Below, in pieces: positions 1 through 64,000 of a stretch of DNA of 64,000 bases. Numbering within the stretch: the first letter of the stretch is position 1; every line of letters begins with the position of its first letter. Origin of the DNA: a virus. The stretch lies in IMG/VR virus record IMGVR_UViG_3300023179_000040, positions 1 through 64,000 of that record; one strand, written 5' to 3'. A model generated the notes under the pieces. That model did not search any database and was not told the origin of the DNA. It saw nothing but the letters and a program-made list of their open reading frames with translations. A program made the position numbers and the translations under genes.

Positions 1-200
1 GCAACAGCCCGATCACGCTGGGAACGAATCTTACGCATTATACGCAAAAAAGTTTCGTCTGTCAACTCTTCGATAGCCTTCGCCTTGATTGTGACAGGGA
101 CATTATAAAATTGAGGATCCTCAGTGATAGCAACAGTATTTACTACTAAATTATAGATATCTTCATAAACCTTATCACTATCAGTCTTAGCCAATTTCAT
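1..200 (-). CDS. Early hypothetical protein (partial, runs off window start)
   Basis: ATG at 200-198 overlaps the stop of the upstream ORF (TAATG). Frame MKLAKTDSDKVYEDIYNLVVNTVAITEDPQF... stays open to the window edge. Confidence 0.6.
   Translation of the reverse strand, partial: MKLAKTDSDKVYEDIYNLVVNTVAITEDPQFYNVPVTIKAKAIEELTDETFLRIMRKIRSQRDRAV
37..65 (-). promoter_or_regulatory. sigma70-type promoter (perfect consensus)
   Basis: Reverse complement reads TTGACA-N17-TATAAT. It lies inside the partial ORF and points out of the window. Confidence 0.65.
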
Positions 201-358
201 TATTCCACCTCAAAGATTTCATAAATCCCACACTTAGGACTCATACCATTCTCATCAAAATCCTTCTCTTGACGAACCCACTCCCTAGCATCTTCTATAT
301 CGTCAAAATCAAAGGTCGTACTTGACCCATTTTCAGTTCTAATCACACGATAGACCAT
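200..358 (-). CDS. Small early hypothetical protein (MVYRVIRTENG...)
   Basis: Track ORF 200..409 begins inside the promoter. The ATG at 358 has an AGAGAGGT RBS. Confidence 0.7.
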   Translation of the reverse strand: MVYRVIRTENGSSTTFDFDDIEDAREWVRQEKDFDENGMSPKCGIYEIFEVE

Positions 359-380
359 ACAGACCTCTCTTTCTGCACCA

Positions 381-409
381 ATCATATCATAATAAGGACT
401 ACTTGTCAA
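381..409 (-). promoter_or_regulatory. sigma70-type early promoter
   Basis: TTGACA-N17-TATGAT on the minus strand, upstream of ATG 358. Confidence 0.7.
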
Positions 410-457
410 GACCCTCTATTCTGGCTGACTATCGCCCATTACCGCAAATCCGTAGGA

Positions 458-619
458 TTAGGAAGGACAGACCACTCGTTCCACCAAAATATACTTACCG
501 TATTTTTCTTGTGCTTTTCTCAGAGCGTCAATTTCGCTCATGGCAACTACATATCCCACGAACCGGTTGTTCTGGAAAACTCGCCACGAAATACCCGAAT
601 AACAAAATGCAGTATTCAT
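458..619 (-). CDS. Small early hypothetical protein, probably leaderless
   Basis: MNTAFCYSG... The ATG at 619 lies 6 nt downstream of the -10 box (626-631) and has no RBS. Confidence 0.6.
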   Translation of the reverse strand: MNTAFCYSGISWRVFQNNRFVGYVVAMSEIDALRKAQEKYGKYILVERVVCPS

Positions 620-625
620 AGAGTT

Positions 626-752
626 ATTGTACCCTATTATCGGCAAGAGTCAAGAGAAAACTTTAGATTGTTCGTAAAGTATTGAGACATAAGGAGTTAG
701 ATCAAATTTTCGGGCGCTCCCTAGCCCTAAGTGCTGCCGTAGCAACAACTTA
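626..752 (-). promoter_or_regulatory. Composite early element A (promoter plus twin 25-bp palindromic boxes)
   Basis: TTGACT-CTTGCCGATAATAGGG-TACAAT (653-626). Boxes at 675-699 (TAA AGTA TTG AGACA TAA GGAG TTA) and 728-752 (TAA GTGC TGC CGTAG CAA CAAC TTA), 53 bp apart. Confidence 0.85.
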
Positions 753-782
753 GGGTGAGGGTTTCGACCGACAATCAAATTT

Positions 783-1190
783 TTAGAGAACCATTGCAGC
801 CACAGTACGGAACAGATGGTTGCTCAGTGGAAGCCTACGCACATTCCGAGTCCGTTCTGCGTAGAAGTTGCGGATACTACCATCCGTCATTTCGCACGTA
901 ACAAGATGCTTGGTACGCTTGAAGTTTGGATCATTAGCACGATACCGACTGCGAGCATTGAGTCTACGAATCTGGAAATCATCCAGCGTATACACAGGCT
1001 CAATAACCTTAGCAAGAACACGCTCCGGATCACCATGATACGGTTGTTCGTATTCAAAATTATATACTTCGCCAACCTTTGCAGAAGCCAGCGAACCAGC
1101 CACACCACGCAATGAATTGAAGACCATATACGTGATAGCAGTAACCAGACCAACGACAGCAACCAGACCAAAAATCATTTCATTCGACAT
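783..1190 (-). CDS. Membrane-anchored protein with possible WYL/SH3-like domain
   Basis: ATG 1190 with GAAAGGG RBS. N-terminal hydrophobic helix (MIFGLVAVVGLVTAITYMVF). The F.Y...G...R...HLVTCE...SIRNFYAER pattern resembles WYL. Confidence 0.55.
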   Translation of the reverse strand: MSNEMIFGLVAVVGLVTAITYMVFNSLRGVAGSLASAKVGEVYNFEYEQPYHGDPERVLAKVIEPVYTLDDFQIRRLNARSRYRANDPNFKRTKHLVTCEMTDGSIRNFYAERTRNVRRLPLSNHLFRTVAAMVL

Positions 1191-1232
1191 AAAAACCCTT
1201 TCAGTTAGAAAACCCTCAATCAACATACCACA

Positions 1233-1261
1233 AGTCTACAGTAAGTATCGACAAAAGTCAA
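1233..1261 (-). promoter_or_regulatory. sigma70-type early promoter with CGAT spacer motif (no twin boxes)
   Basis: TTGACT-TTTGTCGATACTTACTG-TAGACT. Confidence 0.75.
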
Positions 1262-1545
1262 GAGCGGACTTGAGAAAAATTTTCTTCCCAGAAACCTTGC
1301 AATTCCGTCAGGCTCACGGCACTATCATTCCACGCCACACCATCGGGAGTCTGGAATGCGATAGGACGGTACACAGATGAAATTTTGCCAGCATGAAATT
1401 CTTCTACGGTATTCACTTCCTTCAAAGTTTCAGTGAACGAACCGTAATCGCCACAATGGGCCGCAAGTTCATTCAGACCTTCATCATTACTAATCCACAG
1501 GCAAACGTTCCATGTCTCGTAATTAGCGTAACCGTTGTAACTCAT
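1258..1545 (-). CDS. Conserved phage hypothetical protein (YNGYANYETWNVCLWISND motif)
   Basis: Own promoter and GGGAG RBS. The NGxxNYETW..xLWxxND motif recurs in phage early proteins (recalled, not searched). Confidence 0.75.
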   Translation of the reverse strand: MSYNGYANYETWNVCLWISNDEGLNELAAHCGDYGSFTETLKEVNTVEEFHAGKISSVYRPIAFQTPDGVAWNDSAVSLTELQGFWEENFSQVRS

Positions 1546-1569
1546 GATTCTCCCTTTCGTGATACTCTA

Positions 1570-1705
1570 ATCGTATCATACTTATCGGAACAAGTCAAGA
1601 AAAATCTTTAGAAAAATTTTTTAGACGTAAAGTGTTTATACATAAGGACTTACGACGAACCCGGCGCCGCCCGCTCGCCCTAAGTGCTTACGCAGTAAGG
1701 GTTTG
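1570..1705 (-). promoter_or_regulatory. Composite early element B
   Basis: TTGACT-TGTTCCGATAAGTATGA-TACGAT (1598-1570). Boxes at 1628-1652 and 1681-1705, 53 bp apart. Confidence 0.85.
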
Positions 1706-1714
1706 CGGTAGGTT

Positions 1715-2008
1715 TTATTCGAAGTCTACGAAAATAACCTGATGGTATCCTCGCGGCTTAATGGTCAGGCTATCACCATAATCGTATGTATCAGCCTTTA
1801 CACCAGTCATACCCGCCAGAAACTTGGCCTTTCGTACAATGTTACGCTGAGACGCTTCGCTATTAATAGCAAACTCGTAACGATTAGCCCAAGAGTAGTT
1901 AGCCTCACCACCAAACGTATCGGTCTGCGTAACGGTAACCTTCATCATCTTATTATTCCTATTAGTAAAGTAACTGTTGATCCAATTTTTGATATGTTCA
2001 GTTTTCAT
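1715..2008 (-). CDS. Early hypothetical protein (TDTFGGEANYSW motif)
   Basis: ORF coupled to the upstream gene by a TGATG overlap. Its stop lies 10 nt from box 2 of element B. Confidence 0.7.
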   Translation of the reverse strand: MKTEHIKNWINSYFTNRNNKMMKVTVTQTDTFGGEANYSWANRYEFAINSEASQRNIVRKAKFLAGMTGVKADTYDYGDSLTIKPRGYHQVIFVDFE

Positions 2009-2262
2009 CAGTAATCATCACCCGATTCATAGTGTTCATAGTATTCATCAACACCCCATCCGCAGGAACCGAATGCAGATTCAGCATCCCCATCCATACT
2101 ATCATCATACGAATCATCCCAAGATTCATCGGTCGTTTCCTCATTCGTATCTTCATAAAAGTCATTGTAATCATCATAGTTCAACGCATCAACATCATCG
2201 GCGTAGTTCATATCATCCTCATAAGCGTTATCGGGATCGAACAAGGGATCGGGGTGACTCAT
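2008..2262 (-). CDS. Extremely acidic protein, candidate DNA mimic
   Basis: 84 aa with no Lys or Arg, very rich in Asp/Glu/Tyr. AAGGAG RBS. Confidence 0.65.
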   Translation of the reverse strand: MSHPDPLFDPDNAYEDDMNYADDVDALNYDDYNDFYEDTNEETTDESWDDSYDDSMDGDAESAFGSCGWGVDEYYEHYESGDDY

Positions 2263-2285
2263 TTAGTTTCTCCTTTTATCTAATC

Positions 2286-2468
2286 CTACCACACCAAATC
2301 GTTCGCGTCAAGAGGCTCGGGATACATTTCATCCCACAAGCCCGTAACTTCTGCATAATCAAACGGACTGCAATCGCTAGCGTCAATCGGCTCGGCCATA
2401 GGTTCAAGAATGTTGTTCTCGGCCATCTCGTTCAGAATCCGGTTTATTTCATCAAGATCGTGCAGCAT
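2286..2468 (-). CDS. Small acidic early protein
   Basis: AAGGAG RBS, directly downstream of element C promoter. Confidence 0.7.
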   Translation of the reverse strand: MLHDLDEINRILNEMAENNILEPMAEPIDASDCSPFDYAEVTGLWDEMYPEPLDANDLVW

Positions 2469-2493
2469 GATCTTTTCTCCTTGTGATGCTCTG

Positions 2494-2638
2494 AGTCTAC
2501 ACTAATTATCGACCATGTCAAGCCCTCTCTATAGAAAATCTCTAAAAAAATTTTTTTCTGTAAGTCTATGCTAGATAAGCACTTACGTCGCGGCGGGCGG
2601 CGCGGCCTTGCTCTAAGTCTTTTAGAGTCAAGGCTTTA
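2494..2638 (-). promoter_or_regulatory. Composite early element C
   Basis: TTGACA-TGGTCGATAATTAGTG-TAGACT (2521-2494). Boxes at 2561-2585 and 2614-2638, 53 bp apart, with a very GC-rich spacer. Confidence 0.85.
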
Positions 2639-2640
2639 CG

Positions 2641-2949
2641 TCAACCCACAACCATACCATCCATAAACGGATAGGATTTGTCGTTGATTTTCACGAACCA
2701 TTCGAAATTCTTTTGATAAACATAACGCGGGCTATACTGATTAATCCGATCCTTAGTGGTCAAGGTTTGCCAGCCACCACTATTCAGCGTATATGTACCA
2801 TCCTCATGAATCTTTACCACATAGGTACTGTGCAGCATAATCCCTACACTACCATCATGGAGAATTTCAGCGTAAGTATTATTACCAACCTTGCGACGAT
2901 TGGCATTACGCTTGCCACGAACCATACTAACCGCTTCGGAATGATTCAT
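2641..2949 (-). CDS. Conserved phage hypothetical protein (LNSGGWQTLTTKDRIN motif)
   Basis: 102-aa ORF with TAATG coupling. Its stop is 2 nt from box 2 of element C. Confidence 0.75.
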   Translation of the reverse strand: MNHSEAVSMVRGKRNANRRKVGNNTYAEILHDGSVGIMLHSTYVVKIHEDGTYTLNSGGWQTLTTKDRINQYSPRYVYQKNFEWFVKINDKSYPFMDGMVVG

Positions 2950-3098
2950 TACTTAGTTTCCTTTTTCTTGGACTCAACCATCTCACGATACAGATTTTCC
3001 AGAAATCGAACCTGAGCCAACGCACGACCAGTTTCTTGCTTCATGCGAGTTTGGGTCTTTTGGTACTCGCTAACCGGCTTTCTCTTGGTTTTCATCAT
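2949..3098 (-). CDS. Small basic early protein (MMKTKRKP...)
   Basis: ATG 3098 with AGGAG RBS. The track start at 3143 is the -35 box. Confidence 0.65.
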   Translation of the reverse strand: MMKTKRKPVSEYQKTQTRMKQETGRALAQVRFLENLYREMVESKKKETK

Positions 3099-3114
3099 CT
3101 TTCTCCTGCGATTG

Positions 3115-3253
3115 ATTCTACAGTATAGATCGGCAAGAGTCAAATATAATCTTTAGAAGATTTTTATTTTGTTCCTAAGTCGTTGATATATAAGGAGTTA
3201 CGTCAAATTTTGCGGCGCAAATTTTCCCTAAGTGCTTATGCACCAAGGGTTTG
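3115..3253 (-). promoter_or_regulatory. Composite early element D
   Basis: TTGACT-CTTGCCGATCTATACTG-TAGAAT (3143-3115). Boxes at 3176-3200 (TAA GTCG TTG ATATA TAA GGAG TTA) and 3229-3253, 53 bp apart. Confidence 0.85.
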
Positions 3254-3396
3254 CGTCTCTTTTCGCCATCTCTTTTTCAACTTTTTTGCAAGATGCTTGA
3301 TTCGATTCATGATAGCAGCCCGCTGTAACGGATGCTGCACAGTGGACAAACGTATCTGTTCGATTCGCAGGATATCTTGAAGTACTCGTGTTTTCA

Positions 3397-3768
3397 TCAC
3401 TCGCCTTTCCAAGCAAACGGGGAAACTTCCTCACCACAAGCCAGAATCGCAGCGTATTGAGAAGCCAAAGCCTCTTTACGCTCTTGTGAACCCGGCTTGC
3501 CAACCTTTACGATCATGGTGTCATCACCACCCACAAATCGAGGATCGACGTTTTCCTTCTTACGCTTTCCGAGATTCTTGAGAGCCTTACGGTTGAACTT
3601 CAACACCTTTTCGCTCACAACGTAGCGACCATGATCCTGTACACCGTACACATAGTCCACATCTTCCACAACTCTCGAGTCAGGAACCGGAACCACCATG
3701 GGAATAGCGATTCCTTTGAAGACCATACGGGCTTGACGCTTTGCATTTTCGATAATCGGAAACTTCAT
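3397..3768 (-). CDS. Early hypothetical protein (MKFPIIENAK...)
   Basis: ATG 3768 with GGAGAAAG RBS, downstream of the promoter at 3795-3823. Confidence 0.7.
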   Translation of the reverse strand: MKFPIIENAKRQARMVFKGIAIPMVVPVPDSRVVEDVDYVYGVQDHGRYVVSEKVLKFNRKALKNLGKRKKENVDPRFVGGDDTMIVKVGKPGSQERKEALASQYAAILACGEEVSPFAWKGE

Positions 3769-3794
3769 TTTTCTTTCTCCTGTTGAGTGATGGT

Positions 3795-3823
3795 ATTCTA
3801 GCAAAATTTCAGGAAGCGGTCAA
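3795..3823 (-). promoter_or_regulatory. sigma70-type promoter
   Basis: TTGACC-N17-TAGAAT. Confidence 0.6.
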
Positions 3824-4045
3824 CTCCATTTCCTCGATCATTTCCGTGAACGGAATCATCCTGGAAACGAGCGTCTGCTCAGTATTGTCATCATGGAAGA
3901 ACGTTTGAACACTACCATTGTCTAGATACACAGTGAGTTGGTATCCACACGGAGCAGCAAACCCGCCATTTGCACGGGAAACACGCATATCCTTTTCTCC
4001 TAGGAATCGGACAACAACTTTTTCAACCATTTCTTTGGTAATCAT
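3809..4045 (-). CDS. Early hypothetical protein
   Basis: 78-aa ORF directly downstream of the element E promoter, with a purine-rich RBS. Confidence 0.7.
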   Translation of the reverse strand: MITKEMVEKVVVRFLGEKDMRVSRANGGFAAPCGYQLTVYLDNGSVQTFFHDDNTEQTLVSRMIPFTEMIEEMELTAS

Positions 4046-4069
4046 GTCTTTCTCTCTTTCTTATGAGCA

Positions 4070-4270
4070 ATTCTACCATAATCATCGGCAAAAGTCAAGC
4101 ATAATCTTTAGGAAATTTTTAAGTCCTTATTTTTCAATACTTTACGTCAAGTGCGGTCAAAATGGACACTTGGAATCGCGAGAAATCGATCATAAACCAT
4201 TGTCAGATAAAGAGTTACGTCAAATTTTGCGGCGCCGCCTTGTCATAAGTGCTTAAACAGCAAGGCTTTG
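4070..4270 (-). promoter_or_regulatory. Composite early element E (three boxes)
   Basis: TTGACT-TTTGCCGATGATTATGG-TAGAAT (4098-4070). Boxes at 4120-4144, 4193-4217 and 4246-4270 (73 and 53 bp steps). Confidence 0.85.
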
Positions 4271-4272
4271 CG

Positions 4273-4350
4273 TCAACTATTTACAATCCATGCCGCTATA
4301 CATCCGATCACAAATGAACAAAACAACACAACCCTTTCACTCTTCGTCAT
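4273..4350 (-). CDS. 25-aa membrane peptide
   Basis: MTKSERVVLFCSFVIGCIAAWIVNS*, hand-translated. Stop is 2 nt from element E box. Confidence 0.45.
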   Translation of the reverse strand: MTKSERVVLFCSFVIGCIAAWIVNS

Positions 4351-4462
4351 GTTTTCTATAATCCTTTGATGGATAAACCAAATCGGACACAAACCAACTA
4401 CAAGTAATACCAACAACAAAACCCACCATCATCCAAAACCATTCTATATTAATATCGGCCAT
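4337..4462 (-). CDS. 41-aa membrane peptide
   Basis: MADINIEWFWMMVGFVVGITCSWFVSDLVYPSKDYRKHDEE*, hand-translated. Confidence 0.5.
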   Translation of the reverse strand: MADINIEWFWMMVGFVVGITCSWFVSDLVYPSKDYRKHDEE

Positions 4463-4480
4463 CCCTAGCCACTTTCTTAA

Positions 4481-4573
4481 TTAAATATCTTCAGCCACAC
4501 GCAAAAGAGCCATTATAATACCACCAATAATGATAATTGGTATAAAGCATATAATGATCATAACTCCGATCAT
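4481..4573 (-). CDS. 30-aa membrane peptide
   Basis: MIGVMIIICFIPIIIIGGIIMALLRVAEDI*, with an ATGA overlap on the upstream stop. Confidence 0.5.
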   Translation of the reverse strand: MIGVMIIICFIPIIIIGGIIMALLRVAEDI

Positions 4574-4770
4574 ACAGCCCTCAACTCTTCTAAAGAAACA
4601 GTACGAACATACTTCTTATTCTCATCAACTTCATATACAGAGCAATCATACTGGAATAACAAAGTATTGCGGATATCTCTTTCCCAAACAACCTTTGCTT
4701 CAGCAATAGTATCGTAAAGTCTATAGTCCTGAATGAAACCATCAAACGCTAATGCAAACTTATTCATCAT
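4570..4770 (-). CDS. Early hypothetical protein (MMNKFALAF...)
   Basis: ATG 4770 with AGGAG RBS; within track ORF 4570..4803. Confidence 0.65.
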   Translation of the reverse strand: MMNKFALAFDGFIQDYRLYDTIAEAKVVWERDIRNTLLFQYDCSVYEVDENKKYVRTVSLEELRAV

Positions 4771-4777
4771 GTTACTC

Positions 4778-4933
4778 CTAACCAAACATCTCATATTCTT
4801 CATCGGTCAACACTACTTCATCTGGACGATAGCAGTTGTTACCATATAAATCACGATTCTTAGGACGCTTTTCCCATTCATCCATAAACCGATTATACTC
4901 TTCAATCCTACGCAGTTCTTCATCACCTTTCAC
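4778..4933 (-). CDS. 51-aa acidic early protein
   Basis: GTG start after a GAGAGA RBS: VKGDEELRRIEEYNRFMDEWEKRPKNRDLYGNNCYRPDEVVLTDEEYEMFG*. First gene after the element F promoter. Confidence 0.55.
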   Translation of the reverse strand: MKGDEELRRIEEYNRFMDEWEKRPKNRDLYGNNCYRPDEVVLTDEEYEMFG

Positions 4934-4961
4934 TCTCTCTTTCTCTACTTCTTATATCGGT

Positions 4962-5100
4962 ATTTTAGCAGACAATACTTTAGCTGTCAAGCGGAAAATT
5001 TCCTTTCAATGCTGTTAGGCTGTAAGGTCTTGCTGCATAATGAGTTACGTCAAATTTTGCGGCGCCAATCCGCTTTAAGTCTTTGCCCTATAAGAGTTTA
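4962..5100 (-). promoter_or_regulatory. Composite early element F
   Basis: TTGACA-N17-TAAAAT (4990-4962). Boxes at 5023-5047 and 5076-5100, 53 bp apart. Confidence 0.8.
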
Positions 5101-5107
5101 TAAATAC

Positions 5108-5257
5108 TTAGAGAATCGTACCATCACCACGAATCCGATACATGATACCACCGATACTGTACAGATAGATACCCTCGCCCATATTACGCACAAACGTGGC
5201 CGAATAACCGTGGCGAGCAACTAACCGGCGAACAACGTTTTGAACTTGAATGGTCAT
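5108..5257 (-). CDS. 49-aa early protein
   Basis: MTIQVQNVVRRLVARHGYSATFVRNMGEGIYLYSIGGIMYRIRGDGTIL*, with AAAGGA RBS. Lies between elements G and F. Confidence 0.65.
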   Translation of the reverse strand: MTIQVQNVVRRLVARHGYSATFVRNMGEGIYLYSIGGIMYRIRGDGTIL

Positions 5258-5287
5258 TTCTTTTTCCTTTTCCCTTGTGATGCTCTT

Positions 5288-5425
5288 ATTCTACAGATAT
5301 TTATCGGCAAGTCAATAGGGTATCCATAAATTTTTTTAGATTTTCTATAAATCCTTATCCATACAGCACTTACATCAAATTTTTGGTAGCAAATACGATC
5401 CAAGTCTTTGCTATATAAGTACTTA
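5288..5425 (-). promoter_or_regulatory. Composite early element G
   Basis: TTGACT-TGCCGATAAATATCTG-TAGAAT (5315-5288). Boxes at 5348-5372 and 5401-5425, 53 bp apart. Confidence 0.8.
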
Positions 5426-5543
5426 GGGGGTTTTTTTGTTTAACTTGCCCATTTTAACATTTTTCCAAAAATCGCAAGGAGATACAGAAATAGTAAGGAC
5501 ACTTTTATTGAAAATGTACTAGCTAAACTTCTCTATTAGCGCA

Positions 5544-6260
5544 TTAATTATCCCAGAAATATTCTTTTCCATCAGGTCCTATATGCCAAGGTTCTTTTTT
5601 TTCTCCGTCTCTTAAAAATCCATAAAACACGACACGTTGTTTCTTTATAAAATCTACAAATGTCATATCAAACGGCATTTGGCCATTAGTAATTTTATGC
5701 AATATGCATAGCTCCGCCAATTCCGTATCACTATACTTCATATAGTTGACTCTTAAAAACTCTCGAAACTCTATACCATATATAGAATCCTCACTTAACC
5801 TTCTAAGGGTTTGTTCGGGTTGTAGGCCGCCCCTATATAAGCCCCAACGAAATCTCATAGTTGTTAATCTGTCAGGAGTTAATTCTGCATCAAATTTTAT
5901 ATTTATAAGATGACATAGCTCCGCATCAATATATTGATCTAGATGTTTTTCTATAAATTGATATATAGGATCTTGAGTATAGCTTTGATCTTTTAATATA
6001 GGCTGTGGACTACCTAGCCTATAAATAACACTGTCTCTAACTGAAATATTAAATTTTGTTAAACATAATTCTTGAATTTGATTTTTATTATGAGTATCTA
6101 AAAGCCCCACAATAAAATCTTTAATAGTCTTATCATATATATTTTTACCACTACGTTCTCTGATAATATGATTATATTTTTCTCTTAAATTTAACTCTTT
6201 TTCCCAGTAATATACAGGGCTATTAGCTATAGGATATTTCCAACCAAATATCTCTGACAA
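5544..6260 (-). CDS. Helical-repeat (HTH-like) protein, possibly the frameshifted C-terminus of the upstream endonuclease
   Basis: TTG start overlapping the upstream gene. Repeated D.EL.(H/E)L...K(F/I) units. Confidence 0.5.
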   Translation of the reverse strand: MSEIFGWKYPIANSPVYYWEKELNLREKYNHIIRERSGKNIYDKTIKDFIVGLLDTHNKNQIQELCLTKFNISVRDSVIYRLGSPQPILKDQSYTQDPIYQFIEKHLDQYIDAELCHLINIKFDAELTPDRLTTMRFRWGLYRGGLQPEQTLRRLSEDSIYGIEFREFLRVNYMKYSDTELAELCILHKITNGQMPFDMTFVDFIKKQRVVFYGFLRDGEKKEPWHIGPDGKEYFWDN

Positions 6261-7207
6261 TTTTTGAATATCCCCATATGCTCAACCCACTCATTCTCAA
6301 ACAACACAGGAAAATCGCCCCTTTTATCTAGAGCATTATCCCTATGGCTCCCACTCGCTAAATGATCAGGATTATAACACTTTTTGTTATTGCATAAATG
6401 TCTGATTAATTCAGGATATTCTCCATGTTTTTCCCAGTATGCTATACGATGTTTGTTTAATGTTTTGGTTACATTGTTTTCTGTTATTTTTATGCGTCCA
6501 TAGCCACTTTTATGTACACAAATACTTTCTTTACAAGGAGTGTTGTTATATATACTATTATGATTCAAATGATAATTAGTATTATATCCAGGCATAGACA
6601 ATGCTTTAATTAACCATGGCTCTATATCATCTTTTTTTATTGGTTTCCATGTGTTTAATAAACTAGAGCTAGCCCACTTATTCAGATAGTGAGACTCTCT
6701 TTGCATAATTGCTTTTTCTTCACACTTTTCAATAATAGCGTACTTAACTGTATAGCTCGAATCATTATAGAATTGTTGTAATTGTTGATTATAATGATTA
6801 TTACTTATTAAATCTTTCTGATGATATCTTAATCTATCCCCAATACTAACACTACTACCAATATAAACTCGAATATCATTCATTAATTTATGCTTATTTG
6901 AGTTATGTATATCATATTTCCACGTAAAATATATTGCGTATATACCACTAATATCCTTAATTTTGCTAAAATTTTCGGATTCGATAGTTTCCCACAACGA
7001 TATTTGACTGGGATCTATTACGCTTTCGGTATTTCTACGTTTTTTTAGAGAGCTTAAACTACTTTTAGTAATATTATATTTTTTTAATATGTCACTAGAA
7101 TTCATTCCGTTTTTATAATCTTGAATTAATTCTCTTTCTTGACATCCATTTAATATAACTTTTATTTTACGTTTTTTAGTATCTATACTACCTTTGGGTC
7201 TTGGCAT
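6227..7207 (-). CDS. Homing endonuclease with both GIY-YIG and HNH domains
   Basis: SGIYAIY...VYIGSS...RLRYH...NHYNQQLQ (GIY-YIG), then GYGRI...HRIAY...IRHLCNNKKCYNPDHL...N (HNH). N-terminal PRPKG plus HTH. Confidence 0.8.
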   Translation of the reverse strand: MPRPKGSIDTKKRKIKVILNGCQERELIQDYKNGMNSSDILKKYNITKSSLSSLKKRRNTESVIDPSQISLWETIESENFSKIKDISGIYAIYFTWKYDIHNSNKHKLMNDIRVYIGSSVSIGDRLRYHQKDLISNNHYNQQLQQFYNDSSYTVKYAIIEKCEEKAIMQRESHYLNKWASSSLLNTWKPIKKDDIEPWLIKALSMPGYNTNYHLNHNSIYNNTPCKESICVHKSGYGRIKITENNVTKTLNKHRIAYWEKHGEYPELIRHLCNNKKCYNPDHLASGSHRDNALDKRGDFPVLFENEWVEHMGIFKNCQRYLVGNIL

Positions 7208-7230
7208 TGTAAGTTCTGTTTATATAGTAA

Positions 7231-7268
7231 ACAACAAAAGGCAAGGGCCATCAAAGACCCCGCCCTTG
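7231..7268 (-). terminator. Probable intrinsic terminator
   Basis: Reverse complement CAAGGGC...GCCCTTG hairpin followed by a U-rich tail, after the 7290 gene. Confidence 0.4.
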
Positions 7269-7289
7269 TTGATAAGACATAGTAATATT

Positions 7290-7505
7290 TTATAGAGACG
7301 AGATATTAGTAGTAGTAACTTTTTTCGGTCGCCCTCTACTTTTCTTTAATGCTAACTTGCGTCGTTGACGTCTTACCATAGCAATAGTAATATTTTGACC
7401 AGTCATTTGAGCTAGCTCCTTGGCTAAACTTTCATCATTCATACTCCCATGATTATTGCTGATAAATTCTACTTCTGTTGCTGTCCATTTTTTATAATTA
7501 GCCAT
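7290..7505 (-). CDS. Small HTH DNA-binding protein with C-terminal AT-hook
   Basis: MANYKKWTATEVEFI...LAKEL...VRRQRRKL...KSRGRPKK, with GGAAGGGA RBS. Confidence 0.7.
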   Translation of the reverse strand: MANYKKWTATEVEFISNNHGSMNDESLAKELAQMTGQNITIAMVRRQRRKLALKKSRGRPKKVTTTNISSL

Positions 7506-7625
7506 ATTTCCCTTCCTCTTTGCATAATATAAAGTTGTCAATAGTCATCTATCACCAGATATTGACTAAAATTCATTCGACCTTATTATATTAGGTATTG
7601 GTTAGTTTCATGCAAGGAGATTTTT

Positions 7626-7784
7626 ATGAATATTACTAATTTAAATTTGGCTAATTCATCATTACAAGTTAATCCCTCAGGATGTGACGCTAATATTTGT
7701 CACGACCTGAATTTACCAGACGGCAAAAGTATAGCCGAATTACTACAAGAATCACAGAATGAGCAAAAAGAAGAAACCAACTAA
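7626..7784 (+). CDS. 52-aa hypothetical protein
   Basis: AAGGAGA RBS; MNITNLNLANSSLQVNPSGCDANICHDLNLPDGKSIAELLQESQNEQKEETN*. Downstream of TTGACT-N16-TATTAT (7562-7589). Confidence 0.55.
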   Translation: MNITNLNLANSSLQVNPSGCDANICHDLNLPDGKSIAELLQESQNEQKEETN

Positions 7785-8433
7785 ACAAACAATATTACCC
7801 AATAATGTTTCCGAAGAGGAATTTTTGACCGTTTTAGATAATATTAGCAAAAGATTAAGCCACAAATTCCGCTTTGGTTACCATGATCTAGATGACATGA
7901 AGCAACAAGCTGCTATTTTTGCTATGGAGGGCTTAGAAAAATATGACAATAAAAGACCTCTTGAAAATTTCTTATGGACTCATGTGAGAAATCGTCTCTT
8001 TAATTACAAAAGAAACAATTACCAAAGACCAGACAAGCCTTGTTTATCCTGTCCATTTTTTGACAAACATTGTTTCAAATCTAATAATCAGTGTACAGAA
8101 TATGCTAATAAATTAGACTGTGAACTATACGCAGGATGGTCACAAAGAAATGATGCTAAAAAAAATATTATGCAGCCATTATATATTGAACCAGAGAATA
8201 ATTATTCTAATCTACAGTCCGACAACTTTGTGCAAAATATACAAAATCAAGAAATTATAACCTATTTGGACTCTAATGTTTCCGCAGAATATAGAGAGTG
8301 TTATCTTAAGTTAAAACATAATGTTAAAATTCCTAAACAGCAATTGTTAAATTTACAAAAACACATTTACTCCCTTTTAGAAAAATCACAATGGCATCAG
8401 CTAATGAAGCTCCAAAAAAACGAGGACAATTAA
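7759..8433 (+). CDS. Phage RNA polymerase sigma-factor-like protein (ECF-like region 2 plus Cys cluster)
   Basis: DLDDMKQQAAIFAMEGLEKYD...ENFLWTHVRNRLFNYKR matches sigma region 2. It is followed by CxxC...C...C...C. Region 4 appears degenerate. Confidence 0.7.
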   Translation: MSKKKKPTKQTILPNNVSEEEFLTVLDNISKRLSHKFRFGYHDLDDMKQQAAIFAMEGLEKYDNKRPLENFLWTHVRNRLFNYKRNNYQRPDKPCLSCPFFDKHCFKSNNQCTEYANKLDCELYAGWSQRNDAKKNIMQPLYIEPENNYSNLQSDNFVQNIQNQEIITYLDSNVSAEYRECYLKLKHNVKIPKQQLLNLQKHIYSLLEKSQWHQLMKLQKNEDN

Positions 8434-9239
8434 GTCTTGATGAAGAAAAATATATCAAGGACTTTTTTGGTACCAAAACTATCGATGAGATAGCCAAAGA
8501 TCTTAATAGAAGCACCGCTCCTATTAAAAGATACATTTCTGAAAATCAGCTATTCGTATCTGAAGATGAAAAATATGATACGGAAATTTTACGACACAAA
8601 TTATATAGTAAAACATTTTGGTCAGAAATTGTAAGACAGTTTGATGCTGATAGCGGAGAGTTAAAATATTTTGAAGATACATGGATTGGTTTAATTAAGC
8701 AGTTTAGGGAAGACGTTCTACCAGCAGAAGAACTTCAAATCAAACAGTTTATCACCATAGATATTCTGATTAATCGCAGTATGAAAGAGCGTAAACGACA
8801 CATTAGCGAAACTGAAAAACTACAAAAGTTAGTAGACAAAGAATATGAAAAGCCCGAGGACCAAAGAGACGGACCAAAACTAGTTAATTTAGAAACTCAA
8901 TTAAGTTTTGCTCGTAATAGTATCGCTAATTATACTAATGAATATACTAAACTATTAAATGAACAACAGAAGATTAGCAAAGATTTAAAAGCTACCAGAG
9001 AGCAAAGAATTAAAAGAATAGAAGATGGTAAAAGCTCTTGGACAGGATTAATACGCATGCTAGAAGATGAAACTATACGAGAGAAAGAAGGACGAGAGAT
9101 GGAAATTCTTAGCATGGCTACTGATAAATATAGAACAATGCTAGAAAGCTATCATCAATATGAGGATAAGAAAATAGATAGACCATTTTTAACACCAGAA
9201 AGCGTACTATTAGAAGATACGGAGAATAATAATGAATAA
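8391..9239 (+). CDS. HTH plus coiled-coil protein, candidate terminase small subunit
   Basis: N-terminal HTH (TIDEIAKDLNRS...IKRYI), long helical/coiled-coil body, located upstream of TerL. Confidence 0.4.
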   Translation: MASANEAPKKRGQLSLDEEKYIKDFFGTKTIDEIAKDLNRSTAPIKRYISENQLFVSEDEKYDTEILRHKLYSKTFWSEIVRQFDADSGELKYFEDTWIGLIKQFREDVLPAEELQIKQFITIDILINRSMKERKRHISETEKLQKLVDKEYEKPEDQRDGPKLVNLETQLSFARNSIANYTNEYTKLLNEQQKISKDLKATREQRIKRIEDGKSSWTGLIRMLEDETIREKEGREMEILSMATDKYRTMLESYHQYEDKKIDRPFLTPESVLLEDTENNNE

Positions 9240-10224
9240 GACCGCGATCATTACGGGAATTACTGGTCAAGACGGATCATATTTGTCAGATCTATTATTA
9301 GACAAAGAATATACTGTGATTGGCACATATCGAAGAACAAGCACTAATAGCTTTTCTAGAATATCTCATTTATTATCAAATGATAATCTTATTCTAGAAG
9401 AATCAGACCTTACAGACCCATCGTCCCTTAGATTCTTAATACAAAAATATCAACCTAATGAATTTTATAATTTAGCAGCTCAAAGTCATGTTGATACGAG
9501 CTTTAAACAACCAACTACAACATTTGAGATTAATACAGTAGGAGTAGTTAATATATTAGAAGCCATAAGAGATTTATCTCCAGACACTAGATTTTATCAA
9601 GCTAGTACCAGCGAAATGTATGGCAAGAATTTTGATATAGATAATAATGGACAGTACTATCAGGACGAAAATACATTGTTATTACCACAAAGTCCATATG
9701 GAGTAGCTAAATTAGCTAGCCATAGACTAATTCACATTTATAGAGAAGCATATAGTTTATTTAATTGTTCGGGGATTTTATTTAATCATGAAAGTCCAAG
9801 ACGAGGAGAGAATTTTGTTACTCGTAAAATTACTAAATACATAGGACTTTTAGTTCATAATAAAATTAATAAGCCATTAAAACTTGGAAACCTATCAGCC
9901 AAAAGAGACTGGGGCCACGCCAAAGATTATGTAAAGGCTATGTGGTTAATGTTACAACAAAATAATCCAGAAGATTATGTTATCTCTACGGGCGAAACTC
10001 ATAGCGTTTATGAATTTTTACAAGCTGCTTTTGGTCGTGTTAATTTAGATTATAAACAATATGTAGAAATAGACGAAAATCTATATAGACCAGCAGAAGT
10101 AGACTATCTTAGAGGGGATTGTACTAAAGCTAAAACTAAATTAAATTGGCAACCGGAATATTCATTTATAGATTTAGTCAACGATATGGTTGATCACGAT
10201 TGTCAAGTATATTCAAATGTTTAG
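9232..10224 (+). CDS. gmd: GDP-mannose 4,6-dehydratase
   Basis: TGITGQDGSYL, YNLAAQSHV, FYQASTSE, SPYGVAK, GILFNHESPRRGENFVTRKIT, RDWGHAKDYV, RPAEVDYL. Confidence 0.95.
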   Translation: MNKTAIITGITGQDGSYLSDLLLDKEYTVIGTYRRTSTNSFSRISHLLSNDNLILEESDLTDPSSLRFLIQKYQPNEFYNLAAQSHVDTSFKQPTTTFEINTVGVVNILEAIRDLSPDTRFYQASTSEMYGKNFDIDNNGQYYQDENTLLLPQSPYGVAKLASHRLIHIYREAYSLFNCSGILFNHESPRRGENFVTRKITKYIGLLVHNKINKPLKLGNLSAKRDWGHAKDYVKAMWLMLQQNNPEDYVISTGETHSVYEFLQAAFGRVNLDYKQYVEIDENLYRPAEVDYLRGDCTKAKTKLNWQPEYSFIDLVNDMVDHDCQVYSNV

Positions 10225-10489
10225 AAACTACCAAGACCCCTTATATAAAGAATGGAGACAAAAGGTTTATAAAAGAGATAATCATCAATGTCAGTGGCCA
10301 GGATGTAATCAAAGAAAAAAACTTAATGCTCATCATATTAAAACATGGGCTAATTTTCCCGCTCTTAGATTTACCGTAGATAATGGTATTACTTTATGTT
10401 ATCAACATCATAAAATGATCAAAAATCTAGAAAATCTTTATGAAAGTGTATTTCTAAAAATAGTACAAGATAAAAAATCCTCACAATGA
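10217..10489 (+). CDS. HNH endonuclease (packaging-associated type)
   Basis: WRQKVYKRDNHQCQWPGC...LNAHHI...NGITLCYQHH, near TerL. Confidence 0.85.
   Translation: MFRNYQDPLYKEWRQKVYKRDNHQCQWPGCNQRKKLNAHHIKTWANFPALRFTVDNGITLCYQHHKMIKNLENLYESVFLKIVQDKKSSQ
10445..10451 (+). promoter_or_regulatory. Putative late promoter motif RGTGTAT
   Basis: AGTGTAT, about 50 nt upstream of the ERCC4 gene; lies inside a CDS. Confidence 0.35.
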
Positions 10490-10498
10490 AGTTTATTT

Positions 10499-10978
10499 AT
10501 GAAATCTCCAGACTTTACTATTATAGTAGATACCAGAGAGCAGCATCCATGGTCTTTTGATAATTACGCTACAGCCAAGCGTAAATTAGATACCGGAGAC
10601 TATAGCATAGAAGGTTTAGAGCATCTATTAGGCATAGAAAGAAAGAAAAGCGTTAGTGAATTTGCCAATAATATTGTGGAAGAAAGATTTACTGATGTAG
10701 TTGATAGATTAAGCAAGTTAAAATATTCTTATATCCTATTTGAGTTTAGTTTAAATGATGTTTTAATTTATCCTGTAGGATCAAATATTCCTAAGAAGTG
10801 GTGGAACAATATTAAAATAAGTCCATCATTTATTATTAAACATATTTTAGAATTGGAAATGATACATAATATTAAAATTATTTTTTGTGGATCGGCCGCT
10901 AATGCAGAGAAGATGGCGGAACACATATTAAAAAAGGTTAACTATATTGAAAGAGTTAAAAACCAAACAACTATTTGA
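10499..10978 (+). CDS. ERCC4 (XPF/Mus81-type) domain nuclease
   Basis: IIVDTREQ...LDTGDYS...IERK motif (GDxnERK). Confidence 0.85.
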   Translation: MKSPDFTIIVDTREQHPWSFDNYATAKRKLDTGDYSIEGLEHLLGIERKKSVSEFANNIVEERFTDVVDRLSKLKYSYILFEFSLNDVLIYPVGSNIPKKWWNNIKISPSFIIKHILELEMIHNIKIIFCGSAANAEKMAEHILKKVNYIERVKNQTTI

Positions 10979-12980
10979 TGATGCATGGTTAGGACTTGGT
11001 GACTTATCCAACCTAGTCATACCTTCTAATCCTATGATTCACAGAAGTGAACAGGACATAGAGAAACCAGATCTGCATCTTATGAAACTTATCAGAAACC
11101 CTAAATACATTGGGGCCACATGTAAATTGCTTTTTAATATAGAACTACATCCTATACAAATGGCAATTTTACAAGAATTTTGGTTAAGAGCTTTTCCTAT
11201 GTATATTGCTAGTCGTGGATGGGGTAAAAGCTTTTTATTAGCTTTATATTGCATATTAAGAATGACATTTTATCCAGGTACTAAGATTGTTGTAGTAGGA
11301 GCAGCATTTCGTCAAAGTAAGATTATCTTTGAATATATGGAAACTATTTGGCGTAATAGTCCTATTTTAAGAAGTATATTTTCAGGTAATGATGATGGTC
11401 CACGACGCGATGTTGATCGCTGTACTATAAGGTTGGGAGATAGTTGGACAGTAGCTATCCCCATGGGAGATGGTAGTAAAATCCGAGGTCTTAGAGCACA
11501 TATCATTATTGCTGACGAATTTGCATCTATATCTCCAGATATTTACGAAACGGTAGTATCAGGGTTCGCTGCGGTAAGTGCTAGTCCTATTCAGAATGTT
11601 AAGGATCAAGCTAAAAAATTAGCTATGAAAGAGGCAGGATTATGGAATGATGAGTTAGAAGTATTAAATACCAAAATGGGTAATCAAGCTATTATTTCGG
11701 GTACTGCGGATTATGACTTTAAACATTTTGCTAGTTATTGGAAAAGATACAAGGCTATTATAGAAAGTCGTGGAGACAAGAATAAATTAGAAGATATTTT
11801 TAAAGGTGAAATTCCTAGTAATTTTAATTGGAGAGACTATAGTATTATTCGTATACCATATGAGCTTATACCAAAAGGTTTCATGGATGATAAGCAAGTT
11901 AGTAGGGCTAAAGCCACAATACATAGTGGAATATATAATATGGAATATGCCGCTTGTTTCGTAACAGATAGCGAAGGATTCTTCAGAAGAAGTTTGATAG
12001 AAGCATGCGTTACATCTGATTCTAAACCTATTTCAGTTGGTAACAAAAAGATAGTATTTGATGCTATGGTTAATGGGGATCCAAAATCTCAATATATATA
12101 TGGTATCGATCCAGCCTCAGAACAGGATAATTTTAGTATCACTATTTTAGAAGTTCATCCTGATCATAGTAGAATAGTTTATTGCTGGACTACTAATAGA
12201 AGTAATTTTAAAGAAAGATTAAAAACAGGACTAATAAAAGATCATGATTTTTATGGATTCTGTTGTCGCAAGATTAGAAATTTAATGAAAATTTTTCCAT
12301 GTGCTCGCATTGGTCTTGATGCTCAGGGAGGTGGTGTTGCGATAGAAGAAGCATTACATGATCCTTCCAAACTAGAAGAAGGAGAACACTTAATATGGCC
12401 TATTATAGATCCAGATAAAAATAAAGATACAGATAGTCAATCAGGATTACATATTATTGAATTGGTGCAGTTTGCGAAAGCAGACTGGACTGCTCAGGCT
12501 AATCACGGACTAAGAAAAGATTTAGAGGATAAAGTATTATTATTTCCTAGATTTGATAACTTAACATTAGGATTAGCTCTAGAAAGAGAAGGTAAAGATA
12601 TCCTTGAAAGTGATCTTAATCCTATTTATGATAGTTTAAGTGAATGTATTTTGGAGATTGAAGAGCTTAAAAATGAGCTAACTACTATAGTCATGACTCA
12701 AACAAGCACAGGACCAAATGCTAGAGATAGATGGGATACTCCTGAGGTTAAATTGGTCAATAGGAAAAAGGGTAGACTAAGAAAAGATAGATACAGTTCT
12801 TTATTGATTGCTAATATGATAGCTAGACAAATGATGAGAAGTTTAAAGCCTATGGGATATGAAATAGTAGGCGGTAAAGCCTCAGAAATGACCGGCCATT
12901 CAGGAAATCTTTATAAAGGACCAGAATGGTTCACTTCAGAAGCAAATAACGATATTTATACGGGAATTTATCGAGACTAA
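10947..12980 (+). CDS. terL: Terminase large subunit
   Basis: Walker A SRGWGKS, RG...Walker B IIIADEFA, RNase-H-like YGIDPA and KDRYSS. Directly upstream of portal. Confidence 0.9.
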   Translation: MKELKTKQLFDDAWLGLGDLSNLVIPSNPMIHRSEQDIEKPDLHLMKLIRNPKYIGATCKLLFNIELHPIQMAILQEFWLRAFPMYIASRGWGKSFLLALYCILRMTFYPGTKIVVVGAAFRQSKIIFEYMETIWRNSPILRSIFSGNDDGPRRDVDRCTIRLGDSWTVAIPMGDGSKIRGLRAHIIIADEFASISPDIYETVVSGFAAVSASPIQNVKDQAKKLAMKEAGLWNDELEVLNTKMGNQAIISGTADYDFKHFASYWKRYKAIIESRGDKNKLEDIFKGEIPSNFNWRDYSIIRIPYELIPKGFMDDKQVSRAKATIHSGIYNMEYAACFVTDSEGFFRRSLIEACVTSDSKPISVGNKKIVFDAMVNGDPKSQYIYGIDPASEQDNFSITILEVHPDHSRIVYCWTTNRSNFKERLKTGLIKDHDFYGFCCRKIRNLMKIFPCARIGLDAQGGGVAIEEALHDPSKLEEGEHLIWPIIDPDKNKDTDSQSGLHIIELVQFAKADWTAQANHGLRKDLEDKVLLFPRFDNLTLGLALEREGKDILESDLNPIYDSLSECILEIEELKNELTTIVMTQTSTGPNARDRWDTPEVKLVNRKKGRLRKDRYSSLLIANMIARQMMRSLKPMGYEIVGGKASEMTGHSGNLYKGPEWFTSEANNDIYTGIYRD

Positions 12981-12986
12981 GTGTAT
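12980..12986 (+). promoter_or_regulatory. Putative late promoter motif
   Basis: AGTGTAT, about 54 nt upstream of the portal ATG. Confidence 0.55.
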
Positions 12987-13034
12987 ATTACAGTATTAAT
13001 AGTATTATAATAGCATTACATTAGAAATATAATT

Positions 13035-15239
13035 ATGGCTAAAAAGAAACCCAAAAACGAAGTAATAAAAGACGCTAATATAATTCCAGAAGATGCTTAC
13101 GTAACATGGGGAGATGATTTAGCCAGTAAACAGGATGCCCTAAAAAGATCATCGGCTTCTTTAGATGAGTTCACGCTCATAAATAAAGCTGAAGGCATGA
13201 GAAGGTATGGTCTAGATTACTCAAATCTTGATGGAATCACAGGTAGTCGTCCGGGTTTTACTAGAACAGACTATGACTATTTTAGACCGGATGAAGCAGT
13301 ACCGAAAAAGGTTAAAGCCATTTTACAACGAGCTGAGGACATTTATCAAAGGGTTGGTCTAGTTAAAAACGTTATAGATTTGATGGGTGATTTTGCTACT
13401 CAAGGAATCAGACTATCACACAAGAATAAAAGAATAGAAAGATTTTACAGAAGATGGTTTAAAAAAATACAGGGTAAAGATAGAAGCGAAAGATTTTTAA
13501 ATAATCTTTATAAATCTGGTAATGTAGTTATCGATAGACGCACAGCTAAAATTAGTTTGAAGGTTACAGAAAAATTATATCAAAGCTTAGGAACCGCAGA
13601 CTATCAAATAGCAGACATTGACAATGTACAGATAGAAAAAAGAGAAATACCATGGAAATATACTTTTATAGATCCAGTATTTGTGGATGTAGTTGCCGGA
13701 CCATTAGCTTCTTTTGTAGACAACAAAACATATGAATTACAACTTCCAGGAAATCTTAGAAGCCAAATAAATGCTCCTAAAACAGAAGCAGAGAAACAAA
13801 TTTTGGCTGGTCTTCCTAAAGAAATTATAGAAGCAGCTAAAACACAACACGGATTTCCTCTGGATCCAAATAAAACTTTAGTATTCCATTATAAAAAAGA
13901 TGATTGGCAAGCTTGGGCTTTCCCAATGATCTATGCTATTATGGATGATCTAACAGTTGTAGAAAAATTAAAACTTGCTGATATGGCGGCTTTAGATGGT
14001 GCAGTATCTAATATAAGAATTTTTAAGCTAGGTAATCTAGAACATAGAATTGCTCCCACCAAAGCAGCAACAGCTAAACTAGCACAAATCCTAGGAAATA
14101 ATACTGGTGGCGGCACTATGGATTTAATTTGGGGTCCAGATATTGAACTATTAGAATCTAATACTAATGTTCATCAATTTTTAGGTGAAAATAAATATAT
14201 TCCTCATATGAATGCTGTTTATGCTGGTCTAGGTATTCCACCAACATTAACTGGTACATTCGGAGCTGCCGGAACAACCAATAACTTTATTTCACTAAAA
14301 ACATTAACACAGAGACTACAATATGGTCGAGATGTTCTAGTAAGATTTTGGGAAAATGAAATTGCATTAGTACAAAAAGCTATGGGATTTAAATATCCAG
14401 CTAAAATAGAATTTGATAGAATGGATCTATCCAATGAAGATACTGAAAAAGCATTATTAATTCAACTAGCAGATCGTAATCTAATTAGTGATGAACTATT
14501 ACAAACTAAATTTGGTTTTGATCCTGACATGGAGAAGTCTAGACTCAATAGAGAAACTAGAGAAAGAAAGAGCGATAGAATGACACGTAAGGCCGGTCCA
14601 TGGTTTGATCCTCAGATAGAAAACTCACTTAAGAAAATAGTTCTACAGACAGGTACGGTGACTCCAAGTCAGGTCGGTCTTGATCTTGAAAAAAAGAAAG
14701 CTGGAGAAAAATCGGCACTTGAACTGAAGGTACCAGCAGCTCCTACCATGAAGTTGGCAAACGATTCGCCAGAATCGTTGCCTAAAGCACCAGGACAAGG
14801 AAGACCCAAAACGTCCAAGGATTCTCAGAAACGAAAAACAAAAGTTTTCCAACCCCAAACAGGGGCTACTCTAATGATTTGGGCAAACAAAGCACAAGAT
14901 AAGATAAATGAGATTATAAATCCAGTATTATTAGATTTCTATAATAAAAAAAATTTAAGAAGTTTAAGTTCTATAGAGTTTTCTGAAGCAGAAGAGATTA
15001 GGACAAAAATTTTATTTGGACTTCAACCAATGTCCAAGATAGACGAAGATTCAATAATGGGTTCCTTTGCACAAATAGATAGTCCAGAAAATAAATATAA
15101 AATATATGAATATAAAAACTGGCTTAAATCTATTGAACAGACTTTAAATCAATCACTATCTGTAGAAGAACAAAAGCAAGCAAAAGCTTCTTTTTATAGC
15201 TTGGTGTATTCTCCTGAAGACACAGGAGAAATAGAATGA
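13035..15239 (+). CDS. Portal protein
   Basis: Position after TerL, 734 aa, portal-like helical pattern (VKNVIDLMGDF..., VYAGLGIPPTL...). Confidence 0.75.
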   Translation: MAKKKPKNEVIKDANIIPEDAYVTWGDDLASKQDALKRSSASLDEFTLINKAEGMRRYGLDYSNLDGITGSRPGFTRTDYDYFRPDEAVPKKVKAILQRAEDIYQRVGLVKNVIDLMGDFATQGIRLSHKNKRIERFYRRWFKKIQGKDRSERFLNNLYKSGNVVIDRRTAKISLKVTEKLYQSLGTADYQIADIDNVQIEKREIPWKYTFIDPVFVDVVAGPLASFVDNKTYELQLPGNLRSQINAPKTEAEKQILAGLPKEIIEAAKTQHGFPLDPNKTLVFHYKKDDWQAWAFPMIYAIMDDLTVVEKLKLADMAALDGAVSNIRIFKLGNLEHRIAPTKAATAKLAQILGNNTGGGTMDLIWGPDIELLESNTNVHQFLGENKYIPHMNAVYAGLGIPPTLTGTFGAAGTTNNFISLKTLTQRLQYGRDVLVRFWENEIALVQKAMGFKYPAKIEFDRMDLSNEDTEKALLIQLADRNLISDELLQTKFGFDPDMEKSRLNRETRERKSDRMTRKAGPWFDPQIENSLKKIVLQTGTVTPSQVGLDLEKKKAGEKSALELKVPAAPTMKLANDSPESLPKAPGQGRPKTSKDSQKRKTKVFQPQTGATLMIWANKAQDKINEIINPVLLDFYNKKNLRSLSSIEFSEAEEIRTKILFGLQPMSKIDEDSIMGSFAQIDSPENKYKIYEYKNWLKSIEQTLNQSLSVEEQKQAKASFYSLVYSPEDTGEIE
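15203..15209 (+). promoter_or_regulatory. Putative late promoter motif
   Basis: GGTGTAT, 32 nt upstream of the protease gene. Confidence 0.5.
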
Positions 15240-16798
15240 AAATATTTTCCCAAGAGATCGTAGACGGTCTAGAAACCCAACTATCTGCATCAGCCTCTAT
15301 CTCATATGCTTCTATGGCTACTCCGTCGCCAAATTCTCGTCAACATAAAATTAATAATATTCAATCAATAGCATCATTAAGCGATAATGATCTATACTAT
15401 GTTCAATCTATTTTAGTTAGTTCATCTTGGAATAAAAATGATGATATATTCGATAAAACTGAGGTATGGAACGCAAGACGCACCCCTGAAGACAAACCAA
15501 CCAATTTAGAGCATGATGAGTCTACTATTATTGGACATATTACTTCTAACTGGCCAATTAAAGATGATGGTACACTGATTGACGATAATACTGATATTGG
15601 TGATTTGCCAGAAAAATATCATATATTAACTGGTTCTGTTATTTATAGAGGATTTACTAATCCCGATCTTAAAAGTAGAGCAGATAAATTAATAGATGAA
15701 ATAGAACAAGGTGTTAAATACGTAAGTATGGAGTGTTTCTTTAAAAGCTTTGATTATGGACTAATTAATAAAAGTACTGGAGAATATAAAGTATTACCTA
15801 GAAATGAAGCCACTGCATATTTAACAAAATATTTAAGAGCATATGGTGGACAAGGAGAACATGATAATTATAAGATAGGTAGAGTATTAAGAGATATTAC
15901 ATTTTCTGGAAAAGGCTTTGTTAATAAACCAGCTAATCCAGATAGTATTATTTTTACTAAAAATATGCTAGAAGAACAAAATACAAAAAAATCAACCGAA
16001 AAATTTGAAGATTTATCAATTGCGGGTGTATGTGATAATCAGACCAACCTTAATGTGGAGAATAACATTATGAATTTAGAAAATATTCAAGCAGAAGTTG
16101 CCGAACTCAAGACCAAGATTGAAGCTATGACAGCTTCTTCAGCCGAAGTAGTCAAAGAAGCTTATGCTTTAACTACCGAGCTTAAGGATAAGGTAGCCGC
16201 ACTAGAAAACGAAATTAAGGCCAAAGAGCAGACAATTGCCGAATTAACAGCTGCTCAGGAAGCTATTGCTGCTGAAAAAGAAGAAGCAGCTAAGAAAACA
16301 GCAGAGAAGAAGGTCGAAGAAGAAGCTGAAATGGATAAAACCAAGAGCGATCTTGCTGCTGCTCTTGAAACCATTGCAGGCTATAAAGCCAAAGAAGAAG
16401 AAATGGCTAAGAAAGAAAAGAAAATAAAGAGAGCTTCTGCTCTAATTGAAAATGGTCTAGACACAGAAACTGCTAATGCTACAGTCGATAAGTTTGAAAG
16501 TATGGATGATGAAACTTTCGCTGCTATGACCAGTCTTTTTGCTGCTACAAAGAAGAACAGTAATAAAGAAGAAGAAATGGAAGATGAAAAAGAAGAAGCA
16601 GCTAAGAAAGATACAGAAGAAGCTGAGGATACAAAAGACAAGGCTTCACAAAATACAGTTGATGCGTCTGTTCTAGAAACAGCAGAAGTAGAAACTGGTG
16701 TTAATCTTGGTGTTGGCGGAGAGGCCATATCAGCCGTTGAAGCAACACGCGCAGCATTGGTTGAATTCGTTTCCAGTAGACTCGGTAAGAAACAATAA
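15236..16798 (+). CDS. Prohead protease with C-terminal scaffolding domain
   Basis: NKNDDIF...KPTNLEH...IIGH...VSMEC...FSGKGFVNKPANP protease-like N-terminus, then an acidic coiled-coil C-terminus. Confidence 0.75.
   Translation: MKIFSQEIVDGLETQLSASASISYASMATPSPNSRQHKINNIQSIASLSDNDLYYVQSILVSSSWNKNDDIFDKTEVWNARRTPEDKPTNLEHDESTIIGHITSNWPIKDDGTLIDDNTDIGDLPEKYHILTGSVIYRGFTNPDLKSRADKLIDEIEQGVKYVSMECFFKSFDYGLINKSTGEYKVLPRNEATAYLTKYLRAYGGQGEHDNYKIGRVLRDITFSGKGFVNKPANPDSIIFTKNMLEEQNTKKSTEKFEDLSIAGVCDNQTNLNVENNIMNLENIQAEVAELKTKIEAMTASSAEVVKEAYALTTELKDKVAALENEIKAKEQTIAELTAAQEAIAAEKEEAAKKTAEKKVEEEAEMDKTKSDLAAALETIAGYKAKEEEMAKKEKKIKRASALIENGLDTETANATVDKFESMDDETFAAMTSLFAATKKNSNKEEEMEDEKEEAAKKDTEEAEDTKDKASQNTVDASVLETAEVETGVNLGVGGEAISAVEATRAALVEFVSSRLGKKQ
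16070..16798 (+). CDS. Nested in-frame scaffolding protein
   Basis: Internal ATG (MNLENIQAEV) preceded by a GTGGAG RBS and by its own GGTGTAT motif at 16025-16031. Confidence 0.55.
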   Translation: MNLENIQAEVAELKTKIEAMTASSAEVVKEAYALTTELKDKVAALENEIKAKEQTIAELTAAQEAIAAEKEEAAKKTAEKKVEEEAEMDKTKSDLAAALETIAGYKAKEEEMAKKEKKIKRASALIENGLDTETANATVDKFESMDDETFAAMTSLFAATKKNSNKEEEMEDEKEEAAKKDTEEAEDTKDKASQNTVDASVLETAEVETGVNLGVGGEAISAVEATRAALVEFVSSRLGKKQ

Positions 16799-16822
16799 TT
16801 TTTATTAAGGGAGAAAACTAAC

Positions 16823-17281
16823 ATGGCTCTTAAACCACATCGTGTCGAATCATACACAGACGTTTCATACTTCATGGACACAGCCGCAGAACGTGGCGGT
16901 ATCGTTGTTCATACAACTTCTGGTAGCGGCGTTGCTATAGATGATGGCAATGCAGTTGTCGCCTATCCAACAGGTGTCAATTCTGGTACCAAACCAGCAG
17001 GCTTGCTACTAAATGATGTTGTTAGTATTGACCTAACAAGACAGCACATCAACTGGTATCGTGATGAAGTTCCGGTAGGCTCAAAGGTTACCGTACTTCG
17101 TCAAGGACAAGTTGCCACAAATATGGTTGCTTCTGGCGCTACGCCAACAGCTGGTGCAGATGCCTACTATGACACAGTTGGTAAGCTAACAACAGTTAGT
17201 ACCAATAGTGTTAAGGTTGGTAGATTCCTTGGTAGCAAAGATGCAGATGGTTACGTCAAAGTAGATATCAATATCACCTGA
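16823..17281 (+). CDS. Head decoration/cement protein
   Basis: 152 aa between scaffold and MCP, strong AAGGGAG RBS, beta-rich composition. Confidence 0.65.
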   Translation: MALKPHRVESYTDVSYFMDTAAERGGIVVHTTSGSGVAIDDGNAVVAYPTGVNSGTKPAGLLLNDVVSIDLTRQHINWYRDEVPVGSKVTVLRQGQVATNMVASGATPTAGADAYYDTVGKLTTVSTNSVKVGRFLGSKDADGYVKVDINIT

Positions 17282-17299
17282 TAAGGGAGAAAATCAAAC

Positions 17300-18307
17300 A
17301 TGTCAGCTAAAACTCAGAAATTTCAACCAACGCCTGAACTCACAGACCTTCTTGTTCGTTCAGGCTCGCCTAACCGTGAAGTTGCTCTAGCAGCCAATGC
17401 AGAATTTGCTAAGGCTTTAGAGCTTCCATTGAGAAAAGGTCTTCTTAGTGGTGATATTCTTGATGGTATCTTTGAGCCAATCAAACTTGCTCAAGGTGCT
17501 ACTCCAGAGTTTCCATTAGATTTCCTTGCTCCTGGAACAGAAAAAGACTTTGTGGCATATACCGTACCAAATCACGGATATATTCCAGAACGTCACGTAG
17601 AGAGCGATTACGTCATGGTGCCAGTATACGACATTGGCTCCAGTATCGACTATCTACTTAAGTATGCCCGCGATGCTCGCTGGGATGTTGTTGGTCGTGC
17701 TATGGAAGTGCTAGAAGGCTCATTCGTCAAGAAGATGAACGATGACGGCTGGCACACACTATTAGCCGCTGGCGTTGATCGTAATATCGTTGTATATGAT
17801 AGCGATGCTGCTAGCAACCAGTTTACCAAGCGTCTAGTAAGTCTCATGAAGACAGTAATGCGCAGAAATGCAGGCGGTAACTCAGCCAGCAATAATCGTG
17901 GTATCCTAACCGATCTTTATGTCTCACCAGAAAGCATGGAAGACATTCGCAATTGGGGTATCGATCAAGTTGATGAGATTACTCGTAGAGAAATCTATAC
18001 AGCTGCTGATGGTACACTCAACAGAGTTTTCGGTGTTAATCTCCACGATGTGGACGAGCTAGGTGTTGGTCAAGAATATCAACTATTCTATACCAATACT
18101 CTCGGTGGTACTATGGGAAGTAAGAGTGAGATTGTTGTTGGTCTTGATCAACGCAAGACTGATAGCTTTATCATGCCGGTTCGTGAAGAAGTTCAGATCT
18201 TCGAAGACGAAACACTACATCGTCAGAAGAGAGCTGGTTTCTACGGCTGGGCCGAACTCGGCTTCGCAGTACTCGATAACCGTAGAGTTCTCCTCGGCGC
18301 TCTCTAA
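17300..18307 (+). CDS. Major capsid protein (HK97-like)
   Basis: 335 aa, strong RBS, biased codon use, followed by a terminator, position after protease and decoration genes. Confidence 0.8.
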   Translation: MSAKTQKFQPTPELTDLLVRSGSPNREVALAANAEFAKALELPLRKGLLSGDILDGIFEPIKLAQGATPEFPLDFLAPGTEKDFVAYTVPNHGYIPERHVESDYVMVPVYDIGSSIDYLLKYARDARWDVVGRAMEVLEGSFVKKMNDDGWHTLLAAGVDRNIVVYDSDAASNQFTKRLVSLMKTVMRRNAGGNSASNNRGILTDLYVSPESMEDIRNWGIDQVDEITRREIYTAADGTLNRVFGVNLHDVDELGVGQEYQLFYTNTLGGTMGSKSEIVVGLDQRKTDSFIMPVREEVQIFEDETLHRQKRAGFYGWAELGFAVLDNRRVLLGAL

Positions 18308-18334
18308 TTCATCAGAGAGTATTAATTTAAAATC

Positions 18335-18373
18335 AGAAGGGTTCAGTAAGAGATTACTGACCCTTCTTTTTTT
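18335..18373 (+). terminator. Intrinsic terminator
   Basis: AGAAGGG-T-TCAGTAA-GAGA-TTACTGA-CCCTTCT followed by a T run. Confidence 0.8.
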
Positions 18374-18471
18374 ATATACAGCCTAGTATAATTGTTAAGA
18401 TATACTCACAAATACAAATCTGCCCATCATGAATAAAAGCCTAATTATCCTAATATCTATATTATCTGATA

Positions 18472-18478
18472 GGTGTAT
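18472..18478 (+). promoter_or_regulatory. Putative late promoter motif
   Basis: GGTGTAT, 50 nt upstream of 18523, restarting transcription after the terminator. Confidence 0.6.
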
Positions 18479-18522
18479 ATTATTATAGTCTAAAATTATT
18501 ATTCTCATTAAAGGGCTAAAAT

Positions 18523-19038
18523 ATGAGTTGGCAAATAGAAATCCCTATTATAGTACGCACATTAATTAATGATTTGGGAGATCAGTCAGTTTATAGTGAT
18601 GAAAGAATTTTACAAGTGATTACAGTAGCAGCAAAATATGTTCAATTCGATGTGGTATTAGACCACTCGTATAGCATCGATGTGAGTAATTTAGGTATTA
18701 GTCCTGATCCAACAGATGATAGAGATGAAATTTTTATTAGTTTAGTTTCTTTGAAAGCGGCTTGTCTGATAGATCAAAGTACATTTAGAACAAAAGCAGC
18801 CATGGAAGGTATACGTGCCGCTTTAGGTTCAGCTAGCCTAAGTGTAGCCGGTCAAAGTGCTGCATGGAATACTATTCTAGAGAAAGGACCGTGCGCACTG
18901 TATGATGAATTAACTAGTCATTGGGATGTTAAAGATGCTAGTGCTGTTCGCGCTGTACTTAGTCCATTCGTCGGTAATAAGTTTGATCCAAGAGCAATAC
19001 AGCTCAATCCGTACAGAAGTAGAGATATATACTCTTAA
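18523..19038 (+). CDS. Head-tail adaptor/connector
   Basis: VRTLINDL...YSDERI pattern typical of gp15/gp6-like adaptors; follows MCP. Confidence 0.55.
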   Translation: MSWQIEIPIIVRTLINDLGDQSVYSDERILQVITVAAKYVQFDVVLDHSYSIDVSNLGISPDPTDDRDEIFISLVSLKAACLIDQSTFRTKAAMEGIRAALGSASLSVAGQSAAWNTILEKGPCALYDELTSHWDVKDASAVRAVLSPFVGNKFDPRAIQLNPYRSRDIYS

Positions 19039-19058
19039 ATTATTAGGAATATTTTATT

Positions 19059-19985
19059 ATGCCAGCAGCAGTATACGATACAGTTATAGAACAAGGATCC
19101 TCTTTTGTAATAAATTTTATATATACAGATAATAATGGATCTCCTATAGATATTACTAATTATTGCGTATTATTACAGTGGTTAACTAATACTAATGATT
19201 TGTATAGTTTTTCTAACAGATATGATGGTACCGATTATAGTTTAGTTGCAAAATCAGACGGCACAATTACATTAACAATACCATCAAAAACTACTAATGA
19301 TTATGTATTTGATAGCGCTGTTTATGATTTAGATATACAAGAACCCAACGAAGAATATCCTGGTAGCGGCCTTAAGACATATAGACTCGCTACCGGAACT
19401 ATTAGGGTCTTAAAAAGAATAACATCCATATTATCCTCAAACTGTGCAGATTTATCTTCTAGATTTGAACTTAAAGATACTTGCGATGTAGAATGTGGTA
19501 AATTAGATATCTATAGCGCTCAATATGACGGTGCTGGTTTTAGTATACCAGATATGTCATCTGCTAGTAGTTCTATTTATGTAGACGATACAAGAGTAGT
19601 AGAAAATATAGAAGTAGCTATTAATGGATTAAGACATAATAGCCCACAAGATTTATCATTTGTATTAACTCCACCGTCTGGAGACAGCATACTACTCTCT
19701 GCCAATTCTAAAATTACTAATTATAGACCAGGATTCAGTTGCATGTTTTCAAATAGAGCCCCCTATGATGCTTATATTAGTACTATAAATAGTGGTGGAT
19801 TATGTAGAATTGTTGATAAAGCTGCCGATGTATTATTTGATGGTGGTCCAATAGTAGGGTCTTTTGATCATTTATATACTAATAATAATATTCCTGGTAG
19901 TTGGTCTCTTACTATCAAAGATAGTGATGTTGGAGTATCCGGCTCTATCGATTCCTGGAAACTAATCATTACATACCAACCATAA
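19059..19985 (+). CDS. Virion protein: N-terminal beta-sandwich plus proprotein convertase P-domain
   Basis: IEQGSSF...AVYDLDI N-domain. C-domain IPD...VENIEVAINGLRH...DLSFVLTPPSG...GSWSLTIKD...GSIDSWKL. Confidence 0.65.
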   Translation: MPAAVYDTVIEQGSSFVINFIYTDNNGSPIDITNYCVLLQWLTNTNDLYSFSNRYDGTDYSLVAKSDGTITLTIPSKTTNDYVFDSAVYDLDIQEPNEEYPGSGLKTYRLATGTIRVLKRITSILSSNCADLSSRFELKDTCDVECGKLDIYSAQYDGAGFSIPDMSSASSSIYVDDTRVVENIEVAINGLRHNSPQDLSFVLTPPSGDSILLSANSKITNYRPGFSCMFSNRAPYDAYISTINSGGLCRIVDKAADVLFDGGPIVGSFDHLYTNNNIPGSWSLTIKDSDVGVSGSIDSWKLIITYQP

Positions 19986-19997
19986 AGGACGATTGGT

Positions 19998-20195
19998 ATG
20001 ATTACAAAAACTATATTTATTGATCAGAGTAAGTTGGCTATGTCCACCGAAAGATTTGCTATAGATATGGTATATACAAATACCAATACAGTTTATATCA
20101 AACATACGATTGATACTTCCAGCAAGATTATGGTACGTAAAGATACTGTTAATTTCCAACAAGAAAATACAACGTTATTCCCGGTAAAATCATGA
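19998..20195 (+). CDS. Hypothetical protein
   Basis: RBS AAAGGA; coupled to the next gene. Confidence 0.55.
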   Translation: MITKTIFIDQSKLAMSTERFAIDMVYTNTNTVYIKHTIDTSSKIMVRKDTVNFQQENTTLFPVKS

Positions 20196-20710
20196 ATATG
20201 TTTAAGAATATTATAACGGCAGAATTTAAACAATTATATAATGATGCTATAGACGCTTTGTTAGATCCATCCAGCGGACTAGTCAATCCATGCATAATCA
20301 GATATGGCAATAACCCATCAGAATCTAGTCTATGTAATAATTGTATTTTTGATTCAATAAGTCACCTATCTTCTAATGTGTATAACAATACTGGACCAAT
20401 GCCATTTGCTGAAGGCGGAGTATGTCCTGTTTGTTTAGGTAAGGGGCTCATTAATTCCGGCATAATTACTAAACAAGAAACTGTTAATATAGCCGTAATT
20501 GTTGATGCTAAATCATTTATAAATGTTGCAGATATTACAAATATCAGATCAAATGTTATACAAACTATTTGTAGTATAAATCTTATGAATAAATTACAAA
20601 ATGCTGTTGATATTGTTGTTCATGGTATTGCTTATCAAAAAATGGCCGCAGCACAACCTTGCGGATTAGCTGAACATAAATATATCAGTATGCTTTGGAA
20701 AGAGATTTAA
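20192..20710 (+). CDS. Neck/head-closure-like protein with CxxC pairs
   Basis: Position in the neck module; CNNC and CPVC motifs. Confidence 0.45.
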   Translation: MNMFKNIITAEFKQLYNDAIDALLDPSSGLVNPCIIRYGNNPSESSLCNNCIFDSISHLSSNVYNNTGPMPFAEGGVCPVCLGKGLINSGIITKQETVNIAVIVDAKSFINVADITNIRSNVIQTICSINLMNKLQNAVDIVVHGIAYQKMAAAQPCGLAEHKYISMLWKEI

Positions 20711-20711
20711 T

Positions 20712-21353
20712 ATGCAATTTTCTTTACAATTACTAGAAAGCAATAGTGATATTCGTCAAAAAATATTGAATGCATTATTAACAGAATGCGAGAGGACTAT
20801 CGATAAGTCTATACCTGATATTAGAGATAAAACTAAATCAGCATTGATTGATGCTTTGAAAACAGAACCAGAGTATAATGCTCTTAAAAGTGGTATTTTA
20901 AAATTAGAATTTGGTATTCCTAATACAGAAATTATTGATGACATTATAAATAAATTAGCTAATACTATTAATATAACTAAAAAAACATTAACTATTAATA
21001 ATAATGGCTTGTCTGGCGGATTAACTATTACTGCTATTTCTAGTGATATTGGTGACTTATTAAGCGATAGTAGTGCTATGGTTGTGGATACAGAGAGAGG
21101 GTATTCTTTACCATGGTTAGATTGGCTTTTATTAAAGGGAAACTCTATTATAGTTAGAAACTATACAGTAAAGTTCGGCCCTAGTCCAGCATCACGTACC
21201 GGGGAAGCCATAATGGTAGAATCCAATAAGAACTGGAGAGTACCAGCAGAATTTGTGGGTACAGAGAAAAATAATTGGACCACCAGAGCGATAGAGAAAA
21301 TAGAAAATCAAATCAATAACATTATAAAAACAGCAATTGAGAAAAATATATGA
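20712..21353 (+). CDS. Neck/tail completion protein
   Basis: Synteny only. Confidence 0.4.
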   Translation: MQFSLQLLESNSDIRQKILNALLTECERTIDKSIPDIRDKTKSALIDALKTEPEYNALKSGILKLEFGIPNTEIIDDIINKLANTINITKKTLTINNNGLSGGLTITAISSDIGDLLSDSSAMVVDTERGYSLPWLDWLLLKGNSIIVRNYTVKFGPSPASRTGEAIMVESNKNWRVPAEFVGTEKNNWTTRAIEKIENQINNIIKTAIEKNI

Positions 21354-22282
21354 CATCGTTTAATCATGTATCAAACATAGGCCAGAGAGATGCTTTTGCT
21401 AGTTTAGAAGATAATCTCAAAAGTTTTTTAGATTGGTCTTTCTTAAATATTGGAGGTTTCGTTAATGTATCTATTCCGGTAAATCCAACGAATCCAGGAT
21501 ATCATCAACTAATTCCACTAAGCGGCGACCCATCTTTGGCATACGGCAAAGAATGGGGAACGCTAAGAAAAGACTGGGTTTATGAAACAGGTATTAATTA
21601 TGAAAATACCTCCCCATCCCCCATTTCTGGCATAATTGTTAATGGAACTTTTTTGCCTGCGCCTACAGGTAGCGGTAATTATGGTTATTATATAGATCAT
21701 ACTAATGGTCGTATTATATTTGATAAAAATATATCAGTATCTAGTAAAGTCTATTTAAATTATAGTTATAGATTATTACAAGTTTATAAATCTAGTGAAA
21801 ACTTTTGGTGGAAAGAAATAGAAGCTAATAATTACAATCCATCAACAGTTTTATTTAAAACCCCAAACTATACAGCCAATTCTATACAATTACCGGCAAT
21901 AGTTATACAAACAGCTTCCAGATCCCAACTAATACCATACGAATTGGGTACAACAGAAAATATCCTAAGACAAGATGTATTATTACATGTTTTTTCAGAA
22001 CTATCATCTCAACGAAATAATTTTATTGATATTTTATTAAAACAAAAAGATAATAGCTTTTATCTATATGATATTAATAAAGTTATCAAAAATCAGTCTC
22101 AGCCTCTTAATTTTAGAGGAGAAGCTAATCCTTCTCGTTTAAATTATGATCAAATTGTCAATGATACTGAATTAATGTTAAAAAAAGCCTTTATTTTTAA
22201 TTCTACTCTATCAGAAATACAATCTTTTACCAATTCTCTCCACCATGGTGTGGTGAGATGGACCATTGAAATTTTCCCTTGA
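21350..22282 (+). CDS. Tail terminator-like protein
   Basis: IQLPAIVI...DVLLHVFSE...QRN pattern; directly upstream of the tail tube gene. Confidence 0.45.
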   Translation: MTSFNHVSNIGQRDAFASLEDNLKSFLDWSFLNIGGFVNVSIPVNPTNPGYHQLIPLSGDPSLAYGKEWGTLRKDWVYETGINYENTSPSPISGIIVNGTFLPAPTGSGNYGYYIDHTNGRIIFDKNISVSSKVYLNYSYRLLQVYKSSENFWWKEIEANNYNPSTVLFKTPNYTANSIQLPAIVIQTASRSQLIPYELGTTENILRQDVLLHVFSELSSQRNNFIDILLKQKDNSFYLYDINKVIKNQSQPLNFRGEANPSRLNYDQIVNDTELMLKKAFIFNSTLSEIQSFTNSLHHGVVRWTIEIFP

Positions 22283-22293
22283 TCAATATAATT

Positions 22294-22300
22294 GGTGTAC
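22294..22300 (+). promoter_or_regulatory. Putative late promoter motif
   Basis: GGTGTAC, about 70 nt upstream of the tail tube gene. Confidence 0.5.
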
Positions 22301-22365
22301 TATAAATTAGACCGAACAAGAACCTTTAACTCTAAATCAAATTTAATCTAATACGGAGTTTAAAC

Positions 22366-23472
22366 ATGCCAGCAGCTAATAACAGAATTTTTTATGCAAG
22401 TCAAGCAGTATCTCTTAAACCACAAAACTCAGACGGTTCACTATATGGTAGTTGGTATCAACCACAAGGTTTGCAAAGTGTTGGTATGACAACCAATTTT
22501 TCTTTACAGCCAGTATTCCAATTAGGTCAATTAGATCTATATGAAAACTTAGAGAACGTACCAGAAGTAGAAGTTACTCTAAATAAGGTGCTTGACGGCA
22601 CTCCCACACTATTCGCTATGTGCATGTGCGGTGCTGGCGGTATAGCTAGTGCTAGCGGTAAAGATCTTGTTGAGTTAGTAAATAATCGTGTTAATTTACA
22701 ATTAGGCATTTGGCCAGATACGGCGGTAGCCGCTACAGGAAATGCCACACAGTATGTAAATTGCTCAGGCATGTATTTGAGTCGTTTTTCTTATACTTTC
22801 CCAACAGACGGTAATGCTACAGAAGAAATCACATTAGTTGGTAATAGTAAAGTATGGAACACTGGATTAAGTCAAGTTTCTGTTAGTGAATTTAATCCAA
22901 GCGGTAACACTAGTGCTGCTGCCCCTGGTATTGTTCGTCGTATGAATATTGATTTCAATAATACTCTGTTACCAACAGGTTATGCTGGCATCCCAATTCC
23001 ATTAGGACGCACTCTTAATCGTCCTTATGTTCAGAGCGTTAGCATTAGTGCTGATTTACGTCGTGAAGCTATTAACGAACTAGGTGCAATGGCTCCTTAT
23101 TTCCGTTATGTGCAGTTCCCACTAGAAGTTCGTTCAGAATTTCAGGTTACAGCTACTGACGGAGATCAAGTAAATGCCGATGATTTTTCAGCAACATCAA
23201 CCTGTGGTAAAAATTATTCTAACGTTGCTGATAAGTCTATTAAACTTGCTGTTTGCGCCGGTACTGGATCAATAACCGGAAGTTTAACTCTTGATCTAGG
23301 CGGTAAGAATAAGCTAACATCTGTTAACTATACTGGTGGCGATACCGGCGGTGGTAATGCTACTGTTACATATAGTTTCCAGACCTATAATAAGTTTACT
23401 ATGACTAGTGCCGGTACATTTAATGAAACTAAATGGATCGACAACGTAGCAGATACAGACAGCTACAGATAG
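22366..23472 (+). CDS. Major tail tube protein
   Basis: GLQSVGMTTNF..QPVFQLGQL and the repeat VQSVSISADL.REAINELG (duplicated tube fold); strong RBS; upstream of chaperones and TMP. Confidence 0.65.
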   Translation: MPAANNRIFYASQAVSLKPQNSDGSLYGSWYQPQGLQSVGMTTNFSLQPVFQLGQLDLYENLENVPEVEVTLNKVLDGTPTLFAMCMCGAGGIASASGKDLVELVNNRVNLQLGIWPDTAVAATGNATQYVNCSGMYLSRFSYTFPTDGNATEEITLVGNSKVWNTGLSQVSVSEFNPSGNTSAAAPGIVRRMNIDFNNTLLPTGYAGIPIPLGRTLNRPYVQSVSISADLRREAINELGAMAPYFRYVQFPLEVRSEFQVTATDGDQVNADDFSATSTCGKNYSNVADKSIKLAVCAGTGSITGSLTLDLGGKNKLTSVNYTGGDTGGGNATVTYSFQTYNKFTMTSAGTFNETKWIDNVADTDSYR

Positions 23473-23529
23473 TCTAGTATTGGTATTGTAACGTAAATTA
23501 GGAATTAAGTTTAGGATTAAGGAAAAATA

Positions 23530-23673
23530 ATGGAAGACGTATTTACTATAATAGGTAAACTATATATAGACTCTTATAATTCACAAAAAATTATAGAGCT
23601 ATTACAGCAACAGCTAAAGGATAAAGACAAGACAATAGAGGAATTACAAAACTCAAAGGTTCAGGATGGATGA
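23530..23673 (+). CDS. 47-aa coiled-coil protein
   Basis: AAGGA RBS; MEDVFTIIGKLYIDSYNSQKIIELLQQQLKDKDKTIEELQNSKVQDG*. Confidence 0.55.
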   Translation: MEDVFTIIGKLYIDSYNSQKIIELLQQQLKDKDKTIEELQNSKVQDG

Positions 23674-24712
23674 TGTTGATATTGAAACACTATTACATAG
23701 GATACTTAGCGGATATCTTATATTTTACTATAAAAATGAGAGGTATGAACTGAGAAAGATTTCATATAGTATAAGATATAAAGCTGATCTTTTATATAAT
23801 AAAATTGTTTCTGATGAAAAATATAGCGATTGGATTAGACAGGATCAGGTGGATAATATCTTGATCAATATAGGACTATGGCATAAAGATACTAATAAAA
23901 TGATGGAAAAATTAGAAAAAAGCATAGAAAATCTTAAAGTAGAGTTATTCGAAAATTTTTTGAATACTAATAACCAAAAAAGAATTAGATCTACCTTAAA
24001 TAGAACAAGAGAAAGCTTAGACAAGATAAAAAGCATAAAAACAGAATTTAATGCTAATACTCTAGAAGGATATGCGTCATCTATCAAGCACGAGTTTATA
24101 ATCTGTAATAGCTTATATCAAAATAACAAAAAAGTTTTTGATTTTGAAAATAAAGACCAGAATGCGGTTTCTTTATCTAAATTTAATGCTTTGGTCACAG
24201 AGATCAATAAGTACAATATCACAATATTAGATTTTAAAAAATTAGCACGAAGCTATCTGTGGAAATCATACTGGAACATTAAAAGCAATCAGATCTTTCC
24301 AGGTTCAGTTATAGAATGGACTGATGATCAACGTAGTTTAGTAAGTTTTAGTCAAATGTATGATAGTATATATGAACATCCAGAATGTCCATCAGAAAAT
24401 ATCATATCAGACGATGATATGTTAGACGGATGGATGATTGTACAAAAGCGCAAGGTAGAAAAAGCTAAAAAACAAGCATCTATTGATAATGTTAATCCTA
24501 GTTTAAAAAATGCTAATGAAGTATTTTTATTTGGAAAAAATAAAGATGAAGCGGAAGAAATTATTGGATTAAATAGCCAAGAATCTCTGGGTAGATTAAA
24601 AGAAAAACTTAATTTTATTAATAATACAGGATCTGCAAACGATTCTATATTGCCAGATAATAAACGTCAAATATTATCAGATATGAACGAAATGATAAAA
24701 AATAGAAAGTAA
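23666..24712 (+). CDS. Tail assembly chaperone-like protein
   Basis: Lies between tube and TMP; YDSIYEHPECP...DDDMLDGW motif. Confidence 0.45.
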   Translation: MDDVDIETLLHRILSGYLIFYYKNERYELRKISYSIRYKADLLYNKIVSDEKYSDWIRQDQVDNILINIGLWHKDTNKMMEKLEKSIENLKVELFENFLNTNNQKRIRSTLNRTRESLDKIKSIKTEFNANTLEGYASSIKHEFIICNSLYQNNKKVFDFENKDQNAVSLSKFNALVTEINKYNITILDFKKLARSYLWKSYWNIKSNQIFPGSVIEWTDDQRSLVSFSQMYDSIYEHPECPSENIISDDDMLDGWMIVQKRKVEKAKKQASIDNVNPSLKNANEVFLFGKNKDEAEEIIGLNSQESLGRLKEKLNFINNTGSANDSILPDNKRQILSDMNEMIKNRK

Positions 24713-24715
24713 TTT

Positions 24716-25021
24716 ATGGACTATAAACAAGAACTTATATATAATTTAGAGAAGCGTTTTCAAACTACTATGATAGGAGCTTTAGCTAAATTCGAAGAAA
24801 ATTTTGCATATCTTTGGGACGATAATAATCCTAATTGCGATAAAAATGAAGATATTTGGGAAAATACACGAAACGATATTTTGAATAATGGAAATAGACA
24901 GATGAGACTCGCGCTTAAAGAATTATCAGAATTTTTATATGCTAATTCGCCAAAAATAAACCAGAAATATCATTACAAATTTTATTTCAAAAACCCTAAC
25001 CAAAACGACGGAGATAGATAA
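24716..25021 (+). CDS. Hypothetical protein
   Basis: 101-aa ORF in the late operon. Confidence 0.6.
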   Translation: MDYKQELIYNLEKRFQTTMIGALAKFEENFAYLWDDNNPNCDKNEDIWENTRNDILNNGNRQMRLALKELSEFLYANSPKINQKYHYKFYFKNPNQNDGDR

Positions 25022-25893
25022 TGAAAACTAAAACTTTCAAGGTAGTACTAGACGGAACCGAAAAGGAAATGCTTGTGCGCAGTCCATCTTTGCAAGATCA
25101 AAGAGAAGCTCAAAAGGTTTATAATCAAGCTTTTACAGATGCTATTAAAAGCAAAAGTGTTGTTAGGGCAAAATTAGATGACTTATTGCAAGATCAAGGA
25201 CTATGGAATGATGAAAAACAGGCCAAGTTCAGCGCCCTGCAAAAAGAACTATTAGACGGAGAAAAAAGACTAGCTAAGGGCGGTTTTAGTTTAAATGAAG
25301 CCAAAGACCTTGCTATTAAAATGAAGGGCGTTAGAGAAGAAATACGAAGCCTTATTAGCGTAAGAACATCACTTGATAATCATAGTGCAGAAGGTCAAGC
25401 TGATAATGCCCGATTCAATTATCTTGTAAGCGTATGCTTGGTGTATAATGATACTAAACAGCCCTATTTTAGTAGTATGGAAGAATATCTAAATAGAGCT
25501 GGCGAAGAGGTTGCTTTATTGGGTGCTCAAAATTTGGCTAATATGCTTTATGGTTTGGATAATGACTATGAAAGTAATTTGCCAGAAAACAAGTTTTTAA
25601 AGAAATACCGATTTGTTGATGATAAATTGCGTTTAGTAGATAAGAAGGGCAGATTGATTGATGCTGACGGAAGATTGATAGATGAGAATGGTAGATTCAT
25701 AGATGAGCAAGGTAATTTTGTTGATAAATATGGTAACAGAGTAGATTCAGAAGGTGATTATTTAGTTGAAACACAACCGTTTTTGGATGAAAATGGAAAT
25801 CCAGTAATTTTAGATGAAGAAGTTAAAAATGAAACTACAACAAATACCACAACATCTTCTTCAGTATCAGGCTCAGAGGAAACTCCTAGTTAA
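25021..25893 (+). CDS. Tail assembly chaperone-like protein with 7-aa D-x-x-G-R-x-I repeats
   Basis: Directly upstream of TMP; VDKKGRLIDADGRLIDENGRFIDEQGNFVDKYGNRVDSEG. Confidence 0.5.
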   Translation: MKTKTFKVVLDGTEKEMLVRSPSLQDQREAQKVYNQAFTDAIKSKSVVRAKLDDLLQDQGLWNDEKQAKFSALQKELLDGEKRLAKGGFSLNEAKDLAIKMKGVREEIRSLISVRTSLDNHSAEGQADNARFNYLVSVCLVYNDTKQPYFSSMEEYLNRAGEEVALLGAQNLANMLYGLDNDYESNLPENKFLKKYRFVDDKLRLVDKKGRLIDADGRLIDENGRFIDEQGNFVDKYGNRVDSEGDYLVETQPFLDENGNPVILDEEVKNETTTNTTTSSSVSGSEETPS

Positions 25894-25929
25894 TATTGAT
25901 ACAAACCTATTTAATATAGTTAACATAAG

Positions 25930-25970
25930 GTCCCCATTTAGATATGCTCTAAGTGGGGATTTTATTTTTT
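25930..25970 (+). terminator. Intrinsic terminator/attenuator upstream of TMP
   Basis: GTCCCCATTTAGA-TATGC-TCTAAGTGGGGAT followed by a T-rich run. Confidence 0.7.
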
Positions 25971-25997
25971 AATAACCTTTTAGGATTATAGGAAATT

Positions 25998-28900
25998 ATG
26001 GCATCAGGCTTTAATCTCACAGCCCAGTTAAATCTTAGAGGACCGTCAAATATTGGCGTGATCGTAGCCGATATTCGTAGACAGATAGGATCTATTAATG
26101 CTGCTGTTAATCTCAGATTAGATCCGAATGCTATAAGAAATACAACTCAACTTAATGCTTCTTTACAAGGTCTTAATAGAACCCTTAATCAAGTTACATC
26201 ATCAGCTTCTAATGCAGCTGCCGCTATTGGTAGATTATCTAATGCCTTGGGTAGAGTTAATGCTGGTGGAGTAGCTCAAAATTTAGGACGAGTAGCTGCA
26301 TCTACTAATACTATTGGTCAGTCAATGAGAGATGTTAGCACCCGCATAGTTGCTGCATCATCAGAAATGCAAGAGTTCGGTAAGCAATCAGGATTGGCCG
26401 TAAGACGCTTTGCAGCATTTAGTACTGTTACTGGCGTTATATATGGTTTAACTAATGCTATTAATCAAGGAGTTAAAGCTTATATAGATTATGATAGACA
26501 ATTAGTTAAATTACAACAAGTAACTGGACAATCTGCGGCCGGTTTAAAATCTCTTGAAGATACTATCACTCAATTAGCTGTTGGTTTAGGTGTTGGGTCT
26601 GCTGAATTAACACAAATTTCTAGCACATTAGCACAAGCTGGTTTGAGTGCCAAAGATACTGAAAGAGCACTTAAGGCATTAGCATTAAGTTCCTTAGCAC
26701 CATCGTTCGATAGCATGAACGAAACCGTAGAAGGCGCTATTGCGTTGATGAGACAGTTTGGTATCGGAGCCAATCAGCTAGAAAAAGCTCTTGGTTCTGT
26801 TAACTCTGTTGCTGCTAAGTTTGCTGTTGAAGCTAGCGACTTAATTACAGCTATTCAACGTACCGGTGGTGTGTTCGCCACAGCAAGTAGAGGAGTAAGC
26901 GAAGGAACAGATGCTTTAAATGAGTTCTTAGCAGTCTTTACTAGTGTTAGAGCTACTACTCGTGAAAGCGCAGAGACTATTGCTACTGGCTTGAGAACTA
27001 TTTTTACTAGAATTCAAAGAGAAGATACAATAAATGCTCTTAAATCATACGGAGTAAATCTTACAGATTTAGATGGTAAATTCGTCGGAGCATATAATGC
27101 TGTAGAATTATTAAGTAAAGGATTATCTAAACTAGATCCAAGAGATCTTAAGTTCTCTCGTATTGTTGAAGAGCTTGGCGGTTTTAGACAAATCGGTAAA
27201 GTTATTCCATTAATTCAGCAGTTCGCCACTGCTCAAGAAGCTCTTAAGGTTGCACAATCAGGTCAGGGATCATTAGCTGCCGATGCTGCTAAGGCTCAAG
27301 AGTCATTAGCTATTCAAACAGCTAAAGTTAAAGAAGAATTTTTATCGCTCTTTAGAGAAATTGGTAAAAGTGATAGTTTTCAGACCTTGGTGAAAGGAGC
27401 ATTATCTGTTACTAGTGCTTTAATTAAAACCGCAGATAGTGTCAAAGGAGTATTGCCAATATTAGGAGTTATGTTGGCATTTAAAGGAGCATCCGCTATT
27501 ACTCAATTTGGTTCTGGATTTGTTCAAGGTATTCGCGGTTCTGGTGGAGCCAGAGGATTAGGTCAGAGACTAGGTGGTGGTTCTGGTATGTCTAACGGAG
27601 GTCCGGTAAGATACTATGCTTCTGGTGGTCTTGTTCCTGGCTCCGGAGACACAGACTCAGTTTCTGCTAGACTAACTCCCGGCGAATTCGTTATAAATAA
27701 GAGAGCAGTTAAAGCTATAGGTACCAGTAATCTGAATAGAATTAATAGATATGCTGTGGGAGGACCAGTACCAATCAGACAATTGGCTAGTTCTACCAAG
27801 GGTGGATCAACAATTAAAAAATATAGAGATACTAATTCTGATATTATACAAGACATAGATCTTGTCTCTTCTGCTATAGATCGTAAAAATTTACCATTAA
27901 CAGATGCTGATAAAAAATATCTTTTTAGAGCAACGTTAGCGGATAAGGGATCGGGTAAAAGATTTAAGGGTAGTATTGCCTATTTAAATAAGAATGTTTG
28001 GGGCGATGCTTATGAAGAAATCATAGCTAAAAAGCTAGGCTCTGGTTGGCAAAAAACATCATCTATAAAAGAAATGGGTCCGTCTTATCCATTAGATCTA
28101 TATAATTCTAGTACTGGTGAATTAGCAGAAGTTAAATTTACAGATAAGCCAGTTAGTATAGCACATATTCTTAGTAAAAAATTAAGACAAAAACTTATTT
28201 CTTCTGGTAGAACTAAAAAAACAGGATGGGGATTTACTCAATCTGTTGGCGAAAATGTTAATCTTGGCAGGGCTACTGTTTATGAGCCTAGCGAAAATGA
28301 AAAAAGAGAGTTTGTGAACGCATATAAAACAGGAGCTTTGGATGCTAAGGCTTCTACAGGAGGTATCATTCGTAAGTTTGCGGATGCTGGACTAGTCAGC
28401 GCCACCGGAGGTAAACCAGTCTCGGCATCACAAATTATTAGGCTCCTAGGAGCAGAAGGAGCTGCGAAGGCTGGTAATATCAGCGCTAATGAAGTTAACA
28501 GAATCTTGCGTATCCGCAAGCCCGATGCTATAGAAGCAATGATTCAAAATAATATCCTAAAAGAATATCAAAAAACAATAAATAGAAGAGAGGGCGCTCA
28601 AAAAGCAAGAGGAACTAGATTAACATCTCAAGGCTTATTGTTTGGTGTCGCTGGTATGTTTGGATCCGCATTTCCGCCTGTTATAAAGACTATAGAATCT
28701 AATTTATTAAAATCTCCAGTTAGTGTTAAAATTATGAGCGGTATTATGAGTGAGAGTACCGCTCAATCTGTAGATGAAATGTTTGCTAGTTCTCTTAACA
28801 AGACAGCAAATAAAGCAGCTAAAAAAATTATGGTTGCTGATATTCTTGGTAAGGTTGGTTTGGGTAGAGAATTAAATTTAGATTTTGATAGAACACTAGC

Positions 28901-31900
28901 TTTTGGGGCAGATAATATTCTGTCCGATCCTAAAAAGCCAAAATTTGTTGAATTTTCAGATAGAAATAAAGTATCAGGAGCACTTAAAACAGCCAAATTA
29001 AGTTTACTAGGTAGAGAACTAGCCAGTTTAGTATCTAGTAAACCAGAATTATTAAATAATCTAAGACTTATTACCGCCAGACCAGCATCAACATTAGATC
29101 TAATTCAGTCTTGGTTGTCTAGCAAAGGATTACCAATACCACTAAGTCAGTTTAAGGGTCTTGGTGGTCCAAGCGTTTCTGGTTCTCAGATAGCCAAACT
29201 CAAAGCTGCTTTATTAAGTCCAGGGTCATTATTTGTTGATGATGATGTTAGAAATATTAAAGCCGCTCGTAGAAGATCCAAAGAAGGCATAGAATCATAT
29301 CGCTATAGCAACCGCAGAAACACAACTAATATAAATGGAGATGCAACCGCACAAGGTATTCTTTTTGAAAAAGTAATTGAAAAGCTTGGTGGGCCTTTAG
29401 CCCTTAAAGGTGGCGGATTAGATTTTCCAGAAGGACTAAAAGGTGCAGCTAAGTATTTTGGTATTCCGGCAAATATACCAACAGATGCAAAGCGTACCAT
29501 TAATGGACCATCAACAGTAGAAGATAATATTATTACCTATCTAAGAACCAAGGGCTACGCTACTGGAGGAGAGGCAAACAAGAATATTCTAGCCATGCTC
29601 ACTCCGGGCGAACTAGTATTATCTCCGGATCTCGCATCGTCTATTGGAAGATCTAAATTAGATAAACTAAATCATGCAGAAAAGTTTATAAAGAAAGCTA
29701 GTGGTGGAACTATTAGTATGGTTCCAGGTTCTGGAGACGGAGACTCTTACGGTCCTGTACCACTAGAGGTTGGTAGTTATGTTATTAGAAAGAAAGCGGC
29801 TCAAGCTCTAGGATTCAATACCGGAGGATATGTTCAAGGTTTTGCTGTTGGAGGACCAACACTATCAGCAAGACCAGCAAATCCAACAGTAGATAATGTG
29901 AGAATAGATACAAATGTAGTATCCCTGCTACAAAATGTGGGCAAAGCCTTAACTGATCTTGGATTATCGTCTAATAGTGCCGCATTATTACTTAAGAAAA
30001 ATGCAGATATAAACTATAGAGAAGCTCAAAGAGCGCTAGAAGCAGACGTTAGACGTATGAGAGTTGCTGGAGCATCAGCTCAAGAAATTTTAGATGTTGA
30101 AGCTAGATTGGCTAATGTTAGAAATTCAGCAGCTAGTAATATTGCCGCAAGACAAACATTATCAAATACATCAGGACAACAATTACAAGAAATACAGTTT
30201 AGGGCACAAAGAGAACGAGAAGATATGATTAATCGCAGAAGATCTGTTGCTAGAGCAAGAGGTCGAAGCGAAGATGAGATTAATGCTGCTATCGCAGATC
30301 CTAATTATCAACGATTTGTTAATAATAGAAGTTTTGAAACTGCAACGACCGCAGTTACAGGAGTTAGTGCTCGTACACTAAGATCACAAAATATTAGTGG
30401 GTCAGATATTGAACAAGTAGTTCGTCAGTCTATGATGGATCGCAGAACATTGGCTCAAATGGATAGGCAATACGTATCTCAAAGAAGACAGGAAATTTTT
30501 AATCAATTAAGAGCAGAAGCTGGAGTTACAGCTACTAAATCTCAAATTAGAGTATTAGCTTCTCAGGCTTTAACTATGGCCCAACAAGAAGTTAAAGAGA
30601 GAAGACAAATACTAAACCAACAGGCCGCTGCTGCTGGAGTAATAGGTCCTGGTAGAGGTGGAATATTAGGTACAGGTATTGGTATAGGTCCATGGTCAAA
30701 TGATCCTCGACAAGGAGCTATTTATAGAACATTATCTCCGATGATGGGAGGAATTACTCCACGTAATATTATGGGCGGTATCAGAAATTTTGGTTCATCA
30801 TTAGGTACTGGAAATGCTGGATTTTTCTTAAGTATGGGGATAGGCGCGGTTGCTGGACAATCTGAAAATATTTCATCATTGATGGGTGGCGATAAAAAAG
30901 CTCAAAGAGGACGAGCCGCAGCTATAGAAGGAGGCTTAAGCACCTTTGCTTCTGGACTATCATTAGCTAGTGGTGCCGCAATGATTCCTGTTGTTGGACC
31001 ATTTGTTGCCGCTGCAACTGTTGCTGGTAGTGCTTTGTTGGCGTTTAAGGACGCCACGAATGCTTCTGCAAAAGCTCTTAAAGAATATGAACAAGAGCAA
31101 AGAACCAAAAATATAGATGATATTAATGATAAAATTAATAGAGCATCTGAAACATTTCAAAAAACAGGTAATTCTAACGAGTTAATTAAACTTTCACAGC
31201 AAGCTAATGGGGCTATTAATGAAGATCTTCTTATTAAAACTAGAAATGCTGCTGAGGAAAAGGCTAAATCTCAGAGTACCTTTAGTTGGTTGATGGGAGA
31301 AAATAAACCAATTCTATCTAGTGAAGACTATAAATCTCTAGGTAAGGATGCTGCTAAACAAGCAGAGCAGTCAGCTCAGTCTGCTCGTATGATTATAGAA
31401 TCTAGAATACAAGGAGGAGCAGATCTTAATCAATACGGATTAACAGAAGAATTTGCTAAATTATCAAATATTATTGCTCAGGCCGATCCCACCTTTACAA
31501 CTTTTATAGCATCAACAAAGAATATGACTGATGCTGAAAGAGCACAAGCCATATCGGTAAAATTAGCTGAGAGAAGATTATTATTAATGAGAGATGCAGG
31601 ATTAGTAGCTACAAATAGTACTGTTATGGCATCCAAGGCGATGGAAGAAGCGAATAAAGCAGGTAGAAAACTAGCTCAAACTTTTGAAAGCATGAACAGG
31701 TCATTTTCTCAAGCTTTGGGCAGAACACAGTATGAGGCCGGTGTTAATCTGAATAATAGAGAATCTAGATCAGAAGACTTGACTGGCTCTTCTAGAATTA
31801 TGATATCATCGTCTAGAGATCTCAATATTGCTGAAAATCCATTAGCATATGATTCTGCTACTAGGGCTCAAACATATGGCCGAGTAGCTAGAGAAATTGT

Positions 31901-34900
31901 TAGACCAGATATGGCTGGATTAGATCTCGCAGAAAGAAATCGAAGAGCTAATGAAGCTAATCTAATAAGTCAAACATTAAATTTTGATACTGTTGGTGTT
32001 CGTAATCGTACTGTAGGCGCTGTTAATGCTATAAATAATGGGGGAACTACTTTTGAACAAGCTTCAGCAGCATCAAGGACCAAACTAGAACAAGAATTAG
32101 CCAATGCACCAAGCTCTATTAGAGATCAGATACTTAAAGAATTTGATGATATTATTAATAATATAGCTAAGGGAGATAGTAAAGATAAATCTAATCAAGA
32201 TAAAATTAAAATATTAGGCGAAACTCTACAGAATGATTTAGGTAAAAGTGCTATAGAGGCCAAGGACAACCTGAACCAGATGGCTCTTGAATTTTTGAAA
32301 TTTAAGGACAGTACTCTAAAACAATTTGTTGATTCTCTTAATAAGGTTGTTCAAGAACAATTAAAAGCCGCTGAAGCTATTAGACAGGCTAGATCTATAG
32401 TCATTGAATCACGGGTGGCCTTGAGAGAACTTATTAGCGGTGGATCGATAGGACTAGGAGAAAGAGCACAAATTATTAATAATAATGTAGGATCTCTAAC
32501 AGGAGGCATAACTGATCCTACTCGCATAAGACAAAATATTCAGAATCTTAGCGCAAGAAAATCAGAACTAAATAATAAATTAAATGATCCTTCTTTATCT
32601 AAGGAAGAAAGAGATAAAGCCATAGTAGAATTAGAAGGCTTAACACTATCTCTTAATAAAAATAGAACAGCATTAGATGAGTTAGCTAATAGTACAGAAT
32701 TAGCTAGTGCTGCTATGTCTCAGCTACAAAATTTACAGAAGATGCAAGCTGATAGACTACAGAATATTGATCAAATACTCACATCAACACCGCAAGAACT
32801 TAGAAAATTTAATGAGTCACTCATTAGAGTTCAACAAAGAGCAATGGGTATCGATCCTGGGCCATCACGGGAAGCTCGCAAAGCATATAACAGAACACTA
32901 AGACAAACCGGTGGAAATGTTCAAGCTGCTATGATGGCCGGTCAGGCTCAGATGGCAGAGGATAGAGGTACTGATTTAAGAAATATGGAACAGTATCGTA
33001 GTACTTGGATTTTGAATCAAATGAATGAGGCTCGTGCTCAGGGCATAGAATTAAGTCAAGAAGAAGCTAATAGAAGATTCAATGCTAATGCCGCTAATGT
33101 TAGAGGCCAAATGGCTAATGAGTCTGGTGCTGCTAATATGTATGGCCCAGGAATCAATGAAGGCATAATGGCTAGTGTTGATCCTATGAGAGACCCAGCT
33201 TTTGCCGCCACTGCTAGAGTGGCCATGGCAGCAAGTGATAATCAAGCCAGAGCCAAAGAACAGCAAGCTATTTTATTAACAACAAATGCAACAGAGGAAT
33301 TTGGTAATGCATTAAAATTACTAACAGATCAAATGCTGTTAATTAGTCAAAGATTCTCACTAATGCAACAACAGCAAGGAGCAGATTTAGGATTAGCTCC
33401 GCCTCCTGGACAAATGAGACCACCGGTCATAGTACCCCCACTGTTTCCTGCACAACGAAATCAGCCACAAAGAAAGGCTTTGGGTGGTTTGATTTATGCT
33501 GCTAATGGTCAATTTGTAGACTTTAAGCCTATGGGGACTGATACCATACCAGCAATGTTAACTCCAGGAGAATTTGTTGTTAATAGAACTGCTACCGAAA
33601 AACACTTGCCTCTATTAACCGCTATTAATGGAGGTAACGAAGTTAGGGTTGATGGTATGAGTAGCGGAGGATTAGTTTATTTGGCTAGAGGTGGTAGGCC
33701 AGGAATGAATATGATGACCAATGGAGGCAATAGGGTCGATGGGCGTGTTCCCAAGAGATTGGCCGTGCGTAGAGATTATGCTACTTTTTCTAGATTAGAT
33801 GCAGATAGTAGCGGTTATTTAACATCAACAGAGATTGATGACGAGATCTTATCAAGATTAGATGGTAATAATGACGGTAGACTCAGTACTGTAGAATTTT
33901 TTGGAGCATTACCAAATACTAGAGATAGAAGATTTTTAGGTAGAGTAGACTGGCGTAAACCTACAATTATTACTAGAGCACTAGAAGCACAAGATATTAG
34001 TTATAGAGTATTTTCTGAAAATAGATATGCTAAGTTTGCAGATAAATACAGAGACCCTAGCACCATAGAACAGGGATTGATGGTCGATCCTAGAAGACCA
34101 AAAGATCCTGATGCTGTTATTCCAAAGATCGATATACCATCATTAGTGCCTAATGATCCTAGATCCCGTATGACAATGGACATGCAGAGATCTGTAAATG
34201 GTAATCTTATTCCTATTCCCAAAACACTTAAAGAAAAAGACCCTAAATCTTTACGCAATTCATTTTATAGATTAGATGTTAATGAAGATGGCGTATTGTC
34301 TGGTACAGAATTAACCTCGTATCGTGATTTAGATACTGACTTAAATCAGCAAATTACAGAAGATGAGTGGCTAGGTGTGGGTTTTGATCCTTATGATTCA
34401 TTACAAAGGGAAAGATTTAATATTACTAATCCTTTTGGTAAAGGAATGGATGCTCGTAGAAGAGCTTTAGAGTCCGGAATGGCAGCATACGAAAGAAGCG
34501 TTGCGACCGGCGAGCCAATACGCGATAGAAAAGGAAATATTGTTTTTGACGGTACTGCTGAAAGCTTAAAGAATAAAAGAGAAGAGTTAGCAACTATAAG
34601 AGCAGCTAGAGGAGGAAAGTCTCAAACACAATTAATTCGTGAACAAAAATATAATGATCGCTTAGTTAATCAAAGACTAGGATCTTCTGGATATGCTGTT
34701 GGCAAGGCTCAAAAGCAGATAGATACAGAAAGAGAAATGTTTGAGGAAGAAAGAAAAAAAATCAGCAATGCCAATCCATTAATGACGGAAGATGAGGTGA
34801 TACAAGCTACAACGGATTCTCTTAACAAAGGCGGATATACTATTGGAGCGGATGTTAATTGGTGGAAAAATGAAAGAGGAATCACTGCTACCGCCGGTCA

Positions 34901-37900
34901 ATATGACGAAACTAGAACCTTAGAAGCTATAAAAAATAGCGATGCTCTAGCTACTAATAGCGATCCAACCGGAGCAAAGGCAAGAGCATCAATAGATGCC
35001 TATGCCGCATCACAAGGAGCCAGAGCACAAGCAGATAGAGTAAGTAGAGGTATGGGTGATGAACCTATTAGCCCTGATGCTGCTGTAGTTGGTACGCAAG
35101 GACCGGTATCGTCTTTAAACAGAGCGATAGATAATGCTGAAGTTGGTAGAGCAGTAGATACTAGAGTTAGAAGAGAAAAACAAGATCAATTAGCAGCTGA
35201 TATTCAAGCTGATGTTGCCAGATCCGCAGCTATGGACAAGAGAGATAAAGAGCTTGGTATATACACCGGAGATATCAATAGAGATATCTATGTTTCTGGT
35301 ATGGGCGATGTATCTTATCAGCCTGGAATGGGATCAAAAATATCTATCGAAGAACAAAAACAGAGAAGACGTGAAAAGGTTATTAAAGACAGATTAACAT
35401 TCACAGATAAAACTGGTAAATATTCACAATCTGGTACTATAGATAGTATTGATGCTAAGACCGGCACTGTGCGTATTGCTAAAATTGATCCAAACACCGG
35501 GGCACCAGTTACGAAAAAAGATAAAGATGGGATAGAAAATCAAGTATATACAACTATACCAATAGATCAATTAGATACAAAATCTCAAGCTAAAATCAAT
35601 AAAGCTCTAGAAAAAGATAGAGCACAGCAAGCAGCAGTGGCTAATGCTACGCTAGATAAAGCCGTTCAAGGCATTTCGATATCTGCTGAGGTGGATTTAT
35701 CATTACCATCTGAATCAACTAAAGCCAAAGCAGATGCCCTAGCTAAAGAAACTATGGAGAGAGCTAATGCTGATCAGGCTAGGTTTGATCAAAGCATTTT
35801 ACCAACATCTAAGCCATCTATCGTTATTGATCCTATTACTCGTCAGCCTAAAACTATTGATGGACAGAATATAGATGTTAAAGCTATAAGGCAAAGATTA
35901 GAACAAGATCGTCAAGATTTACAAGCCCAAATAGAAGATTGGGTTAAGAATGGACAATTTGGCGAAGGTGTGGCTCGTACACAAGATATGAATCTTACTC
36001 AAGCTAAGATTGATAGGTCACTACAAGAATTAGCAGATTTAGAAAATGCAAAATACGAATTTGATACCGCAAGAGAGGAAAAGAATCTTGCTACACAAAA
36101 AAGATATGAAGAGCTAAAGAAAAAGAGTGAAACTGGTAGAGGTCTAGCGTCAGTTAAGGAAGCAGATGAATTTGCTAGACTATCTATTGAGAGAGGAGTT
36201 GCTCCGGGAGAAATTCCTGGAGGAAGAACTGTTGTTGTTGAAAGAGCCATGAGAAGCGAAGCTTTTGCGACATCAGATAAAACTGATGCTTTTGGTCAAC
36301 CTGTTGCTGTTGGAAATATGGAAAAACAATCAACAGAGCAGTATACTAAAGATCTTGTTGAGGAGAAGAGAACTTCACAATATAGTAAATTAACATCGGA
36401 AATTTCTAATAATGCCAGTCAGTCTGTAGAAAATTTAACAGGTTCTCGTTATTTAGGTAATACCGCCGGTTTTGTAACCACACTAGGTTTAGGTATTGTA
36501 TCACCAGAAAATGTTGTAACGCAGGTTGCTACTGGAGGGTTAGGACTTATCCCAGCATTAGGTGTTGATGTGGCTAGTGCCGGAGGAGGTGCTCTAGGTG
36601 CTTATGGTGCAGGAGATTCTCAAGGAGTAATAGAAGCTGCGTTTCAAGGAGCCACTACATTAGGTATGACGGGGGCTTTTAGAGCTTTAGGCGCAGCACT
36701 ACCGTATATTCCTGCTGTTAAGATGCCTAATTTAAGTTTCCCTTATAAGTCATTTGGAAATGGCGTACAATCTTTATTAGATACCGCAGATGAGTCTCTT
36801 ATTAGGGGCATATATGGTGTTGATCCTAAAGTATATCGTAGAGCAGAAAATATAGCTGGTATCAGGGCGGATATACAGGCCGCAGCTGAAGAAGAAGCCT
36901 TCGTCAATTCTGTCACTGATTTTATGACTGGTAAAAATAGTCCAGTTGTTAGAGCGATAAAAGAGGCAGATGCAGACTTTAGATCTGCTCCAGACAGAGC
37001 AGCACAACAAAGAAAAGCATTAGATATAAAAAAACAAGAAGCAACAGCACGACTAGAGCAACAAAAAATAGATGCCCAAAAAGCTGAACAAGAATTTGTA
37101 GATAGTCAAATTACGGATATTCGTGATCGGGTTATAAGAGATGTAGAAGCTGCTAAACAAAATGGAGCCACAGCATCCGGCATAAAAGCAATTGAGTATA
37201 GAGGTAAGGTTGAATTAGAGGAAAAAGGATTATTGCCTAGAGCTGAAGAAAGACTTAATCTTGCTCAAGAAACAAGACGCAAAGCAGAAGCTGATCAAGC
37301 TATTAAAGAAATGCAAGACTCATTTAATACTACTAGCGCACCAATACCATCGAAACCATCACCTAAAAAGCCAAAGAAACTTGCTACTGGAGGTATTGTT
37401 TATGCTGCTAATGGAGCATTAATCAATGCCCAACAAAAGGGTTCAGACACAGTACCAGCCATGCTTACTCCGGGAGAATTTGTCGTTAACAGACAAGCAA
37501 CTCAACAACATTTACCAGTTCTACAAGCTATTAATAAAGGATACTATAGCAGAGGCGGAATGGTACAATATTTAGCTGATGGCGGTATTGTTGCTCCTAA
37601 GTACTATATGTTTGGTGGATTAAGTAGCGGTATGGGCTTCTTAGCTTCATCTTTCAACAAGGGTAAGGACGGAGCATTAAGTGACGTCGATCCTGCTATA
37701 ATAGCAGAATTCGGCAGGGCTGTACAGTCCCTTAAAGATACTTTTGGTTCACTAGAAAACTTTAAAGATGTTGGCGAGAATATTAAACAGGCCATGAGCA
37801 CAATGAGTCAAAATGTAGCAATGTTTGGTGAGTCTATCAACTCCATACCTCAAGAAGTTGTACACAACATGAGCGCAACAGTTATGCAGCACGTTATGGG

Positions 37901-38063
37901 CTTGGACGGAGCAGAACAAAAATACGCTAAACAATTTGATAGTAAAATGGAGCAAGTGGCACTTAATACAGTAGCCACAGCTCGTCATAGAGATGCTAAA
38001 TTACACGAAGAAGACCCAGCAACAGTTGGTCAGATTATTGGTCATCAAGCAGGATTGGTATAG
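25998..38063 (+). CDS. Giant tape measure protein with embedded cargo domains
   Basis: TP901-like TMP core at the N-terminus (YDRQLVKLQQVTG...LAQAG...IATGLRTIFTRIQ). Internal PD-(D/E)xK, HAD, EF-hand and SHD1 motifs; four LTPGE(F/L)V modules. Confidence 0.85.
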   Translation: MASGFNLTAQLNLRGPSNIGVIVADIRRQIGSINAAVNLRLDPNAIRNTTQLNASLQGLNRTLNQVTSSASNAAAAIGRLSNALGRVNAGGVAQNLGRVAASTNTIGQSMRDVSTRIVAASSEMQEFGKQSGLAVRRFAAFSTVTGVIYGLTNAINQGVKAYIDYDRQLVKLQQVTGQSAAGLKSLEDTITQLAVGLGVGSAELTQISSTLAQAGLSAKDTERALKALALSSLAPSFDSMNETVEGAIALMRQFGIGANQLEKALGSVNSVAAKFAVEASDLITAIQRTGGVFATASRGVSEGTDALNEFLAVFTSVRATTRESAETIATGLRTIFTRIQREDTINALKSYGVNLTDLDGKFVGAYNAVELLSKGLSKLDPRDLKFSRIVEELGGFRQIGKVIPLIQQFATAQEALKVAQSGQGSLAADAAKAQESLAIQTAKVKEEFLSLFREIGKSDSFQTLVKGALSVTSALIKTADSVKGVLPILGVMLAFKGASAITQFGSGFVQGIRGSGGARGLGQRLGGGSGMSNGGPVRYYASGGLVPGSGDTDSVSARLTPGEFVINKRAVKAIGTSNLNRINRYAVGGPVPIRQLASSTKGGSTIKKYRDTNSDIIQDIDLVSSAIDRKNLPLTDADKKYLFRATLADKGSGKRFKGSIAYLNKNVWGDAYEEIIAKKLGSGWQKTSSIKEMGPSYPLDLYNSSTGELAEVKFTDKPVSIAHILSKKLRQKLISSGRTKKTGWGFTQSVGENVNLGRATVYEPSENEKREFVNAYKTGALDAKASTGGIIRKFADAGLVSATGGKPVSASQIIRLLGAEGAAKAGNISANEVNRILRIRKPDAIEAMIQNNILKEYQKTINRREGAQKARGTRLTSQGLLFGVAGMFGSAFPPVIKTIESNLLKSPVSVKIMSGIMSESTAQSVDEMFASSLNKTANKAAKKIMVADILGKVGLGRELNLDFDRTLAFGADNILSDPKKPKFVEFSDRNKVSGALKTAKLSLLGRELASLVSSKPELLNNLRLITARPASTLDLIQSWLSSKGLPIPLSQFKGLGGPSVSGSQIAKLKAALLSPGSLFVDDDVRNIKAARRRSKEGIESYRYSNRRNTTNINGDATAQGILFEKVIEKLGGPLALKGGGLDFPEGLKGAAKYFGIPANIPTDAKRTINGPSTVEDNIITYLRTKGYATGGEANKNILAMLTPGELVLSPDLASSIGRSKLDKLNHAEKFIKKASGGTISMVPGSGDGDSYGPVPLEVGSYVIRKKAAQALGFNTGGYVQGFAVGGPTLSARPANPTVDNVRIDTNVVSLLQNVGKALTDLGLSSNSAALLLKKNADINYREAQRALEADVRRMRVAGASAQEILDVEARLANVRNSAASNIAARQTLSNTSGQQLQEIQFRAQREREDMINRRRSVARARGRSEDEINAAIADPNYQRFVNNRSFETATTAVTGVSARTLRSQNISGSDIEQVVRQSMMDRRTLAQMDRQYVSQRRQEIFNQLRAEAGVTATKSQIRVLASQALTMAQQEVKERRQILNQQAAAAGVIGPGRGGILGTGIGIGPWSNDPRQGAIYRTLSPMMGGITPRNIMGGIRNFGSSLGTGNAGFFLSMGIGAVAGQSENISSLMGGDKKAQRGRAAAIEGGLSTFASGLSLASGAAMIPVVGPFVAAATVAGSALLAFKDATNASAKALKEYEQEQRTKNIDDINDKINRASETFQKTGNSNELIKLSQQANGAINEDLLIKTRNAAEEKAKSQSTFSWLMGENKPILSSEDYKSLGKDAAKQAEQSAQSARMIIESRIQGGADLNQYGLTEEFAKLSNIIAQADPTFTTFIASTKNMTDAERAQAISVKLAERRLLLMRDAGLVATNSTVMASKAMEEANKAGRKLAQTFESMNRSFSQALGRTQYEAGVNLNNRESRSEDLTGSSRIMISSSRDLNIAENPLAYDSATRAQTYGRVAREIVRPDMAGLDLAERNRRANEANLISQTLNFDTVGVRNRTVGAVNAINNGGTTFEQASAASRTKLEQELANAPSSIRDQILKEFDDIINNIAKGDSKDKSNQDKIKILGETLQNDLGKSAIEAKDNLNQMALEFLKFKDSTLKQFVDSLNKVVQEQLKAAEAIRQARSIVIESRVALRELISGGSIGLGERAQIINNNVGSLTGGITDPTRIRQNIQNLSARKSELNNKLNDPSLSKEERDKAIVELEGLTLSLNKNRTALDELANSTELASAAMSQLQNLQKMQADRLQNIDQILTSTPQELRKFNESLIRVQQRAMGIDPGPSREARKAYNRTLRQTGGNVQAAMMAGQAQMAEDRGTDLRNMEQYRSTWILNQMNEARAQGIELSQEEANRRFNANAANVRGQMANESGAANMYGPGINEGIMASVDPMRDPAFAATARVAMAASDNQARAKEQQAILLTTNATEEFGNALKLLTDQMLLISQRFSLMQQQQGADLGLAPPPGQMRPPVIVPPLFPAQRNQPQRKALGGLIYAANGQFVDFKPMGTDTIPAMLTPGEFVVNRTATEKHLPLLTAINGGNEVRVDGMSSGGLVYLARGGRPGMNMMTNGGNRVDGRVPKRLAVRRDYATFSRLDADSSGYLTSTEIDDEILSRLDGNNDGRLSTVEFFGALPNTRDRRFLGRVDWRKPTIITRALEAQDISYRVFSENRYAKFADKYRDPSTIEQGLMVDPRRPKDPDAVIPKIDIPSLVPNDPRSRMTMDMQRSVNGNLIPIPKTLKEKDPKSLRNSFYRLDVNEDGVLSGTELTSYRDLDTDLNQQITEDEWLGVGFDPYDSLQRERFNITNPFGKGMDARRRALESGMAAYERSVATGEPIRDRKGNIVFDGTAESLKNKREELATIRAARGGKSQTQLIREQKYNDRLVNQRLGSSGYAVGKAQKQIDTEREMFEEERKKISNANPLMTEDEVIQATTDSLNKGGYTIGADVNWWKNERGITATAGQYDETRTLEAIKNSDALATNSDPTGAKARASIDAYAASQGARAQADRVSRGMGDEPISPDAAVVGTQGPVSSLNRAIDNAEVGRAVDTRVRREKQDQLAADIQADVARSAAMDKRDKELGIYTGDINRDIYVSGMGDVSYQPGMGSKISIEEQKQRRREKVIKDRLTFTDKTGKYSQSGTIDSIDAKTGTVRIAKIDPNTGAPVTKKDKDGIENQVYTTIPIDQLDTKSQAKINKALEKDRAQQAAVANATLDKAVQGISISAEVDLSLPSESTKAKADALAKETMERANADQARFDQSILPTSKPSIVIDPITRQPKTIDGQNIDVKAIRQRLEQDRQDLQAQIEDWVKNGQFGEGVARTQDMNLTQAKIDRSLQELADLENAKYEFDTAREEKNLATQKRYEELKKKSETGRGLASVKEADEFARLSIERGVAPGEIPGGRTVVVERAMRSEAFATSDKTDAFGQPVAVGNMEKQSTEQYTKDLVEEKRTSQYSKLTSEISNNASQSVENLTGSRYLGNTAGFVTTLGLGIVSPENVVTQVATGGLGLIPALGVDVASAGGGALGAYGAGDSQGVIEAAFQGATTLGMTGAFRALGAALPYIPAVKMPNLSFPYKSFGNGVQSLLDTADESLIRGIYGVDPKVYRRAENIAGIRADIQAAAEEEAFVNSVTDFMTGKNSPVVRAIKEADADFRSAPDRAAQQRKALDIKKQEATARLEQQKIDAQKAEQEFVDSQITDIRDRVIRDVEAAKQNGATASGIKAIEYRGKVELEEKGLLPRAEERLNLAQETRRKAEADQAIKEMQDSFNTTSAPIPSKPSPKKPKKLATGGIVYAANGALINAQQKGSDTVPAMLTPGEFVVNRQATQQHLPVLQAINKGYYSRGGMVQYLADGGIVAPKYYMFGGLSSGMGFLASSFNKGKDGALSDVDPAIIAEFGRAVQSLKDTFGSLENFKDVGENIKQAMSTMSQNVAMFGESINSIPQEVVHNMSATVMQHVMGLDGAEQKYAKQFDSKMEQVALNTVATARHRDAKLHEEDPATVGQIIGHQAGLV

Positions 38064-38084
38064 TTGATATTGAAAAATAATACG

Positions 38085-38091
38085 GGTGTAT
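38085..38091 (+). promoter_or_regulatory. Putative late promoter motif
   Basis: GGTGTAT, 36 nt upstream of 38122. Confidence 0.6.
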
Positions 38092-38121
38092 ATATAACTA
38101 GAGACTAACAAGGTATAAAAT

Positions 38122-39567
38122 ATGATCAATTTTCCTATTACAATTTTAGATAATACGGCCTGTTATTTCTATTCTGAAAATAACTATTTTATCTTAGGGT
38201 ATGCTCTGTCTGGATATAAAGGATTCGATAGTAATCAAAATGGATTAGTAATCCCCTATTTATGCAAAAACCAGGGCAGATACGAGGTTGGAATAGGACA
38301 AATAGAATATCTTAATAATGACAATAAATTAATCTTAAATAGACTAAAAATTTTATCATCATCTGATAATAATAACCCAGTATCTTTTGAAGAAAATTCT
38401 AATAATGCTCTATATTGTTTTGCTAATTCATATAATTTTAATCGGTCATTATCTAGTCTTATAGAAGTTAAAGAGAATACGGAACTGGCACCAATTTCTG
38501 CTACATATTTATTGGATATTAGTGAAAAAAATCTTAATATAACTTTACCAGACCCAACAAATAATGAAAATATAATTATAGAACTTAAAACCAGCACAGG
38601 ACCTTATGTTGTTAATATAATAAATGGTTCTAATTATTATACTACTCTATATGCTGATTCTTATATTAAACTTGCATGTACAGGATCAGACTGGATAGTA
38701 TTGGTTAATCCCGACAATCATTCGCTATTAGATAATGAATCAGCCACTTTTGGTGCTCTTGGGGTTGCCGTAGGAACATCTGGTTCTTTTCAATATAATA
38801 ATGGTGGTGATCTAGGAGATTCTAATGTTTTTGTAGGAGGAAATAATAAGGTTTTATTAGGGTCATCAGAAGAAGCCCTAGCACATGCCATATTACCAAC
38901 ATCTGGCAATTATCCTACCATATTTAATAATAGTAGAAATGCTTCTGATTTTATCGTAAAGGGCAGCGGCGATAAAAATCTTTTTTTTGGATATGATGGT
39001 AAACTAGGCATAAATATTCCTAGCGGATCAAGACCTCAAACATCTTTACATATTATTAATAGTTTATGCCAAGATAGTATAAGAGTAGAAAATCGAAATC
39101 AATGTAATCCTACAAATATCACACTATATCACAAGCCATCAACAGCAATAGATTCTAACTCAATTATCGGAACCATAAATCTATCATGCAAAAATTCTAC
39201 TGGCAATCAAGCAGACTATGCCCAATTAAGAGGTAAAGCAGTATCATCAAATGCCGTTTCTACAAGCGGAGAATTTGCTGTTGCTGTTAATAAAAATGGA
39301 ACATTAATTGAACAACTTAGTATAAATGGAGATAGTGCTTATTTAGGAATTAATAATACTAATAATATTAGAGTAAATAATTCTGGTATATTTTTAAATG
39401 GTAAAGTTAATCTTACTAATATTAAATTTAGTATGCCTACAACAAGTGGACAAATTTTATTAGTAAATAATAATGGAGAAATTGTTTTGACTGATATTAT
39501 GAATTCTCCTATAATTAATATATTAGATGGCGGTACGGTAGTATTTACTGGAGTATGCTCATCATGA
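38122..39567 (+). CDS. Tail/fibre structural protein
   Basis: EVGIG N-domain, ITLPDP module, GSFQYNNGG and KLGIN...PQTSLHI fibre-type repeats. Confidence 0.55.
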   Translation: MINFPITILDNTACYFYSENNYFILGYALSGYKGFDSNQNGLVIPYLCKNQGRYEVGIGQIEYLNNDNKLILNRLKILSSSDNNNPVSFEENSNNALYCFANSYNFNRSLSSLIEVKENTELAPISATYLLDISEKNLNITLPDPTNNENIIIELKTSTGPYVVNIINGSNYYTTLYADSYIKLACTGSDWIVLVNPDNHSLLDNESATFGALGVAVGTSGSFQYNNGGDLGDSNVFVGGNNKVLLGSSEEALAHAILPTSGNYPTIFNNSRNASDFIVKGSGDKNLFFGYDGKLGINIPSGSRPQTSLHIINSLCQDSIRVENRNQCNPTNITLYHKPSTAIDSNSIIGTINLSCKNSTGNQADYAQLRGKAVSSNAVSTSGEFAVAVNKNGTLIEQLSINGDSAYLGINNTNNIRVNNSGIFLNGKVNLTNIKFSMPTTSGQILLVNNNGEIVLTDIMNSPIINILDGGTVVFTGVCSS

Positions 39568-40088
39568 TCTTAAAAAGAGATATAACATCTACATCCGCTC
39601 CCGCCCCAGAACAAATAGAGGTTGGAGAGCTTGTTTTTAATGCTAATACCGGCATACTATTTGCTAAAATGCAAAATGGTACCGTAATAAAATATTTAGG
39701 TTCACCAGTTTGTCAGACACCAGACGATCAAACTTGTCCGGTACCTGTACCAGATATCAAAACTAGCGATATTACTAATTTTTGCTGTGGTGGTGATAGC
39801 TTAATCGTTTACATTAATAATCTATTGGTAAATCATAGATATCTTTGTCAAATTACAGATCTTATTTCTAATTCTACTATGGTTATTAGTCAAAATCAAG
39901 TTGAGTTATTACCATTAACAAGCTCATCAAGATCTATGGCTTTGAATCTAACTATTGATAAAAATGTACAGGCTGTTGCTCTGATCAAAATATCTGTTTT
40001 AGAAATAGTTTCAGCCGGAGGAACTACTCAGAACCTAATAAGATCGGAAAAAATTCTGGATATTTGTTGCACTCAATGTAATGGATGA
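39564..40088 (+). CDS. Tail fibre-associated protein
   Basis: N-terminal LKR...P...EVGELVFNANTGILFAK (fibre attachment-type motif) plus Cys-flanked Ig-like module. GGAG RBS and ATGA overlap. Confidence 0.55.
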   Translation: MILKRDITSTSAPAPEQIEVGELVFNANTGILFAKMQNGTVIKYLGSPVCQTPDDQTCPVPVPDIKTSDITNFCCGGDSLIVYINNLLVNHRYLCQITDLISNSTMVISQNQVELLPLTSSSRSMALNLTIDKNVQAVALIKISVLEIVSAGGTTQNLIRSEKILDICCTQCNG

Positions 40089-40096
40089 TATAAATT

Positions 40097-40852
40097 ATGG
40101 CTGAAAAATTAATATATAGCCCCAATATTTGCGGTAGCGGTATACTAATTAGTTATACTGGATTAAATTTATCATTAGATGAAACATACAGAATAACATT
40201 TACTAGTTTAGGATCTATACCAACTCAAACCAATGTTACTATTGATCCTACAGGATATTTGCTCAGATCTCAAAAACCATCTCCAGAGCTTAAAACTTTT
40301 GTTAAAATTAATAGTAATATGTCAGATAATTCTAGTAATAATATTATTGCTTTATCTATTTATGATAGTAATGATACTTTAATCTATACTGACTATAAGA
40401 ATCTGGTTTGTGGTACTCTTTGTGGCTCAGGATATCCAATACCGGCATCTCCAACACCCACTCCTTCAGTTACAATTACGCCGACCCTTACTCCAACACC
40501 CACCATCACCCCAACAGTAACAGCATCACCACCAGCACCACCACTAGCCTTCTCAGCGTCTTTTGATAGATACATAAACACATTAGGAGATTGTAATAAA
40601 GTTACTATTAGAGGTAAGGCTCAAGGAGTAATAGGAGAAACTTATAGATATAAATTTAATACTGATATGAATGGATTAGACCTTAAATTGAGCAATCCTA
40701 GCGGAGTTATAACAATACTGGACAATCCAACCTATGTTTATACAGAGATAACTTTGCCTAATTCTTGTCAAAATTATATACTCGAATTTGGACTTTCTGA
40801 CGCTAATCAGACCGTACAATCAATGGCCGTATTTAGGTGTGGTAATTGTTAA
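40097..40852 (+). CDS. Virion appendage protein, two Ig-like modules with Thr-Pro linker
   Basis: PTPTPSVTITPTLTPTPT linker; Cys-terminated modules. Confidence 0.5.
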   Translation: MAEKLIYSPNICGSGILISYTGLNLSLDETYRITFTSLGSIPTQTNVTIDPTGYLLRSQKPSPELKTFVKINSNMSDNSSNNIIALSIYDSNDTLIYTDYKNLVCGTLCGSGYPIPASPTPTPSVTITPTLTPTPTITPTVTASPPAPPLAFSASFDRYINTLGDCNKVTIRGKAQGVIGETYRYKFNTDMNGLDLKLSNPSGVITILDNPTYVYTEITLPNSCQNYILEFGLSDANQTVQSMAVFRCGNC

Positions 40853-40857
40853 TGTTT

Positions 40858-40864
40858 AGTGTAT
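40858..40864 (+). promoter_or_regulatory. Putative late promoter motif
   Basis: AGTGTAT, 43 nt upstream of 40902. Confidence 0.55.
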
Positions 40865-40901
40865 TACATGATGAATATATGATTTTTTAAAAGAGGAAAT
40901 A

Positions 40902-43900
40902 ATGCCCAATCCCACTATTCAATTTGATTTTAGAAATTATGTTCCAGATCAGAGCCTAGGAGCCGGAACTTTCACGCTAGAAAGCAAAGATTGTGTATCA
41001 GATACTCTTATAATTACATTATTGGCCAAAAATTTAATCCCAGGGCATATCTATAAAACAACGTATACATTATTAAATCCTAGCGAAAATACTTGCATCG
41101 ATGCCGGTACATTTTTTAATCCCTCATCCTCAGATTTATATGCATCATCTAGTTCTCAAAATCTAGCCACAACAGCTAAGATCAAATGTTCTGGCAGATA
41201 CGTTATTAGTGCTACAATTATCGATATGACAGAGGGTTTCGGTCAAACAGGATCATCTCAAACAGTATTACAATGCGGAACTAACGATGCCTCATTTTTT
41301 GTTGAAATTATTGATTCAGATATTGAGTCTCCTATAGATTCTACAGATGATATTATAAAATTAGGACTTTGTGATAATCCATTGCCTTTAATAGGTTTAA
41401 TTAAAAATGCTGAAAGAGGCAAAGCATATAAGTATCGTTTTTATGATAATCCAGTTAATAGTATAGCCTTTGAAAATCAAAGTGGTATAATATACGCTGG
41501 TGATAATACACAAAATTTTAATAGTAAAATTGCTTTATCCGGAAATCCATATGCGTTTGTTTATGCCGAGGTACAAGATCTAGATACTAAGATTATAAAA
41601 AATAGTCAACCTGTTTTATTACAGTGTTATCAGACCAATCCCTGTTCAGTTGTGCTACCAACAGGAGTAAATGTTTCTTACGGTATACCAACATATAAAG
41701 AGTGCAGACCAATGGGTTGCACAGCTGCTAGTTTGGTTAAGCTAAATGGAGGTAGTAATTTTACTGTTGGTGATAAAGTAGCATTCGGAGGAGGATCAGC
41801 GCCATGTATAGTGCAAATAGATAAAGTCGGTATTGGATATGAGAGTATTAAAACATTCGGCGGCGGTAGTGGCATAAAAGTAGGCACCATGCTAACTTTA
41901 GGTGGGGGATCTTTAATTAAGGTACAATCTGTTGGCCTTACTAATGATTCTGTTAATAGCTTAACCAGTTGCGGAGGATTCGGTGTTGGTGACCTACTAA
42001 CTACTGTGGGAGGAGATGGCGATGGGGTTATTATTAAAGTTTTAGCCACAGGTTTGAATGGTAGTATATCTTCTTTTAATGTTTTAAATGGAGGATACGG
42101 CTTCACCTATGCTCCAACTGGAGTAAAAGCTATTACAGGAAACGGTAGTTGCGCTAGTGCCTCATTCAATATGAATAATGGTACCATCCCATATGCTGGT
42201 GGTCTTACTAATGATTCATTCTCTATTTATGGAGGAATAGGTTATCAATTCGGACAAATTTTGAGAGTTGATGGTCAGGGAGGAGAAGGAGCAAAAGTTG
42301 AAGTTATTTCTTTAAGTTTAACACAAAATAGTATTAGTTTATCTGGAGGCTCCGGATATACTGTAGGAGATTATGTTACTACTAGTGGGTGTGGAGGTAA
42401 GGATGCATTAATTAAAATTACTTCAGTATCTTCTGGCGGAGCTATTTTAGATTGGGAAGTAGAAAATGGAGGCTATGATTTTGAGTGTGTTCCAACAGCT
42501 TTAATCAGATTAAGTGGTAATGGTAGTGGTGGTTCTATTACAGGCTCAAATTGTTGTTGGGCATTACCATCAGAAGGTGGTATTACTAAAGAATCAATAT
42601 CCGGTATAATTGGTGATGGGCCAGGATATACTGTTGGAGAAAAAATCTATTTACAAGGAGGTGGCGGCTCTGGTGGAATAATTGTGGTTACTAAGGTTGA
42701 TGCTAATGGTAATATACTAGATTTTGCTATAGAGGGCAGCGGTTGCTGCTACACTTCTACCCCATTATTCTTTGATGAGAACGGCGCGACCATTGTTCCG
42801 ACTCCCACCATTAATTTTAGTAAGCTTATTGAGAATCCCATAGTAGTTATTGATTCTGGATCAGGATATGGAGATGCTAACAATCCATTAGTTATTAGAG
42901 ATGATGCTACTGGTACTATCATCGCTAATCCGGGCTTAACTATTTTAGATTTTACACAAAATATACCATTAGGCCCCAACGGGCCTATAGTAATTATTAA
43001 CGCTGGTAGTTTTCCTCCACCAGACTCTCCCATAAGTCCTCCAGAGCCTATTCCTTCAGATCTAAATATATGCTGTATAGAAACATCATATACTCAACCT
43101 CTTAGAGGCTCTATTGTTTGTTCAGGATCTATCACTAAGGACGTAGTAAGTAATTTAATTGGTAAATCTGGATTTGCATTAAATGAAAAAATATATGTAG
43201 AGTCCGCTAATGGAGGTAATGGTGCTGGTGGTGTGATTCAAGTTACAGCAGTAAGTGGCAATATTATTACAGACTTTGTGGTATATAATGGAGGATGCTA
43301 TTATTCTGATCCTATAGCCTTAAGAAAGTCTAATGGTAGTATCATTACTAATGTTATCATAGATTATGATGCATTAACTGGCTCTCCCATAACAGTTATT
43401 GATCCGGGCGATATTAAAGGAAATGGCTGTACCTCTTGCTGTGAAACTATTACTGGTTATGGTATTTGTCCTGATCCTGAAGATATAGTATTTTTTGATC
43501 ATCTACAACCAGATTATGGTCCGCCTAGAACCCCCACACCTACGCCAACAGTTAGTCTAACGCCCTCTCCAACACCACCAGTATTATGCAATGATATTCA
43601 ATCTGCTGGTGGTCAAAATGTAACATCTATTACAAAAATTATTAATGCTGCTGTAGCTGGTCAGAATTATTTAATTATTAAAGATGTTGATGGTTTGAGT
43701 AAAAATACTGTTGTTAATGCCGATGGTATACCTGCTGGTACATATATTACTGAAATAATTAATTGGTTTTCAGATTTTGATAATCGCGTAGTCAATAAAA
43801 AAATCTTTTTAAGTAATGCTATTACAAAAAATATATCCACCAATACAGATTTAAATTTATATTTTGTTGATATCAGATTGATTCAAGTACCTTATTGGCC

Positions 43901-44243
43901 AGGAGTTATGACTTTTGATTATGATGCCTATAGTGTTCCAGACAGATTTTTAGTTTTTGCTGTGCCGTTAGATAGTAGATTAAACGATGTTTTACTATTT
44001 GATAGTAGATATAGAGGAGCAGCAACTTGCGGCTATGCAGATAGTATAAGTGGAACGGGAAGAGGCTCAGTTAATTTAAATAAGCCAGATGGATGTACAT
44101 ACATTAAGGTTATAGTAGAAGCCCCATGCGAGGGAACAGCTTGGGAATATGCCTTATCTTGTCCACAAAGAACATTTACTACCGTGAGTAGCACCCCTAC
44201 TGTTACCCCAACTATAACACCAACCCCATCCTCATTACCTTAA
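40902..44243 (+). CDS. Large virion structural protein with Gly-rich beta repeats
   Basis: Repeated GGSGYTVG(D/E)...GG.G.GA.I.V..V...G.I....V.NGG.Y units, Ig-like N-modules and TP tails. Confidence 0.6.
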   Translation: MPNPTIQFDFRNYVPDQSLGAGTFTLESKDCVSDTLIITLLAKNLIPGHIYKTTYTLLNPSENTCIDAGTFFNPSSSDLYASSSSQNLATTAKIKCSGRYVISATIIDMTEGFGQTGSSQTVLQCGTNDASFFVEIIDSDIESPIDSTDDIIKLGLCDNPLPLIGLIKNAERGKAYKYRFYDNPVNSIAFENQSGIIYAGDNTQNFNSKIALSGNPYAFVYAEVQDLDTKIIKNSQPVLLQCYQTNPCSVVLPTGVNVSYGIPTYKECRPMGCTAASLVKLNGGSNFTVGDKVAFGGGSAPCIVQIDKVGIGYESIKTFGGGSGIKVGTMLTLGGGSLIKVQSVGLTNDSVNSLTSCGGFGVGDLLTTVGGDGDGVIIKVLATGLNGSISSFNVLNGGYGFTYAPTGVKAITGNGSCASASFNMNNGTIPYAGGLTNDSFSIYGGIGYQFGQILRVDGQGGEGAKVEVISLSLTQNSISLSGGSGYTVGDYVTTSGCGGKDALIKITSVSSGGAILDWEVENGGYDFECVPTALIRLSGNGSGGSITGSNCCWALPSEGGITKESISGIIGDGPGYTVGEKIYLQGGGGSGGIIVVTKVDANGNILDFAIEGSGCCYTSTPLFFDENGATIVPTPTINFSKLIENPIVVIDSGSGYGDANNPLVIRDDATGTIIANPGLTILDFTQNIPLGPNGPIVIINAGSFPPPDSPISPPEPIPSDLNICCIETSYTQPLRGSIVCSGSITKDVVSNLIGKSGFALNEKIYVESANGGNGAGGVIQVTAVSGNIITDFVVYNGGCYYSDPIALRKSNGSIITNVIIDYDALTGSPITVIDPGDIKGNGCTSCCETITGYGICPDPEDIVFFDHLQPDYGPPRTPTPTPTVSLTPSPTPPVLCNDIQSAGGQNVTSITKIINAAVAGQNYLIIKDVDGLSKNTVVNADGIPAGTYITEIINWFSDFDNRVVNKKIFLSNAITKNISTNTDLNLYFVDIRLIQVPYWPGVMTFDYDAYSVPDRFLVFAVPLDSRLNDVLLFDSRYRGAATCGYADSISGTGRGSVNLNKPDGCTYIKVIVEAPCEGTAWEYALSCPQRTFTTVSSTPTVTPTITPTPSSLP

Positions 44244-44250
44244 TTAAGCC

Positions 44251-45444
44251 ATGAATCCAAACTATTTATTATTTAAAGTATCTGTTTTACAACATGCTAC
44301 AGAAGGAACTAATTGTTCCTATGCTGAAGATATATTGACGGTTGTTTGTAATCCTCAACCAACACCAACATGTACTAATACTCCAACATCTAGCAATACT
44401 CCTACACCAACTCCATCTATCACTGCTACAGCTACAGTAACACCATCTATCACTCCTACTATAAGTATAACTCCATCGATTACTGCTACTGTTAGTTTAA
44501 CACCATCTATAACTCCTACTAATACTCAAACACCTACTCCTACAACAACACCGACTCCAACACTACCTCCAGTCATTCCACCACTACAGAGCATATCTAT
44601 TGATAATGATCTAGTTTGGTTATTCAACACTAACGAATATCCTGTTTTGATTCAATCTCAAAGATCAGATACTAATGGAATGTCTTGGCAAGATATTGGC
44701 CCGTTTGTGAATGTTGTTGCAAATGGATCGTCGTCTATATTCTATAACGGCGATACTAATACAAAGTATAGATCCAGAGCATTTTCTCTAGGCGCAGGAA
44801 CCTTATCTAGCCCATGGTCTAATGTATATATCTATACCAATCCAGATGCTATAGCTGCACCTATTATTAATTATGACTTTAATACCTCATATTTATATAT
44901 TTTTAATGTTAATGATGTTTTAGTAAATATGATCATTGAAAAATCTGAAGATGGTATAGTTTGGCAATATGCATTGAGTACATCAGAAAGTATAAATGCT
45001 AACACTAATAAGTCTTTTACAATATCAGGAACTCCTTATACTAAATTCAGAGCTTTATATTTTAGTGCTGGTTTAGGATATTCGGTCAGCTCATGGAGTT
45101 ATACTGATCTAATTCTACCAACACCGACTTCAACACGAACTCCGACTCCTACTATTACTCCAACTAGTACTTCTAATTTTATTAATAGCTTAACAATATT
45201 GTCTGGATCTAACTATATTTCTGGTAATGGATTAACTTTTAGTGGTAATACAGGAGATAGAATTGAATATATAGCACAAAATGGGTATGATTTACCATCC
45301 ACTATGAATATTAGTGTTGGTGGTATTATCAAAGCCACAGTAATATTCCCAGCATCAATTTATAATAATAAATTATTTAAAGTTACTATTAGCGGTATTC
45401 CATATATAGGCAATTTTATTGCTGGAAATATTAATTTTATTTAA
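44251..45444 (+). CDS. Thr-Pro stalked virion protein (Fn3-like modules)
   Basis: Long TP stretch, two similar modules (Q/E.S.DG..WQ...TK(Y/F)R..S.WS), and a C-terminal module shared with the 45461 gene. Confidence 0.55.
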   Translation: MNPNYLLFKVSVLQHATEGTNCSYAEDILTVVCNPQPTPTCTNTPTSSNTPTPTPSITATATVTPSITPTISITPSITATVSLTPSITPTNTQTPTPTTTPTPTLPPVIPPLQSISIDNDLVWLFNTNEYPVLIQSQRSDTNGMSWQDIGPFVNVVANGSSSIFYNGDTNTKYRSRAFSLGAGTLSSPWSNVYIYTNPDAIAAPIINYDFNTSYLYIFNVNDVLVNMIIEKSEDGIVWQYALSTSESINANTNKSFTISGTPYTKFRALYFSAGLGYSVSSWSYTDLILPTPTSTRTPTPTITPTSTSNFINSLTILSGSNYISGNGLTFSGNTGDRIEYIAQNGYDLPSTMNISVGGIIKATVIFPASIYNNKLFKVTISGIPYIGNFIAGNINFI

Positions 45445-45460
45445 TTAAAGGAAATAATTC

Positions 45461-47566
45461 ATGGTATATCCTACTGGAAATAATAGTGCAAATTATAATT
45501 CTTGTGCTAATTGGGATGGTTCGATAAATGGCAATGTTACTACTGTTGGAAGTAATGGTGGGCCATCTGCTTATGGTACTTATGACCAGAGCGGTAACGT
45601 TAATGAATGCGTTATATCATCAAACCAAAGTTATTTGTTCGGTGGTGATTTTAATGACCCCGATTTCTATTTATCTGCTGCTGCTGCAACTCCAGTAGCA
45701 CCATTTGCTACATATACATTAGGATCTCCTAGCATGGGTTTTCGTTTAGCGTCATTATTAGACATTTATAGCTATAGTAGTTTTGTTGCGGTAGGAGATG
45801 CATCTAATCTTAATAATATCTATGGATGTGGATTTGTCCCTTATGCCTATAAAATAGGTCAATATACAGTAACTGTTTGTGAATATGTTGAGTTTTTAAA
45901 TTCTATAGCAAAAACAGATACTAATAAAGTATATGATATTAATATGGCTAGTGATAGATGCGGGATATTAAGATCTGGAACACCTGGTAATTATATATAT
46001 GATATTCGCTCCACATATGCTAATAAACCAGTTGTTTATGTTAGTGTTATGAATATGTTGAGATATTGTAATTGGCTACACAATAGAAAGCTATCTGGTA
46101 CACAGGATGAAACTACAACAGAGGACGGTGCATATTATATATCGCCGCTCGCAGTAATTCAACAAAGACCTAATCCCCTGTATAGACTGCCAACAGTAAA
46201 TGAATGGCATAAAGCAGCTTATTACAAGGGTGGTGGTACTAACGCTGGTTATTGGACTTATGCTACTCAAACAGACACAGCCCCAATATGTGTAACGGCA
46301 AATTCCAATGGCGATGGACCTTTCTTGTCCAATTATATATGCTCTTATGTTGTTCCTGGTCCTACTCCAACACCTACTAATACCGTAACACCATCAGAAA
46401 CACCAACAAATACTCCTACGCCAACTGTTACTCCAACCAACACAATCACTCCGACAGTCACCCCAACTAATACCGTAACACGAACAAATACTCCAACACC
46501 TACTGTTACTCCAACTGTTACTCCAACCAACACAATCACTCCGACAGTCACCCCAACTAATACAAGAACTCCAACCGTTACTCCTACTAATACCGTAACA
46601 CCATCAGAAACACCAACAAATACTCCTACGCCAACTGTTACTCCAACCAACACAATCACTCCGACAGTCACCCCAACTAATACCGTAACACCAACAGTGA
46701 CAAAAACACCTACTCATACTCCAAGAATAACGAGCACACCAACACCGTCACCAACCAAACCTGTACCCCCCACAATGATTACTCAAAAACTTCAATTTGT
46801 TAAATATTTAGGACAATCTGATATAGAAATATCTTCATTATCCAGTAATATATTGAATCAAATAGACACTATATACTATATTGACAATCAATCTTCATGG
46901 CTCTCATGGAGTGCTAACGGAATCAATAGTTTAAGCTCTTTACAAAGATATAAAACATATTTAATTATTAGCAAAAATAGTAATCCTAATTATAGTCTAT
47001 ATAGCAATACAGATATATTGGATTCAACATCATTTACTATTCTTAATAAAAATATTTCTATAGAAACTTATCGAGGACATAGCTCTTTGATTATTAATAA
47101 TGCATCATGGAAGAATAATATTAATAAAATTATAGGATTAAATAGCACTAGTTCGTCGTATATTAGTTGGGATTCATTAATACCAGCTAATCTGAATAGT
47201 CTAATGTCTTTAGAACCGAATAATGGATATATCTTTTTTGCAAATACAACACCCATAGTATTATGGTCAGAGACTTTAAGATCAATTAATAATTGGACAT
47301 ATAGATATAATAATTTTTTGTCTTTAAGATTCATACCTAATACATTTGAATCCACCATAGAACTATCTGTACCAATGGTGGACACTTTAGATCTTCCTTC
47401 TGTTGGAACACCAGCTCCACTACCGTCTACTTGTGTAGTAACCAGAAATGGTAGTAAAATTGGAGATTTACTATTTATACCAGCATATAATGGTAAAAAT
47501 ATAACAGCTATTATCAGTGGAATATCATATTCATCCACTATTAATAATGGTCAAATTAATTTTTAA
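45461..47566 (+). CDS. FGE/SUMF1 (CLec-fold) domain protein with Thr-Pro stalk; domain circularly permuted
   Basis: [12 protein letters not shown]...GG...MGFRL precedes IGQYTVT..EYVEFLN...KPVVYVS...YCNWL...[13 protein letters not shown]. Confidence 0.75.
46361..46770 (+). repeat. Thr-Pro (TPT[N/V]) coding tandem repeat
   Basis: 46507-46680 is identical to 49261-49434. Confidence 0.9.
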
Positions 47567-47573
47567 TAACATC

Positions 47574-47580
47574 GGTGTAT
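47574..47580 (+). promoter_or_regulatory. Putative late promoter motif
   Basis: GGTGTAT, 53 nt upstream of 47628. Confidence 0.6.
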
Positions 47581-47627
47581 ATTACTATCGCTAACCATAT
47601 ATTCTTATATTATAAAGAGGCGCTAAA

Positions 47628-48701
47628 ATGTTGATTAATAATGAATTTGCTATAGAGAGATACAACGGTCAATATGCTCTAACTTTATTATCCGCTCCCG
47701 CAGGAATGGATAGTGCTACTCAGCAACAGTATACGTCTTTTATGAGTAATATTGTTACTATATATGGTAGTCAAAATGAACAAGGCGCTGTTCCTGTTTT
47801 TTTCAAAAATAGTTCTGGCGCCCCTAGTTCTAGTAGCACTCTTACTCAATTAGAATCTGGTCAAGAATATTATTTTATTTCCAAAAATACAGCAGTATTT
47901 CCATATGCTATTCCCGCTATCGGCGGACCAGCAACAGCGTCATGCCCCACTTTACCAACATGCTGCCCATATATTAATTTTACATCTAACAATGTTACAT
48001 TATCAGGGCCGCCAGAAAATATTTATGCTTATCTTACTGCTAATATTAGCGGATTAGAGCCAGGAAAAGAATATAGGTACTCTTTTGAATCAGTAGCGGC
48101 TAATTGGCCATCTAGAGTTAGTCCAATAAGTGGAACATTTATTCCTATGTCTTATAGCGATACTATTGATGCTGTATTTCGTTTTTGTCCAGAATCTGGT
48201 AATTGCACTGAATATTGGCAATATACTGCTGATACTAATCTTAACAAAGATTATAGTCAAAAAAATATTTTTTCATCTGTTAAAATCAAACTATATCCTA
48301 CAGAAGGATCAGATTGTGATGTTATGAGTGATATGGTAACTGTAAAGTGCAATAAATGTTTGCCTGGAGGATTATACTATAGACCCAAACCATCTATTGC
48401 TGGATCTCCAAAATTATCTTTAACCGCTGGATGTTGTGCTAATCCTATTCCTTTAACTATTAATATTACCGGGGCTGAACCAGGTAAAAATTATACTTTT
48501 AATGTACAAGCTTGGCCAGATACTGTAGCGGTTAGTCCAGCTACTGGTATTAGTAGTTTTGGTGATGGAACTGGTAAAATATTATCTATGGTTAGTATGA
48601 GCGGTATCCCTAGTAGTGTTGTTAAATTTGTATTAAATGATAATGTTACTGGAGAAAGTTTCGTTGATTTTACCAGTATAGTATGCAACTCTAGTTGTTA
48701 A
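47628..48701 (+). CDS. Virion appendage protein with two Cys-flanked Ig-like modules
   Basis: SGLEPGKEYRYSF...SPISG and TGAEPGKNYTF...SPATG repeats. Confidence 0.55.
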   Translation: MLINNEFAIERYNGQYALTLLSAPAGMDSATQQQYTSFMSNIVTIYGSQNEQGAVPVFFKNSSGAPSSSSTLTQLESGQEYYFISKNTAVFPYAIPAIGGPATASCPTLPTCCPYINFTSNNVTLSGPPENIYAYLTANISGLEPGKEYRYSFESVAANWPSRVSPISGTFIPMSYSDTIDAVFRFCPESGNCTEYWQYTADTNLNKDYSQKNIFSSVKIKLYPTEGSDCDVMSDMVTVKCNKCLPGGLYYRPKPSIAGSPKLSLTAGCCANPIPLTINITGAEPGKNYTFNVQAWPDTVAVSPATGISSFGDGTGKILSMVSMSGIPSSVVKFVLNDNVTGESFVDFTSIVCNSSC

Positions 48702-48733
48702 TTTATAGGAATTTTAGTATCATAGGATAGAGT

Positions 48734-50878
48734 ATGCCATATGTTGTTCCTAGTCCAACGGTTACACCAACATCATCAGTTACTCCGTCTGTAACTCCTA
48801 CACATAGTATTACACCAACAGTTACACAGACCAATCGTATCAGATATCATAAAACTAATTTGCCAGATACTGTAAATATTGATTGTATTGATGATTGTAC
48901 AGTGCAAAATTTTACAGGATATGGATCTGATCGATCAGTATCATTGAGCTGGGAGCTTGATTCTTATTGCTCTAGTTTAGTTAAAAACTTTACTATAGAA
49001 TATAAATTATCTGGAGCATCAAGTTGGACTTTTTATAGTAATGCAACTAATACAGATAGAAGTATTATTGTAAATAATTTAATTAATAATTATGCATATA
49101 TTTTTAAATTATCTATGATTAGATATAGTAGTAGCGTATCTTCTAGCTATTGTAGCGTTGTAATATCTCCTTCTGAGTCAAAAACCCCCACACCAACCGT
49201 TACTCAAACAGTTACTCCAACACATAGTTTAACTCCATCTGTTACTCCAACTAACACAAGTACTCCAACTGTTACTCCAACCAACACAATCACTCCGACA
49301 GTCACCCCAACTAATACAAGAACTCCAACCGTTACTCCTACTAATACCGTAACACCATCAGAAACACCAACAAATACTCCTACGCCAACTGTTACTCCAA
49401 CCAACACAATCACTCCGACAGTCACCCCAACTAACACAAGTACTCCAACCGTTACTCCTACTAATACCGTAACACCATCAGAAACACCAACAAATACTCC
49501 TACGCCAACTGTTACTCCTACTAACACAGTAACTCCCACTAACACTGTTACCCCAACTAATACTGTGACTCCAACCAACACAATCACTCCGACAGTCACC
49601 CCAACTAACACAAGTACTCCAACCGTTACTCCTACTAATACCGTAACACCAACAAATGCTCCTACTAATACCGTAACACCAACAAATACTCCTACGCCAA
49701 CTGTTACTCCTACTAACACAGTAACTCCCACTAACACTGTTACCCCAACTAATACTGTGACTCCAACCAACACAAGTACTCCAATTGATACCGTAAAACC
49801 AACAAATACTCCAACACCTACAGTTACTCCAACACATAGTTTAACTCCATCTGTTACTCCAACTAACACAGCTACTCCAACTAACACAAGTACTCCAACT
49901 GTTACTCCTACTAATACCGTAACACCATCAGAAACACCAATGCCGCCGCCATCACAAACTCCAATCCTCGAGTTTCCAACTCCTACGCCGCAGGCACCAC
50001 AACCTCCGGTGCCGGTGCCGTGCGACTGTACTTTGCCACAAAGTATTAATCAATATTATATATATGACAGCAATGGTAACCCAGCTCCAAATTCTTTTGC
50101 CGAATTATATAGTAAGTGTACTGTTTATGCTGCAGGAGGATTTGCACGGTGTGAGTTTGTCGGATTTCCTTGTCATTATTTTGGTGATGATGTAGGGTTA
50201 AATGGCGGAGATTGTATATTAAAATGGACATACGGATATTTAGATACTAAAATAGGTTCTACATTTTTAGCCAGAGGTATATTCAGTATGACTTTTGAAG
50301 GATATAGCTTAAGTAAAATTAAAATATATGAGTGTACCGGGAAAACCTGGACAGATGTTTCTGAACAAGCATTGTCACCCGAATTTGGTAGTACTGTTCC
50401 TTTTATTAATGGGTGGTGGTGGAATGATTTTGAAAGACCATCTGCTGCTCCGGGAGGTGATGTATCTCCACCGATTACTATTCCGTTAACGCCGCCGTGC
50501 TGCGTGCCCAATGCTCCTTGTGATGGTGATTGCTATAATCTTTTCGGAGCGTCAATTTGTGACGATTGTCCACCAGGATATACTAATAATGGAATGAATT
50601 GTAATTATCCATGTATTAAAAATTGTGAATGTTGTTTATGTGATATTCCGAATAATAATCTTGTTTCAGTAAGTATAGAAGAATTTAATTTAAGTAATGG
50701 ACCAGAAGTATGCGTTTCAGATATTGAATTATTTACAAGTCCTTCCGGATCAGGTACTATTTATTGTGGTCATGCTTTAGATCTAAATGCCTTTTCCATT
50801 ATTTGGACAGATTCTGGTAATACAGACTCTAATGGGAATAGTGTATATGATGTTATGAAAACAAAAAAATATGTATAA
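48734..50878 (+). CDS. Fn3 domain, long Thr-Pro stalk and Cys-rich head protein
   Basis: SVSLSW...FTIEYK...WT...[13 protein letters not shown] (Fn3), roughly 250 aa of TP repeats, Cys-rich C-terminus. Confidence 0.65.
49183..49940 (+). repeat. Thr-Pro coding tandem repeat (longest)
   Basis: Contains exact copies of blocks from the 45461 and 51641 genes. Confidence 0.9.
50840..50846 (+). promoter_or_regulatory. Putative late promoter motif
   Basis: AGTGTAT, 30 nt upstream of 50871; lies inside a CDS. Confidence 0.4.
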
Positions 50879-51527
50879 TTTTAATTGTCAATTTAGAGAA
50901 TCCGATAATAGTCCTTGTATTTGTAAATATCAATCGTTAAAATTAGGACATATAGTAAAAACATCTTCACTATTTTGTAATCATGAATGTCCGAAAAATG
51001 TTTATGAACAAGGAGAAGAAGATAAAGAATTTTTAATAAAGTGTTTTAATAGAAGATATAATCATGAATTTATAAATAAAGTAATAAATAAATTTGCTAA
51101 ACAAACTAAACTTATAGTACCATCTATTTGGCCAGAAGTATTCCGCACTCTTTATGATATTTTGTCTCAAGAGTTATGGTTTGATGATATTGGGTTAACA
51201 GGATCCATAATAGTTGATGGAGTAGATAATCAAAAAGATATTGATATTGTAATAGGTATTAAAGACATAAATGAGTATATACAATGGTCAAAAAATAACT
51301 CATTACCAAACTACATTAATAATATTAAAACAGATTATTATCTTTATGCAACTCCTATGGATCAAGCCAAAGAAACTATTTGTGGATCGTTTTTTTTATC
51401 TTTATGGCCAAATAAAAAAATTATTTATACTAATGAATTATTTAAAAAAAATATAATTTTTCCAAATGATTATCAGGTATTTTATAATAATATTATCGAT
51501 CAACTTTTTTACAATATTGGTAAATAA
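50871..51527 (+). CDS. Putative Pol-beta-superfamily nucleotidyltransferase with N-terminal Cys cluster
   Basis: IGLTGS-x8-KDIDIVI matches hG[GS]...DhD; a third Asp candidate in KTDYY. Confidence 0.55.
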
Positions 51528-51600
51528 ATGATAATGTTTCCAAAGAGAGTATAATTTCTAACAGTGGGGATCTCAAGCTTTAATAACTATTTACATACAT

Positions 51601-51607
51601 AGTGTAT
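51601..51607 (+). promoter_or_regulatory. Putative late promoter motif
   Basis: AGTGTAT, 39 nt upstream of 51641. Confidence 0.55.
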
Positions 51608-51640
51608 ATAATAGTAACTTTAAAAATTAATAAGTAATTT

Positions 51641-52807
51641 ATGATATTTAATAATACTAATTATATAGAATTTGCATATAACATTACTATTACCAATTTA
51701 ACAATCGGAGATGCCTATTCTATTAGTCTATCTTTGCTATCTGATTTTGCTCCAGAGCTAGCTTCTGTTAATCCTTCCACAATTTCTTTTATAGCTTCAG
51801 ATTACTATCAGAATATCTCTCTGCTAATAACTATGGATAAAAATGATCTACTAATACTAAAAATAGATAGCTTAAATACTACAAAAAATAAAAGAGATAT
51901 TGATAGTGTTTTTATTAAATGTAGTGAAAGAAATTTATGTTCTCCTAGACCAACAAAAACACCGACAGTCACCCCAACTAACACAAGTACTCCAACTGTT
52001 ACTCCTACTAACACAGTAACTCCCACTAACACTGTTACCCCAACTAATACTGTGACTCCAACCAACACAATCACTCCGACAGTCACCCCAACTAACACAA
52101 GTACTCCAACCGTTACTCCTACTAATACCGTAACACCAACAAATGCTCCTACTAATACCGTAACACCAACAAATACTCCACCTCTTTACACCACGCCGCC
52201 GCCACCTTGTTATTGCAGATCTAATTGCACAATAAGCATGCCGGAGCCAGAAGGCAGCGAATCATGGAATTGGACGTTTTATTCTCAAGCGTTCTTAAAT
52301 ACGACGCCGCAATCATTTTCACTGCAATCTGCTTACCAAGATTATTTGAGCGGATGTACCTACGTTTGGGTTTATTCGCACAGGCAGACGCTTGGCATTG
52401 ATGATTTGTTCGTAGATGGGTGCCAAGCAAACGTTGGAGTGAACTTGCCAGGCAAAGGCTTTACTGGATTGTTGGGAATCGGGCGCGTCAAATTTCAATA
52501 TCGTCTGATGCTATGCCAAGACAACGTGTTTTTTGACATTACAGAAGACGCGCTAAGCGCGTGCGGTTATTCGGGCAGCACTCCTCAAAACGGGCCTCCA
52601 TATACTAATCTTGTTTCGTCAAATTGTTTGAGCGGGGAGTATATGTGGTGGCAAACTAGCCAGGAGTCTGGTTTTGCCAGCGTTTCGGACGAGTTTTTGT
52701 ACAAACGGTCGTGGTGTGACGGTAGCGTAGTGCTTGCACCAGAACGGCCGCCGTCGCCAGTAGGCACGCTCGATGTTGTTCCGACCCTTAATTGCGCAAA
52801 CCCCTAG
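51641..52807 (+). CDS. Ig-like anchor, Thr-Pro stalk and GC-rich Cys-containing head domain
   Basis: TNLTIGDAY module and TP repeat; head distantly similar to the head of the 48734 gene. Confidence 0.65.
   Translation: MIFNNTNYIEFAYNITITNLTIGDAYSISLSLLSDFAPELASVNPSTISFIASDYYQNISLLITMDKNDLLILKIDSLNTTKNKRDIDSVFIKCSERNLCSPRPTKTPTVTPTNTSTPTVTPTNTVTPTNTVTPTNTVTPTNTITPTVTPTNTSTPTVTPTNTVTPTNAPTNTVTPTNTPPLYTTPPPPCYCRSNCTISMPEPEGSESWNWTFYSQAFLNTTPQSFSLQSAYQDYLSGCTYVWVYSHRQTLGIDDLFVDGCQANVGVNLPGKGFTGLLGIGRVKFQYRLMLCQDNVFFDITEDALSACGYSGSTPQNGPPYTNLVSSNCLSGEYMWWQTSQESGFASVSDEFLYKRSWCDGSVVLAPERPPSPVGTLDVVPTLNCANP
51950..52180 (+). repeat. Thr-Pro coding tandem repeat
   Basis: 51992-52179 is identical to 49505-49692. 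Confidence 0.9.
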
Positions 52808-53115
52808 CCGCTGCCATCACAAACTCCAATCCTCGCGTTTCCAACTCCAACACCAACCATTACGCCGACTACAACATACACAAATACGCCCGGGTGAGTT
52901 TAGTTCTTAATTTTGTCTTAAATCCGCTCAAAAGTGAAAATTTATTTTTAGTGGATCATATTTTATGTGCTTTTTGTGGATTTTTTAATCTATACTTTGT
53001 GCGTAATAAACTTGTTCCTTTTAAAGACTACTAGTAATAAGTGTTCCAATTTGCTCCTTTAAACAAGCTTAATATTTAATCATATATTTATGATTAGCTT
53101 ATTGACTATTAGCTT

Positions 53116-53122
53116 GGTGTAT
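53116..53122 (+). promoter_or_regulatory. Putative late promoter motif
   Basis: GGTGTAT, 37 nt upstream of 53154. Confidence 0.6.
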
Positions 53123-53153
53123 TCTAATATAGAGTACATTATGGGAGAATATT

Positions 53154-53393
53154 ATGGCTAATTCAAATTTAAAAGTAGTTTTTTCTTTTGGTAATATTGT
53201 TCAATTAGACAATAATCAATGCTCTTGCCCAAATATGGTTGAGGTCAATGTGTCTAATTTAACTATAGGAAAAAATTATACGGTCTATATCAATAATTTA
53301 AATAATGTGCCAGTAAGAACTTTCCCCGAAAGCTACTCCTTTACTGCAACAAACGAAACCAAAAATTTATCATTCTATTATCAGTTTGCTTAA
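53154..53393 (+). CDS. Single Ig-like module protein
   Basis: GGGAG RBS; SNLTIGKNYTV...P.SYSFTA, the same module as in neighbouring genes. Confidence 0.6.
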   Translation: MANSNLKVVFSFGNIVQLDNNQCSCPNMVEVNVSNLTIGKNYTVYINNLNNVPVRTFPESYSFTATNETKNLSFYYQFA

Positions 53394-53426
53394 ATAGGTA
53401 TAAGGACAACACTAGGATAAGTTTTC

Positions 53427-55385
53427 ATGGTATATGCTGCGCCTATTAATTTAGATACTAATAATAATTCTAATAATATTATTACTAAATTAGACGATCC
53501 CGCTTATTCTACAAGACAAACGCCGGTAAGAGTCTATTACGCATATAAGGCTATTGACGAGATAACCGGGCCGGTGCCAATGGTTGATCTTAGTAAGACA
53601 TATAATGTATCTGAAGGTGGTATTACTTATAGTGTCACAACAAAAGCAACACTATCTGGTAAAATAGTAAGATCAAAATATTATGATCCACTAGTAAATC
53701 CTAGTGGTAGCGGAACCGCAGTTATTGCAAGGGCTATTAATGATTTAACAGATCTGTTTAAATCTCCCACAGGAATTTTTGAAATTAAATGTGGTAGCAC
53801 GGTAATATTGTCTGGATCAGGCGTAAAAGTATTAAATTTAACAGCAAATAAAAGTAATGATAATTGGATATTTTCATCAGACTATAATATAGAATTAGAA
53901 TTTTCTGAACCTATATATAGTGGTATACCACTTATTAAAAACGGTACCGATTCTTGGTCATTAGAGCCTGTTGAAGAATATGTATATATGAATCAAAAAA
54001 TAACTGTCAATGGTAATCAAGAATATCATAATCCTATTTTAGGTTATTCTAACGCAGGAACAAACCCAAAAAGTGGACCAACATCTCCTAATTTAGACAT
54101 TGTTACTATACCTCAATTTAGATTATCCAGAAAAGTATCAGCGGATGGATTACCTTCACATAATGTTGTTAATTACGGAGGAGTGCCGGCTAGTGCAAAT
54201 TATTCTGCATATATTAATGCGAAAAAGTGGGTTGAGATGCAATTAGCATCTTCATTTAATGGCAATAGTGCATCGGGATATCCTAAATTTTCTTCTAATA
54301 CTATTTTTAGTATAGATAGTTTTGATAAAATATTTTTATATAATCATCTTAGAACCATAAATTTTAATACAAATGCTGGATCCTATGAAGTCAATGACAC
54401 CTGGTTAGCGATGCCCACAGGGTTAAATTATTTGGAAGACTATACTGTTGAATCTAATACTGATGAAAAAAATATTAAAACAGTAAAAGTCCAGGGACAA
54501 ATCAAAGGCTTAATGATGTCTAGTCTTCCTGTTATGACCGGACAAGCAGATAAAATGATACCAGATAATAATGGTATTATATCAATAACAGGATTATTAG
54601 CAGCTGGCACAACCGGCGGAAAATCTATGCAAAGATTAGACGAATTGTCTCAAACAGGATTGGTTTTAAGCGACAGCAAATATATAAATGCTGTTAGCGG
54701 ATGGTTGCATGATATTAAACCATATATTTATCGTAGAGCATGTATGGTTGTGGATAGTCTCGACAGAAACGCCCCGTATGTACAATTTAACTATTCTCCA
54801 CAACCACCATTAAATAATCCTATTTATTCTCATGAAAGAATGTTGAACATTATTCCTATTGCTACTACAGAATCTCATGATCCTAGAAAAGGAATAGTAT
54901 CATATACATATGAATTTAATAATAAACTTAAACTTTTAAGTGGTGTAATTTCTGAAAATATTACTATTAATGATACTGGCCCTGTAGACGTTATTAATCA
55001 GGCTTTCGTATTAGGTCGCAGATTAGGTCCAGTGCTTCAGTCTTTGGGTACTACCACAAGCTCCACCAAAAGCGTTACTGTAGAAATTATTGTAGGTACA
55101 CCAACAGGAATAGATGGATGTTTAATTACCAGTAACTATTGTCCGGTATGGACAGGCGGAACCACATATAAAGCTATAGAAGAATTGATTGATGGATTAG
55201 CACCTTTTGGTCGTAGGGTTGTAAATATTTTCCCAAATATGAGCAGAGAGCCTTTAACTGGTCAGGTCTATTTACAACAAAATGATTTGAGTTGGAATCC
55301 CACTGAGGGTAGATATATAAGAAATGTTAGCTGGGTTTATCAACATTGTTCTATTGGAAATAACTACAATAGACTTAATCATTAG
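53427..55385 (+). CDS. Tail tip/distal tail structural protein
   Basis: 652 aa, beta-rich, upstream of the large tail-tip gene. Confidence 0.5.
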   Translation: MVYAAPINLDTNNNSNNIITKLDDPAYSTRQTPVRVYYAYKAIDEITGPVPMVDLSKTYNVSEGGITYSVTTKATLSGKIVRSKYYDPLVNPSGSGTAVIARAINDLTDLFKSPTGIFEIKCGSTVILSGSGVKVLNLTANKSNDNWIFSSDYNIELEFSEPIYSGIPLIKNGTDSWSLEPVEEYVYMNQKITVNGNQEYHNPILGYSNAGTNPKSGPTSPNLDIVTIPQFRLSRKVSADGLPSHNVVNYGGVPASANYSAYINAKKWVEMQLASSFNGNSASGYPKFSSNTIFSIDSFDKIFLYNHLRTINFNTNAGSYEVNDTWLAMPTGLNYLEDYTVESNTDEKNIKTVKVQGQIKGLMMSSLPVMTGQADKMIPDNNGIISITGLLAAGTTGGKSMQRLDELSQTGLVLSDSKYINAVSGWLHDIKPYIYRRACMVVDSLDRNAPYVQFNYSPQPPLNNPIYSHERMLNIIPIATTESHDPRKGIVSYTYEFNNKLKLLSGVISENITINDTGPVDVINQAFVLGRRLGPVLQSLGTTTSSTKSVTVEIIVGTPTGIDGCLITSNYCPVWTGGTTYKAIEELIDGLAPFGRRVVNIFPNMSREPLTGQVYLQQNDLSWNPTEGRYIRNVSWVYQHCSIGNNYNRLNH

Positions 55386-55418
55386 CTTTTAATTTTTTTA
55401 AATAGGATAATATTTATT

Positions 55419-58400
55419 ATGCCATTGTGTGCCCCAACAGGAAAAATGATAGCGCAAACCTTATTTTTAGGTGCAAGCATATCAAGTATTAATGTAAGTA
55501 AAGGATGGAGTGGTCAAGCATCCCAGCTAACTGTATCATTAATAGAGGACAAAAATCCTGTTTGTGGTAATGCTCAAATTATTAATAATAGTACACCCCC
55601 AATAACATGGGCCGATAATCACTATCATACTTGTAGTGGTATAGAGTGTTATATATCAACTGTAAGTGGGGCCCCTATTAGCGCCAACACTCCGCCAAGT
55701 GAATGGATGTTACCGGGTAAAGTATATTATTATCTTGATGATACTTCAAACATAGTATCTAAATATTATACCGATCAAGATCCAGGTTTTTTTGGTAATA
55801 AAACTAAAATTAATACTAGTGGAGATATTACTACATCAGAATATGTATATGATATCATAGGTAGTCCTGTTATTTTTAAATTAGGAGACTTTTCATTTGG
55901 CGGAATTGTGCAGTCATGGAGCAGAACAGAGAATACTTCTGGTCGTGGATATAGTGTTAATATTCAAGGTTTTGAAAGTATTTTAGCTCAGTCATATATT
56001 TTATTAAGCGATTTTGCCGGAGCTATATACGCAGCCGATAGTAGTAATAGTGAGTGGGGTGGTCCTCGTAATATTATGACATCAGATGCTGTTTATAATA
56101 ACAGTATTGGTAAGGGTAATATTCCTAATGTTTTTAATATTTATGGATTTTTGGAATCTATGAATAAAGGAGGATTTGGGGGAGCTAATCTTAATGAAAA
56201 TGGTATAGAAGTACAAAAAATTGTAGATGCCTTATTAGTACTAACATCTTCTACAAATTCTAATATTACTCCAGGATCTACTCCATTATTATCTCAGGTT
56301 GGTTCTGATCCCGATTATGGTGCGCCAAAATCTGCATTTTCCCCGTTTGGACGCATAGTAGTTAAAAAAATGCAGGAAGAAATTTCTTCCACCACTATTG
56401 GTACAACATTTAAAAGTTATGGCGTTATTCCACCAGATGACCCATTTATTACAAATGGAACCAATAATACCTATTGTGAATTTTTATTAGACTTATCTGA
56501 ATTACCAACATTTCCTAAAGATTATAGAATAGCTGGCCCTAGTATTAGTATTTTAGATTTTATAACGCAAATTACTGAAGAGTCCGGATATGATTATCAT
56601 ATCAGTATGTACAGACTATATGGACAAAATTATATTAAAGTACATACTATACCACGTAACCAGCAACCAGTACCTAATATGATTAGTAATACTGTTAAAT
56701 TGTTACGCTGTAATGGATATCCAGTATCTTCTGTCAATACTGGTAAAGAATTAAATGAATCTAATGCTAGAACTATGATTATTGGAGGAAAACAACAAAG
56801 ACTATATCAGGCAAAATCATTACGATTAGCATATACTCAAAGCTCTTATATATATAATCCTCAATCTAAAAAGTTTGTTGATTATATACAAATATCAGGA
56901 ACATCCAAGCCATTCAATCATGGCAAAATTAAATTTCCTAATCCTTTATCAACCCATAATCTAGTAGTATCTACCGGTATAAATCCTACTTTTACTGGAA
57001 TATATAATGAATTAAATGCTATAGCTCCTACGGGATTTAGCAGTAATGATACGGTGTGGAATGATAATCTTAATTTGGCGAGCAATCAGTCCGATATGGT
57101 TGTCGGAAATTATTATCTCAGCAAAGAGATACTACCAACAGGCACTATGCCGAATAGATTTTACCCGATATACAATGATGTGATATCCCCATTTTTTGGA
57201 TATATTTCTGATACAGAGTATTCGATTGATACTTCGGCCGCTAATAATGAATTTAAAAGAATTCGACCAGTATACTTTGACACATGGACCGGTCAATGTA
57301 TTGTAGTATTAAAAATCCATGAACTTCCTTTAACTAAAGTTAATTTGGAAGGTTTTTATACTGATAGAGGTGTCGGCACCTTTATTGTTACAGAAAATGA
57401 GATACGAGCAGCTTTGGCTGGGTTCGATAATTTCATTATCTATTCTTTGTCAAAAACTTATAAAAATGATCTTATCGAGATGGTTAGAAGAGCCTATTAT
57501 GACAAATATAAAAAAGAATTTATCGATTCTGGAATCTCTACATCAAATGCTGAAGCCTTAGCAAAAGATAAAACTAATTGGTATTGGAATTTAATAGGCG
57601 GGAATATAGCTGGCTTATATGGTCAACCATCCGCAATATCTCCAGATGAAGGTGATGGTTCACATGAAATCGATGAAGATGCCATACAAGACCTACAGTT
57701 AATCCATAGTTTTGTATCAAAGCTCGGAGAATTTTATGGTAAAAAATATATGGTGTCAGCTCCAAGATTAAGAGCATATAAGGATGATCAATATGCCGAT
57801 ATTACTGTCAGCACCAATATTGGTGATGCTTATGTTTTTCAAGGAGGAGGTAATTTATACTATAATTATGAACCGACTAATGATGGGGCCTGGGAAGAGT
57901 ATGGCAATATTATAGATGATACTATGGTTGTTGGTGGAAATGATTGGTATAATTTGACTGATGATAGTGGTAAAATAAAGCCCATTATAGGATATAACGC
58001 TAATAATACTATAGATATAGTTAGACAAAAATTATGTGAATTTTCTAAAAATAATCTCAATACATATATTGATAATAAGTCCAATGATCCCTTTTGGAAC
58101 TATGAAGCATACGAGTATTTAAAATCTATTGCAAAAAGTGACTGTCTAAAATTTACCCTAGAATCTTTAGACCTGTCAAGTCTAGATTCGTCTGATTACA
58201 TTATAAAAACTGTTCGGTCTAGTAATGCTAATTCTCGCCCTACGAATAATCGTGGAAATGTTAATTGGAATGTAACAACAGCCAGAGACGCTTGGGGAAG
58301 TGGTATCCCAACAACAGGCACAAACTACGACCTGATGCAAAAACTATATTTGAATACTTCTATAGAAGAAGGTTTTACATTTTTAGACCCTATTAATTTA

Positions 58401-61400
58401 CGTGGCGCAAAAATCATTGTTGATGCACCAAGTATCAAGCTTAATTCTACACAAGCAGAAATAGATAAAGATCCTAATAGAACAGTAATTTCGACAGTGG
58501 CCATGGAGGATCTCAGCATTTATTTGCATAAAACCCATCCAAGTAAACGTAATAAACATTGGATTAAATATATGCTTTATTATACTGGAGATATTAATTA
58601 TGAAGCCTTGATATCTGATCAAGGTGTGGCAGCTCCAGATATAGTCGGATCTGAAGCCTCGTCGAATATGAGGTCTTCTAATTTCGTTGAAATAGCACCA
58701 AAAGTTGCTCATCCGTTTTTTGTTGGTATACCAATTAAAATTAATCAATATTCATATGGCCCATGGACTAACTATCCTTCACATGTAAGTAATATTTTTC
58801 CAAGCGGAACATATGTCAATATATCCGATACTTTTCCGTCAACATGTGTTTCCTCTGGTATTTCTGGTATTAGTGTCGCTAATACTATAGACAACTGGAT
58901 TACTCCAACCAAAATCTTGGTAGACCCAGATCTTGTACCATGGAACTACGGAGGATCTGCATTATTGGACAGAGCAGCACTTAATATTATAGAAAAAGAC
59001 CTAAATTATCAATCAATACTAGAAACTGCACAAATCGATCTTGTTGGTTTGCCTTATTTTGGTTTGGGTATGACATTTAGTTATGATGCGCTAACTCCTC
59101 CAATATTAAGCTTAAATTCAAAAACCATATCATATACTGATATAAAAGGTCCGTCATTTGATTCCGCTTCATTGACTCCTATTACAGGAGGTTATCCTAT
59201 AGGCATATTTGATTTGCCTACAACCACCACGACTACAAAGAATTTTAATATTAAAAGTATTAGCGGCACATATTCTAATACTAATGGAGGTCCATTAATT
59301 ACGAATATACAAACATCTATAGGTCAAGGTGGAGTTACAACCACATATACATTTAGAACTTATACGGCTAAAGTAGGTTTATTTAATAAACTTTCTAATG
59401 ATAAATTAAAGAGATTTTATCAACAAAACTTTAAAAGAAATAAACAATTAGCCAAAATTAATCAACAAACACAAAACCTGGGTAGTGTACAACAAAGAAC
59501 TATAGATAATTTAAGATTCAATAAAGCTGAATTATCTTCTGAAAGTTTTCGTAGTAAACTTTTTGGTTGGAGTCCAAGCACTGTTCTAATTGCTCAGGCC
59601 CATCCTTATCTTAGAGATGTAGAACAGCCCCCAATTTCTGGAAATGAACTTTATGCACAAACCTTAATCATGGATGAGACTCCCGGCATAGGATCTCCCG
59701 CTATAGCATATTCTATCCCAGAATCTAAAGATATAGGAGTTACTGGAGTATTTACGGTTGGTCGTTTTACTACTAGTGACTTATCTATTCCGGTATTGTC
59801 AGATGCTACAACACTAAATACTAGCGTTGGTTTATACGAATTAAAAGAAGTTAATGCTCAGTTAAAAAAACAATACGGCTTACAGTCTGTAATGAGTTTA
59901 GATGGTATATTTTCTCCTATATCTTTTTATCCTACACTAAAAAATAGTACCTTTCATTATGGACTGTATGATACTAGTATGTGCCCATTTTGCTCTGGGA
60001 CCAAAAATATTAATGTCACAGCATATAAAAGAGATCCGACAACATTAAATTCAATTGCGTATAAAAAATATTGTACTAAATGCGGCAGAGTAGATCAGAA
60101 TAATATAGATACGCTAAAAGGAAGCGCCACTACTACCGCCGGTAGTCAGTCTATAGAAACACTGCCCCCATATATAGTAAGTAGTGGTACGGATATTAGT
60201 ATATTAAAGGAGTTTAAATCTTTAGCCGGATCAACATCTACAGCGACTATTACAACTAGTACAAGTAGTGTGGGTGGCGCCGGAGTTTCTATACCTATTA
60301 ATTTAGTCACTTTAAATCCTATCATTGTACCATACGGTAATTTTAGAAATTTGAATGCTCAAAACTATACAGGTATTCATCCAGACGGTTCTGGAGTACA
60401 TGGCATACTATCTTATCCAAATGGCGGTACAAGATATTTTCATGATAGATGCAGACATAGTATAGGTATTGTAGGGCGTGGAGCTGTAAGAAATGAATTA
60501 AAGATTTATAAAAATCAAAATAAATTAGTACAAAATCATCATCCAGATTACTATAACGATGATTTATTATTATATGAAAAATTAAATAAACTAGGACAAC
60601 CTAAAACCTATCAAATGAATCAAAGATTTTTAGGCTTAAGAGGTCCACTATCTATGCATTCTTGGGGATATGATTTAGAAGGTTATCCAGTACCTAATGC
60701 CGCGGATGAACCCTATGAAATAGATACAAATGGCGAACCTCTCAGATTTAAATTAAAACTTAAAGATGGATATCCTAAAAAAACTGCATATAAGAATTTA
60801 ACTGATGGGGCTTTATACATGTACCCATTAAATGAAAGTGGTAATGCTCCACAGACGTATGCAAAAGAATACGTTAAAAAACCAAGGACTAAACCAGAAA
60901 AACAAACTATTATTGTACCAGATCAGGATGCTCCTATAGAATTCACTGTTACCGATGATACCGAGGTACTGGAATATATTTATGAAGACGATATGACACA
61001 GACAGGCTTTTCTGCTGGTGTTACAGGTATGGGTACGGATAGAACTGCTGGATATCAAGGATCAGTAGTTAGTAAAACACAAAAGCTTGGCAGCGATGGC
61101 AAGTGGACAGAAAAGAAAAAATTAAAAGATTTTTATTTAAATTGGGGTGAAAGACCAGATTTATGGCCTGTTGGCCCGATTGATCTTAGATGGGATAGTA
61201 ATAGAAGAGTGTGGACAATGAAATCTTCTGAAGCTGCTACTATTTATAAGATGGTTTATGTGACATTGGAAGAAGATCTTATGAAAGATGATGATGTTGA
61301 TGATACTTATCCAGCAAGAGGATTTTTGGATGATTTGGAATACTCTACTCAGCCATTAGCTAGCGGTCTAAGAAGATTAGTTTTTGTAAAAGATAGATCT

Positions 61401-61682
61401 GGATATACTGCTCCTAGAGGAGCAAAGCTATTATGTCGCTATGATAAAGATACAGGTTTTTATGAGCCTGTTAGTAAATCTGCTTTTATAGTAAAAGGAT
61501 CAATTGTTCCAGGAACAAATACTGCCACTTTGGAAATGTCGTATGCTCCAGGTAAAAAACGAGGAGAACCGTATCCTACTATGTTAGTAAATTTTGATAA
61601 TCCATTTGATCTATCAACAACTAATAATAAAGGATTATTCACTTATATGAACAGCAAATGGATTTTAACTACTAGTAGGTAA
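55419..61682 (+). CDS. Large tail tip/baseplate hub-like protein (2087 aa)
   Basis: FLGASI...GW....SQLTVSLIED and F.FGGIVQSW N-terminal hub-like pattern; PWNYGG and GGVTTTYTFRTY motifs. Confidence 0.55.
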   Translation: MPLCAPTGKMIAQTLFLGASISSINVSKGWSGQASQLTVSLIEDKNPVCGNAQIINNSTPPITWADNHYHTCSGIECYISTVSGAPISANTPPSEWMLPGKVYYYLDDTSNIVSKYYTDQDPGFFGNKTKINTSGDITTSEYVYDIIGSPVIFKLGDFSFGGIVQSWSRTENTSGRGYSVNIQGFESILAQSYILLSDFAGAIYAADSSNSEWGGPRNIMTSDAVYNNSIGKGNIPNVFNIYGFLESMNKGGFGGANLNENGIEVQKIVDALLVLTSSTNSNITPGSTPLLSQVGSDPDYGAPKSAFSPFGRIVVKKMQEEISSTTIGTTFKSYGVIPPDDPFITNGTNNTYCEFLLDLSELPTFPKDYRIAGPSISILDFITQITEESGYDYHISMYRLYGQNYIKVHTIPRNQQPVPNMISNTVKLLRCNGYPVSSVNTGKELNESNARTMIIGGKQQRLYQAKSLRLAYTQSSYIYNPQSKKFVDYIQISGTSKPFNHGKIKFPNPLSTHNLVVSTGINPTFTGIYNELNAIAPTGFSSNDTVWNDNLNLASNQSDMVVGNYYLSKEILPTGTMPNRFYPIYNDVISPFFGYISDTEYSIDTSAANNEFKRIRPVYFDTWTGQCIVVLKIHELPLTKVNLEGFYTDRGVGTFIVTENEIRAALAGFDNFIIYSLSKTYKNDLIEMVRRAYYDKYKKEFIDSGISTSNAEALAKDKTNWYWNLIGGNIAGLYGQPSAISPDEGDGSHEIDEDAIQDLQLIHSFVSKLGEFYGKKYMVSAPRLRAYKDDQYADITVSTNIGDAYVFQGGGNLYYNYEPTNDGAWEEYGNIIDDTMVVGGNDWYNLTDDSGKIKPIIGYNANNTIDIVRQKLCEFSKNNLNTYIDNKSNDPFWNYEAYEYLKSIAKSDCLKFTLESLDLSSLDSSDYIIKTVRSSNANSRPTNNRGNVNWNVTTARDAWGSGIPTTGTNYDLMQKLYLNTSIEEGFTFLDPINLRGAKIIVDAPSIKLNSTQAEIDKDPNRTVISTVAMEDLSIYLHKTHPSKRNKHWIKYMLYYTGDINYEALISDQGVAAPDIVGSEASSNMRSSNFVEIAPKVAHPFFVGIPIKINQYSYGPWTNYPSHVSNIFPSGTYVNISDTFPSTCVSSGISGISVANTIDNWITPTKILVDPDLVPWNYGGSALLDRAALNIIEKDLNYQSILETAQIDLVGLPYFGLGMTFSYDALTPPILSLNSKTISYTDIKGPSFDSASLTPITGGYPIGIFDLPTTTTTTKNFNIKSISGTYSNTNGGPLITNIQTSIGQGGVTTTYTFRTYTAKVGLFNKLSNDKLKRFYQQNFKRNKQLAKINQQTQNLGSVQQRTIDNLRFNKAELSSESFRSKLFGWSPSTVLIAQAHPYLRDVEQPPISGNELYAQTLIMDETPGIGSPAIAYSIPESKDIGVTGVFTVGRFTTSDLSIPVLSDATTLNTSVGLYELKEVNAQLKKQYGLQSVMSLDGIFSPISFYPTLKNSTFHYGLYDTSMCPFCSGTKNINVTAYKRDPTTLNSIAYKKYCTKCGRVDQNNIDTLKGSATTTAGSQSIETLPPYIVSSGTDISILKEFKSLAGSTSTATITTSTSSVGGAGVSIPINLVTLNPIIVPYGNFRNLNAQNYTGIHPDGSGVHGILSYPNGGTRYFHDRCRHSIGIVGRGAVRNELKIYKNQNKLVQNHHPDYYNDDLLLYEKLNKLGQPKTYQMNQRFLGLRGPLSMHSWGYDLEGYPVPNAADEPYEIDTNGEPLRFKLKLKDGYPKKTAYKNLTDGALYMYPLNESGNAPQTYAKEYVKKPRTKPEKQTIIVPDQDAPIEFTVTDDTEVLEYIYEDDMTQTGFSAGVTGMGTDRTAGYQGSVVSKTQKLGSDGKWTEKKKLKDFYLNWGERPDLWPVGPIDLRWDSNRRVWTMKSSEAATIYKMVYVTLEEDLMKDDDVDDTYPARGFLDDLEYSTQPLASGLRRLVFVKDRSGYTAPRGAKLLCRYDKDTGFYEPVSKSAFIVKGSIVPGTNTATLEMSYAPGKKRGEPYPTMLVNFDNPFDLSTTNNKGLFTYMNSKWILTTSR

Positions 61683-61688
61683 TCTAAG

Positions 61689-64000
61689 ATGTATTATCCA
61701 ATTAATAATTTCTCTAACTGTAATATTTTTTCTAATAGCTTTTTACAAGATTTAGAATCTTATAACTTACTAAATGACAGCAATAGTGATCTACATATAG
61801 TCTATGATGGTGATAGTATATCGTCTTCTAATTTGATCGATTTTAAGATAAATGATATGCTTTCTTTGATTCCAGAAACAAATCTGTCACTTACGAAAGA
61901 TGTGTGGTTTCCTGCTATTGCTTATTATGATATTTTAAATCCATCATTAACTAGTAAATATAAGCCTGTATTTGACAAGACAATCAACTATAACCCTATT
62001 TTAGGTATAGACTCCATGATTGTATTTCAACCAAAATTTAAAAATTGGACTATGACTATCAATGGTGAGACACAAAAAAACATGGTTTGTAATTGGCATA
62101 TTAATTCTATACTATCAAATGTAGAAGCCAGATATGGAATAATGTATTGGTATAAATATACTGACTATGGACGTCAGCAAAATTTTAATTATGCCGATTT
62201 ATCGAATCATACTAAATTTACTTTAGATTTTAATATTACCTATGGCCCGAGTAATGCCTTAAAGACCATATCGGCTAATTCTGTTTTAGAAAAATATGAT
62301 AACACATACATTAAACTTCCAGAAACTTATAGAGCAAAAATAGAGTCTGGATCGGATGTCAATTCTGACAGTAATCCTATTTCATTTGGTCCTTCTTGGC
62401 CATTATTGGCCATTTCTGATATAAATACAAATAATTGGCAAAGTCAATGTAAAATTATTAAAGATAGTATTTTTAGTCGTAACAATACTAATTTAGATAT
62501 ATATATCAGTAATGGAGATTGTTTTTCTTATTATGAAAGCTACGCAGATAGATTGAGAAGTATGGCAGCCAGTATGCCGACAAAAACCTATTTATCTCAT
62601 GGGCTCTTTAATATTTATAGAGAAATTTATCATAGATTATCTATTTCAAGACCAAAAAAATTTAATAAATCTTTATCGGTTAAACAAGCTAGATTATTAC
62701 AAAAATTATCTTATTTTTTGAGCAGTGGTCCTTTAATGGATCGAACCACCGTCGATCTTTTATTAGATGATAGTATACAACAGTCTGTTAGAGATTATAT
62801 TGATAGTGATACATCTAGTGTAGCGTCTGAGATTACCGGATTAAAAAATATTTTGCAGACGATATATAGTAAATTTACAAATTTATCTACGTATCAATAT
62901 AAGCAAACTCAAAATTTAAATTATATATTAACAAAAAAAGATCTTTTTAAGTGCTTAACACCCAAATATGGTTGTGGTTTATGGATAGATAATCCGACAA
63001 CTATACAATATAAATATCCATTAAAAAATGGTCCACATTTATTATCTACTCAGAATTATACTAGCTGGTGTAAACCCAATAGTATTGTTGATTCTTCCAA
63101 TGAAATTTTCTTTAATAATAGTGCTATTTCAGTAGGTAATTTACTATATCAAACTAGTATATCTACGACAGGATCAGTTGTACGCTTTGCTACTAATTTT
63201 ACGAGTAATAATACTATTGTTGATGTACCACTTGCCGATATTTCTTTACATCAAACCAAATTAGATAAACTATTTTTAAGTTCTGGTATATATCAGCCTT
63301 GGACCGGATATGAAACAGAATTTAATCTATCGGACGTACTCGGCACCACAGATGATGCTACATATTTTTGGGAACAAATTGGCGGACCCAATTGTTTGCG
63401 ATTTAATGATTATAATAAAGATAAATCTAGTAGGGGTAGTTTTTTAAATATACGTAGATTTTTCACAAGCACTTTCGATTCTCCATCGGTATATACTAGG
63501 CAGTCCGGTACTTATTTGATTAAGTGTACCAGAAATAGTAAAGGAAGCACAGATTCTGATATTGTGATATTAACTAATGATCCCACAGGTATTCCTACTA
63601 TTTCTATACCAACAAAAATCGGTAATTCTCTTTATCCTACTATTATTTCTAGCATACCAAAAACTATAGCTTTTAATAAACAGGGTATGATTGGCATGAT
63701 CTCATCTGAGAATTATGTAGATACAGACGATATTAATGTGAGTGAAGATTTTGATGAATATGGTATAGCAAAATTTAAAGACTATAAAATTAATTTAAAC
63801 GAAGGTTATCGTATACCAGTTTTACAAACAGGTGGTTATTTTTCATTAAATATTAATCCCTCTGGACTATATACATTTTTGTCTTCTATATCTTTACAAA
63901 ATATGAGGGATGAAAAGTATGAATATTGTCAATGCCCTTCTTTATACGAAGAAAAAATCCTGAGAAAACCACGCAAAGGTATAAGTTTACCAGTATTAGG
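61689..64000 (+). CDS. Large virion structural protein (partial, runs off window end)
   Basis: ATG 61689 (MYYPINNFSNC...). Frame appears open to the end; includes a PKD-like YFWEQIGGP...SGTYLIKC segment. Confidence 0.6.
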   Translation, partial: MYYPINNFSNCNIFSNSFLQDLESYNLLNDSNSDLHIVYDGDSISSSNLIDFKINDMLSLIPETNLSLTKDVWFPAIAYYDILNPSLTSKYKPVFDKTINYNPILGIDSMIVFQPKFKNWTMTINGETQKNMVCNWHINSILSNVEARYGIMYWYKYTDYGRQQNFNYADLSNHTKFTLDFNITYGPSNALKTISANSVLEKYDNTYIKLPETYRAKIESGSDVNSDSNPISFGPSWPLLAISDINTNNWQSQCKIIKDSIFSRNNTNLDIYISNGDCFSYYESYADRLRSMAASMPTKTYLSHGLFNIYREIYHRLSISRPKKFNKSLSVKQARLLQKLSYFLSSGPLMDRTTVDLLLDDSIQQSVRDYIDSDTSSVASEITGLKNILQTIYSKFTNLSTYQYKQTQNLNYILTKKDLFKCLTPKYGCGLWIDNPTTIQYKYPLKNGPHLLSTQNYTSWCKPNSIVDSSNEIFFNNSAISVGNLLYQTSISTTGSVVRFATNFTSNNTIVDVPLADISLHQTKLDKLFLSSGIYQPWTGYETEFNLSDVLGTTDDATYFWEQIGGPNCLRFNDYNKDKSSRGSFLNIRRFFTSTFDSPSVYTRQSGTYLIKCTRNSKGSTDSDIVILTNDPTGIPTISIPTKIGNSLYPTIISSIPKTIAFNKQGMIGMISSENYVDTDDINVSEDFDEYGIAKFKDYKINLNEGYRIPVLQTGGYFSLNINPSGLYTFLSSISLQNMRDEKYEYCQCPSLYEEKILRKPRKGISLPVL

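Follow-up and report, generated by a model that had tools for sequence, protein, structure and literature searches.

What is the repeated element that separates the small leftward early genes of this phage, and what does it do there? The window analysed here, the first 64 kb of a 106.6-kb fragment (G000), comes from a giant, uncultured freshwater phage that is collinear with a complete relative of 223 kb (G001) and unrelated to T4 (it has a giant tape-measure gene and a distant terminase). The original prediction saw in each of seven copies a promoter and two palindromic boxes, and offered two readings: a phased nucleoprotein enhancer or silencer built on a host IHF/HU-like protein, or an integron-like attachment site. 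The best explanation overall, which we hold with moderate confidence, is a phased, protein-bound promoter module that is also a recombination junction.

The seven 92-nt copies align without gaps on the gene (minus) strand with matches far above chance (nhmmer E 6e-15 to 1e-22; Table 1), and a search of the whole 106.6-kb record returned no eighth. Each copy sits between the stop codon of a small leftward early gene and the A/T tract and sigma70-type promoter of the next. A box is an inverted pair of ~10-bp half-sites of the TAAGsAsTTA type in which AA-N4-TT ... AA-N4-TT is invariant; the spacer between boxes is partly conserved (GnGCCGC-AAATTT), comes in AT-rich and GC-rich types, and includes the longest stretch of identity among copies (22 nt, common to D, E and F). 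The predicted box starts were all correct, as were the 53-bp step in every copy of the window, the third box of E 73 bp away, and the gaps from -35 to the nearest box (21, 29, 39, 32, 21, 32 and 32 bp for A to G). For B, C, E and F, Box2 had been said to end close to the preceding gene's stop codon, and the separation is indeed 2-9 nt. The proposed pattern YAA-N4-TTR-N5-YAA-N4-TTR matches ten times in 64 kb, always within 675-5425, against 0.46 matches expected from shuffles.

Table 1. Element copies, their promoters and two further genes in the window.
Feature	Position (strand)	Boxes or motif	Remarks
Element A	670..761 (-)	Box1 675-699, spacer, Box2 728-752	
Promoter of A	626..653 (-)	TTGACT-16-TACAAT	A/T tract separates promoter from Box1
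Element B	1623..1714 (-)	Box1 1628-1652, Box2 1681-1705	Spacer holds the switch in homology with G001 (~1665)
Promoter of B	1570..1598 (-)	TTGACT-17-TACGAT	Preceded by A6T5 UP-like tract
Element C	2556..2647 (-)	Box1 2561-2585, Box2 2614-2638	TTGACG of the element contains the stop codon of gene 2641-2949
Promoter of C	2494..2521 (-)	TTGACA-16-TAGACT	
Element D	3171..3262 (-)	Box1 3176-3200, Box2 3229-3253	
Promoter of D	3115..3143 (-)	TTGACT-17-TAGAAT	
Element E	4188..4279 (-)	Box1 4193-4217, Box2 4246-4270	
Third box of E	4120..4148 (-)		73 bp from Box1; conserved in G001
Promoter of E	4070..4098 (-)	TTGACT-17-TAGAAT	
Element F	5018..5109 (-)	Box1 5023-5047, Box2 5076-5100	
Promoter of F	4962..4990 (-)	TTGACA-17-TAAAAT	Class with CGATATAAG after -10
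Element G	5343..5434 (-)	Box1 5348-5372, Box2 5401-5425	First copy of the leftward array; most diverged
Promoter of G	5288..5315 (-)	TTGACT-16-TAGAAT	
Candidate ligand gene	7290..7505 (-)		71 aa; three-helix HTH, RRQRRKL, AT-hook RGRP
Phage sigma-70-family factor gene	7759..8433 (+)		Divergent from 7290-7505; conserved in 20 contigs

The element is not private to one phage. Across 1.6 Mb of related IMG/VR loci there are 675 near-full copies, of which 656 show no net indel; these counts are not fully independent because they combine paralogues and orthologues. In a scan of the same 1.6 Mb with a single-box model, in which no spacing is assumed, 396 of 409 unique neighbouring box pairs lay exactly 53 bp apart, and the spacing claimed for the window holds in homologous elements as well. 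Box1 also keeps step with the promoter: measured from its centre to the -35 hexamer, the distance has peaks at 32-34, 42-45 and 52-55 bp, which take in 67 of 83 independent promoter clusters (the window's own values are 34, 42, 52, 45, 34, 45 and 45 bp). Since these three classes are ~10.3 bp apart, box and promoter are helically phased, a pattern which could come in part from indels of ~10-bp A-tract units. The promoters of the seven elements score 9-11 of 12, each with an A/T tract; of eleven strong leftward promoters in 1-5450, seven have the element and four (37-65, 381-409, 1233-1261 and 3795-3823) lack it, and a strong promoter lies within 80 nt of 262 copies in the relatives. In some relatives, unlike the window and G001, the twin box precedes a different core-promoter-like motif, and for this reason the module could belong to the junction, or to the end of the upstream gene, instead of to the promoter.

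Is the element recognised as DNA or folded as RNA? The AA/TT dinucleotides never vary (103/103 at columns 11-12/32-33 and 64-65/85-86), and the arm middles are mostly mismatched and never compensated. Palindromic pairing stands at 70.6% versus 71.4% in column shuffles, the covariation score does not exceed that of column shuffles, RNAalifold gave no consensus pair on either strand, and no U-tract follows the boxes. Because conservation lies in the fixed AA/TT and not in pairing, covariation or a U-tract, the element reads, from its sequence, as a double-stranded DNA site for protein recognition and not as a hairpin or terminator.

We infer that a sequence-specific protein, probably phage-encoded, occupies the four half-sites and bridges Box1 and Box2 on one DNA face, five helical turns (53 bp) apart. 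A fixed complex would thereby form just upstream of the UP-like A/T tract at each early sigma70-type promoter, with Box1 centred near -68, -78 or -89 and Box2 53 bp further upstream. Held in helical register with -35, it would act on RNA polymerase through alpha-CTD contact or DNA wrapping and could switch the whole early gene set together, with timed shut-off or retuning as the effect towards which we lean. Paired sites five turns apart are familiar from the tandem CRP sites of CytR-regulated promoters (52-53 bp) and from the p4 sites of phi29. There too, a sigma70 promoter is preceded by two dyad sites on one DNA face, about five turns apart and joined by conserved sequence, and function depends on the helix face; the present module differs in having no sequence likeness to them, in lying upstream of an UP-like tract and in being repeated at many promoters of one phage. 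Strong promoters of the rrnB P1 type, which combine an UP element with phased upstream Fis sites, share the consensus core promoter, the distal A/T UP-like tract and the phased protein sites further upstream, although our boxes misfit the Fis consensus and differ in spacing and symmetry.

Which protein might bind? Of the two predicted readings, the phased nucleoprotein enhancer or silencer is the better supported, by sequence-specific conservation, invariant spacing, lack of covariation and phasing across the 83 promoter clusters, but not with host IHF/HU as its ligand. That a host architectural protein (IHF-, HU- or Fis-like) binds the boxes and bends DNA upstream of the UP element is unlikely, even though early promoters have to fire before any phage protein exists, each of the four half-sites retains the YAA-N4-TTR core of the IHF consensus, and the promoter phasing fits a bend-dependent activator such as Fis at the sites upstream of rrnB P1. 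We compared the boxes with the IHF consensus (WATCAANNNNTTR with flanking A/T tract): the core is kept, but the WAT prefix falls on columns of almost zero information, and the sites overlap and have symmetry. A genuine IHF site is asymmetric and spans ~35 bp, whereas here two cores are inverted, 15 bp apart. Moreover, no isolate genome among 185,579 species has the twin-box arrangement, which occurs only in freshwater MAG contigs of inconsistent taxonomy, and no HU/IHF gene was found in the phage itself.

On the grounds of conservation, position and fold, the best candidate ligand is the 71-aa HTH and AT-hook protein whose gene heads the leftward array and is conserved in 21 contigs that carry the element. 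Its three-helix model is confident (pLDDT 83) and resembles, weakly but consistently, the folds of Myb/TRF2, the GcrA DNA-binding domain and small-terminase HTH domains; the RGR core of the AT-hook is invariant, and RGRP is present in 8 of 12 aligned members. Myb/GcrA-type domains usually bind as monomers, and a role of this protein in bridging sites is putative.

The element is also where cassettes change. Homology between contigs stops at its edges, cassette content differs there between relatives, the breakpoint between G000 and G001 lies inside the spacer of B, and metagenome contigs contain in-register chimeric joints 1663>2605 and 3210>1668, the latter a backward joint that may reflect a circle, a duplication or the gene order of a different phage. 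All three localisable crossovers are in register and within the spacer. T4-type phages carry PeSL (promoter-early stem-loop) cassettes (PMC2839356, PMC4122927). The element shares several features with these: it is a composite intergenic motif in which a palindromic part and an AT-rich tract lead up to a consensus sigma70 early promoter; its copies lie between small, orphan early genes, recombine with one another in register, and mark the places where related phages differ by insertion, deletion or replacement. In T4-type phages, recombination between flanking PeSLs gives rise to small circles; a circle is one of three possible sources of the backward joint here. Because homology breaks at the element and the chimeras are in register, it is a cassette-shuffling junction like the T4 PeSL; the shufflable cassettes that had been predicted are supported as an outcome, with relatives' breakpoints piling up at the element.

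The integron-like mechanism proposed for that shuffling did not fare as well. A site-specific recombination site of attC or res type, served by an unrecognised recombinase and bounding true mobile cassettes, is quite unlikely. The layout would suit one, with a central spacer flanked by two inverted-repeat protein sites as at the cassette-bounding res and attC sites, and the 53 bp between centres is also that of sites I and II in Tn3/gamma-delta res. The in-register spacer crossovers, the backward joint if it is a circle or duplication, and the variable cassette content point the same way. However, searches of the window's record and of the complete 223-kb G001 revealed neither a tyrosine (Phage_integrase, PF00589) nor a serine recombinase (Resolvase, PF00239), which led us to reject a tyrosine-recombinase core site and, given only two boxes per copy (E has a third, differently spaced), a resolvase res site. 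An integron attC was likewise rejected: the length is fixed at 92 nt, the RYYYAAC/GTTRRRY cores are missing from the consensus, and pairing is not selected. In addition, orthologous copies are more alike than paralogues, gene order in G000 and G001 is largely collinear, and the RuvB-like and ERCC4 recombination genes carried by the phage would serve homologous exchange, whose crossovers would be expected in the spacer anyway because the longest identical run is there. Homologous recombination between the repeats is enough to explain the junction pattern, as for T4 PeSLs. Under the protein-bound module that we favour, the ~90-bp repeat at every cassette boundary would, as a by-product, be the preferred crossover point for the phage's homologous recombination, so that relatives would come to differ by gain, loss and reordering of promoter and gene units, as happens at T4 PeSLs.

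The PeSL palindrome is a single GC-rich stem-loop shown to terminate transcription (PMC2839356, PMC4122927), and our boxes could in principle act in RNA, as a PeSL-type terminator or attenuator or as hairpins that direct RNase processing of the upstream gene's 3' end or stabilise it. We consider this improbable. The position is right, directly behind a stop codon and ahead of the A/T tract and promoter like the T4 stem-loop (PMC2839356), the module precedes two different promoter types, and the boxes fold somewhat better than shuffles. Yet these folds are weak (mean -5 to -8.5 kcal/mol), no selected pairing or compensatory change accompanies them, Rfam 15 covariance models gave no match in 1-8000 up to E = 1, and independent hairpins are not expected to keep an invariant 53-nt spacing. 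With weak folds and no U-tract directly after, the element was rejected as an intrinsic terminator; a canonical hairpin and U terminator lies at 7244-7261, on the same strand. In contrast to the T4 PeSL, then, this phage carries two sequence-conserved, mismatch-rich boxes, 53 bp apart and helically phased to the promoter, and the stable terminator or attenuator stem-loop is, to judge by the sequence, not among the shared features.

The twin box may conceivably be a dual-purpose site, though we regard this as very doubtful: a small phage DNA-binding protein (e.g. that of 7290-7505) would synapse boxes of different cassettes and, with the RuvB-like and ERCC4-type recombination enzymes of the phage, drive in-register exchange within the spacer, while the same protein co-regulated all early promoters. 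If true, such a site would provide integron-like gene shuffling without an integrase. It is highly improbable that this phage has re-used, in the twin box, an upstream activator sequence to which an enhancer-binding protein of sigma54-type promoters would bind. Many relatives do have TGGCAYG-N4-TTGC, the -24/-12 consensus, at a fixed distance after the element, which places Box1 near -76 and Box2 near -129, typical enhancer positions. But the motif is confined to some relatives and is nowhere in the window's 106-kb record, where, as in G001, sigma70-type promoters follow the element; it occurs in both orientations as a long inverted repeat, odd for promoters; and the record encodes no Sigma54_activat protein (bEBP), the sole weak match in G001 being RuvB, for which reasons this candidate was rejected. 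Finally, a MITE-like selfish element with terminal inverted repeats that colonised intergenic gaps would explain the ~92-bp length, the match of the whole element to its own reverse complement and the many intergenic copies, but is scarcely credible given the constant orientation relative to genes (7/7 copies in the window, 17/17 in G001), the fixed place between stop codon and promoter, and the age of copies within a genome (60-78% alike, with orthologues closer).

Of all parts of a large phage genome, the early "host take-over" region changes fastest and is understood least. In this clade of uncultured giant freshwater phages, nearly all early cassettes are marked by one recognition module, rigid in build and phased to the promoter. 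It offers a handle for finding the regulator that times early transcription, for delimiting the early regulon of metagenomic phages that resist cultivation, and for studying the natural exchange of promoter and gene units. The PeSL principle, in which regulatory repeats serve as shuffling points, would thus reach beyond T4-like phages, and the palindromic part of a PeSL-like cassette can evidently be a putative protein site in place of a terminator.

The early genes of the window are separated by a 92-nt element, present in seven copies (A-G; see the table), whose parts keep one order. Read on the gene strand, all seven run from the upstream gene's stop codon through Box2, a 28-bp spacer and Box1 to an A-run/T-run tract resembling an UP element, followed 3' by a -35 (TTGACW), 16-17 bp and a -10 (TAnnnT; four of the seven have TAGAAT), and then by the next gene with its Shine-Dalgarno sequence. 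The copies align without gaps over the 92 nt. The consensus of the element is gaCgTAAacCCTTg...c.tAAggACTTAgGgC for Box2, G.gccgc.aaATTt for the spacer and GaCGTAAgT.CTTATg...cAAcgacTTACg for Box1 on this strand. The original prediction had described these copies, and all of its coordinates, gaps and stop-codon distances proved correct; its degenerate box pattern has 10 matches where 0.46 would be expected. A profile built from the seven copies and run over the whole record finds those seven and the third box of E and no more, and the element is absent at four further strong leftward promoters.

Features of the window and of related loci, with the distance from Box1 centre to the first base of the -35
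Feature	Position	Strand	Distance (bp)
Element A	670-761	-	34
Element B	1623-1714	-	42
Element C	2556-2647	-	52
Element D	3171-3262	-	45
Element E	4188-4279	-	34 (from third box)
Third box of E	4120-4148		
Element F	5018-5109	-	45
Element G	5343-5434	-	45
Promoter with (C)CGATA	626-653		
Promoter with (C)CGATA	1570-1598		
Promoter with (C)CGATA	3115-3143		
Promoter with (C)CGATA	4070-4098		
Promoter with (C)CGATA	5288-5315		
Second-class promoter at F	4962-4990		
Early protein gene	1258-1545	-	
Early protein gene	2641-2949	-	
First segment replaced in G001	1074-1664		
Second segment replaced in G001	4774-5359		
Low-GC insertion	5529-7305		
ORF in insertion	5544-6260		
HNH endonuclease gene in insertion	6227-7207		
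Hairpin+U terminator	7244-7261	-	
HTH and AT-hook protein gene	7290-7505	-	
Sigma-70-family factor gene	7759-8433	+	
ERCC4-domain nuclease gene	10499-10978	+	
tRNA genes of G001	L057:13-235, 2502-2652		
RuvB-like helicase gene of G001	L059:814-1719		
Twin box with further motifs, relative	L049:5190-9450		

The element family is genuine, far from random in occurrence, and kept throughout a large clade of uncultured phages. When IMG/VR was searched with a short pattern of spacer plus Box1, and later with a twin-box pattern, well over 100 stretches were recovered, many on contigs of 180-240 kb, and 1.6 Mb of related loci hold 675 near-full copies (579 unique), 656 of them without net indel. Scored with a single-box profile, which is blind to spacing, 396 of 409 unique neighbouring pairs of boxes lie exactly 53 bp apart and the remainder 49-55 bp; this spacing is kept despite spacer sequences of two types, AT-rich and GC-rich. 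The AA/TT dinucleotides at columns 11-12/32-33 and 64-65/85-86 are invariant (103/103), and those at columns 17-18/26-27 and 70-71/79-80 are found in 88-99 of 103. The relative G001, complete at 223,302 bp and collinear with the window at 72-87% nucleotide identity, carries 17 copies, which lie between 16.9 and 35.6 kb and share one orientation relative to genes. Its early array also contains five tRNA genes (Asn, Gln, Thr, Asp, Arg) at 20.0-22.7 kb, and one twin box begins immediately past a tRNA 3' end.

The window covers positions 1-64,000 of a linear IMG/VR virus record of 106,612 bp that CheckV puts at 71% completeness, and the G001 map places the cut end of this contig within the early region. 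Positions 1-5,450 hold small minus-strand genes at 43% G+C, compared with 31-38% elsewhere in the phage, and a plus-strand block starting at 7,759 encodes the sigma-70-family factor, a GDP-mannose dehydratase, the ERCC4 nuclease, the large terminase, the portal and a 4,021-aa ORF. Neither megablast nor blastn against 50,697 GenBank phage records matched the region or the element, and the terminase is only ~24% identical to those of Bacillus and Microcystis phages; by these comparisons no cultured phage appears close. The low-GC insertion, ~1.6 kb net (1,777 bp versus 177 bp in G001), is missing from G001; it separates the early array from the HTH gene and resembles the insertion of a homing endonuclease.

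Among copies that have a strong sigma70-type promoter no more than 80 nt away (262 unique ones), the distance between the middle of Box1 and the start of the -35 clusters sharply at 32-34, 43-44 and 53-55 bp, with few values in between, and once related copies are collapsed 67 of 83 clusters lie at 32-34, 42-45 or 52-55 bp. Since these classes are ~10.3 bp apart, box and promoter keep a fixed helical register, with the box near -68, -78 or -89 and directly 5' of the UP-like tract. Class-I-type activators and phased architectural proteins sit in such helix-phased upstream positions. The arrangement argues that a putative box ligand influences RNA polymerase or the DNA path around it. Most early promoters also keep a (C)CGATA motif between -35 and -10, and a second promoter class, found at F and many times in relatives, has CGATATAAG just past the -10 and not between the two hexamers.

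In several relatives (L049, L043, L029, L015 and L032) the twin box is followed at a fixed distance by GCAAAnnnnGTGCCA and, ~20 nt further on, by TGGCAYG-N4-TTGC, which fits the sigma54 -24/-12 consensus perfectly and is seen in either orientation; after it come a CCTTAC-N6-GTAAGG hairpin and a second class of sigma70-type promoter. The window's record has none of this arrangement. The twin box is therefore a portable upstream module that serves more than one core promoter. A function centred on the junction or on the upstream gene is possible.

Do the boxes act as DNA or as RNA? Their fold energies, -8.5 and -5.4 kcal/mol, compare with -4.4 and -3.5 for shuffles; the folding is weak and without strand preference, no U-tract lies 3' of the boxes, and a terminator scan of the gene strand found none at them. 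A canonical hairpin+U terminator does stand behind the leftward HTH gene, so this phage does employ terminators of the ordinary kind where it needs them. The middle of the box arms is mostly mismatched and compensation was never seen: among 50 diverse copies, pairing cells amount to 70.6%, against 71.4 ± 0.5% with the 3' letters shuffled, and the covariation score is no higher than in shuffles. RNA readings were rejected on these grounds, together with the lack of any Rfam match, zero pairs predicted by RNAalifold on either strand, and mutual information confined to neighbouring columns with none at long range. Such a combination (letters that do not vary, symmetry of the half-sites, a rigid spacing and no selection for base pairing) is the signature of a protein-recognition site in duplex DNA. 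An N4-type hairpin promoter was dropped as a reading, the spacer hairpin being confined to the AT-type spacer.

What might bind such a site? Searches of the window's record and of the complete G001 for HU/IHF, a sigma54 activator, a resolvase or a tyrosine recombinase found no gene for any of them; the only weak AAA+ match in the sigma54-activator search of both is a RuvB homologue. Clustering the ORFs of all element-bearing loci revealed a small gene common to 21 contigs, the HTH gene of the window, which always heads the leftward array and diverges from the phage sigma gene. Invariant in its 71-aa product are W7, RRQRRKL and the RGR core of an AT-hook, which reads RGRP in 8 of the 12 members aligned; the protein's three-helix model is confident (pLDDT 83, core >90). 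The best Foldseek matches are mostly DNA-binding helical domains, including Myb/TRF2, SNAPc Myb repeats, small-terminase HTH domains and the GcrA DNA-binding domain (TM 0.82 on target). Because all of their E-values exceed 1, the assignment to a Myb/GcrA-like three-helix HTH is tentative; a PDB profile search gave nothing significant, and Pfam only sub-threshold AT_hook and transcription-factor matches. Conservation, position and predicted fold make this protein the most plausible phage-encoded candidate ligand.

The public runs in which the window was detected are metagenomes of lakes and fresh water. A twin-box scan of 185,579 species genomes returned just seven stretches, on six freshwater MAG contigs that are most simply mis-binned phage contigs; their taxonomy is inconsistent, with assignments to unrelated phyla, and the scan therefore gives no host clue. 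The HIP1 octamer (GCGATCGC) is absent from the record, which thus lends no support to a HIP1-rich cyanobacterial host, even though the two early proteins listed match Pfam Kyano_Gp96 (a cyanomyovirus protein) and DUF7249; no firm clue to the host results.

The original prediction had also proposed that integron-like attachment sites make promoter+gene units shufflable. As an outcome this holds, since entire units differ between the window and G001: the first replaced segment corresponds to 1.3 kb with two extra elements, homology returning in the spacer of element B (about column 50), and the second to 2.5 kb with two elements, homology returning inside element G. Across all contig pairs, alignments over the upstream gene mostly end at columns 70-100, those over the downstream gene mostly begin at columns -20 to +10, and only eight run continuously through both sides, as would be expected for exchange inside a repeat common to all cassettes. 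Logan contigs from three studies show the early region broken up at elements, with in-register chimeras: B-Box1/C-Box2 (joint 1663>2605, 8 variant letters between, three runs) and D-Box1 back to B-Box2 (3210>1668, 5 letters between, two runs), these joints coming from short metagenome contigs and in part perhaps from sister phages. They are evidence that neighbourhoods vary and say nothing of mechanism. The integron-like mechanism itself is not supported, neither a resolvase nor a tyrosine recombinase having been found in the window's record or in G001. Because the clade has RuvB-like Holliday-junction helicase and ERCC4 nuclease genes, possibly its recombination toolkit, and no such recombinase, homologous exchange between repeats would be the economical explanation. 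The cassette junctions match the exchange behaviour documented for T4-type PeSL motifs (PMC2839356, PMC4122927).

The other proposal, a phased nucleoprotein site, is best supported, by rigid spacing, absence of selected pairing and promoter phasing, and on balance we lean towards regarding the element as a putative regulatory nucleoprotein site. It is filed under none of integron attC, res, sigma54 enhancer or terminator, since it lacks at least one defining feature of each; for an IHF site the signs are mixed, with the YAA-N4-TTR core kept in all four half-sites but no information in the WAT columns. The terminator stem-loop that defines PeSLs was looked for and not found; the corresponding position is taken by a twin operator-like module of invariant geometry and helical phasing. 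The element is therefore filed not as a PeSL member but as a related variant, alike in architecture and evolutionary role.

Follow-up and report, generated by a model that had tools for sequence, protein, structure and literature searches.

The window analysed here comprises 64,000 nucleotides (positions 1 to 64,000) of the viral record IMGVR_UViG_3300023179_000040. A single ORF at positions 25998-38063 encodes a TP901-type tape measure protein (TMP) of 4,021 aa, the features of which are collected in Table 1. Membership in the TP901 / PhageMin_Tail TMP family is indicated by profile matches above the curated cut-offs for both PF10145 (76.4 bits, cut-off 33.2, TMP aa 191-382) and TIGR01760 (92.2 bits, cut-off 28.8, aa 148-476), and PHROG TMP families match aa 50-533. 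The N-terminal core (aa 1-510) is covered in the alignment by 113-119 of 119 relatives, forms cluster 0 of a cassette clustering in which it occurs in all 162 TMPs, and its DNA shows 72-77% similarity to many loci. Upstream of the gene lie matches to terminase, portal and major head; the ORFs directly upstream measure 101 aa and 290 aa, those downstream are large, and no named tail family was matched by the immediate neighbours. The source is an uncultured phage with an estimated genome size of about 150 kb (the record of 106 kb is about 71% complete); probably it is a siphophage, as the search for a sheath gene gave no hit. The TMP contains no Cys in its 4,021 aa, and its family contains 35 in 827,782 aa, compared with 1.3% in the other ORFs of the window; this near-total avoidance of Cys is consistent with transit in an unfolded state and with a site of action outside the cytoplasm.

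Table 1. Features of the tape measure protein gene (positions refer to the window, aa to residues of the TMP).
Feature	Residues (aa)	Positions	Strand	Remarks
Tape measure protein gene	1-4021	25998..38063	+	single ORF; PF10145, TIGR01760, PHROG TMP families; 0 Cys
TP901-type TMP core	1-510	25998..27527	+	kept in all relatives
Gly-rich hydrophobic stretch ahead of M1	475-535	27420..27602	+	hydropathy peak 1.62, aa 482-505
Module M1	532-600	27591..27797	+	first-slot subtype; nearest to lambda gpH 735-790
First PD-(D/E)xK-like motif set	660-730	27975..28187	+	YEE ... PLD ... ELAEVK; nuclease-like candidate
Partial module ("mini-joint")	785-806	28350..28415	+	GGIIRKFADAG...ATGG; conserved glycines; homology breakpoint
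HAD-superfamily phosphatase domain (predicted)	935-1110	28800..29327	+	AF2 fold, Foldseek, VIA-align, conserved motifs
Second D...(D/E)xK motif set	1112-1180	29331..29537	+	compact; nuclease-like candidate
Modules M2 + M3	1186-1290	29553..29867	+	degenerate tandem pair; BLASTP vs M1
Backbone cassette 1	1291-2480	29868..33437	+	~1,200 aa; cluster 1; helix-former-rich by composition
Gly-rich hydrophobic region	1541-1700	30618..31097	+	inside cassette 1; candidate membrane-inserting hairpin
Module M4	2490-2570	33465..33707	+	full copy after Pro-rich linker; HMM i-E 1.6e-35
Lineage-specific cassette	2581-3785	33738..37352	+	1,200 aa; singleton in cassette clustering
EF-hand pair 1	2596-2638	33783..33911	+	canonical DxDxxG...E loops; Pfam
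EF-hand pair 2	2751-2790	34248..34367	+	EF-hand_5 28 bits (cut-off 25.9)
Second Gly-rich hydrophobic stretch	3481-3570	36438..36707	+	hydropathy 1.45 at aa 3510-3536; Gly 0.22
Module M5	3793-3875	37374..37622	+	last-slot copy after Pro/Lys-rich linker; HMM i-E 2.6e-42
C-terminal tail	3881-4021	37638..38060	+	cluster 9, last slot in every case

Beyond the core a module of ~75 aa with the consensus [FY]AxGG ... D[ST]VPAxLTPGEFV ... LxxLN ... GG recurs as three full copies (M1, M4 and M5) and two degenerate copies in tandem (M2 and M3). An earlier sequence-only reading of this DNA had described such a recurrence at 27590-27765, 29555-29855, 33470-33700 and 37375-37620 (aa 532-590, 1186-1286, 2491-2568 and 3793-3875). 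The LTPGE[FL]V cores at aa 559, 1201, 2521 and 3823 indeed fall inside all four intervals and segment-wise BLASTP agrees, the second interval holding both degenerate copies (aa 1186-1230 and 1232-1290). M4 and M5 share 61% protein identity in a 57-aa alignment (E 1.6e-22). M1 aligns with each of the other four copies, with E values between 1e-4 and 1e-6 (1e-6 for M2, 8e-5 for M3); M2 and M3 together give one HMM match across aa 1161-1270 (i-E 1.7e-4). At the DNA level M4 and M5 are 54% identical, and their longest shared exact stretch measures 16 nt. M5 matches C-proximal parts of PHROG TMP families (e.g. positions 691-741 of 810 in phrog_25241), and the last module together with the tail resembles the C-proximal region of ordinary TMP PHROGs.

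All 16 short xAxGG-like motifs listed in the sequence-only reading are present in the translation, and they cluster far above chance. The four module zones, 10% of the length, hold 20 of the 45 GG dipeptides (binomial P 2.5e-9), and [YFKLM][AS]xGG occurs 12 times, always within these zones, against 1.28 +/- 1.12 times in 2,000 shuffles (maximum 7). The site at 28350-28390, where further motifs had been noted, is a conserved partial module (GGxIRKFAxxG) in which G788, G789, F794 and G798 are invariant in alignment A1; it is also a homology breakpoint, with 26 HSP starts in aa 751-800.

The module is widespread. It matches 24,108 representative proteins or clusters at E<=1e-3 (1,322 at E<=1e-30), among them TMPs of Gordonia, Rhodococcus, Mycobacterium and Klebsiella phages, and nevertheless is not represented by a dedicated domain entry. 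The 162 complete related TMPs (1,565-7,794 aa) contain 2-10 copies each (median 5); the first copy starts near aa 512, and the last leaves a median of 145 aa up to the C-terminus. By comparison with lambda gpH 818-849 (gpHC-gpI, PMC12617516), this remaining tail, aa 3881-4021 in our TMP, presumably binds the hub. Just 18 of 803 copies find their best match within their own protein, while 606 find it in the same slot of another phage; among first-slot modules, 161 of 162 have their best match in another first slot, and among last-slot modules 142 of 162 have it in another last slot. The copies are thus orthologous by slot between phages, with no homogenisation inside a gene, and every copy is under strong purifying selection. 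D, E and N are invariant and T/S is nearly so, and the conservation (50-70% identity over 75 aa) extends over an element much larger than a protease recognition site.

Homology between relatives is broken at these modules. M4 is aligned by 118 of 119 relatives, the homology of most of which stops right past it and restarts at M5; 44% of long-HSP ends lie within modules +/-30 aa, that is, within 16% of the TMP length. DNA-level similarity between phages is limited to the core, a few loci in the HAD region, and M4 and M5, and slot order is colinear across TMPs. The earlier proposal that the GG motifs mark domain-insertion junctions agrees well with this pattern, and the TMP is very probably modular, with slots delimited by the joints. 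The companion expectation, that cargo varies while modules stay fixed, holds for the distal M4-M5 slot only, whereas slots 1 and 2 keep conserved, colinear cassettes.

Slot 1, between M1 and the tandem pair, carries the enzyme-like inserts. A HAD phosphatase had been suspected among the domains between the modules, and both fold and motifs bear this out. In the AF2 prediction the block-mean pLDDT of the region is mostly 75-97, two blocks being lower; Foldseek top matches in the PDB are all HAD (best E 6e-4), the best VIA-align match is the T4 Pnkp phosphatase (5uj0_B, Z 11.4, rmsd 2.9, 126 aa aligned), and BFVD matches comprise phage phosphatases and PNKP domains. Using the criterion DxDx[TV], [ST], K, then DD or GDxxxD, the four motifs D962-x-D964-x-T966, T1026, K1069 and D1081-D1082 occur in order, and each is kept in 28-29 of 29 relatives (T/S at 1026). 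A scan of the HAD segment gave no Pfam family at E<=5, and a PDB profile search gave HAD chains only weakly (E about 1-3), at motif IV. Judged from predicted structure and conserved motifs, one insert at the minimum has a genuine enzyme fold whose catalytic motifs are under selection, and this domain is quite likely to be catalytically active.

On either side of the HAD domain lies a nuclease-like motif set. The first (YEE / PLD / ELAEVK) spans aa 672-713 in the required motif order; E673, E711 and K713 are kept in the 7-8 relatives that have the region, and AF2 predicts an alpha/beta topology with mixed confidence (block-mean pLDDT about 55-90). The Atlas lead is weak (REase-fold toxins, 0.75-0.77 only), and the Tox-REase-7 and Tox-REase-3 profiles have no match in the 106-kb record. 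In the second set E/Q1124, D1142, D/E1163 and K1165 are kept in 28 of 28 relatives, and the AF2 model is a high-confidence helix-strand-helix-strand-helix; no fold match was obtained for either set, the Foldseek and VIA-align lists being filled by the adjoining HAD domain. Of the nucleases read from the sequence earlier, the conserved motif sets stand, helix Glu, strand Asp and (D/E)xK following one another in this order in both, and the first being compatible with an alpha/beta fold, while a profile or fold match was not found for either. We regard the two as candidate nuclease-like domains on the strength of their motifs.

Slot 2 is occupied by backbone cassette 1, which is present in 127 of 162 TMPs, in slot 2 without exception, and makes up the C-terminal part of the shortest family members. 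Its AELKQRM fraction is 0.52-0.54, Gly and Pro are low except in the Gly-rich stretch, and no Pfam, PHROG or PDB match was found. Within it, the hydropathy peak of 1.94 at aa 1647-1685 (Gly fraction 0.19) is the strongest of the whole TMP. By its composition the cassette is presumed to be the ruler and channel part. Hydropathy supports the Gly-rich hydrophobic hairpins proposed earlier in so far as such stretches are present both here and at aa 3510-3536.

The distal slot holds a cassette that is common to about 6 of 119 relatives (1-11 of 119 align), the modules being present in all; it has no PDB or Atlas match. The EF-hands read from the sequence are recovered by Pfam EF-hand_1, _5 and _6 above their cut-offs with the segment scored alone, the whole-protein scores being just below. 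Pair 1 reaches 29.7 bits for EF-hand_1 (cut-off 25.4) and 27.1 for EF-hand_6 (cut-off 25); for pair 2 EF-hand_7 remains, at 24.2 bits, under its cut-off of 30. The pair 2 loop DVNEDGVLSGTE is canonical and the second loop less so, which makes three canonical loops and one looser one overall. An SHD1 domain, also named in the sequence-only reading, was not recovered, neither the segment scan (E<=5) nor a six-frame search of the record (E<=1) having yielded a PF03983 match. A resemblance to SHD1 at aa 3133-3195 is apparent by eye only. One relative (P0091) carries a precomputed PF03983 match. Taken over the whole protein, the picture of enzyme and ligand-binding domains between the modules holds for the HAD domain and the EF-hands; aa 1291-2480 and much of aa 2830-3785, which together amount to about half of the length between modules, are instead rich in helix formers by composition, contain the Gly-rich hydrophobic stretches and match no known enzyme family.

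On balance we favour the view that this is a genuine TMP on the lambda/TP901 plan, in which a joint module has been multiplied and the resulting slots carry inserts that would leave the tail ahead of the DNA and then refold. The base plan consists of an N-terminal core, a Gly-rich hydrophobic stretch, the joint module and a short C-terminal tail, which binds the hub in other phages. Multiplication of the module long ago in the TMP lineage would have turned the spaces between copies into fixed slots: the first for enzyme-like inserts, with the HAD phosphatase between two nuclease-like motif sets; the second for the cassette that is conserved, apparently rich in helices and equipped with the most pronounced membrane-like hairpin, likely ruler and channel; and the distal one for a fast-turnover cassette, here with two EF-hand pairs. 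The whole TMP would lie unfolded or extended in the tail lumen and exit ahead of the DNA like other TMPs, after which the inserts would regain their folds and exert their activity in the cytoplasm or the cell envelope. The joints would organise the chain and probably be cut at tail maturation, as lambda gpH is cut beside its single copy; cut joints would free the enzyme-like pieces as separate proteins.

The precedents for cutting come from other phages. In lambda, a C-terminal piece of ~14 kDa is split off gpH "from the glycine-rich region", site and catalyst being unknown (PMC12617516). In T5, the cut in pb2 separates the hydrophobic stretch from the peptidase domain, both pieces being retained in the tail (bioRxiv 10.1101/2022.09.20.507954). 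By analogy with these two cases the cutting at GG motifs and the injected effectors envisaged in the sequence-only reading are plausible, and we tentatively suggest that at least some joints may be cut in the virion. Protease families S78, C39 and S49 were not found in the record of 106 kb, which covers only about 71% of the genome, a peptidase domain was not found in the TMP, and ORF 15236, the protease candidate named earlier, has no family match.

The most serious alternative, which we consider rather unlikely, is that the modules are uncut structural joints that fold only in the TMP oligomer or on a partner (tube wall, tail assembly chaperone or hub) and set the register of the chain or anchor the TMP. 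The intact chain of 4,021 aa would then measure a tail of several hundred nm and be ejected whole, its enzyme-like domains acting while tethered. A large module, each copy of which is conserved by slot, is what one would expect of a folded or bound element rather than of a cleavage site. Predicted as a monomer, the module alone gives a pLDDT of 64, one short helix and no compact fold; this fits folding upon assembly, and the module may instead be an oligomerisation or partner-docking element. The flanking glycine pairs are hinge-like. Douge gp16, with two internal copies, is described as a full-length trimer (PMC13033339; cleavage is outside the scope of that work), and very long helical TMPs of the P74-26 type set tails of nearly 1 um (PMC10034513). 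Against uncut joints stands the lambda copy, which sits in the very region where gpH is cut (PMC12617516). Also, three or six copies of a folded HAD-size domain would be too big for the tail lumen, so that the inserts could make no ordinary contribution to tail length. The figure of about 600 nm derived earlier from 4,021 aa is arithmetically right but presupposes an all-helical, uncut TMP.

It is very improbable that the module cleaves itself and that the TMP is an autoprocessing polyprotein in need of no separate protease. Such a scenario would agree with the failure to find a protease in the 106-kb record and with a lambda cleavage whose catalyst was never identified (PMC12617516), and the invariant D, E and N together with the nearly invariant T/S could in principle do the chemistry. 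However, Pfam, NCBIfam and PDB searches returned no known autoproteolytic fold for the module, the monomer model lacks a compact fold, and lambda cleavage takes place only once the tail has been assembled, an indication that it depends on assembly. Moreover, the D[ST] pair that is nearly invariant in this TMP family is absent from the lambda copy, and a chemistry based on it could therefore not be common to lambda.

Hardly credible is the idea that the modules are scars left where TMP genes were repeatedly duplicated or fused end to end, at most recombination patches with no present role: core plus M1 does resemble a small TMP minus its tail, M5 plus tail resembles an ordinary TMP C-terminus, and inter-phage DNA similarity and homology breakpoints are distributed accordingly, yet neutral remnants would decay where 803 copies hold the same near-invariant core, the duplications are old (synonymous sites have diverged, at 54% nt identity), the cassettes are colinear in fixed order with no shuffling, and an exact inter-copy run of at most 16 nt is a poor substrate for homologous recombination.

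The favoured reading, a multiplied joint with inserts that refold after ejection, can be carried further, although in this extended form we hold it to be distinctly unlikely. The module would then be the determinant of TMP maturation, an assembly-triggered and possibly self-catalysed cleavage element common to lambda gpH, whose multiplication has produced a programmable polyprotein that delivers changeable refolding enzymes (Pnkp-like phosphatase, nucleases, calcium-binding modules) ahead of the DNA.

TMPs are usually treated as helical rulers, at times with one cell-wall enzyme. Here, a very large uncultured family with hundreds of giant members appears to have made the ruler a slotted carrier, and its slots are marked by the widely distributed module. 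The HAD domain with its four conserved motifs would be a non-muralytic enzyme within a TMP, of which the literature searched gave no example. Should the joints be cut, several proteins would be injected via the tail lumen, by a route distinct from that of head-packaged ejection proteins. If they are uncut, tails of 0.5 to over 1 micrometre are predicted, or else non-helical mass packed in the lumen; each of these two outcomes would be structurally interesting. The module also adjoins the cut in lambda gpH, site and catalyst of which have been unknown since 1974, and so provides a concrete, mutable target for the cleavage question in a tractable phage.

Lambda gpH (PDB 8IYK) shows the same arrangement of ruler, Gly-rich hydrophobic stretch, [FY]AxGG ... 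GEFV ... L..L ... [FY]AxGG module and short hub-binding tail, the hydrophobic stretch preceding the module copy just as it precedes M1 here. The module HMM matches gpH residues 754-803 (E 2.5e-7, local hmmsearch; homologous region ~735-790), and the cut that gives gpHC (about residues 690-853) falls just ahead of or at the module (PMC12617516). A profile search of the PDB (A2) returned 8iyk_H at E 0.033 and 8zdo_S, Douge gp16, at E 6.9e-9 with two copies. In contrast to our TMP, gpH has one copy in 853 aa, against three full and two degenerate copies in 4,021 aa here and up to 10 in relatives; its copy lacks the D[ST]VPA part; and it contains no enzyme domain, whereas a HAD phosphatase fold is predicted here. 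The N-terminal core of our TMP is TP901-type, unlike that of the lambda family. Assignment to the lambda TMP family as curated (TIGR01541) was rejected: over profile positions 228-303 of 332 M1 reaches 16.3 bits (E 0.004), far below the cut-off of 104.75, and the module part alone is shared.

Mycobacteriophage Douge gp16 (PDB 8ZDO) carries the same module in two internal copies (aa 958-1029 and 1412-1462). It is much shorter (1,699 aa) and no enzyme cassettes are known between its copies; in its structure residues 1658-1699 only are modelled, the module being neither resolved nor described there, and the TMP is treated as a full-length trimer (PMC13033339). T5 pb2, which yields pb2* and the muralytic pb2C, is a TMP in which, as in our protein, a hydrophobic stretch is followed by an enzyme domain; the cut occurs in tail morphogenesis, and release of the enzyme into the periplasm followed by refolding has been proposed (bioRxiv 10.1101/2022.09.20.507954). 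T5 pb2 has one cut and one peptidoglycan-degrading domain, as opposed to several candidate joints here, and unlike pb2C the inserts in our TMP (HAD phosphatase, nuclease-like motifs, EF-hands) are not cell-wall enzymes.

Polyvalent proteins are reportedly head-associated and often carry their own peptidase. Delivery of that type was rejected for our protein, whose N-terminus is a TMP core, so that the carrier is the tail, and for which no peptidase was found in the TMP or the record. Polyvalent proteins were described as multidomain conflict proteins (Iyer et al. 2017, PMC5512222), that paper making no mention of tape measure proteins. They share the concept of a single giant polypeptide that bears multiple conflict-type domains, accompanies the DNA into the host and is commonly believed to undergo processing. 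In our case, however, the carrier is a tail ruler and most of its length is apparently backbone: conflict-type domains amount to one predicted enzyme fold (HAD) and two candidate nuclease-like sets, and most of the length is without an effector-like domain. TMP-related effectors of contractile injection systems likewise have a coiled-coil carrier resembling a TMP, bear an exchangeable functional domain at the C-terminus and are ejected through a tail-like tube (PMC11126660, PMC13277306). Such cargo is bacterial, a few hundred residues long and equipped with one functional domain, with no joint module reported, whereas the protein described here is a phage structural protein.

Our analysis shows that the tape measure protein (TMP) of the window is a slotted protein. 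Repeated modules of about 75 aa, here also called joints, are homologous to one in phage lambda gpH; purifying selection acts on them slot by slot, and one of the slots that they separate contains a HAD domain in which all four catalytic motifs are conserved.

The TMP gene is found downstream of matches to terminase, portal and major head genes on a 106,612-bp IMG/VR viral contig, which has an estimated completeness of 71% and whose first 64 kb form the window. TP901-type TMP models match its core far over their cut-offs (PF10145, 76.4 bits; TIGR01760, 92.2 bits), and coverage by PHROG TMP families is limited to aa 50-533. The set of 50,697 deposited phage genomes contains no close relative; the nearest matches in it, about 22-28% identical, are the TMP cores of phages of Rhodococcus and Bacillus. 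PDB sequence searches with the core and with the inter-module segments B, C and D returned nothing significant, and Pfam, NCBIfam and PHROG scans of each segment by itself gave only EF-hands as a family for segments B, C and D. A six-frame profile search of the 106-kb record (~71% complete) detected no phage sheath, and therefore a long non-contractile tail is likely. The 701-aa ORF downstream of the TMP probably encodes a fibre or adhesin.

Features of the TMP and of its surroundings (nt, window positions; aa, TMP residues), with the number of 119 relatives covering each part
Feature	Position	Relatives	Content and family plan (162 TMPs)
GC-rich region	nt 1-5500		GC 0.43-0.44 vs about 0.33 elsewhere; short ORFs only (<170 aa), both strands; no tRNA, no Rfam family
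ORF next after portal gene	nt 15236-16798		"protease" of the sequence-only reading; no Pfam or PHROG match
308-aa ORF, head-tail region	nt 19059-19985		proprotein-convertase P-domain match at end, PF01483, E 8.6e-8
TMP	nt 25998-38063 (+)		4,021 aa
TP901-type match	aa 148-476
Core		112-119 (with M1)	first piece, 162/162
Gly-rich hydrophobic stretch before M1	aa 475-535
M1	aa 532-600	112-119 (with core)	LTPGE[FL]V at aa 559
Slot 1		about 53-78 over most of it, increasing towards M2	clusters 4, 5 or 10
Nuclease-like motif set 1	aa 672-713
Half-module	nt 28350-28390		conserved; homology breakpoint
HAD fold	aa 935-1110
Nuclease-like motif set 2	E1124/D1142/D1163-x-K1165
M2+M3	aa 1186-1290		LTPGE[FL]V at aa 1201
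Slot 2, cassette 1	aa 1291-2480	33-108	127/162, slot 2 without exception
Strongest Gly-rich hydrophobic stretch	aa 1647-1685
M4	aa 2490-2570	118	LTPGE[FL]V at aa 2521
After slot 2			optional cassette 3 or 7, then variable pieces
Distal cassette	aa 2581-3785	24, then 1-11 (aa 2600-3750)	lineage-specific
M5	aa 3793-3875	118	LTPGE[FL]V at aa 3823
C-tail			last piece; cluster 2, 6, 9, 11 or 14
701-aa ORF	nt 45461-47566		FGE-sulfatase/C-type-lectin-like domain, PF03781, E 6.5e-13
Second very large ORF, distal tail region	nt 55419-61682		2,087 aa

Internal repeats were detected by windowed BLASTP, self-BLAST of the whole protein having yielded nothing useful. M4 and M5 are 61% identical across 57 aa (E 1.6e-22), and M1 matches M2, M3, M4 and M5 with E 1e-4 to 1e-6. 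The sequence-only reading had noted a module recurring in four intervals and sixteen short GG-type motifs clustered around it, and this observation is confirmed: LTPGE[FL]V cores lie inside all four intervals, the second of which comprises two degenerate tandem copies, and all sixteen motifs were found. Their clustering is far beyond chance, as 20 of the 45 GG dipeptides fall inside four module zones that make up 10% of the length (P 2.5e-9), and [YFKLM][AS]xGG occurs 12 times, always in module zones, against 1.28 +/- 1.12 in shuffles. The interpretation attached to it, a cargo polyprotein with GG motifs as processing sites or domain-insertion junctions, is partly supported.

A family HMM was built from 659 distinct copies of the module. 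The consensus (~75 aa) consists of [FY]AxGG, a few residues of variable sequence, G[TS]D[TS]VPAxLTPGEFVxN[RK]xA, LxxLxxIN and 1-2 more xGG turns; an AlphaFold model of the module as a monomer has low confidence (pLDDT 64). Neither Pfam nor NCBIfam holds an entry describing it, and the literature searched (not exhaustively) yielded no account of either the module or the giant TMP family. A LexA/signal-peptidase-like Ser-Lys element and an Ntn-type G|T self-cleavage site were considered and rejected, the candidate residues of both not being conserved across module subtypes or in lambda. Of 1.84 billion representative proteins, 24,108 match the profile with E<=1e-3 and 1,322 with E<=1e-30; the best 150 of these matches are mostly proteins of 2-8 kaa with 3-11 copies each. 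M1 alone found 140 deposited phages by tblastn, mostly through TMPs of Gordonia, Rhodococcus, Mycobacterium and Klebsiella phages, but also hypothetical proteins of T4-like cyanophages. The latter matches lie at KM359505.1 7762-7914 and NC_047838.1 7792-7953 (P-TIM68 and Bellamy, both contractile-tailed), and the module is therefore not confined to siphophage TMPs. The last module and tail also match C-proximal positions in several ordinary TMP PHROGs.

Among the candidates scored in a homologue search, 857 proteins of 2.2-7 kaa were significant. An IMG/VR scan with an alignment query found 218 loci, and we retained 80 of these; a single 451-aa query found no relatives. Family statistics were calculated from 162 complete, non-identical TMPs of 1,565-7,794 aa, which carry 2-10 modules (median 5), the first beginning at about aa 512, and a tail of median 145 aa past the last. 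Splitting all TMPs at their modules and clustering the 949 resulting pieces revealed a colinear plan (see table), in which the window TMP reads core (511 aa), module, cluster 5 (559), module, cassette 1 (1237), module, singleton (1210), module, tail cluster 9 (150). Short members of 1,565-2,435 aa have two modules only (L040:10001-14695, L037:10001-15874, L061:10001-17305). The shortest stop partway through cassette 1 and have no HAD part. This suggests how the protein was built up: cassette 1 belongs to its ancestral backbone, to which the enzyme-like parts were added.

The ends of long HSPs concentrate at the joints, with 44% falling within modules +/-30 aa, equal to 16% of the length, and coverage by relatives collapses between M4 and M5, both of which are almost always present. 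In the distal slot, then, cargo varies while modules stay fixed, as predicted; slots 1 and 2 are occupied by conserved cassettes and not by free cargo. The module copies themselves are slot-orthologous. The best match of a copy lies in the same slot of another phage in 606 of 803 cases and in the same protein in only 18; first-slot copies pair with first-slot copies in 161/162 and last-slot with last-slot copies in 142/162. At the DNA level, M4 and M5 are 54% identical, and the longest exact match between them is 16 nt. It follows that the duplications are ancient and that each copy is under selection at the protein level. Slot orthology and diverged synonymous sites led us to reject two other origins of the repeats, gene conversion and recent duplication.

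Several domains predicted between the modules by the sequence-only reading could be recovered. An AlphaFold model of aa 590-1190 (30 aligned relatives; 601 residues, mean pLDDT 79) contains several alpha/beta domains, one with a HAD fold, whose leading Foldseek PDB matches are all HAD enzymes (best E 6e-4). In VIA-align it reaches Z 11.4 to the T4 Pnkp 3'-phosphatase (rmsd 2.9, 126 aligned) and Z 10-11 to class B and C acid phosphatases, and in BFVD it matches phage phosphatases and PNKP phosphatase domains. With all four HAD motifs kept in 28-29 of 29 relatives, model and motifs together support the predicted HAD phosphatase. Two EF-hand pairs in the lineage-specific cassette passed Pfam cut-offs when the segment was scored alone. 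Two nuclease-like motif sets flank the HAD domain, the second kept in 28/28 relatives; neither gave a fold or profile match, fold searches of the model being filled by the HAD domain. ESM Atlas gave REase-toxin leads for aa 605-935, all sub-threshold, and the six-frame search of the record (106 kb, ~71% complete) found no Tox-REase-7 or -3. SHD1 is not supported by the segment Pfam scan or by six-frame search of the same ~71% complete record. Helix formers are abundant, and Gly and Pro scarce, in cassette 1 and much of the distal cassette; these parts also contain Gly-rich hydrophobic stretches and have no family match; ESM Atlas gave no usable match for the variable cassette.

The window TMP contains no Cys in 4,021 aa, compared with 1.3% in other window ORFs. 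In the family, 141 of 162 TMPs lack Cys entirely (35 Cys in 827,782 residues in total), and the bias extends to the enzyme-like inserts. Such avoidance fits domains that have to pass the tail unfolded and function where the milieu is not that of the reducing cytoplasm, or domains that must escape cross-linking in the virion.

As is general for TMPs, the whole protein would be ejected ahead of the DNA; its inserts would refold and then act in the envelope or cytoplasm, and the chain may be cut at or adjoining the joints. By analogy with processed TMPs, we tentatively give the cutting of at least some joints somewhat less than an even chance. Against cutting stand a module that is large, conserved and poorly folded in its monomer model, a lambda copy that lacks the D[ST] pair, and the lack of a recognised protease: Peptidase_S78, C39 and S49 gave no match in the six-frame search of the 106-kb record, which at ~71% completeness is not proof of absence. 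Joints that stay uncut, as structural or docking elements, are a somewhat less likely alternative on our estimate. Self-cleavage of the joints appears very improbable, and the notion of inert scars, against which the retention of every copy by selection on the protein argues, appears very improbable too. The window TMP is a TMP with embedded domains and, judged by analogy, possible maturation cleavage.

The chief value of these results is a concrete handle on the unsolved cleavage of lambda gpH. In a search of gpH alone, the module HMM matches residues 754-803 (E 2.5e-7), and by eye the similarity runs from FHFATGG at about 735 to YATGGYVG at about 790; lambda-type support also comes from TIGR01541 (E 0.004) and PDB chain 8iyk_H (E 0.033). 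gpH is cut into gpH* and gpHC (about residues 690-853), the exact site and catalyst being unknown, and only residues 818-849 of gpHC, bound to gpI, are resolved (PMC12617516). Within gpHC, the module copy thus falls in the unresolved head. It directly follows a Gly-rich hydrophobic stretch, as does M1; Pro-rich linkers precede M4 and M5. T5 pb2 is cut between a hydrophobic stretch and a peptidase domain, both pieces being retained in the tail (bioRxiv 10.1101/2022.09.20.507954). For processing, the lambda and T5 parallels are analogies. Mycobacteriophage Douge gp16 (8zdo_S) has two internal module copies (E 6.9e-9), at residues 958-1029 and 1412-1462, in an unresolved part of the TMP (PMC13033339); Douge, being cultured and structurally studied, would be a tractable system for module cutting. 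The nearest concepts to the slotted TMP are the processed TMPs of lambda and T5, polyvalent proteins (PMC5512222) and TMP-related CIS effectors (PMC13277306).

Follow-up and report, generated by a model that had tools for sequence, protein, structure and literature searches.

Tape measure proteins (TMPs) are usually viewed as rulers and channel formers that carry at most cell-wall hydrolases, and to our knowledge a TMP fusion to a cytoplasm-type enzyme has been published only once, for the virion RNA polymerase of Thermus phage P23-45. The TMP concerned (gp96, 5,002 aa) carries a polymerase that is proposed to act at the entry pore before phage genes are expressed (PMC10770324), and the T5 TMP pb2 carries an enzymatic (peptidase) domain that is cleaved (PMC10038345). 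Polyvalent proteins of phages and conjugative elements likewise string enzyme domains along one large delivered protein, and the paper describing them mentions neither tape measures nor phosphatases (PMC5512222). Three phosphatase types invite comparison with the domain described here: T4 Pnkp (PseT; PDB 5uj0, 1ltq), a free cytoplasmic phage enzyme of HAD fold; the class B/C acid phosphatases (AphA, PF03767, HAD IIIB; e(P4)-type); and T5 Dmp. AphA and the class C enzymes reside in the periplasm or the outer membrane. T5 Dmp is a pre-early deoxynucleoside-5'-monophosphatase that acts in the first minutes of infection, alongside a host-DNA-degrading function (bioRxiv 10.64898/2026.04.02.716235).

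The window analysed here (64,000 nucleotides, positions 1 to 64,000 of IMG/VR record IMGVR_UViG_3300023179_000040, a 106.6-kb source record that is 71% complete) encodes a giant TMP, P0001 (Table 1). By sequence, the N-terminus of P0001 is a tape measure: aa 191-382 match PF10145 at 3.7e-21 (76.4 bits, cut-off 33.2), TMP PHROGs match aa 50-508 down to 5.7e-27, terminase, portal and major head protein genes lie upstream, and homologues are labelled TP901-family TMP in their source databases. The core is common to 35 IMG/VR loci at 57-84% identity. Sub-threshold Pfam matches to EF-hand-like Ca2+ loops occur elsewhere in P0001.

Table 1. Features of the TMP gene P0001 and its HAD cassette, with positions in the window
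Feature	Position	Strand	Basis or remark
TMP ORF P0001 (4,021 aa), carrying the HAD cassette	25998..38063	+	TMP models and gene context
Conserved TMP core (aa 50-508)	26145..27521	+	Pfam/PHROG matches; common to relatives
Spacer module 1 (YYASGG...LTPGEFVIN...YAVGG), upstream border of cargo block	27606..27782	+	
Linker preceding the HAD domain (aa 780-944), including GLLFGVAGMFGSAF (aa 876-889)	28335..28829	+	conserved in 30 representatives
Predicted HAD-fold phosphatase domain (aa 945-1107)	28830..29318	+	AF2, Foldseek, VIA-align, homologues
Motif I, D962-F-D964-R-T966 (LDFDRTL), predicted nucleophile and general acid/base	28881..28895	+	matches T4 Pnkp D165/D167; D962 codon at 28881-28883
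Motif II, T1026-A-R1028 (LITARP)	29073..29081	+	alignment of 87 rows
Motif III, K1069 (AKLK)	29202..29204	+	counterpart of T4 Pnkp K258
Motif IV, D1081-D1082-D-V-R-N1086 (FVDDDVRN), predicted Mg2+ ligands	29238..29255	+	paired by hhalign with T4 D277/D278
Companion module of about 80 aa (aa 1113-1194; invariant DF...G...F...DxKxT..G)	29334..29579	+	directly after the HAD domain
Spacer module 2 (YATGG...LTPGELV...FAVGG), downstream border of cargo block	29556..29867	+	

Within this TMP, aa 945-1107 are a true HAD-fold domain in which no catalytic residue is missing, as a preliminary description of the locus had maintained. The AF2 model is Rossmannoid (pLDDT 91.3, pTM 0.87) and the top Foldseek matches in the PDB are all HAD enzymes (probability 1.0). 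VIA-align ranks the T4 Pnkp phosphatase first (5uj0_B, Z 11.5, rmsd 3.1, 126 residues aligned), with AphA (2b82, Z 10.7) and Pnkp1 (4xru_D, Z 10.3) close behind; AphA and the class C acid phosphatases together score Z 9.5-10.7 over 142-149 residues, so that the top score lies within about 1 unit of AphA and within about 1-2 of generic HAD enzymes, and any subfamily placement drawn from these Z-scores is tentative. Structural matches in BFVD are phage PNKP-phosphatase, acid-phosphatase and nucleotidase proteins. The span first proposed, 28860-29285, located the domain correctly, but its limits are too tight, clipping the helix at the N-terminus and the final strand (SYRY).

Of the computational checks suggested at that stage, structure prediction returned the HAD fold, whereas profile search matched neither a HAD profile nor PF25109. 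The domain gives nothing at threshold in Pfam, PHROG, NCBIfam or PDB sequence searches, and has evidently been overlooked for that reason. The window's copy has no Pfam or NCBIfam match at E <= 1; other members of the family give sub-threshold matches only (PF12710 at 0.015, TIGR01509 and TIGR01681 at about 0.02).

All four HAD motifs occur in order in the plus-strand frame of P0001, as first read, and a composite pattern of them matches P0001 once and none of 2,000 shuffles. In a MAFFT alignment of 87 rows (the window's domain and 86 homologous domains, 26-81% identical and nearly all situated in giant TMPs), motif I retains D962 in 85 rows, D964 in 85 and T966 in 84, and motif II retains T/S1026, A1027 and R1028 in every row; G1054 is likewise invariant (87/87), and K1069 is kept in 86 of 87. 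Motif IV has D1082 throughout, D at position 1081 in 86 rows and E in one, and at position 1086 N in 72 and T in 14. Such near-invariance across divergent sequences suggests that the catalytic residues are under selection. The T4 Pnkp equivalents of the motif residues have roles given in PMC3592404, and the (S/T)-x-R form of motif II is found likewise in T4 Pnkp (SGR), AphA (TGR) and T5 Dmp (TAR).

The domain had been given a minimal cap and likened to cap-less HADs, but it is not cap-less: a helical insert of four short helices (AF2) separates motifs I and II, spaced 64 residues apart as in T5 Dmp (64), compared with 68 in AphA and 46 in T4 Pnkp. T5 Dmp (WDLDGT/ICTAR/IDD) also shares the T-A-R triplet, and hhalign gives it probabilities of 1-7% against profiles of the domain; it has no Pfam match in the copy used. 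Unlike the TMP-embedded domain, T5 Dmp is made from injected DNA and is not virion-borne. The AphA family resembles the domain in its T-x-R motif II and similar-sized helical insert, and is the sole known family with a profile alignment colinear over the four motifs (E 3.4e-4, probability 38% with a 12-sequence profile, A2), an alignment that is unstable, falling to 3.9% with the 87-sequence profile. Phage IIIB-like clusters are among the Atlas neighbours of the domain. It differs from the AphA family in having no PF03767 match, no signal peptide context, and DDDVRN instead of GDSDxD as motif IV.

By sequence comparison, the HAD domain is an optional in-frame cassette between repeated GG/LTPGEFV spacers. 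Of 27 evaluable close TMP relatives, 21 have it, whereas six complete TMP ORFs lack it, and BLASTP finds spacer module 1 also in relatives that have no HAD domain. In relatives, modules of P-loop and HIGH-nucleotidyltransferase-like type precede the HAD domain.

On balance, aa 945-1107 are predicted to be a catalytically competent aspartyl-phosphatase of the HAD (DxDxT) type, which the giant TMP carries as an optional cassette. All catalytic residues are intact, and thus the phosphatase probably enters the host ready-made with the phage. Most likely it is a phosphomonoesterase that depends on Mg, is delivered at infection and has nucleotides or the ends of nucleic acids as its targets. By the chemistry of the superfamily, D962 would attack the phosphomonoester to form an aspartyl-phosphate with D964 as general acid/base, while T1026, R1028 and K1069 would hold the phosphate, and D1081 and D1082, with N1086, the Mg2+. 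The TMP would be the first protein out of the tail and would form the entry conduit, so that three or so enzyme copies per virion could reach the host ahead of phage gene expression. P23-45 gp96 offers a precedent in architecture, in that a giant TMP carries a cytoplasm-acting enzyme; its RNA polymerase is N-terminal, however, and the paper describes neither spacer-bounded cassettes nor a HAD domain. The muralytic TMPs (T5 pb2 and others) and polyvalent proteins differ in carrying peptidoglycan hydrolases or DNA-conflict domains.

By analogy, the substrate would most likely be a nucleoside phosphate ester, either a mononucleotide, if the enzyme works like T5 Dmp and AphA, or the 3'-phosphate at the end of a nucleic acid, if it works like T4 Pnkp. 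A helical insert of Dmp/AphA size speaks for mononucleotides; the very small number of copies speaks for scarce targets, for instance DNA or RNA ends close to the entry pore. With an isoelectric point of 10.1 in the window against a family median of 5.8, the basic character of the domain is not conserved, which argues against a family-wide basic surface for binding nucleic acid. The removal of nucleotide signals, which had also been proposed, would not extend to cyclic ones: these are phosphodiesters, and the bonds cleaved by HAD chemistry are those of phosphomonoesters. Two points weigh against the overall reading of a phosphatase delivered at infection: three copies of a folded 17-kDa domain are hard to fit into the tail-tube lumen, and with so few enzyme molecules per cell the turnover of bulk nucleotide pools would be slow.

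More tentatively, the giant TMPs of widespread uncultured aquatic phages may constitute a protein-delivery platform, in which swappable enzyme cassettes between GG/LTPGEFV spacers would be ejected with the DNA, and the HAD cassette would reset the nucleotide pools of the host, or defence substrates derived from nucleotides, within the first seconds of infection and before phage transcription. Such cassettes would hold the HAD phosphatase and nuclease-like modules, joined in relatives by the P-loop and HIGH-nucleotidyltransferase-like modules.

End healing of the T4 Pnkp type, put forward in the preliminary description, now seems unlikely. On this reading the HAD domain would act on polynucleotides as a 3'-phosphatase (or 2',3'-cyclic phosphodiesterase), mending RNA or DNA ends left by the defence nucleases of the host or trimming the ends of the entering genome. 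The T4 3'-phosphatase named there is among the top structural neighbours, T4 Pnkp and Pnkp1 being matches 1 and 3 (Z 11.5 and 10.3, with AphA between them) and many BFVD neighbours being PNKP-phosphatase proteins, and T4 Pnkp shares the DxDxT nucleophile and acid/base pair, the S/T-x-R motif II, the lysine of motif III and the DD of motif IV; low enzyme copy number would suit rare substrates such as ends, and the window's copy is strongly basic. Such a link is not seen at the profile level, where PF25109 (HAD_PNKP) finds T4 PseT at 2.8e-59 as a control but not the HAD domain, and where hhalign against PseT aligns one motif only (probability 4-6%). The helical insert exceeds that of T4 Pnkp by 18 residues, the basic charge is not kept across the family, and the domain is embedded in a virion TMP without the fused 5'-kinase of the T4 enzyme. 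End healing specifically is not supported because the kinase and ligase partners were not found: P0001 has no Walker A, and the 106.6-kb record (71% complete) has no AAA_33/PNK-type kinase or RNA ligase match.

An envelope- or periplasm-acting phosphatase, aiding penetration as muralytic TMP domains do and targeting nucleotides in the periplasm or phosphate groups of LPS, lipids or cell-wall polymers, is a rather improbable alternative. The high structural matches to AphA and the class C acid phosphatases (Z 9.5-10.7) are consistent with it, as is the mostly envelope-directed character of known TMP enzyme domains, for example the T5 pb2 peptidase, and the sub-threshold EF-hand-like loops would suit a Ca2+-rich compartment. 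On the other hand, PF03767 matches AphA itself at 2.6e-29 but not the HAD domain, motif IV is DDxxxN where AphA has GDSDxD, and the P-loop and nucleotidyltransferase-like modules of relatives require ATP or NTP and thereby point to the cytoplasm.

There is a small chance that the domain is no infection-time enzyme, being instead a structural or packing module, active only in the producing cell before assembly, or cleaved off and never packaged. Folded domains may be hard to house in a tail tube, the T5 TMP is proteolytically processed (PMC10038345), and the cassette is dispensable, being absent from six related complete TMPs; but the near-invariance of exactly the catalytic residues in 87 divergent sequences argues for catalysis, and fusion to the first-ejected protein is most simply explained by delivery, as in the P23-45 TMP-RNA polymerase proposal. 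A phosphatase of phosphoproteins, which on entry would reset phosphorylation in host signalling or defence like the HAD domain of the Legionella effector Lem4, has a similarly small chance: Lem4 structures (6cgk, 6cdw, 6cgj) are among the Foldseek matches and DUF2608/HAD clusters among the Atlas feature neighbours (score 0.86, a lead only), but the Lem4 matches do not outscore those to other HAD enzymes (TMq 0.51-0.56), a protein-binding module was not identified, and the (S/T)-x-R motif II is shared with nucleotide-directed enzymes.

A literature search found no published description of a HAD domain in a TMP, in agreement with the earlier remark that such a phosphatase is not known as a normal TMP component. 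Dozens of giant TMPs with a conserved, catalytically intact phosphatase would broaden TMP-borne delivery to include metabolic or nucleic-acid enzymes, would define a HAD family undetected by current profile libraries, and raise the structural question of how a foldable 17-kDa domain is stored and expelled via the tail tube. The domain is short, soluble-looking and easily assayed, so the prediction is directly testable.

Two neighbouring segments accompany the HAD domain. In the linker, the element GLLFGVAGMFGSAF was considered as a degenerate P-loop and rejected, since one relative (L008) has this element together with a true Walker A. The companion module yields a weak AF2 model (pLDDT 60) with no fold assigned (best structural match Z 3.3), and adjoins the HAD domain in 82 of 86 representatives, at a median gap of 6 aa.

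The tape measure protein (TMP) P0001 of this virus contains a HAD domain (aa 945-1107) with the four motifs in frame where the preliminary description placed them: LDFDRTL (D962, D964, T966), LITARP (T1026, R1028), AKLK (K1069) and FVDDDVRN (D1081, D1082, N1086). The composite four-motif pattern matches P0001 once and none of 2,000 shuffled sequences. HMMER, run with aa 925-1115 against the full set of 1.84 billion representatives, identified 87 proteins, 24 of them at E <= 1e-30, nearly all 2,000-7,900 aa in length, with short homologues also present (P0078, 162 aa; P0035, 420 aa). In a MAFFT alignment of the 87 domains, the catalytic positions are near-invariant despite pairwise identities down to ~27%: D962 (85/87), D964 (85/87) and T966 (84/87) of motif I; T/S1026, A1027 and R1028 (each 87/87) of motif II; G1054 (87/87) and K1069 (86/87); and D1081 (86/87), D1082 (87/87) and N/T1086 (86/87) of motif IV. 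The catalytic residues are under purifying selection. Every homologue comes from metagenomic data, with contigs reaching 230 kb; a scan of 185,579 species genomes turned up no prophage copy, and tblastn against 50,697 phage records gave nothing significant. P0028, a giant TMP homologue of 7,122 aa, has two HAD-like stretches (aa 2286-2397 and 3477-3634).

The source record is a linear IMG/VR virus sequence of 106,612 bp, ~71% complete, with a G+C content of ~33-38%. P0001 matches tape measure families at aa 50-508 (PF10145, E 3.7e-21, above cut-off; TMP PHROGs, to 5.7e-27), and its only other matches are sub-threshold EF-hands, all just under the Pfam cut-offs (22-23 bits versus 25-26). PF10145 is likewise the only family carried by the near-length homologues (45/45, a few adding EF-hand), which are named TP901-family tape measure protein or hypothetical protein in their sources. 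The HAD domain itself was not recognised by Pfam, PHROGs or NCBIfam, in which some relatives' domains have sub-threshold HAD matches (E ~0.02), and neither phmmer nor a family-profile hmmsearch of PDB sequences gave anything significant. PF25109 (HAD_PNKP) and PF03767, both strong on their own controls, did not match the domain. A search of one literature library found no paper linking tape measure proteins with HAD/haloacid dehalogenase domains, in keeping with the earlier remark that such a phosphatase is not a known normal TMP component, and a survey of polyvalent proteins (PMC5512222) mentions neither tape measure proteins nor HAD domains.

Structure prediction confirmed the HAD fold for aa 945-1110, as had been anticipated. 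The AlphaFold2 model, built from a 12-sequence alignment from IMG/VR loci, is confident (pLDDT 91.3, pTM 0.87), with strands that alternate with helices; strand 1 is followed by a helical insert. The leading Foldseek PDB matches are HAD enzymes throughout (probability 1.0), and the best VIA-align match is the T4 Pnkp 3'-phosphatase (5uj0_B, Z 11.5, rmsd 3.1, 126 residues), followed by AphA, the E. coli class B acid phosphatase (Z 10.7), Pnkp1 (Z 10.3), class C acid phosphatases (~9.5) and generic HAD enzymes (~9). In BFVD, two large uncharacterised proteins of uncultured viruses are followed by phage PNKP-phosphatase, acid-phosphatase and nucleotidase proteins. Because the top structural scores are nearly tied, placement of the predicted fold in a HAD subfamily is only suggestive.

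The motif II pattern (S/T)-x-R is common to the HAD domain, T4 Pnkp (VVVSGRE), AphA (FFVTGRS) and T5 Dmp (ICTARL). Motifs I and II are 64 residues apart in both the HAD domain and T5 Dmp, versus 68 in AphA and 46 in T4 Pnkp; with this spacing and the helical insert, the domain is therefore not cap-less, and the minimal cap first attributed to it was an understatement. By hhalign, the four motifs of AphA are colinear with the 12-sequence profile (E 3.4e-4, probability 38%), the probability falling to 3.9% with the 87-sequence profile; T4 Pnkp and Dmp reach 1-7%. Catalytic roles were assigned, by analogy, after T4 Pnkp, in which Asp165 is the nucleophile and Asp167 the acid/base, Ser211 and Lys258 touch the phosphate, and Asp278 binds Mg2+ (PMC3592404).

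The HAD domain lies in a cargo block, a variable stretch bracketed by two of the four spacer copies in P0001 and located between the first and second of the protein's only three hydrophobic, transmembrane-like segments. Among 35 IMG/VR loci whose TMP cores are closely related (57-84% identity), 21 have the domain, at varying distances from the core, and 6 have complete TMP ORFs of 2,329-3,247 aa that lack it; in the remaining loci the TMP is truncated or extends beyond the retrieved stretch. The HAD-less TMPs retain the core, C-terminus and spacers and differ in what lies between the spacers, which makes the HAD domain an optional, in-frame cassette of the TMP.

A companion module of ~80 aa follows the HAD domain in 82/86 representatives (median gap 6 residues), and occurs without it in the TMPs of loci L033, L036, L053, L062 and L065. 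The motifs and alpha-beta-beta-alpha-beta-alpha topology of this module fit the PD-(D/E)xK nuclease proposed for it earlier, but its AlphaFold2 model has low confidence (pLDDT 60) and its best match among solved folds reaches Z 3.3, so the module is not assigned a nuclease fold. The glycine-rich, hydrophobic element GLLFGVAGMFGSAF immediately before the HAD domain is strongly conserved (30 representatives); a decayed P-loop was ruled out, as locus L008 combines this element with a true Walker A. A PD-(D/E)xK-like module at aa 595-790 (YPLDL ... ELAEVKF motifs) is conserved in only 6/87 representatives, which makes it a less common cassette than the HAD domain.

Coordinates of features in the window and of P-loop modules in related loci (L0xx)
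Feature	Nucleotides	Strand	Remarks
Terminase	10947-12980	+	
Portal	13035-15239	+	
Major head protein	17300-18307	+	
TMP (P0001)	25998-38063	+	single 4,021-aa ORF, downstream of terminase, portal and head genes
Transmembrane-like segments	27441-27506, 30951-31049, 36525-36596		aa 482-503, 1652-1684, 3510-3533 of the 4,021-aa protein
Spacers	27606-27782, 29556-29867, ~33490-33710, ~37380-37620		xAxGG ... D[TS]xxAxLTPGEFV[VI]N ... GG
PD-(D/E)xK-like module	27780-28367		aa 595-790
GLLFGVAGMFGSAF	28623-28664		aa 876-889
HAD domain	28830-29318		aa 945-1107
Companion module	29334-29579		invariant D-F, D-x-K-x-T and G residues
EF-hand matches	33783-34367		aa 2596-2790, sub-threshold
P-loop + HIGH-like pair	L032:13192-15078; L008:1054-3000; L013:667-3000; L035:12622-14034; L040:13359-15302		related loci
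Small P-loop cassette	L062:10654-12150		HAD-less relative

Expulsion with the TMP at infection has been proposed for the TMP-fused RNA polymerase of P23-45 (PMC10770324), and the enzyme domain of T5 pb2 offers a further parallel to TMP-borne delivery (PMC10038345); by analogy, we infer that the HAD enzyme would be active and expelled with the TMP at infection. A nucleoside phosphate is favoured as the substrate of the predicted phosphatase, because T4 Pnkp, AphA and T5 Dmp, with the same motif II, all have substrates of this kind. The insert, which resembles those of Dmp and AphA, and the lack of a conserved charge lean towards a mononucleotide, and in T5 the nucleotide phosphatase activity of Dmp is of benefit in the opening minutes of infection (bioRxiv 10.64898/2026.04.02.716235). 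The pI of the domain is 10.1 in the window versus a family median of 5.8; a conserved basic surface as a sign of nucleic-acid binding was dropped, since the family distribution is bimodal. The low number of enzyme copies in a virion would better suit scarce substrates, for example nucleic-acid ends, and specific end healing, suggested in the preliminary description alongside removal of nucleotide signals, is a rival reading; the 106,612-bp record has no match to an AAA_33 kinase or RNA ligase, and the window's TMP has no Walker A motif. Envelope targets, phosphoprotein targets or a non-delivered role of the domain are further rivals to the favoured nucleoside phosphate and its delivery.

Module associations in relatives also point to nucleotide or nucleic-acid chemistry. 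About two dozen HAD-bearing giant TMPs have two extra modules, absent from the window's own TMP, ~570 aa before the HAD domain (after it in L040): a P-loop, YGVAGSGK(T/S), and a HIGH-type nucleotidyltransferase-like module (G-x-x-P-x-T-x-G-H ... ISGTxxR) with repeated sub-threshold matches to CTP_transf_like/HIGH_NTase1_ass (PF01467/PF16581) and to MJ0951 (PDB 3gmi). In the HAD-less L062, a small P-loop cassette of another kind (GPAGSGKTT) lies between FAGGG and FASGG, has a sub-threshold AAA_33 match (E 0.0076) and is followed by a small DFxG..DxTRT module.
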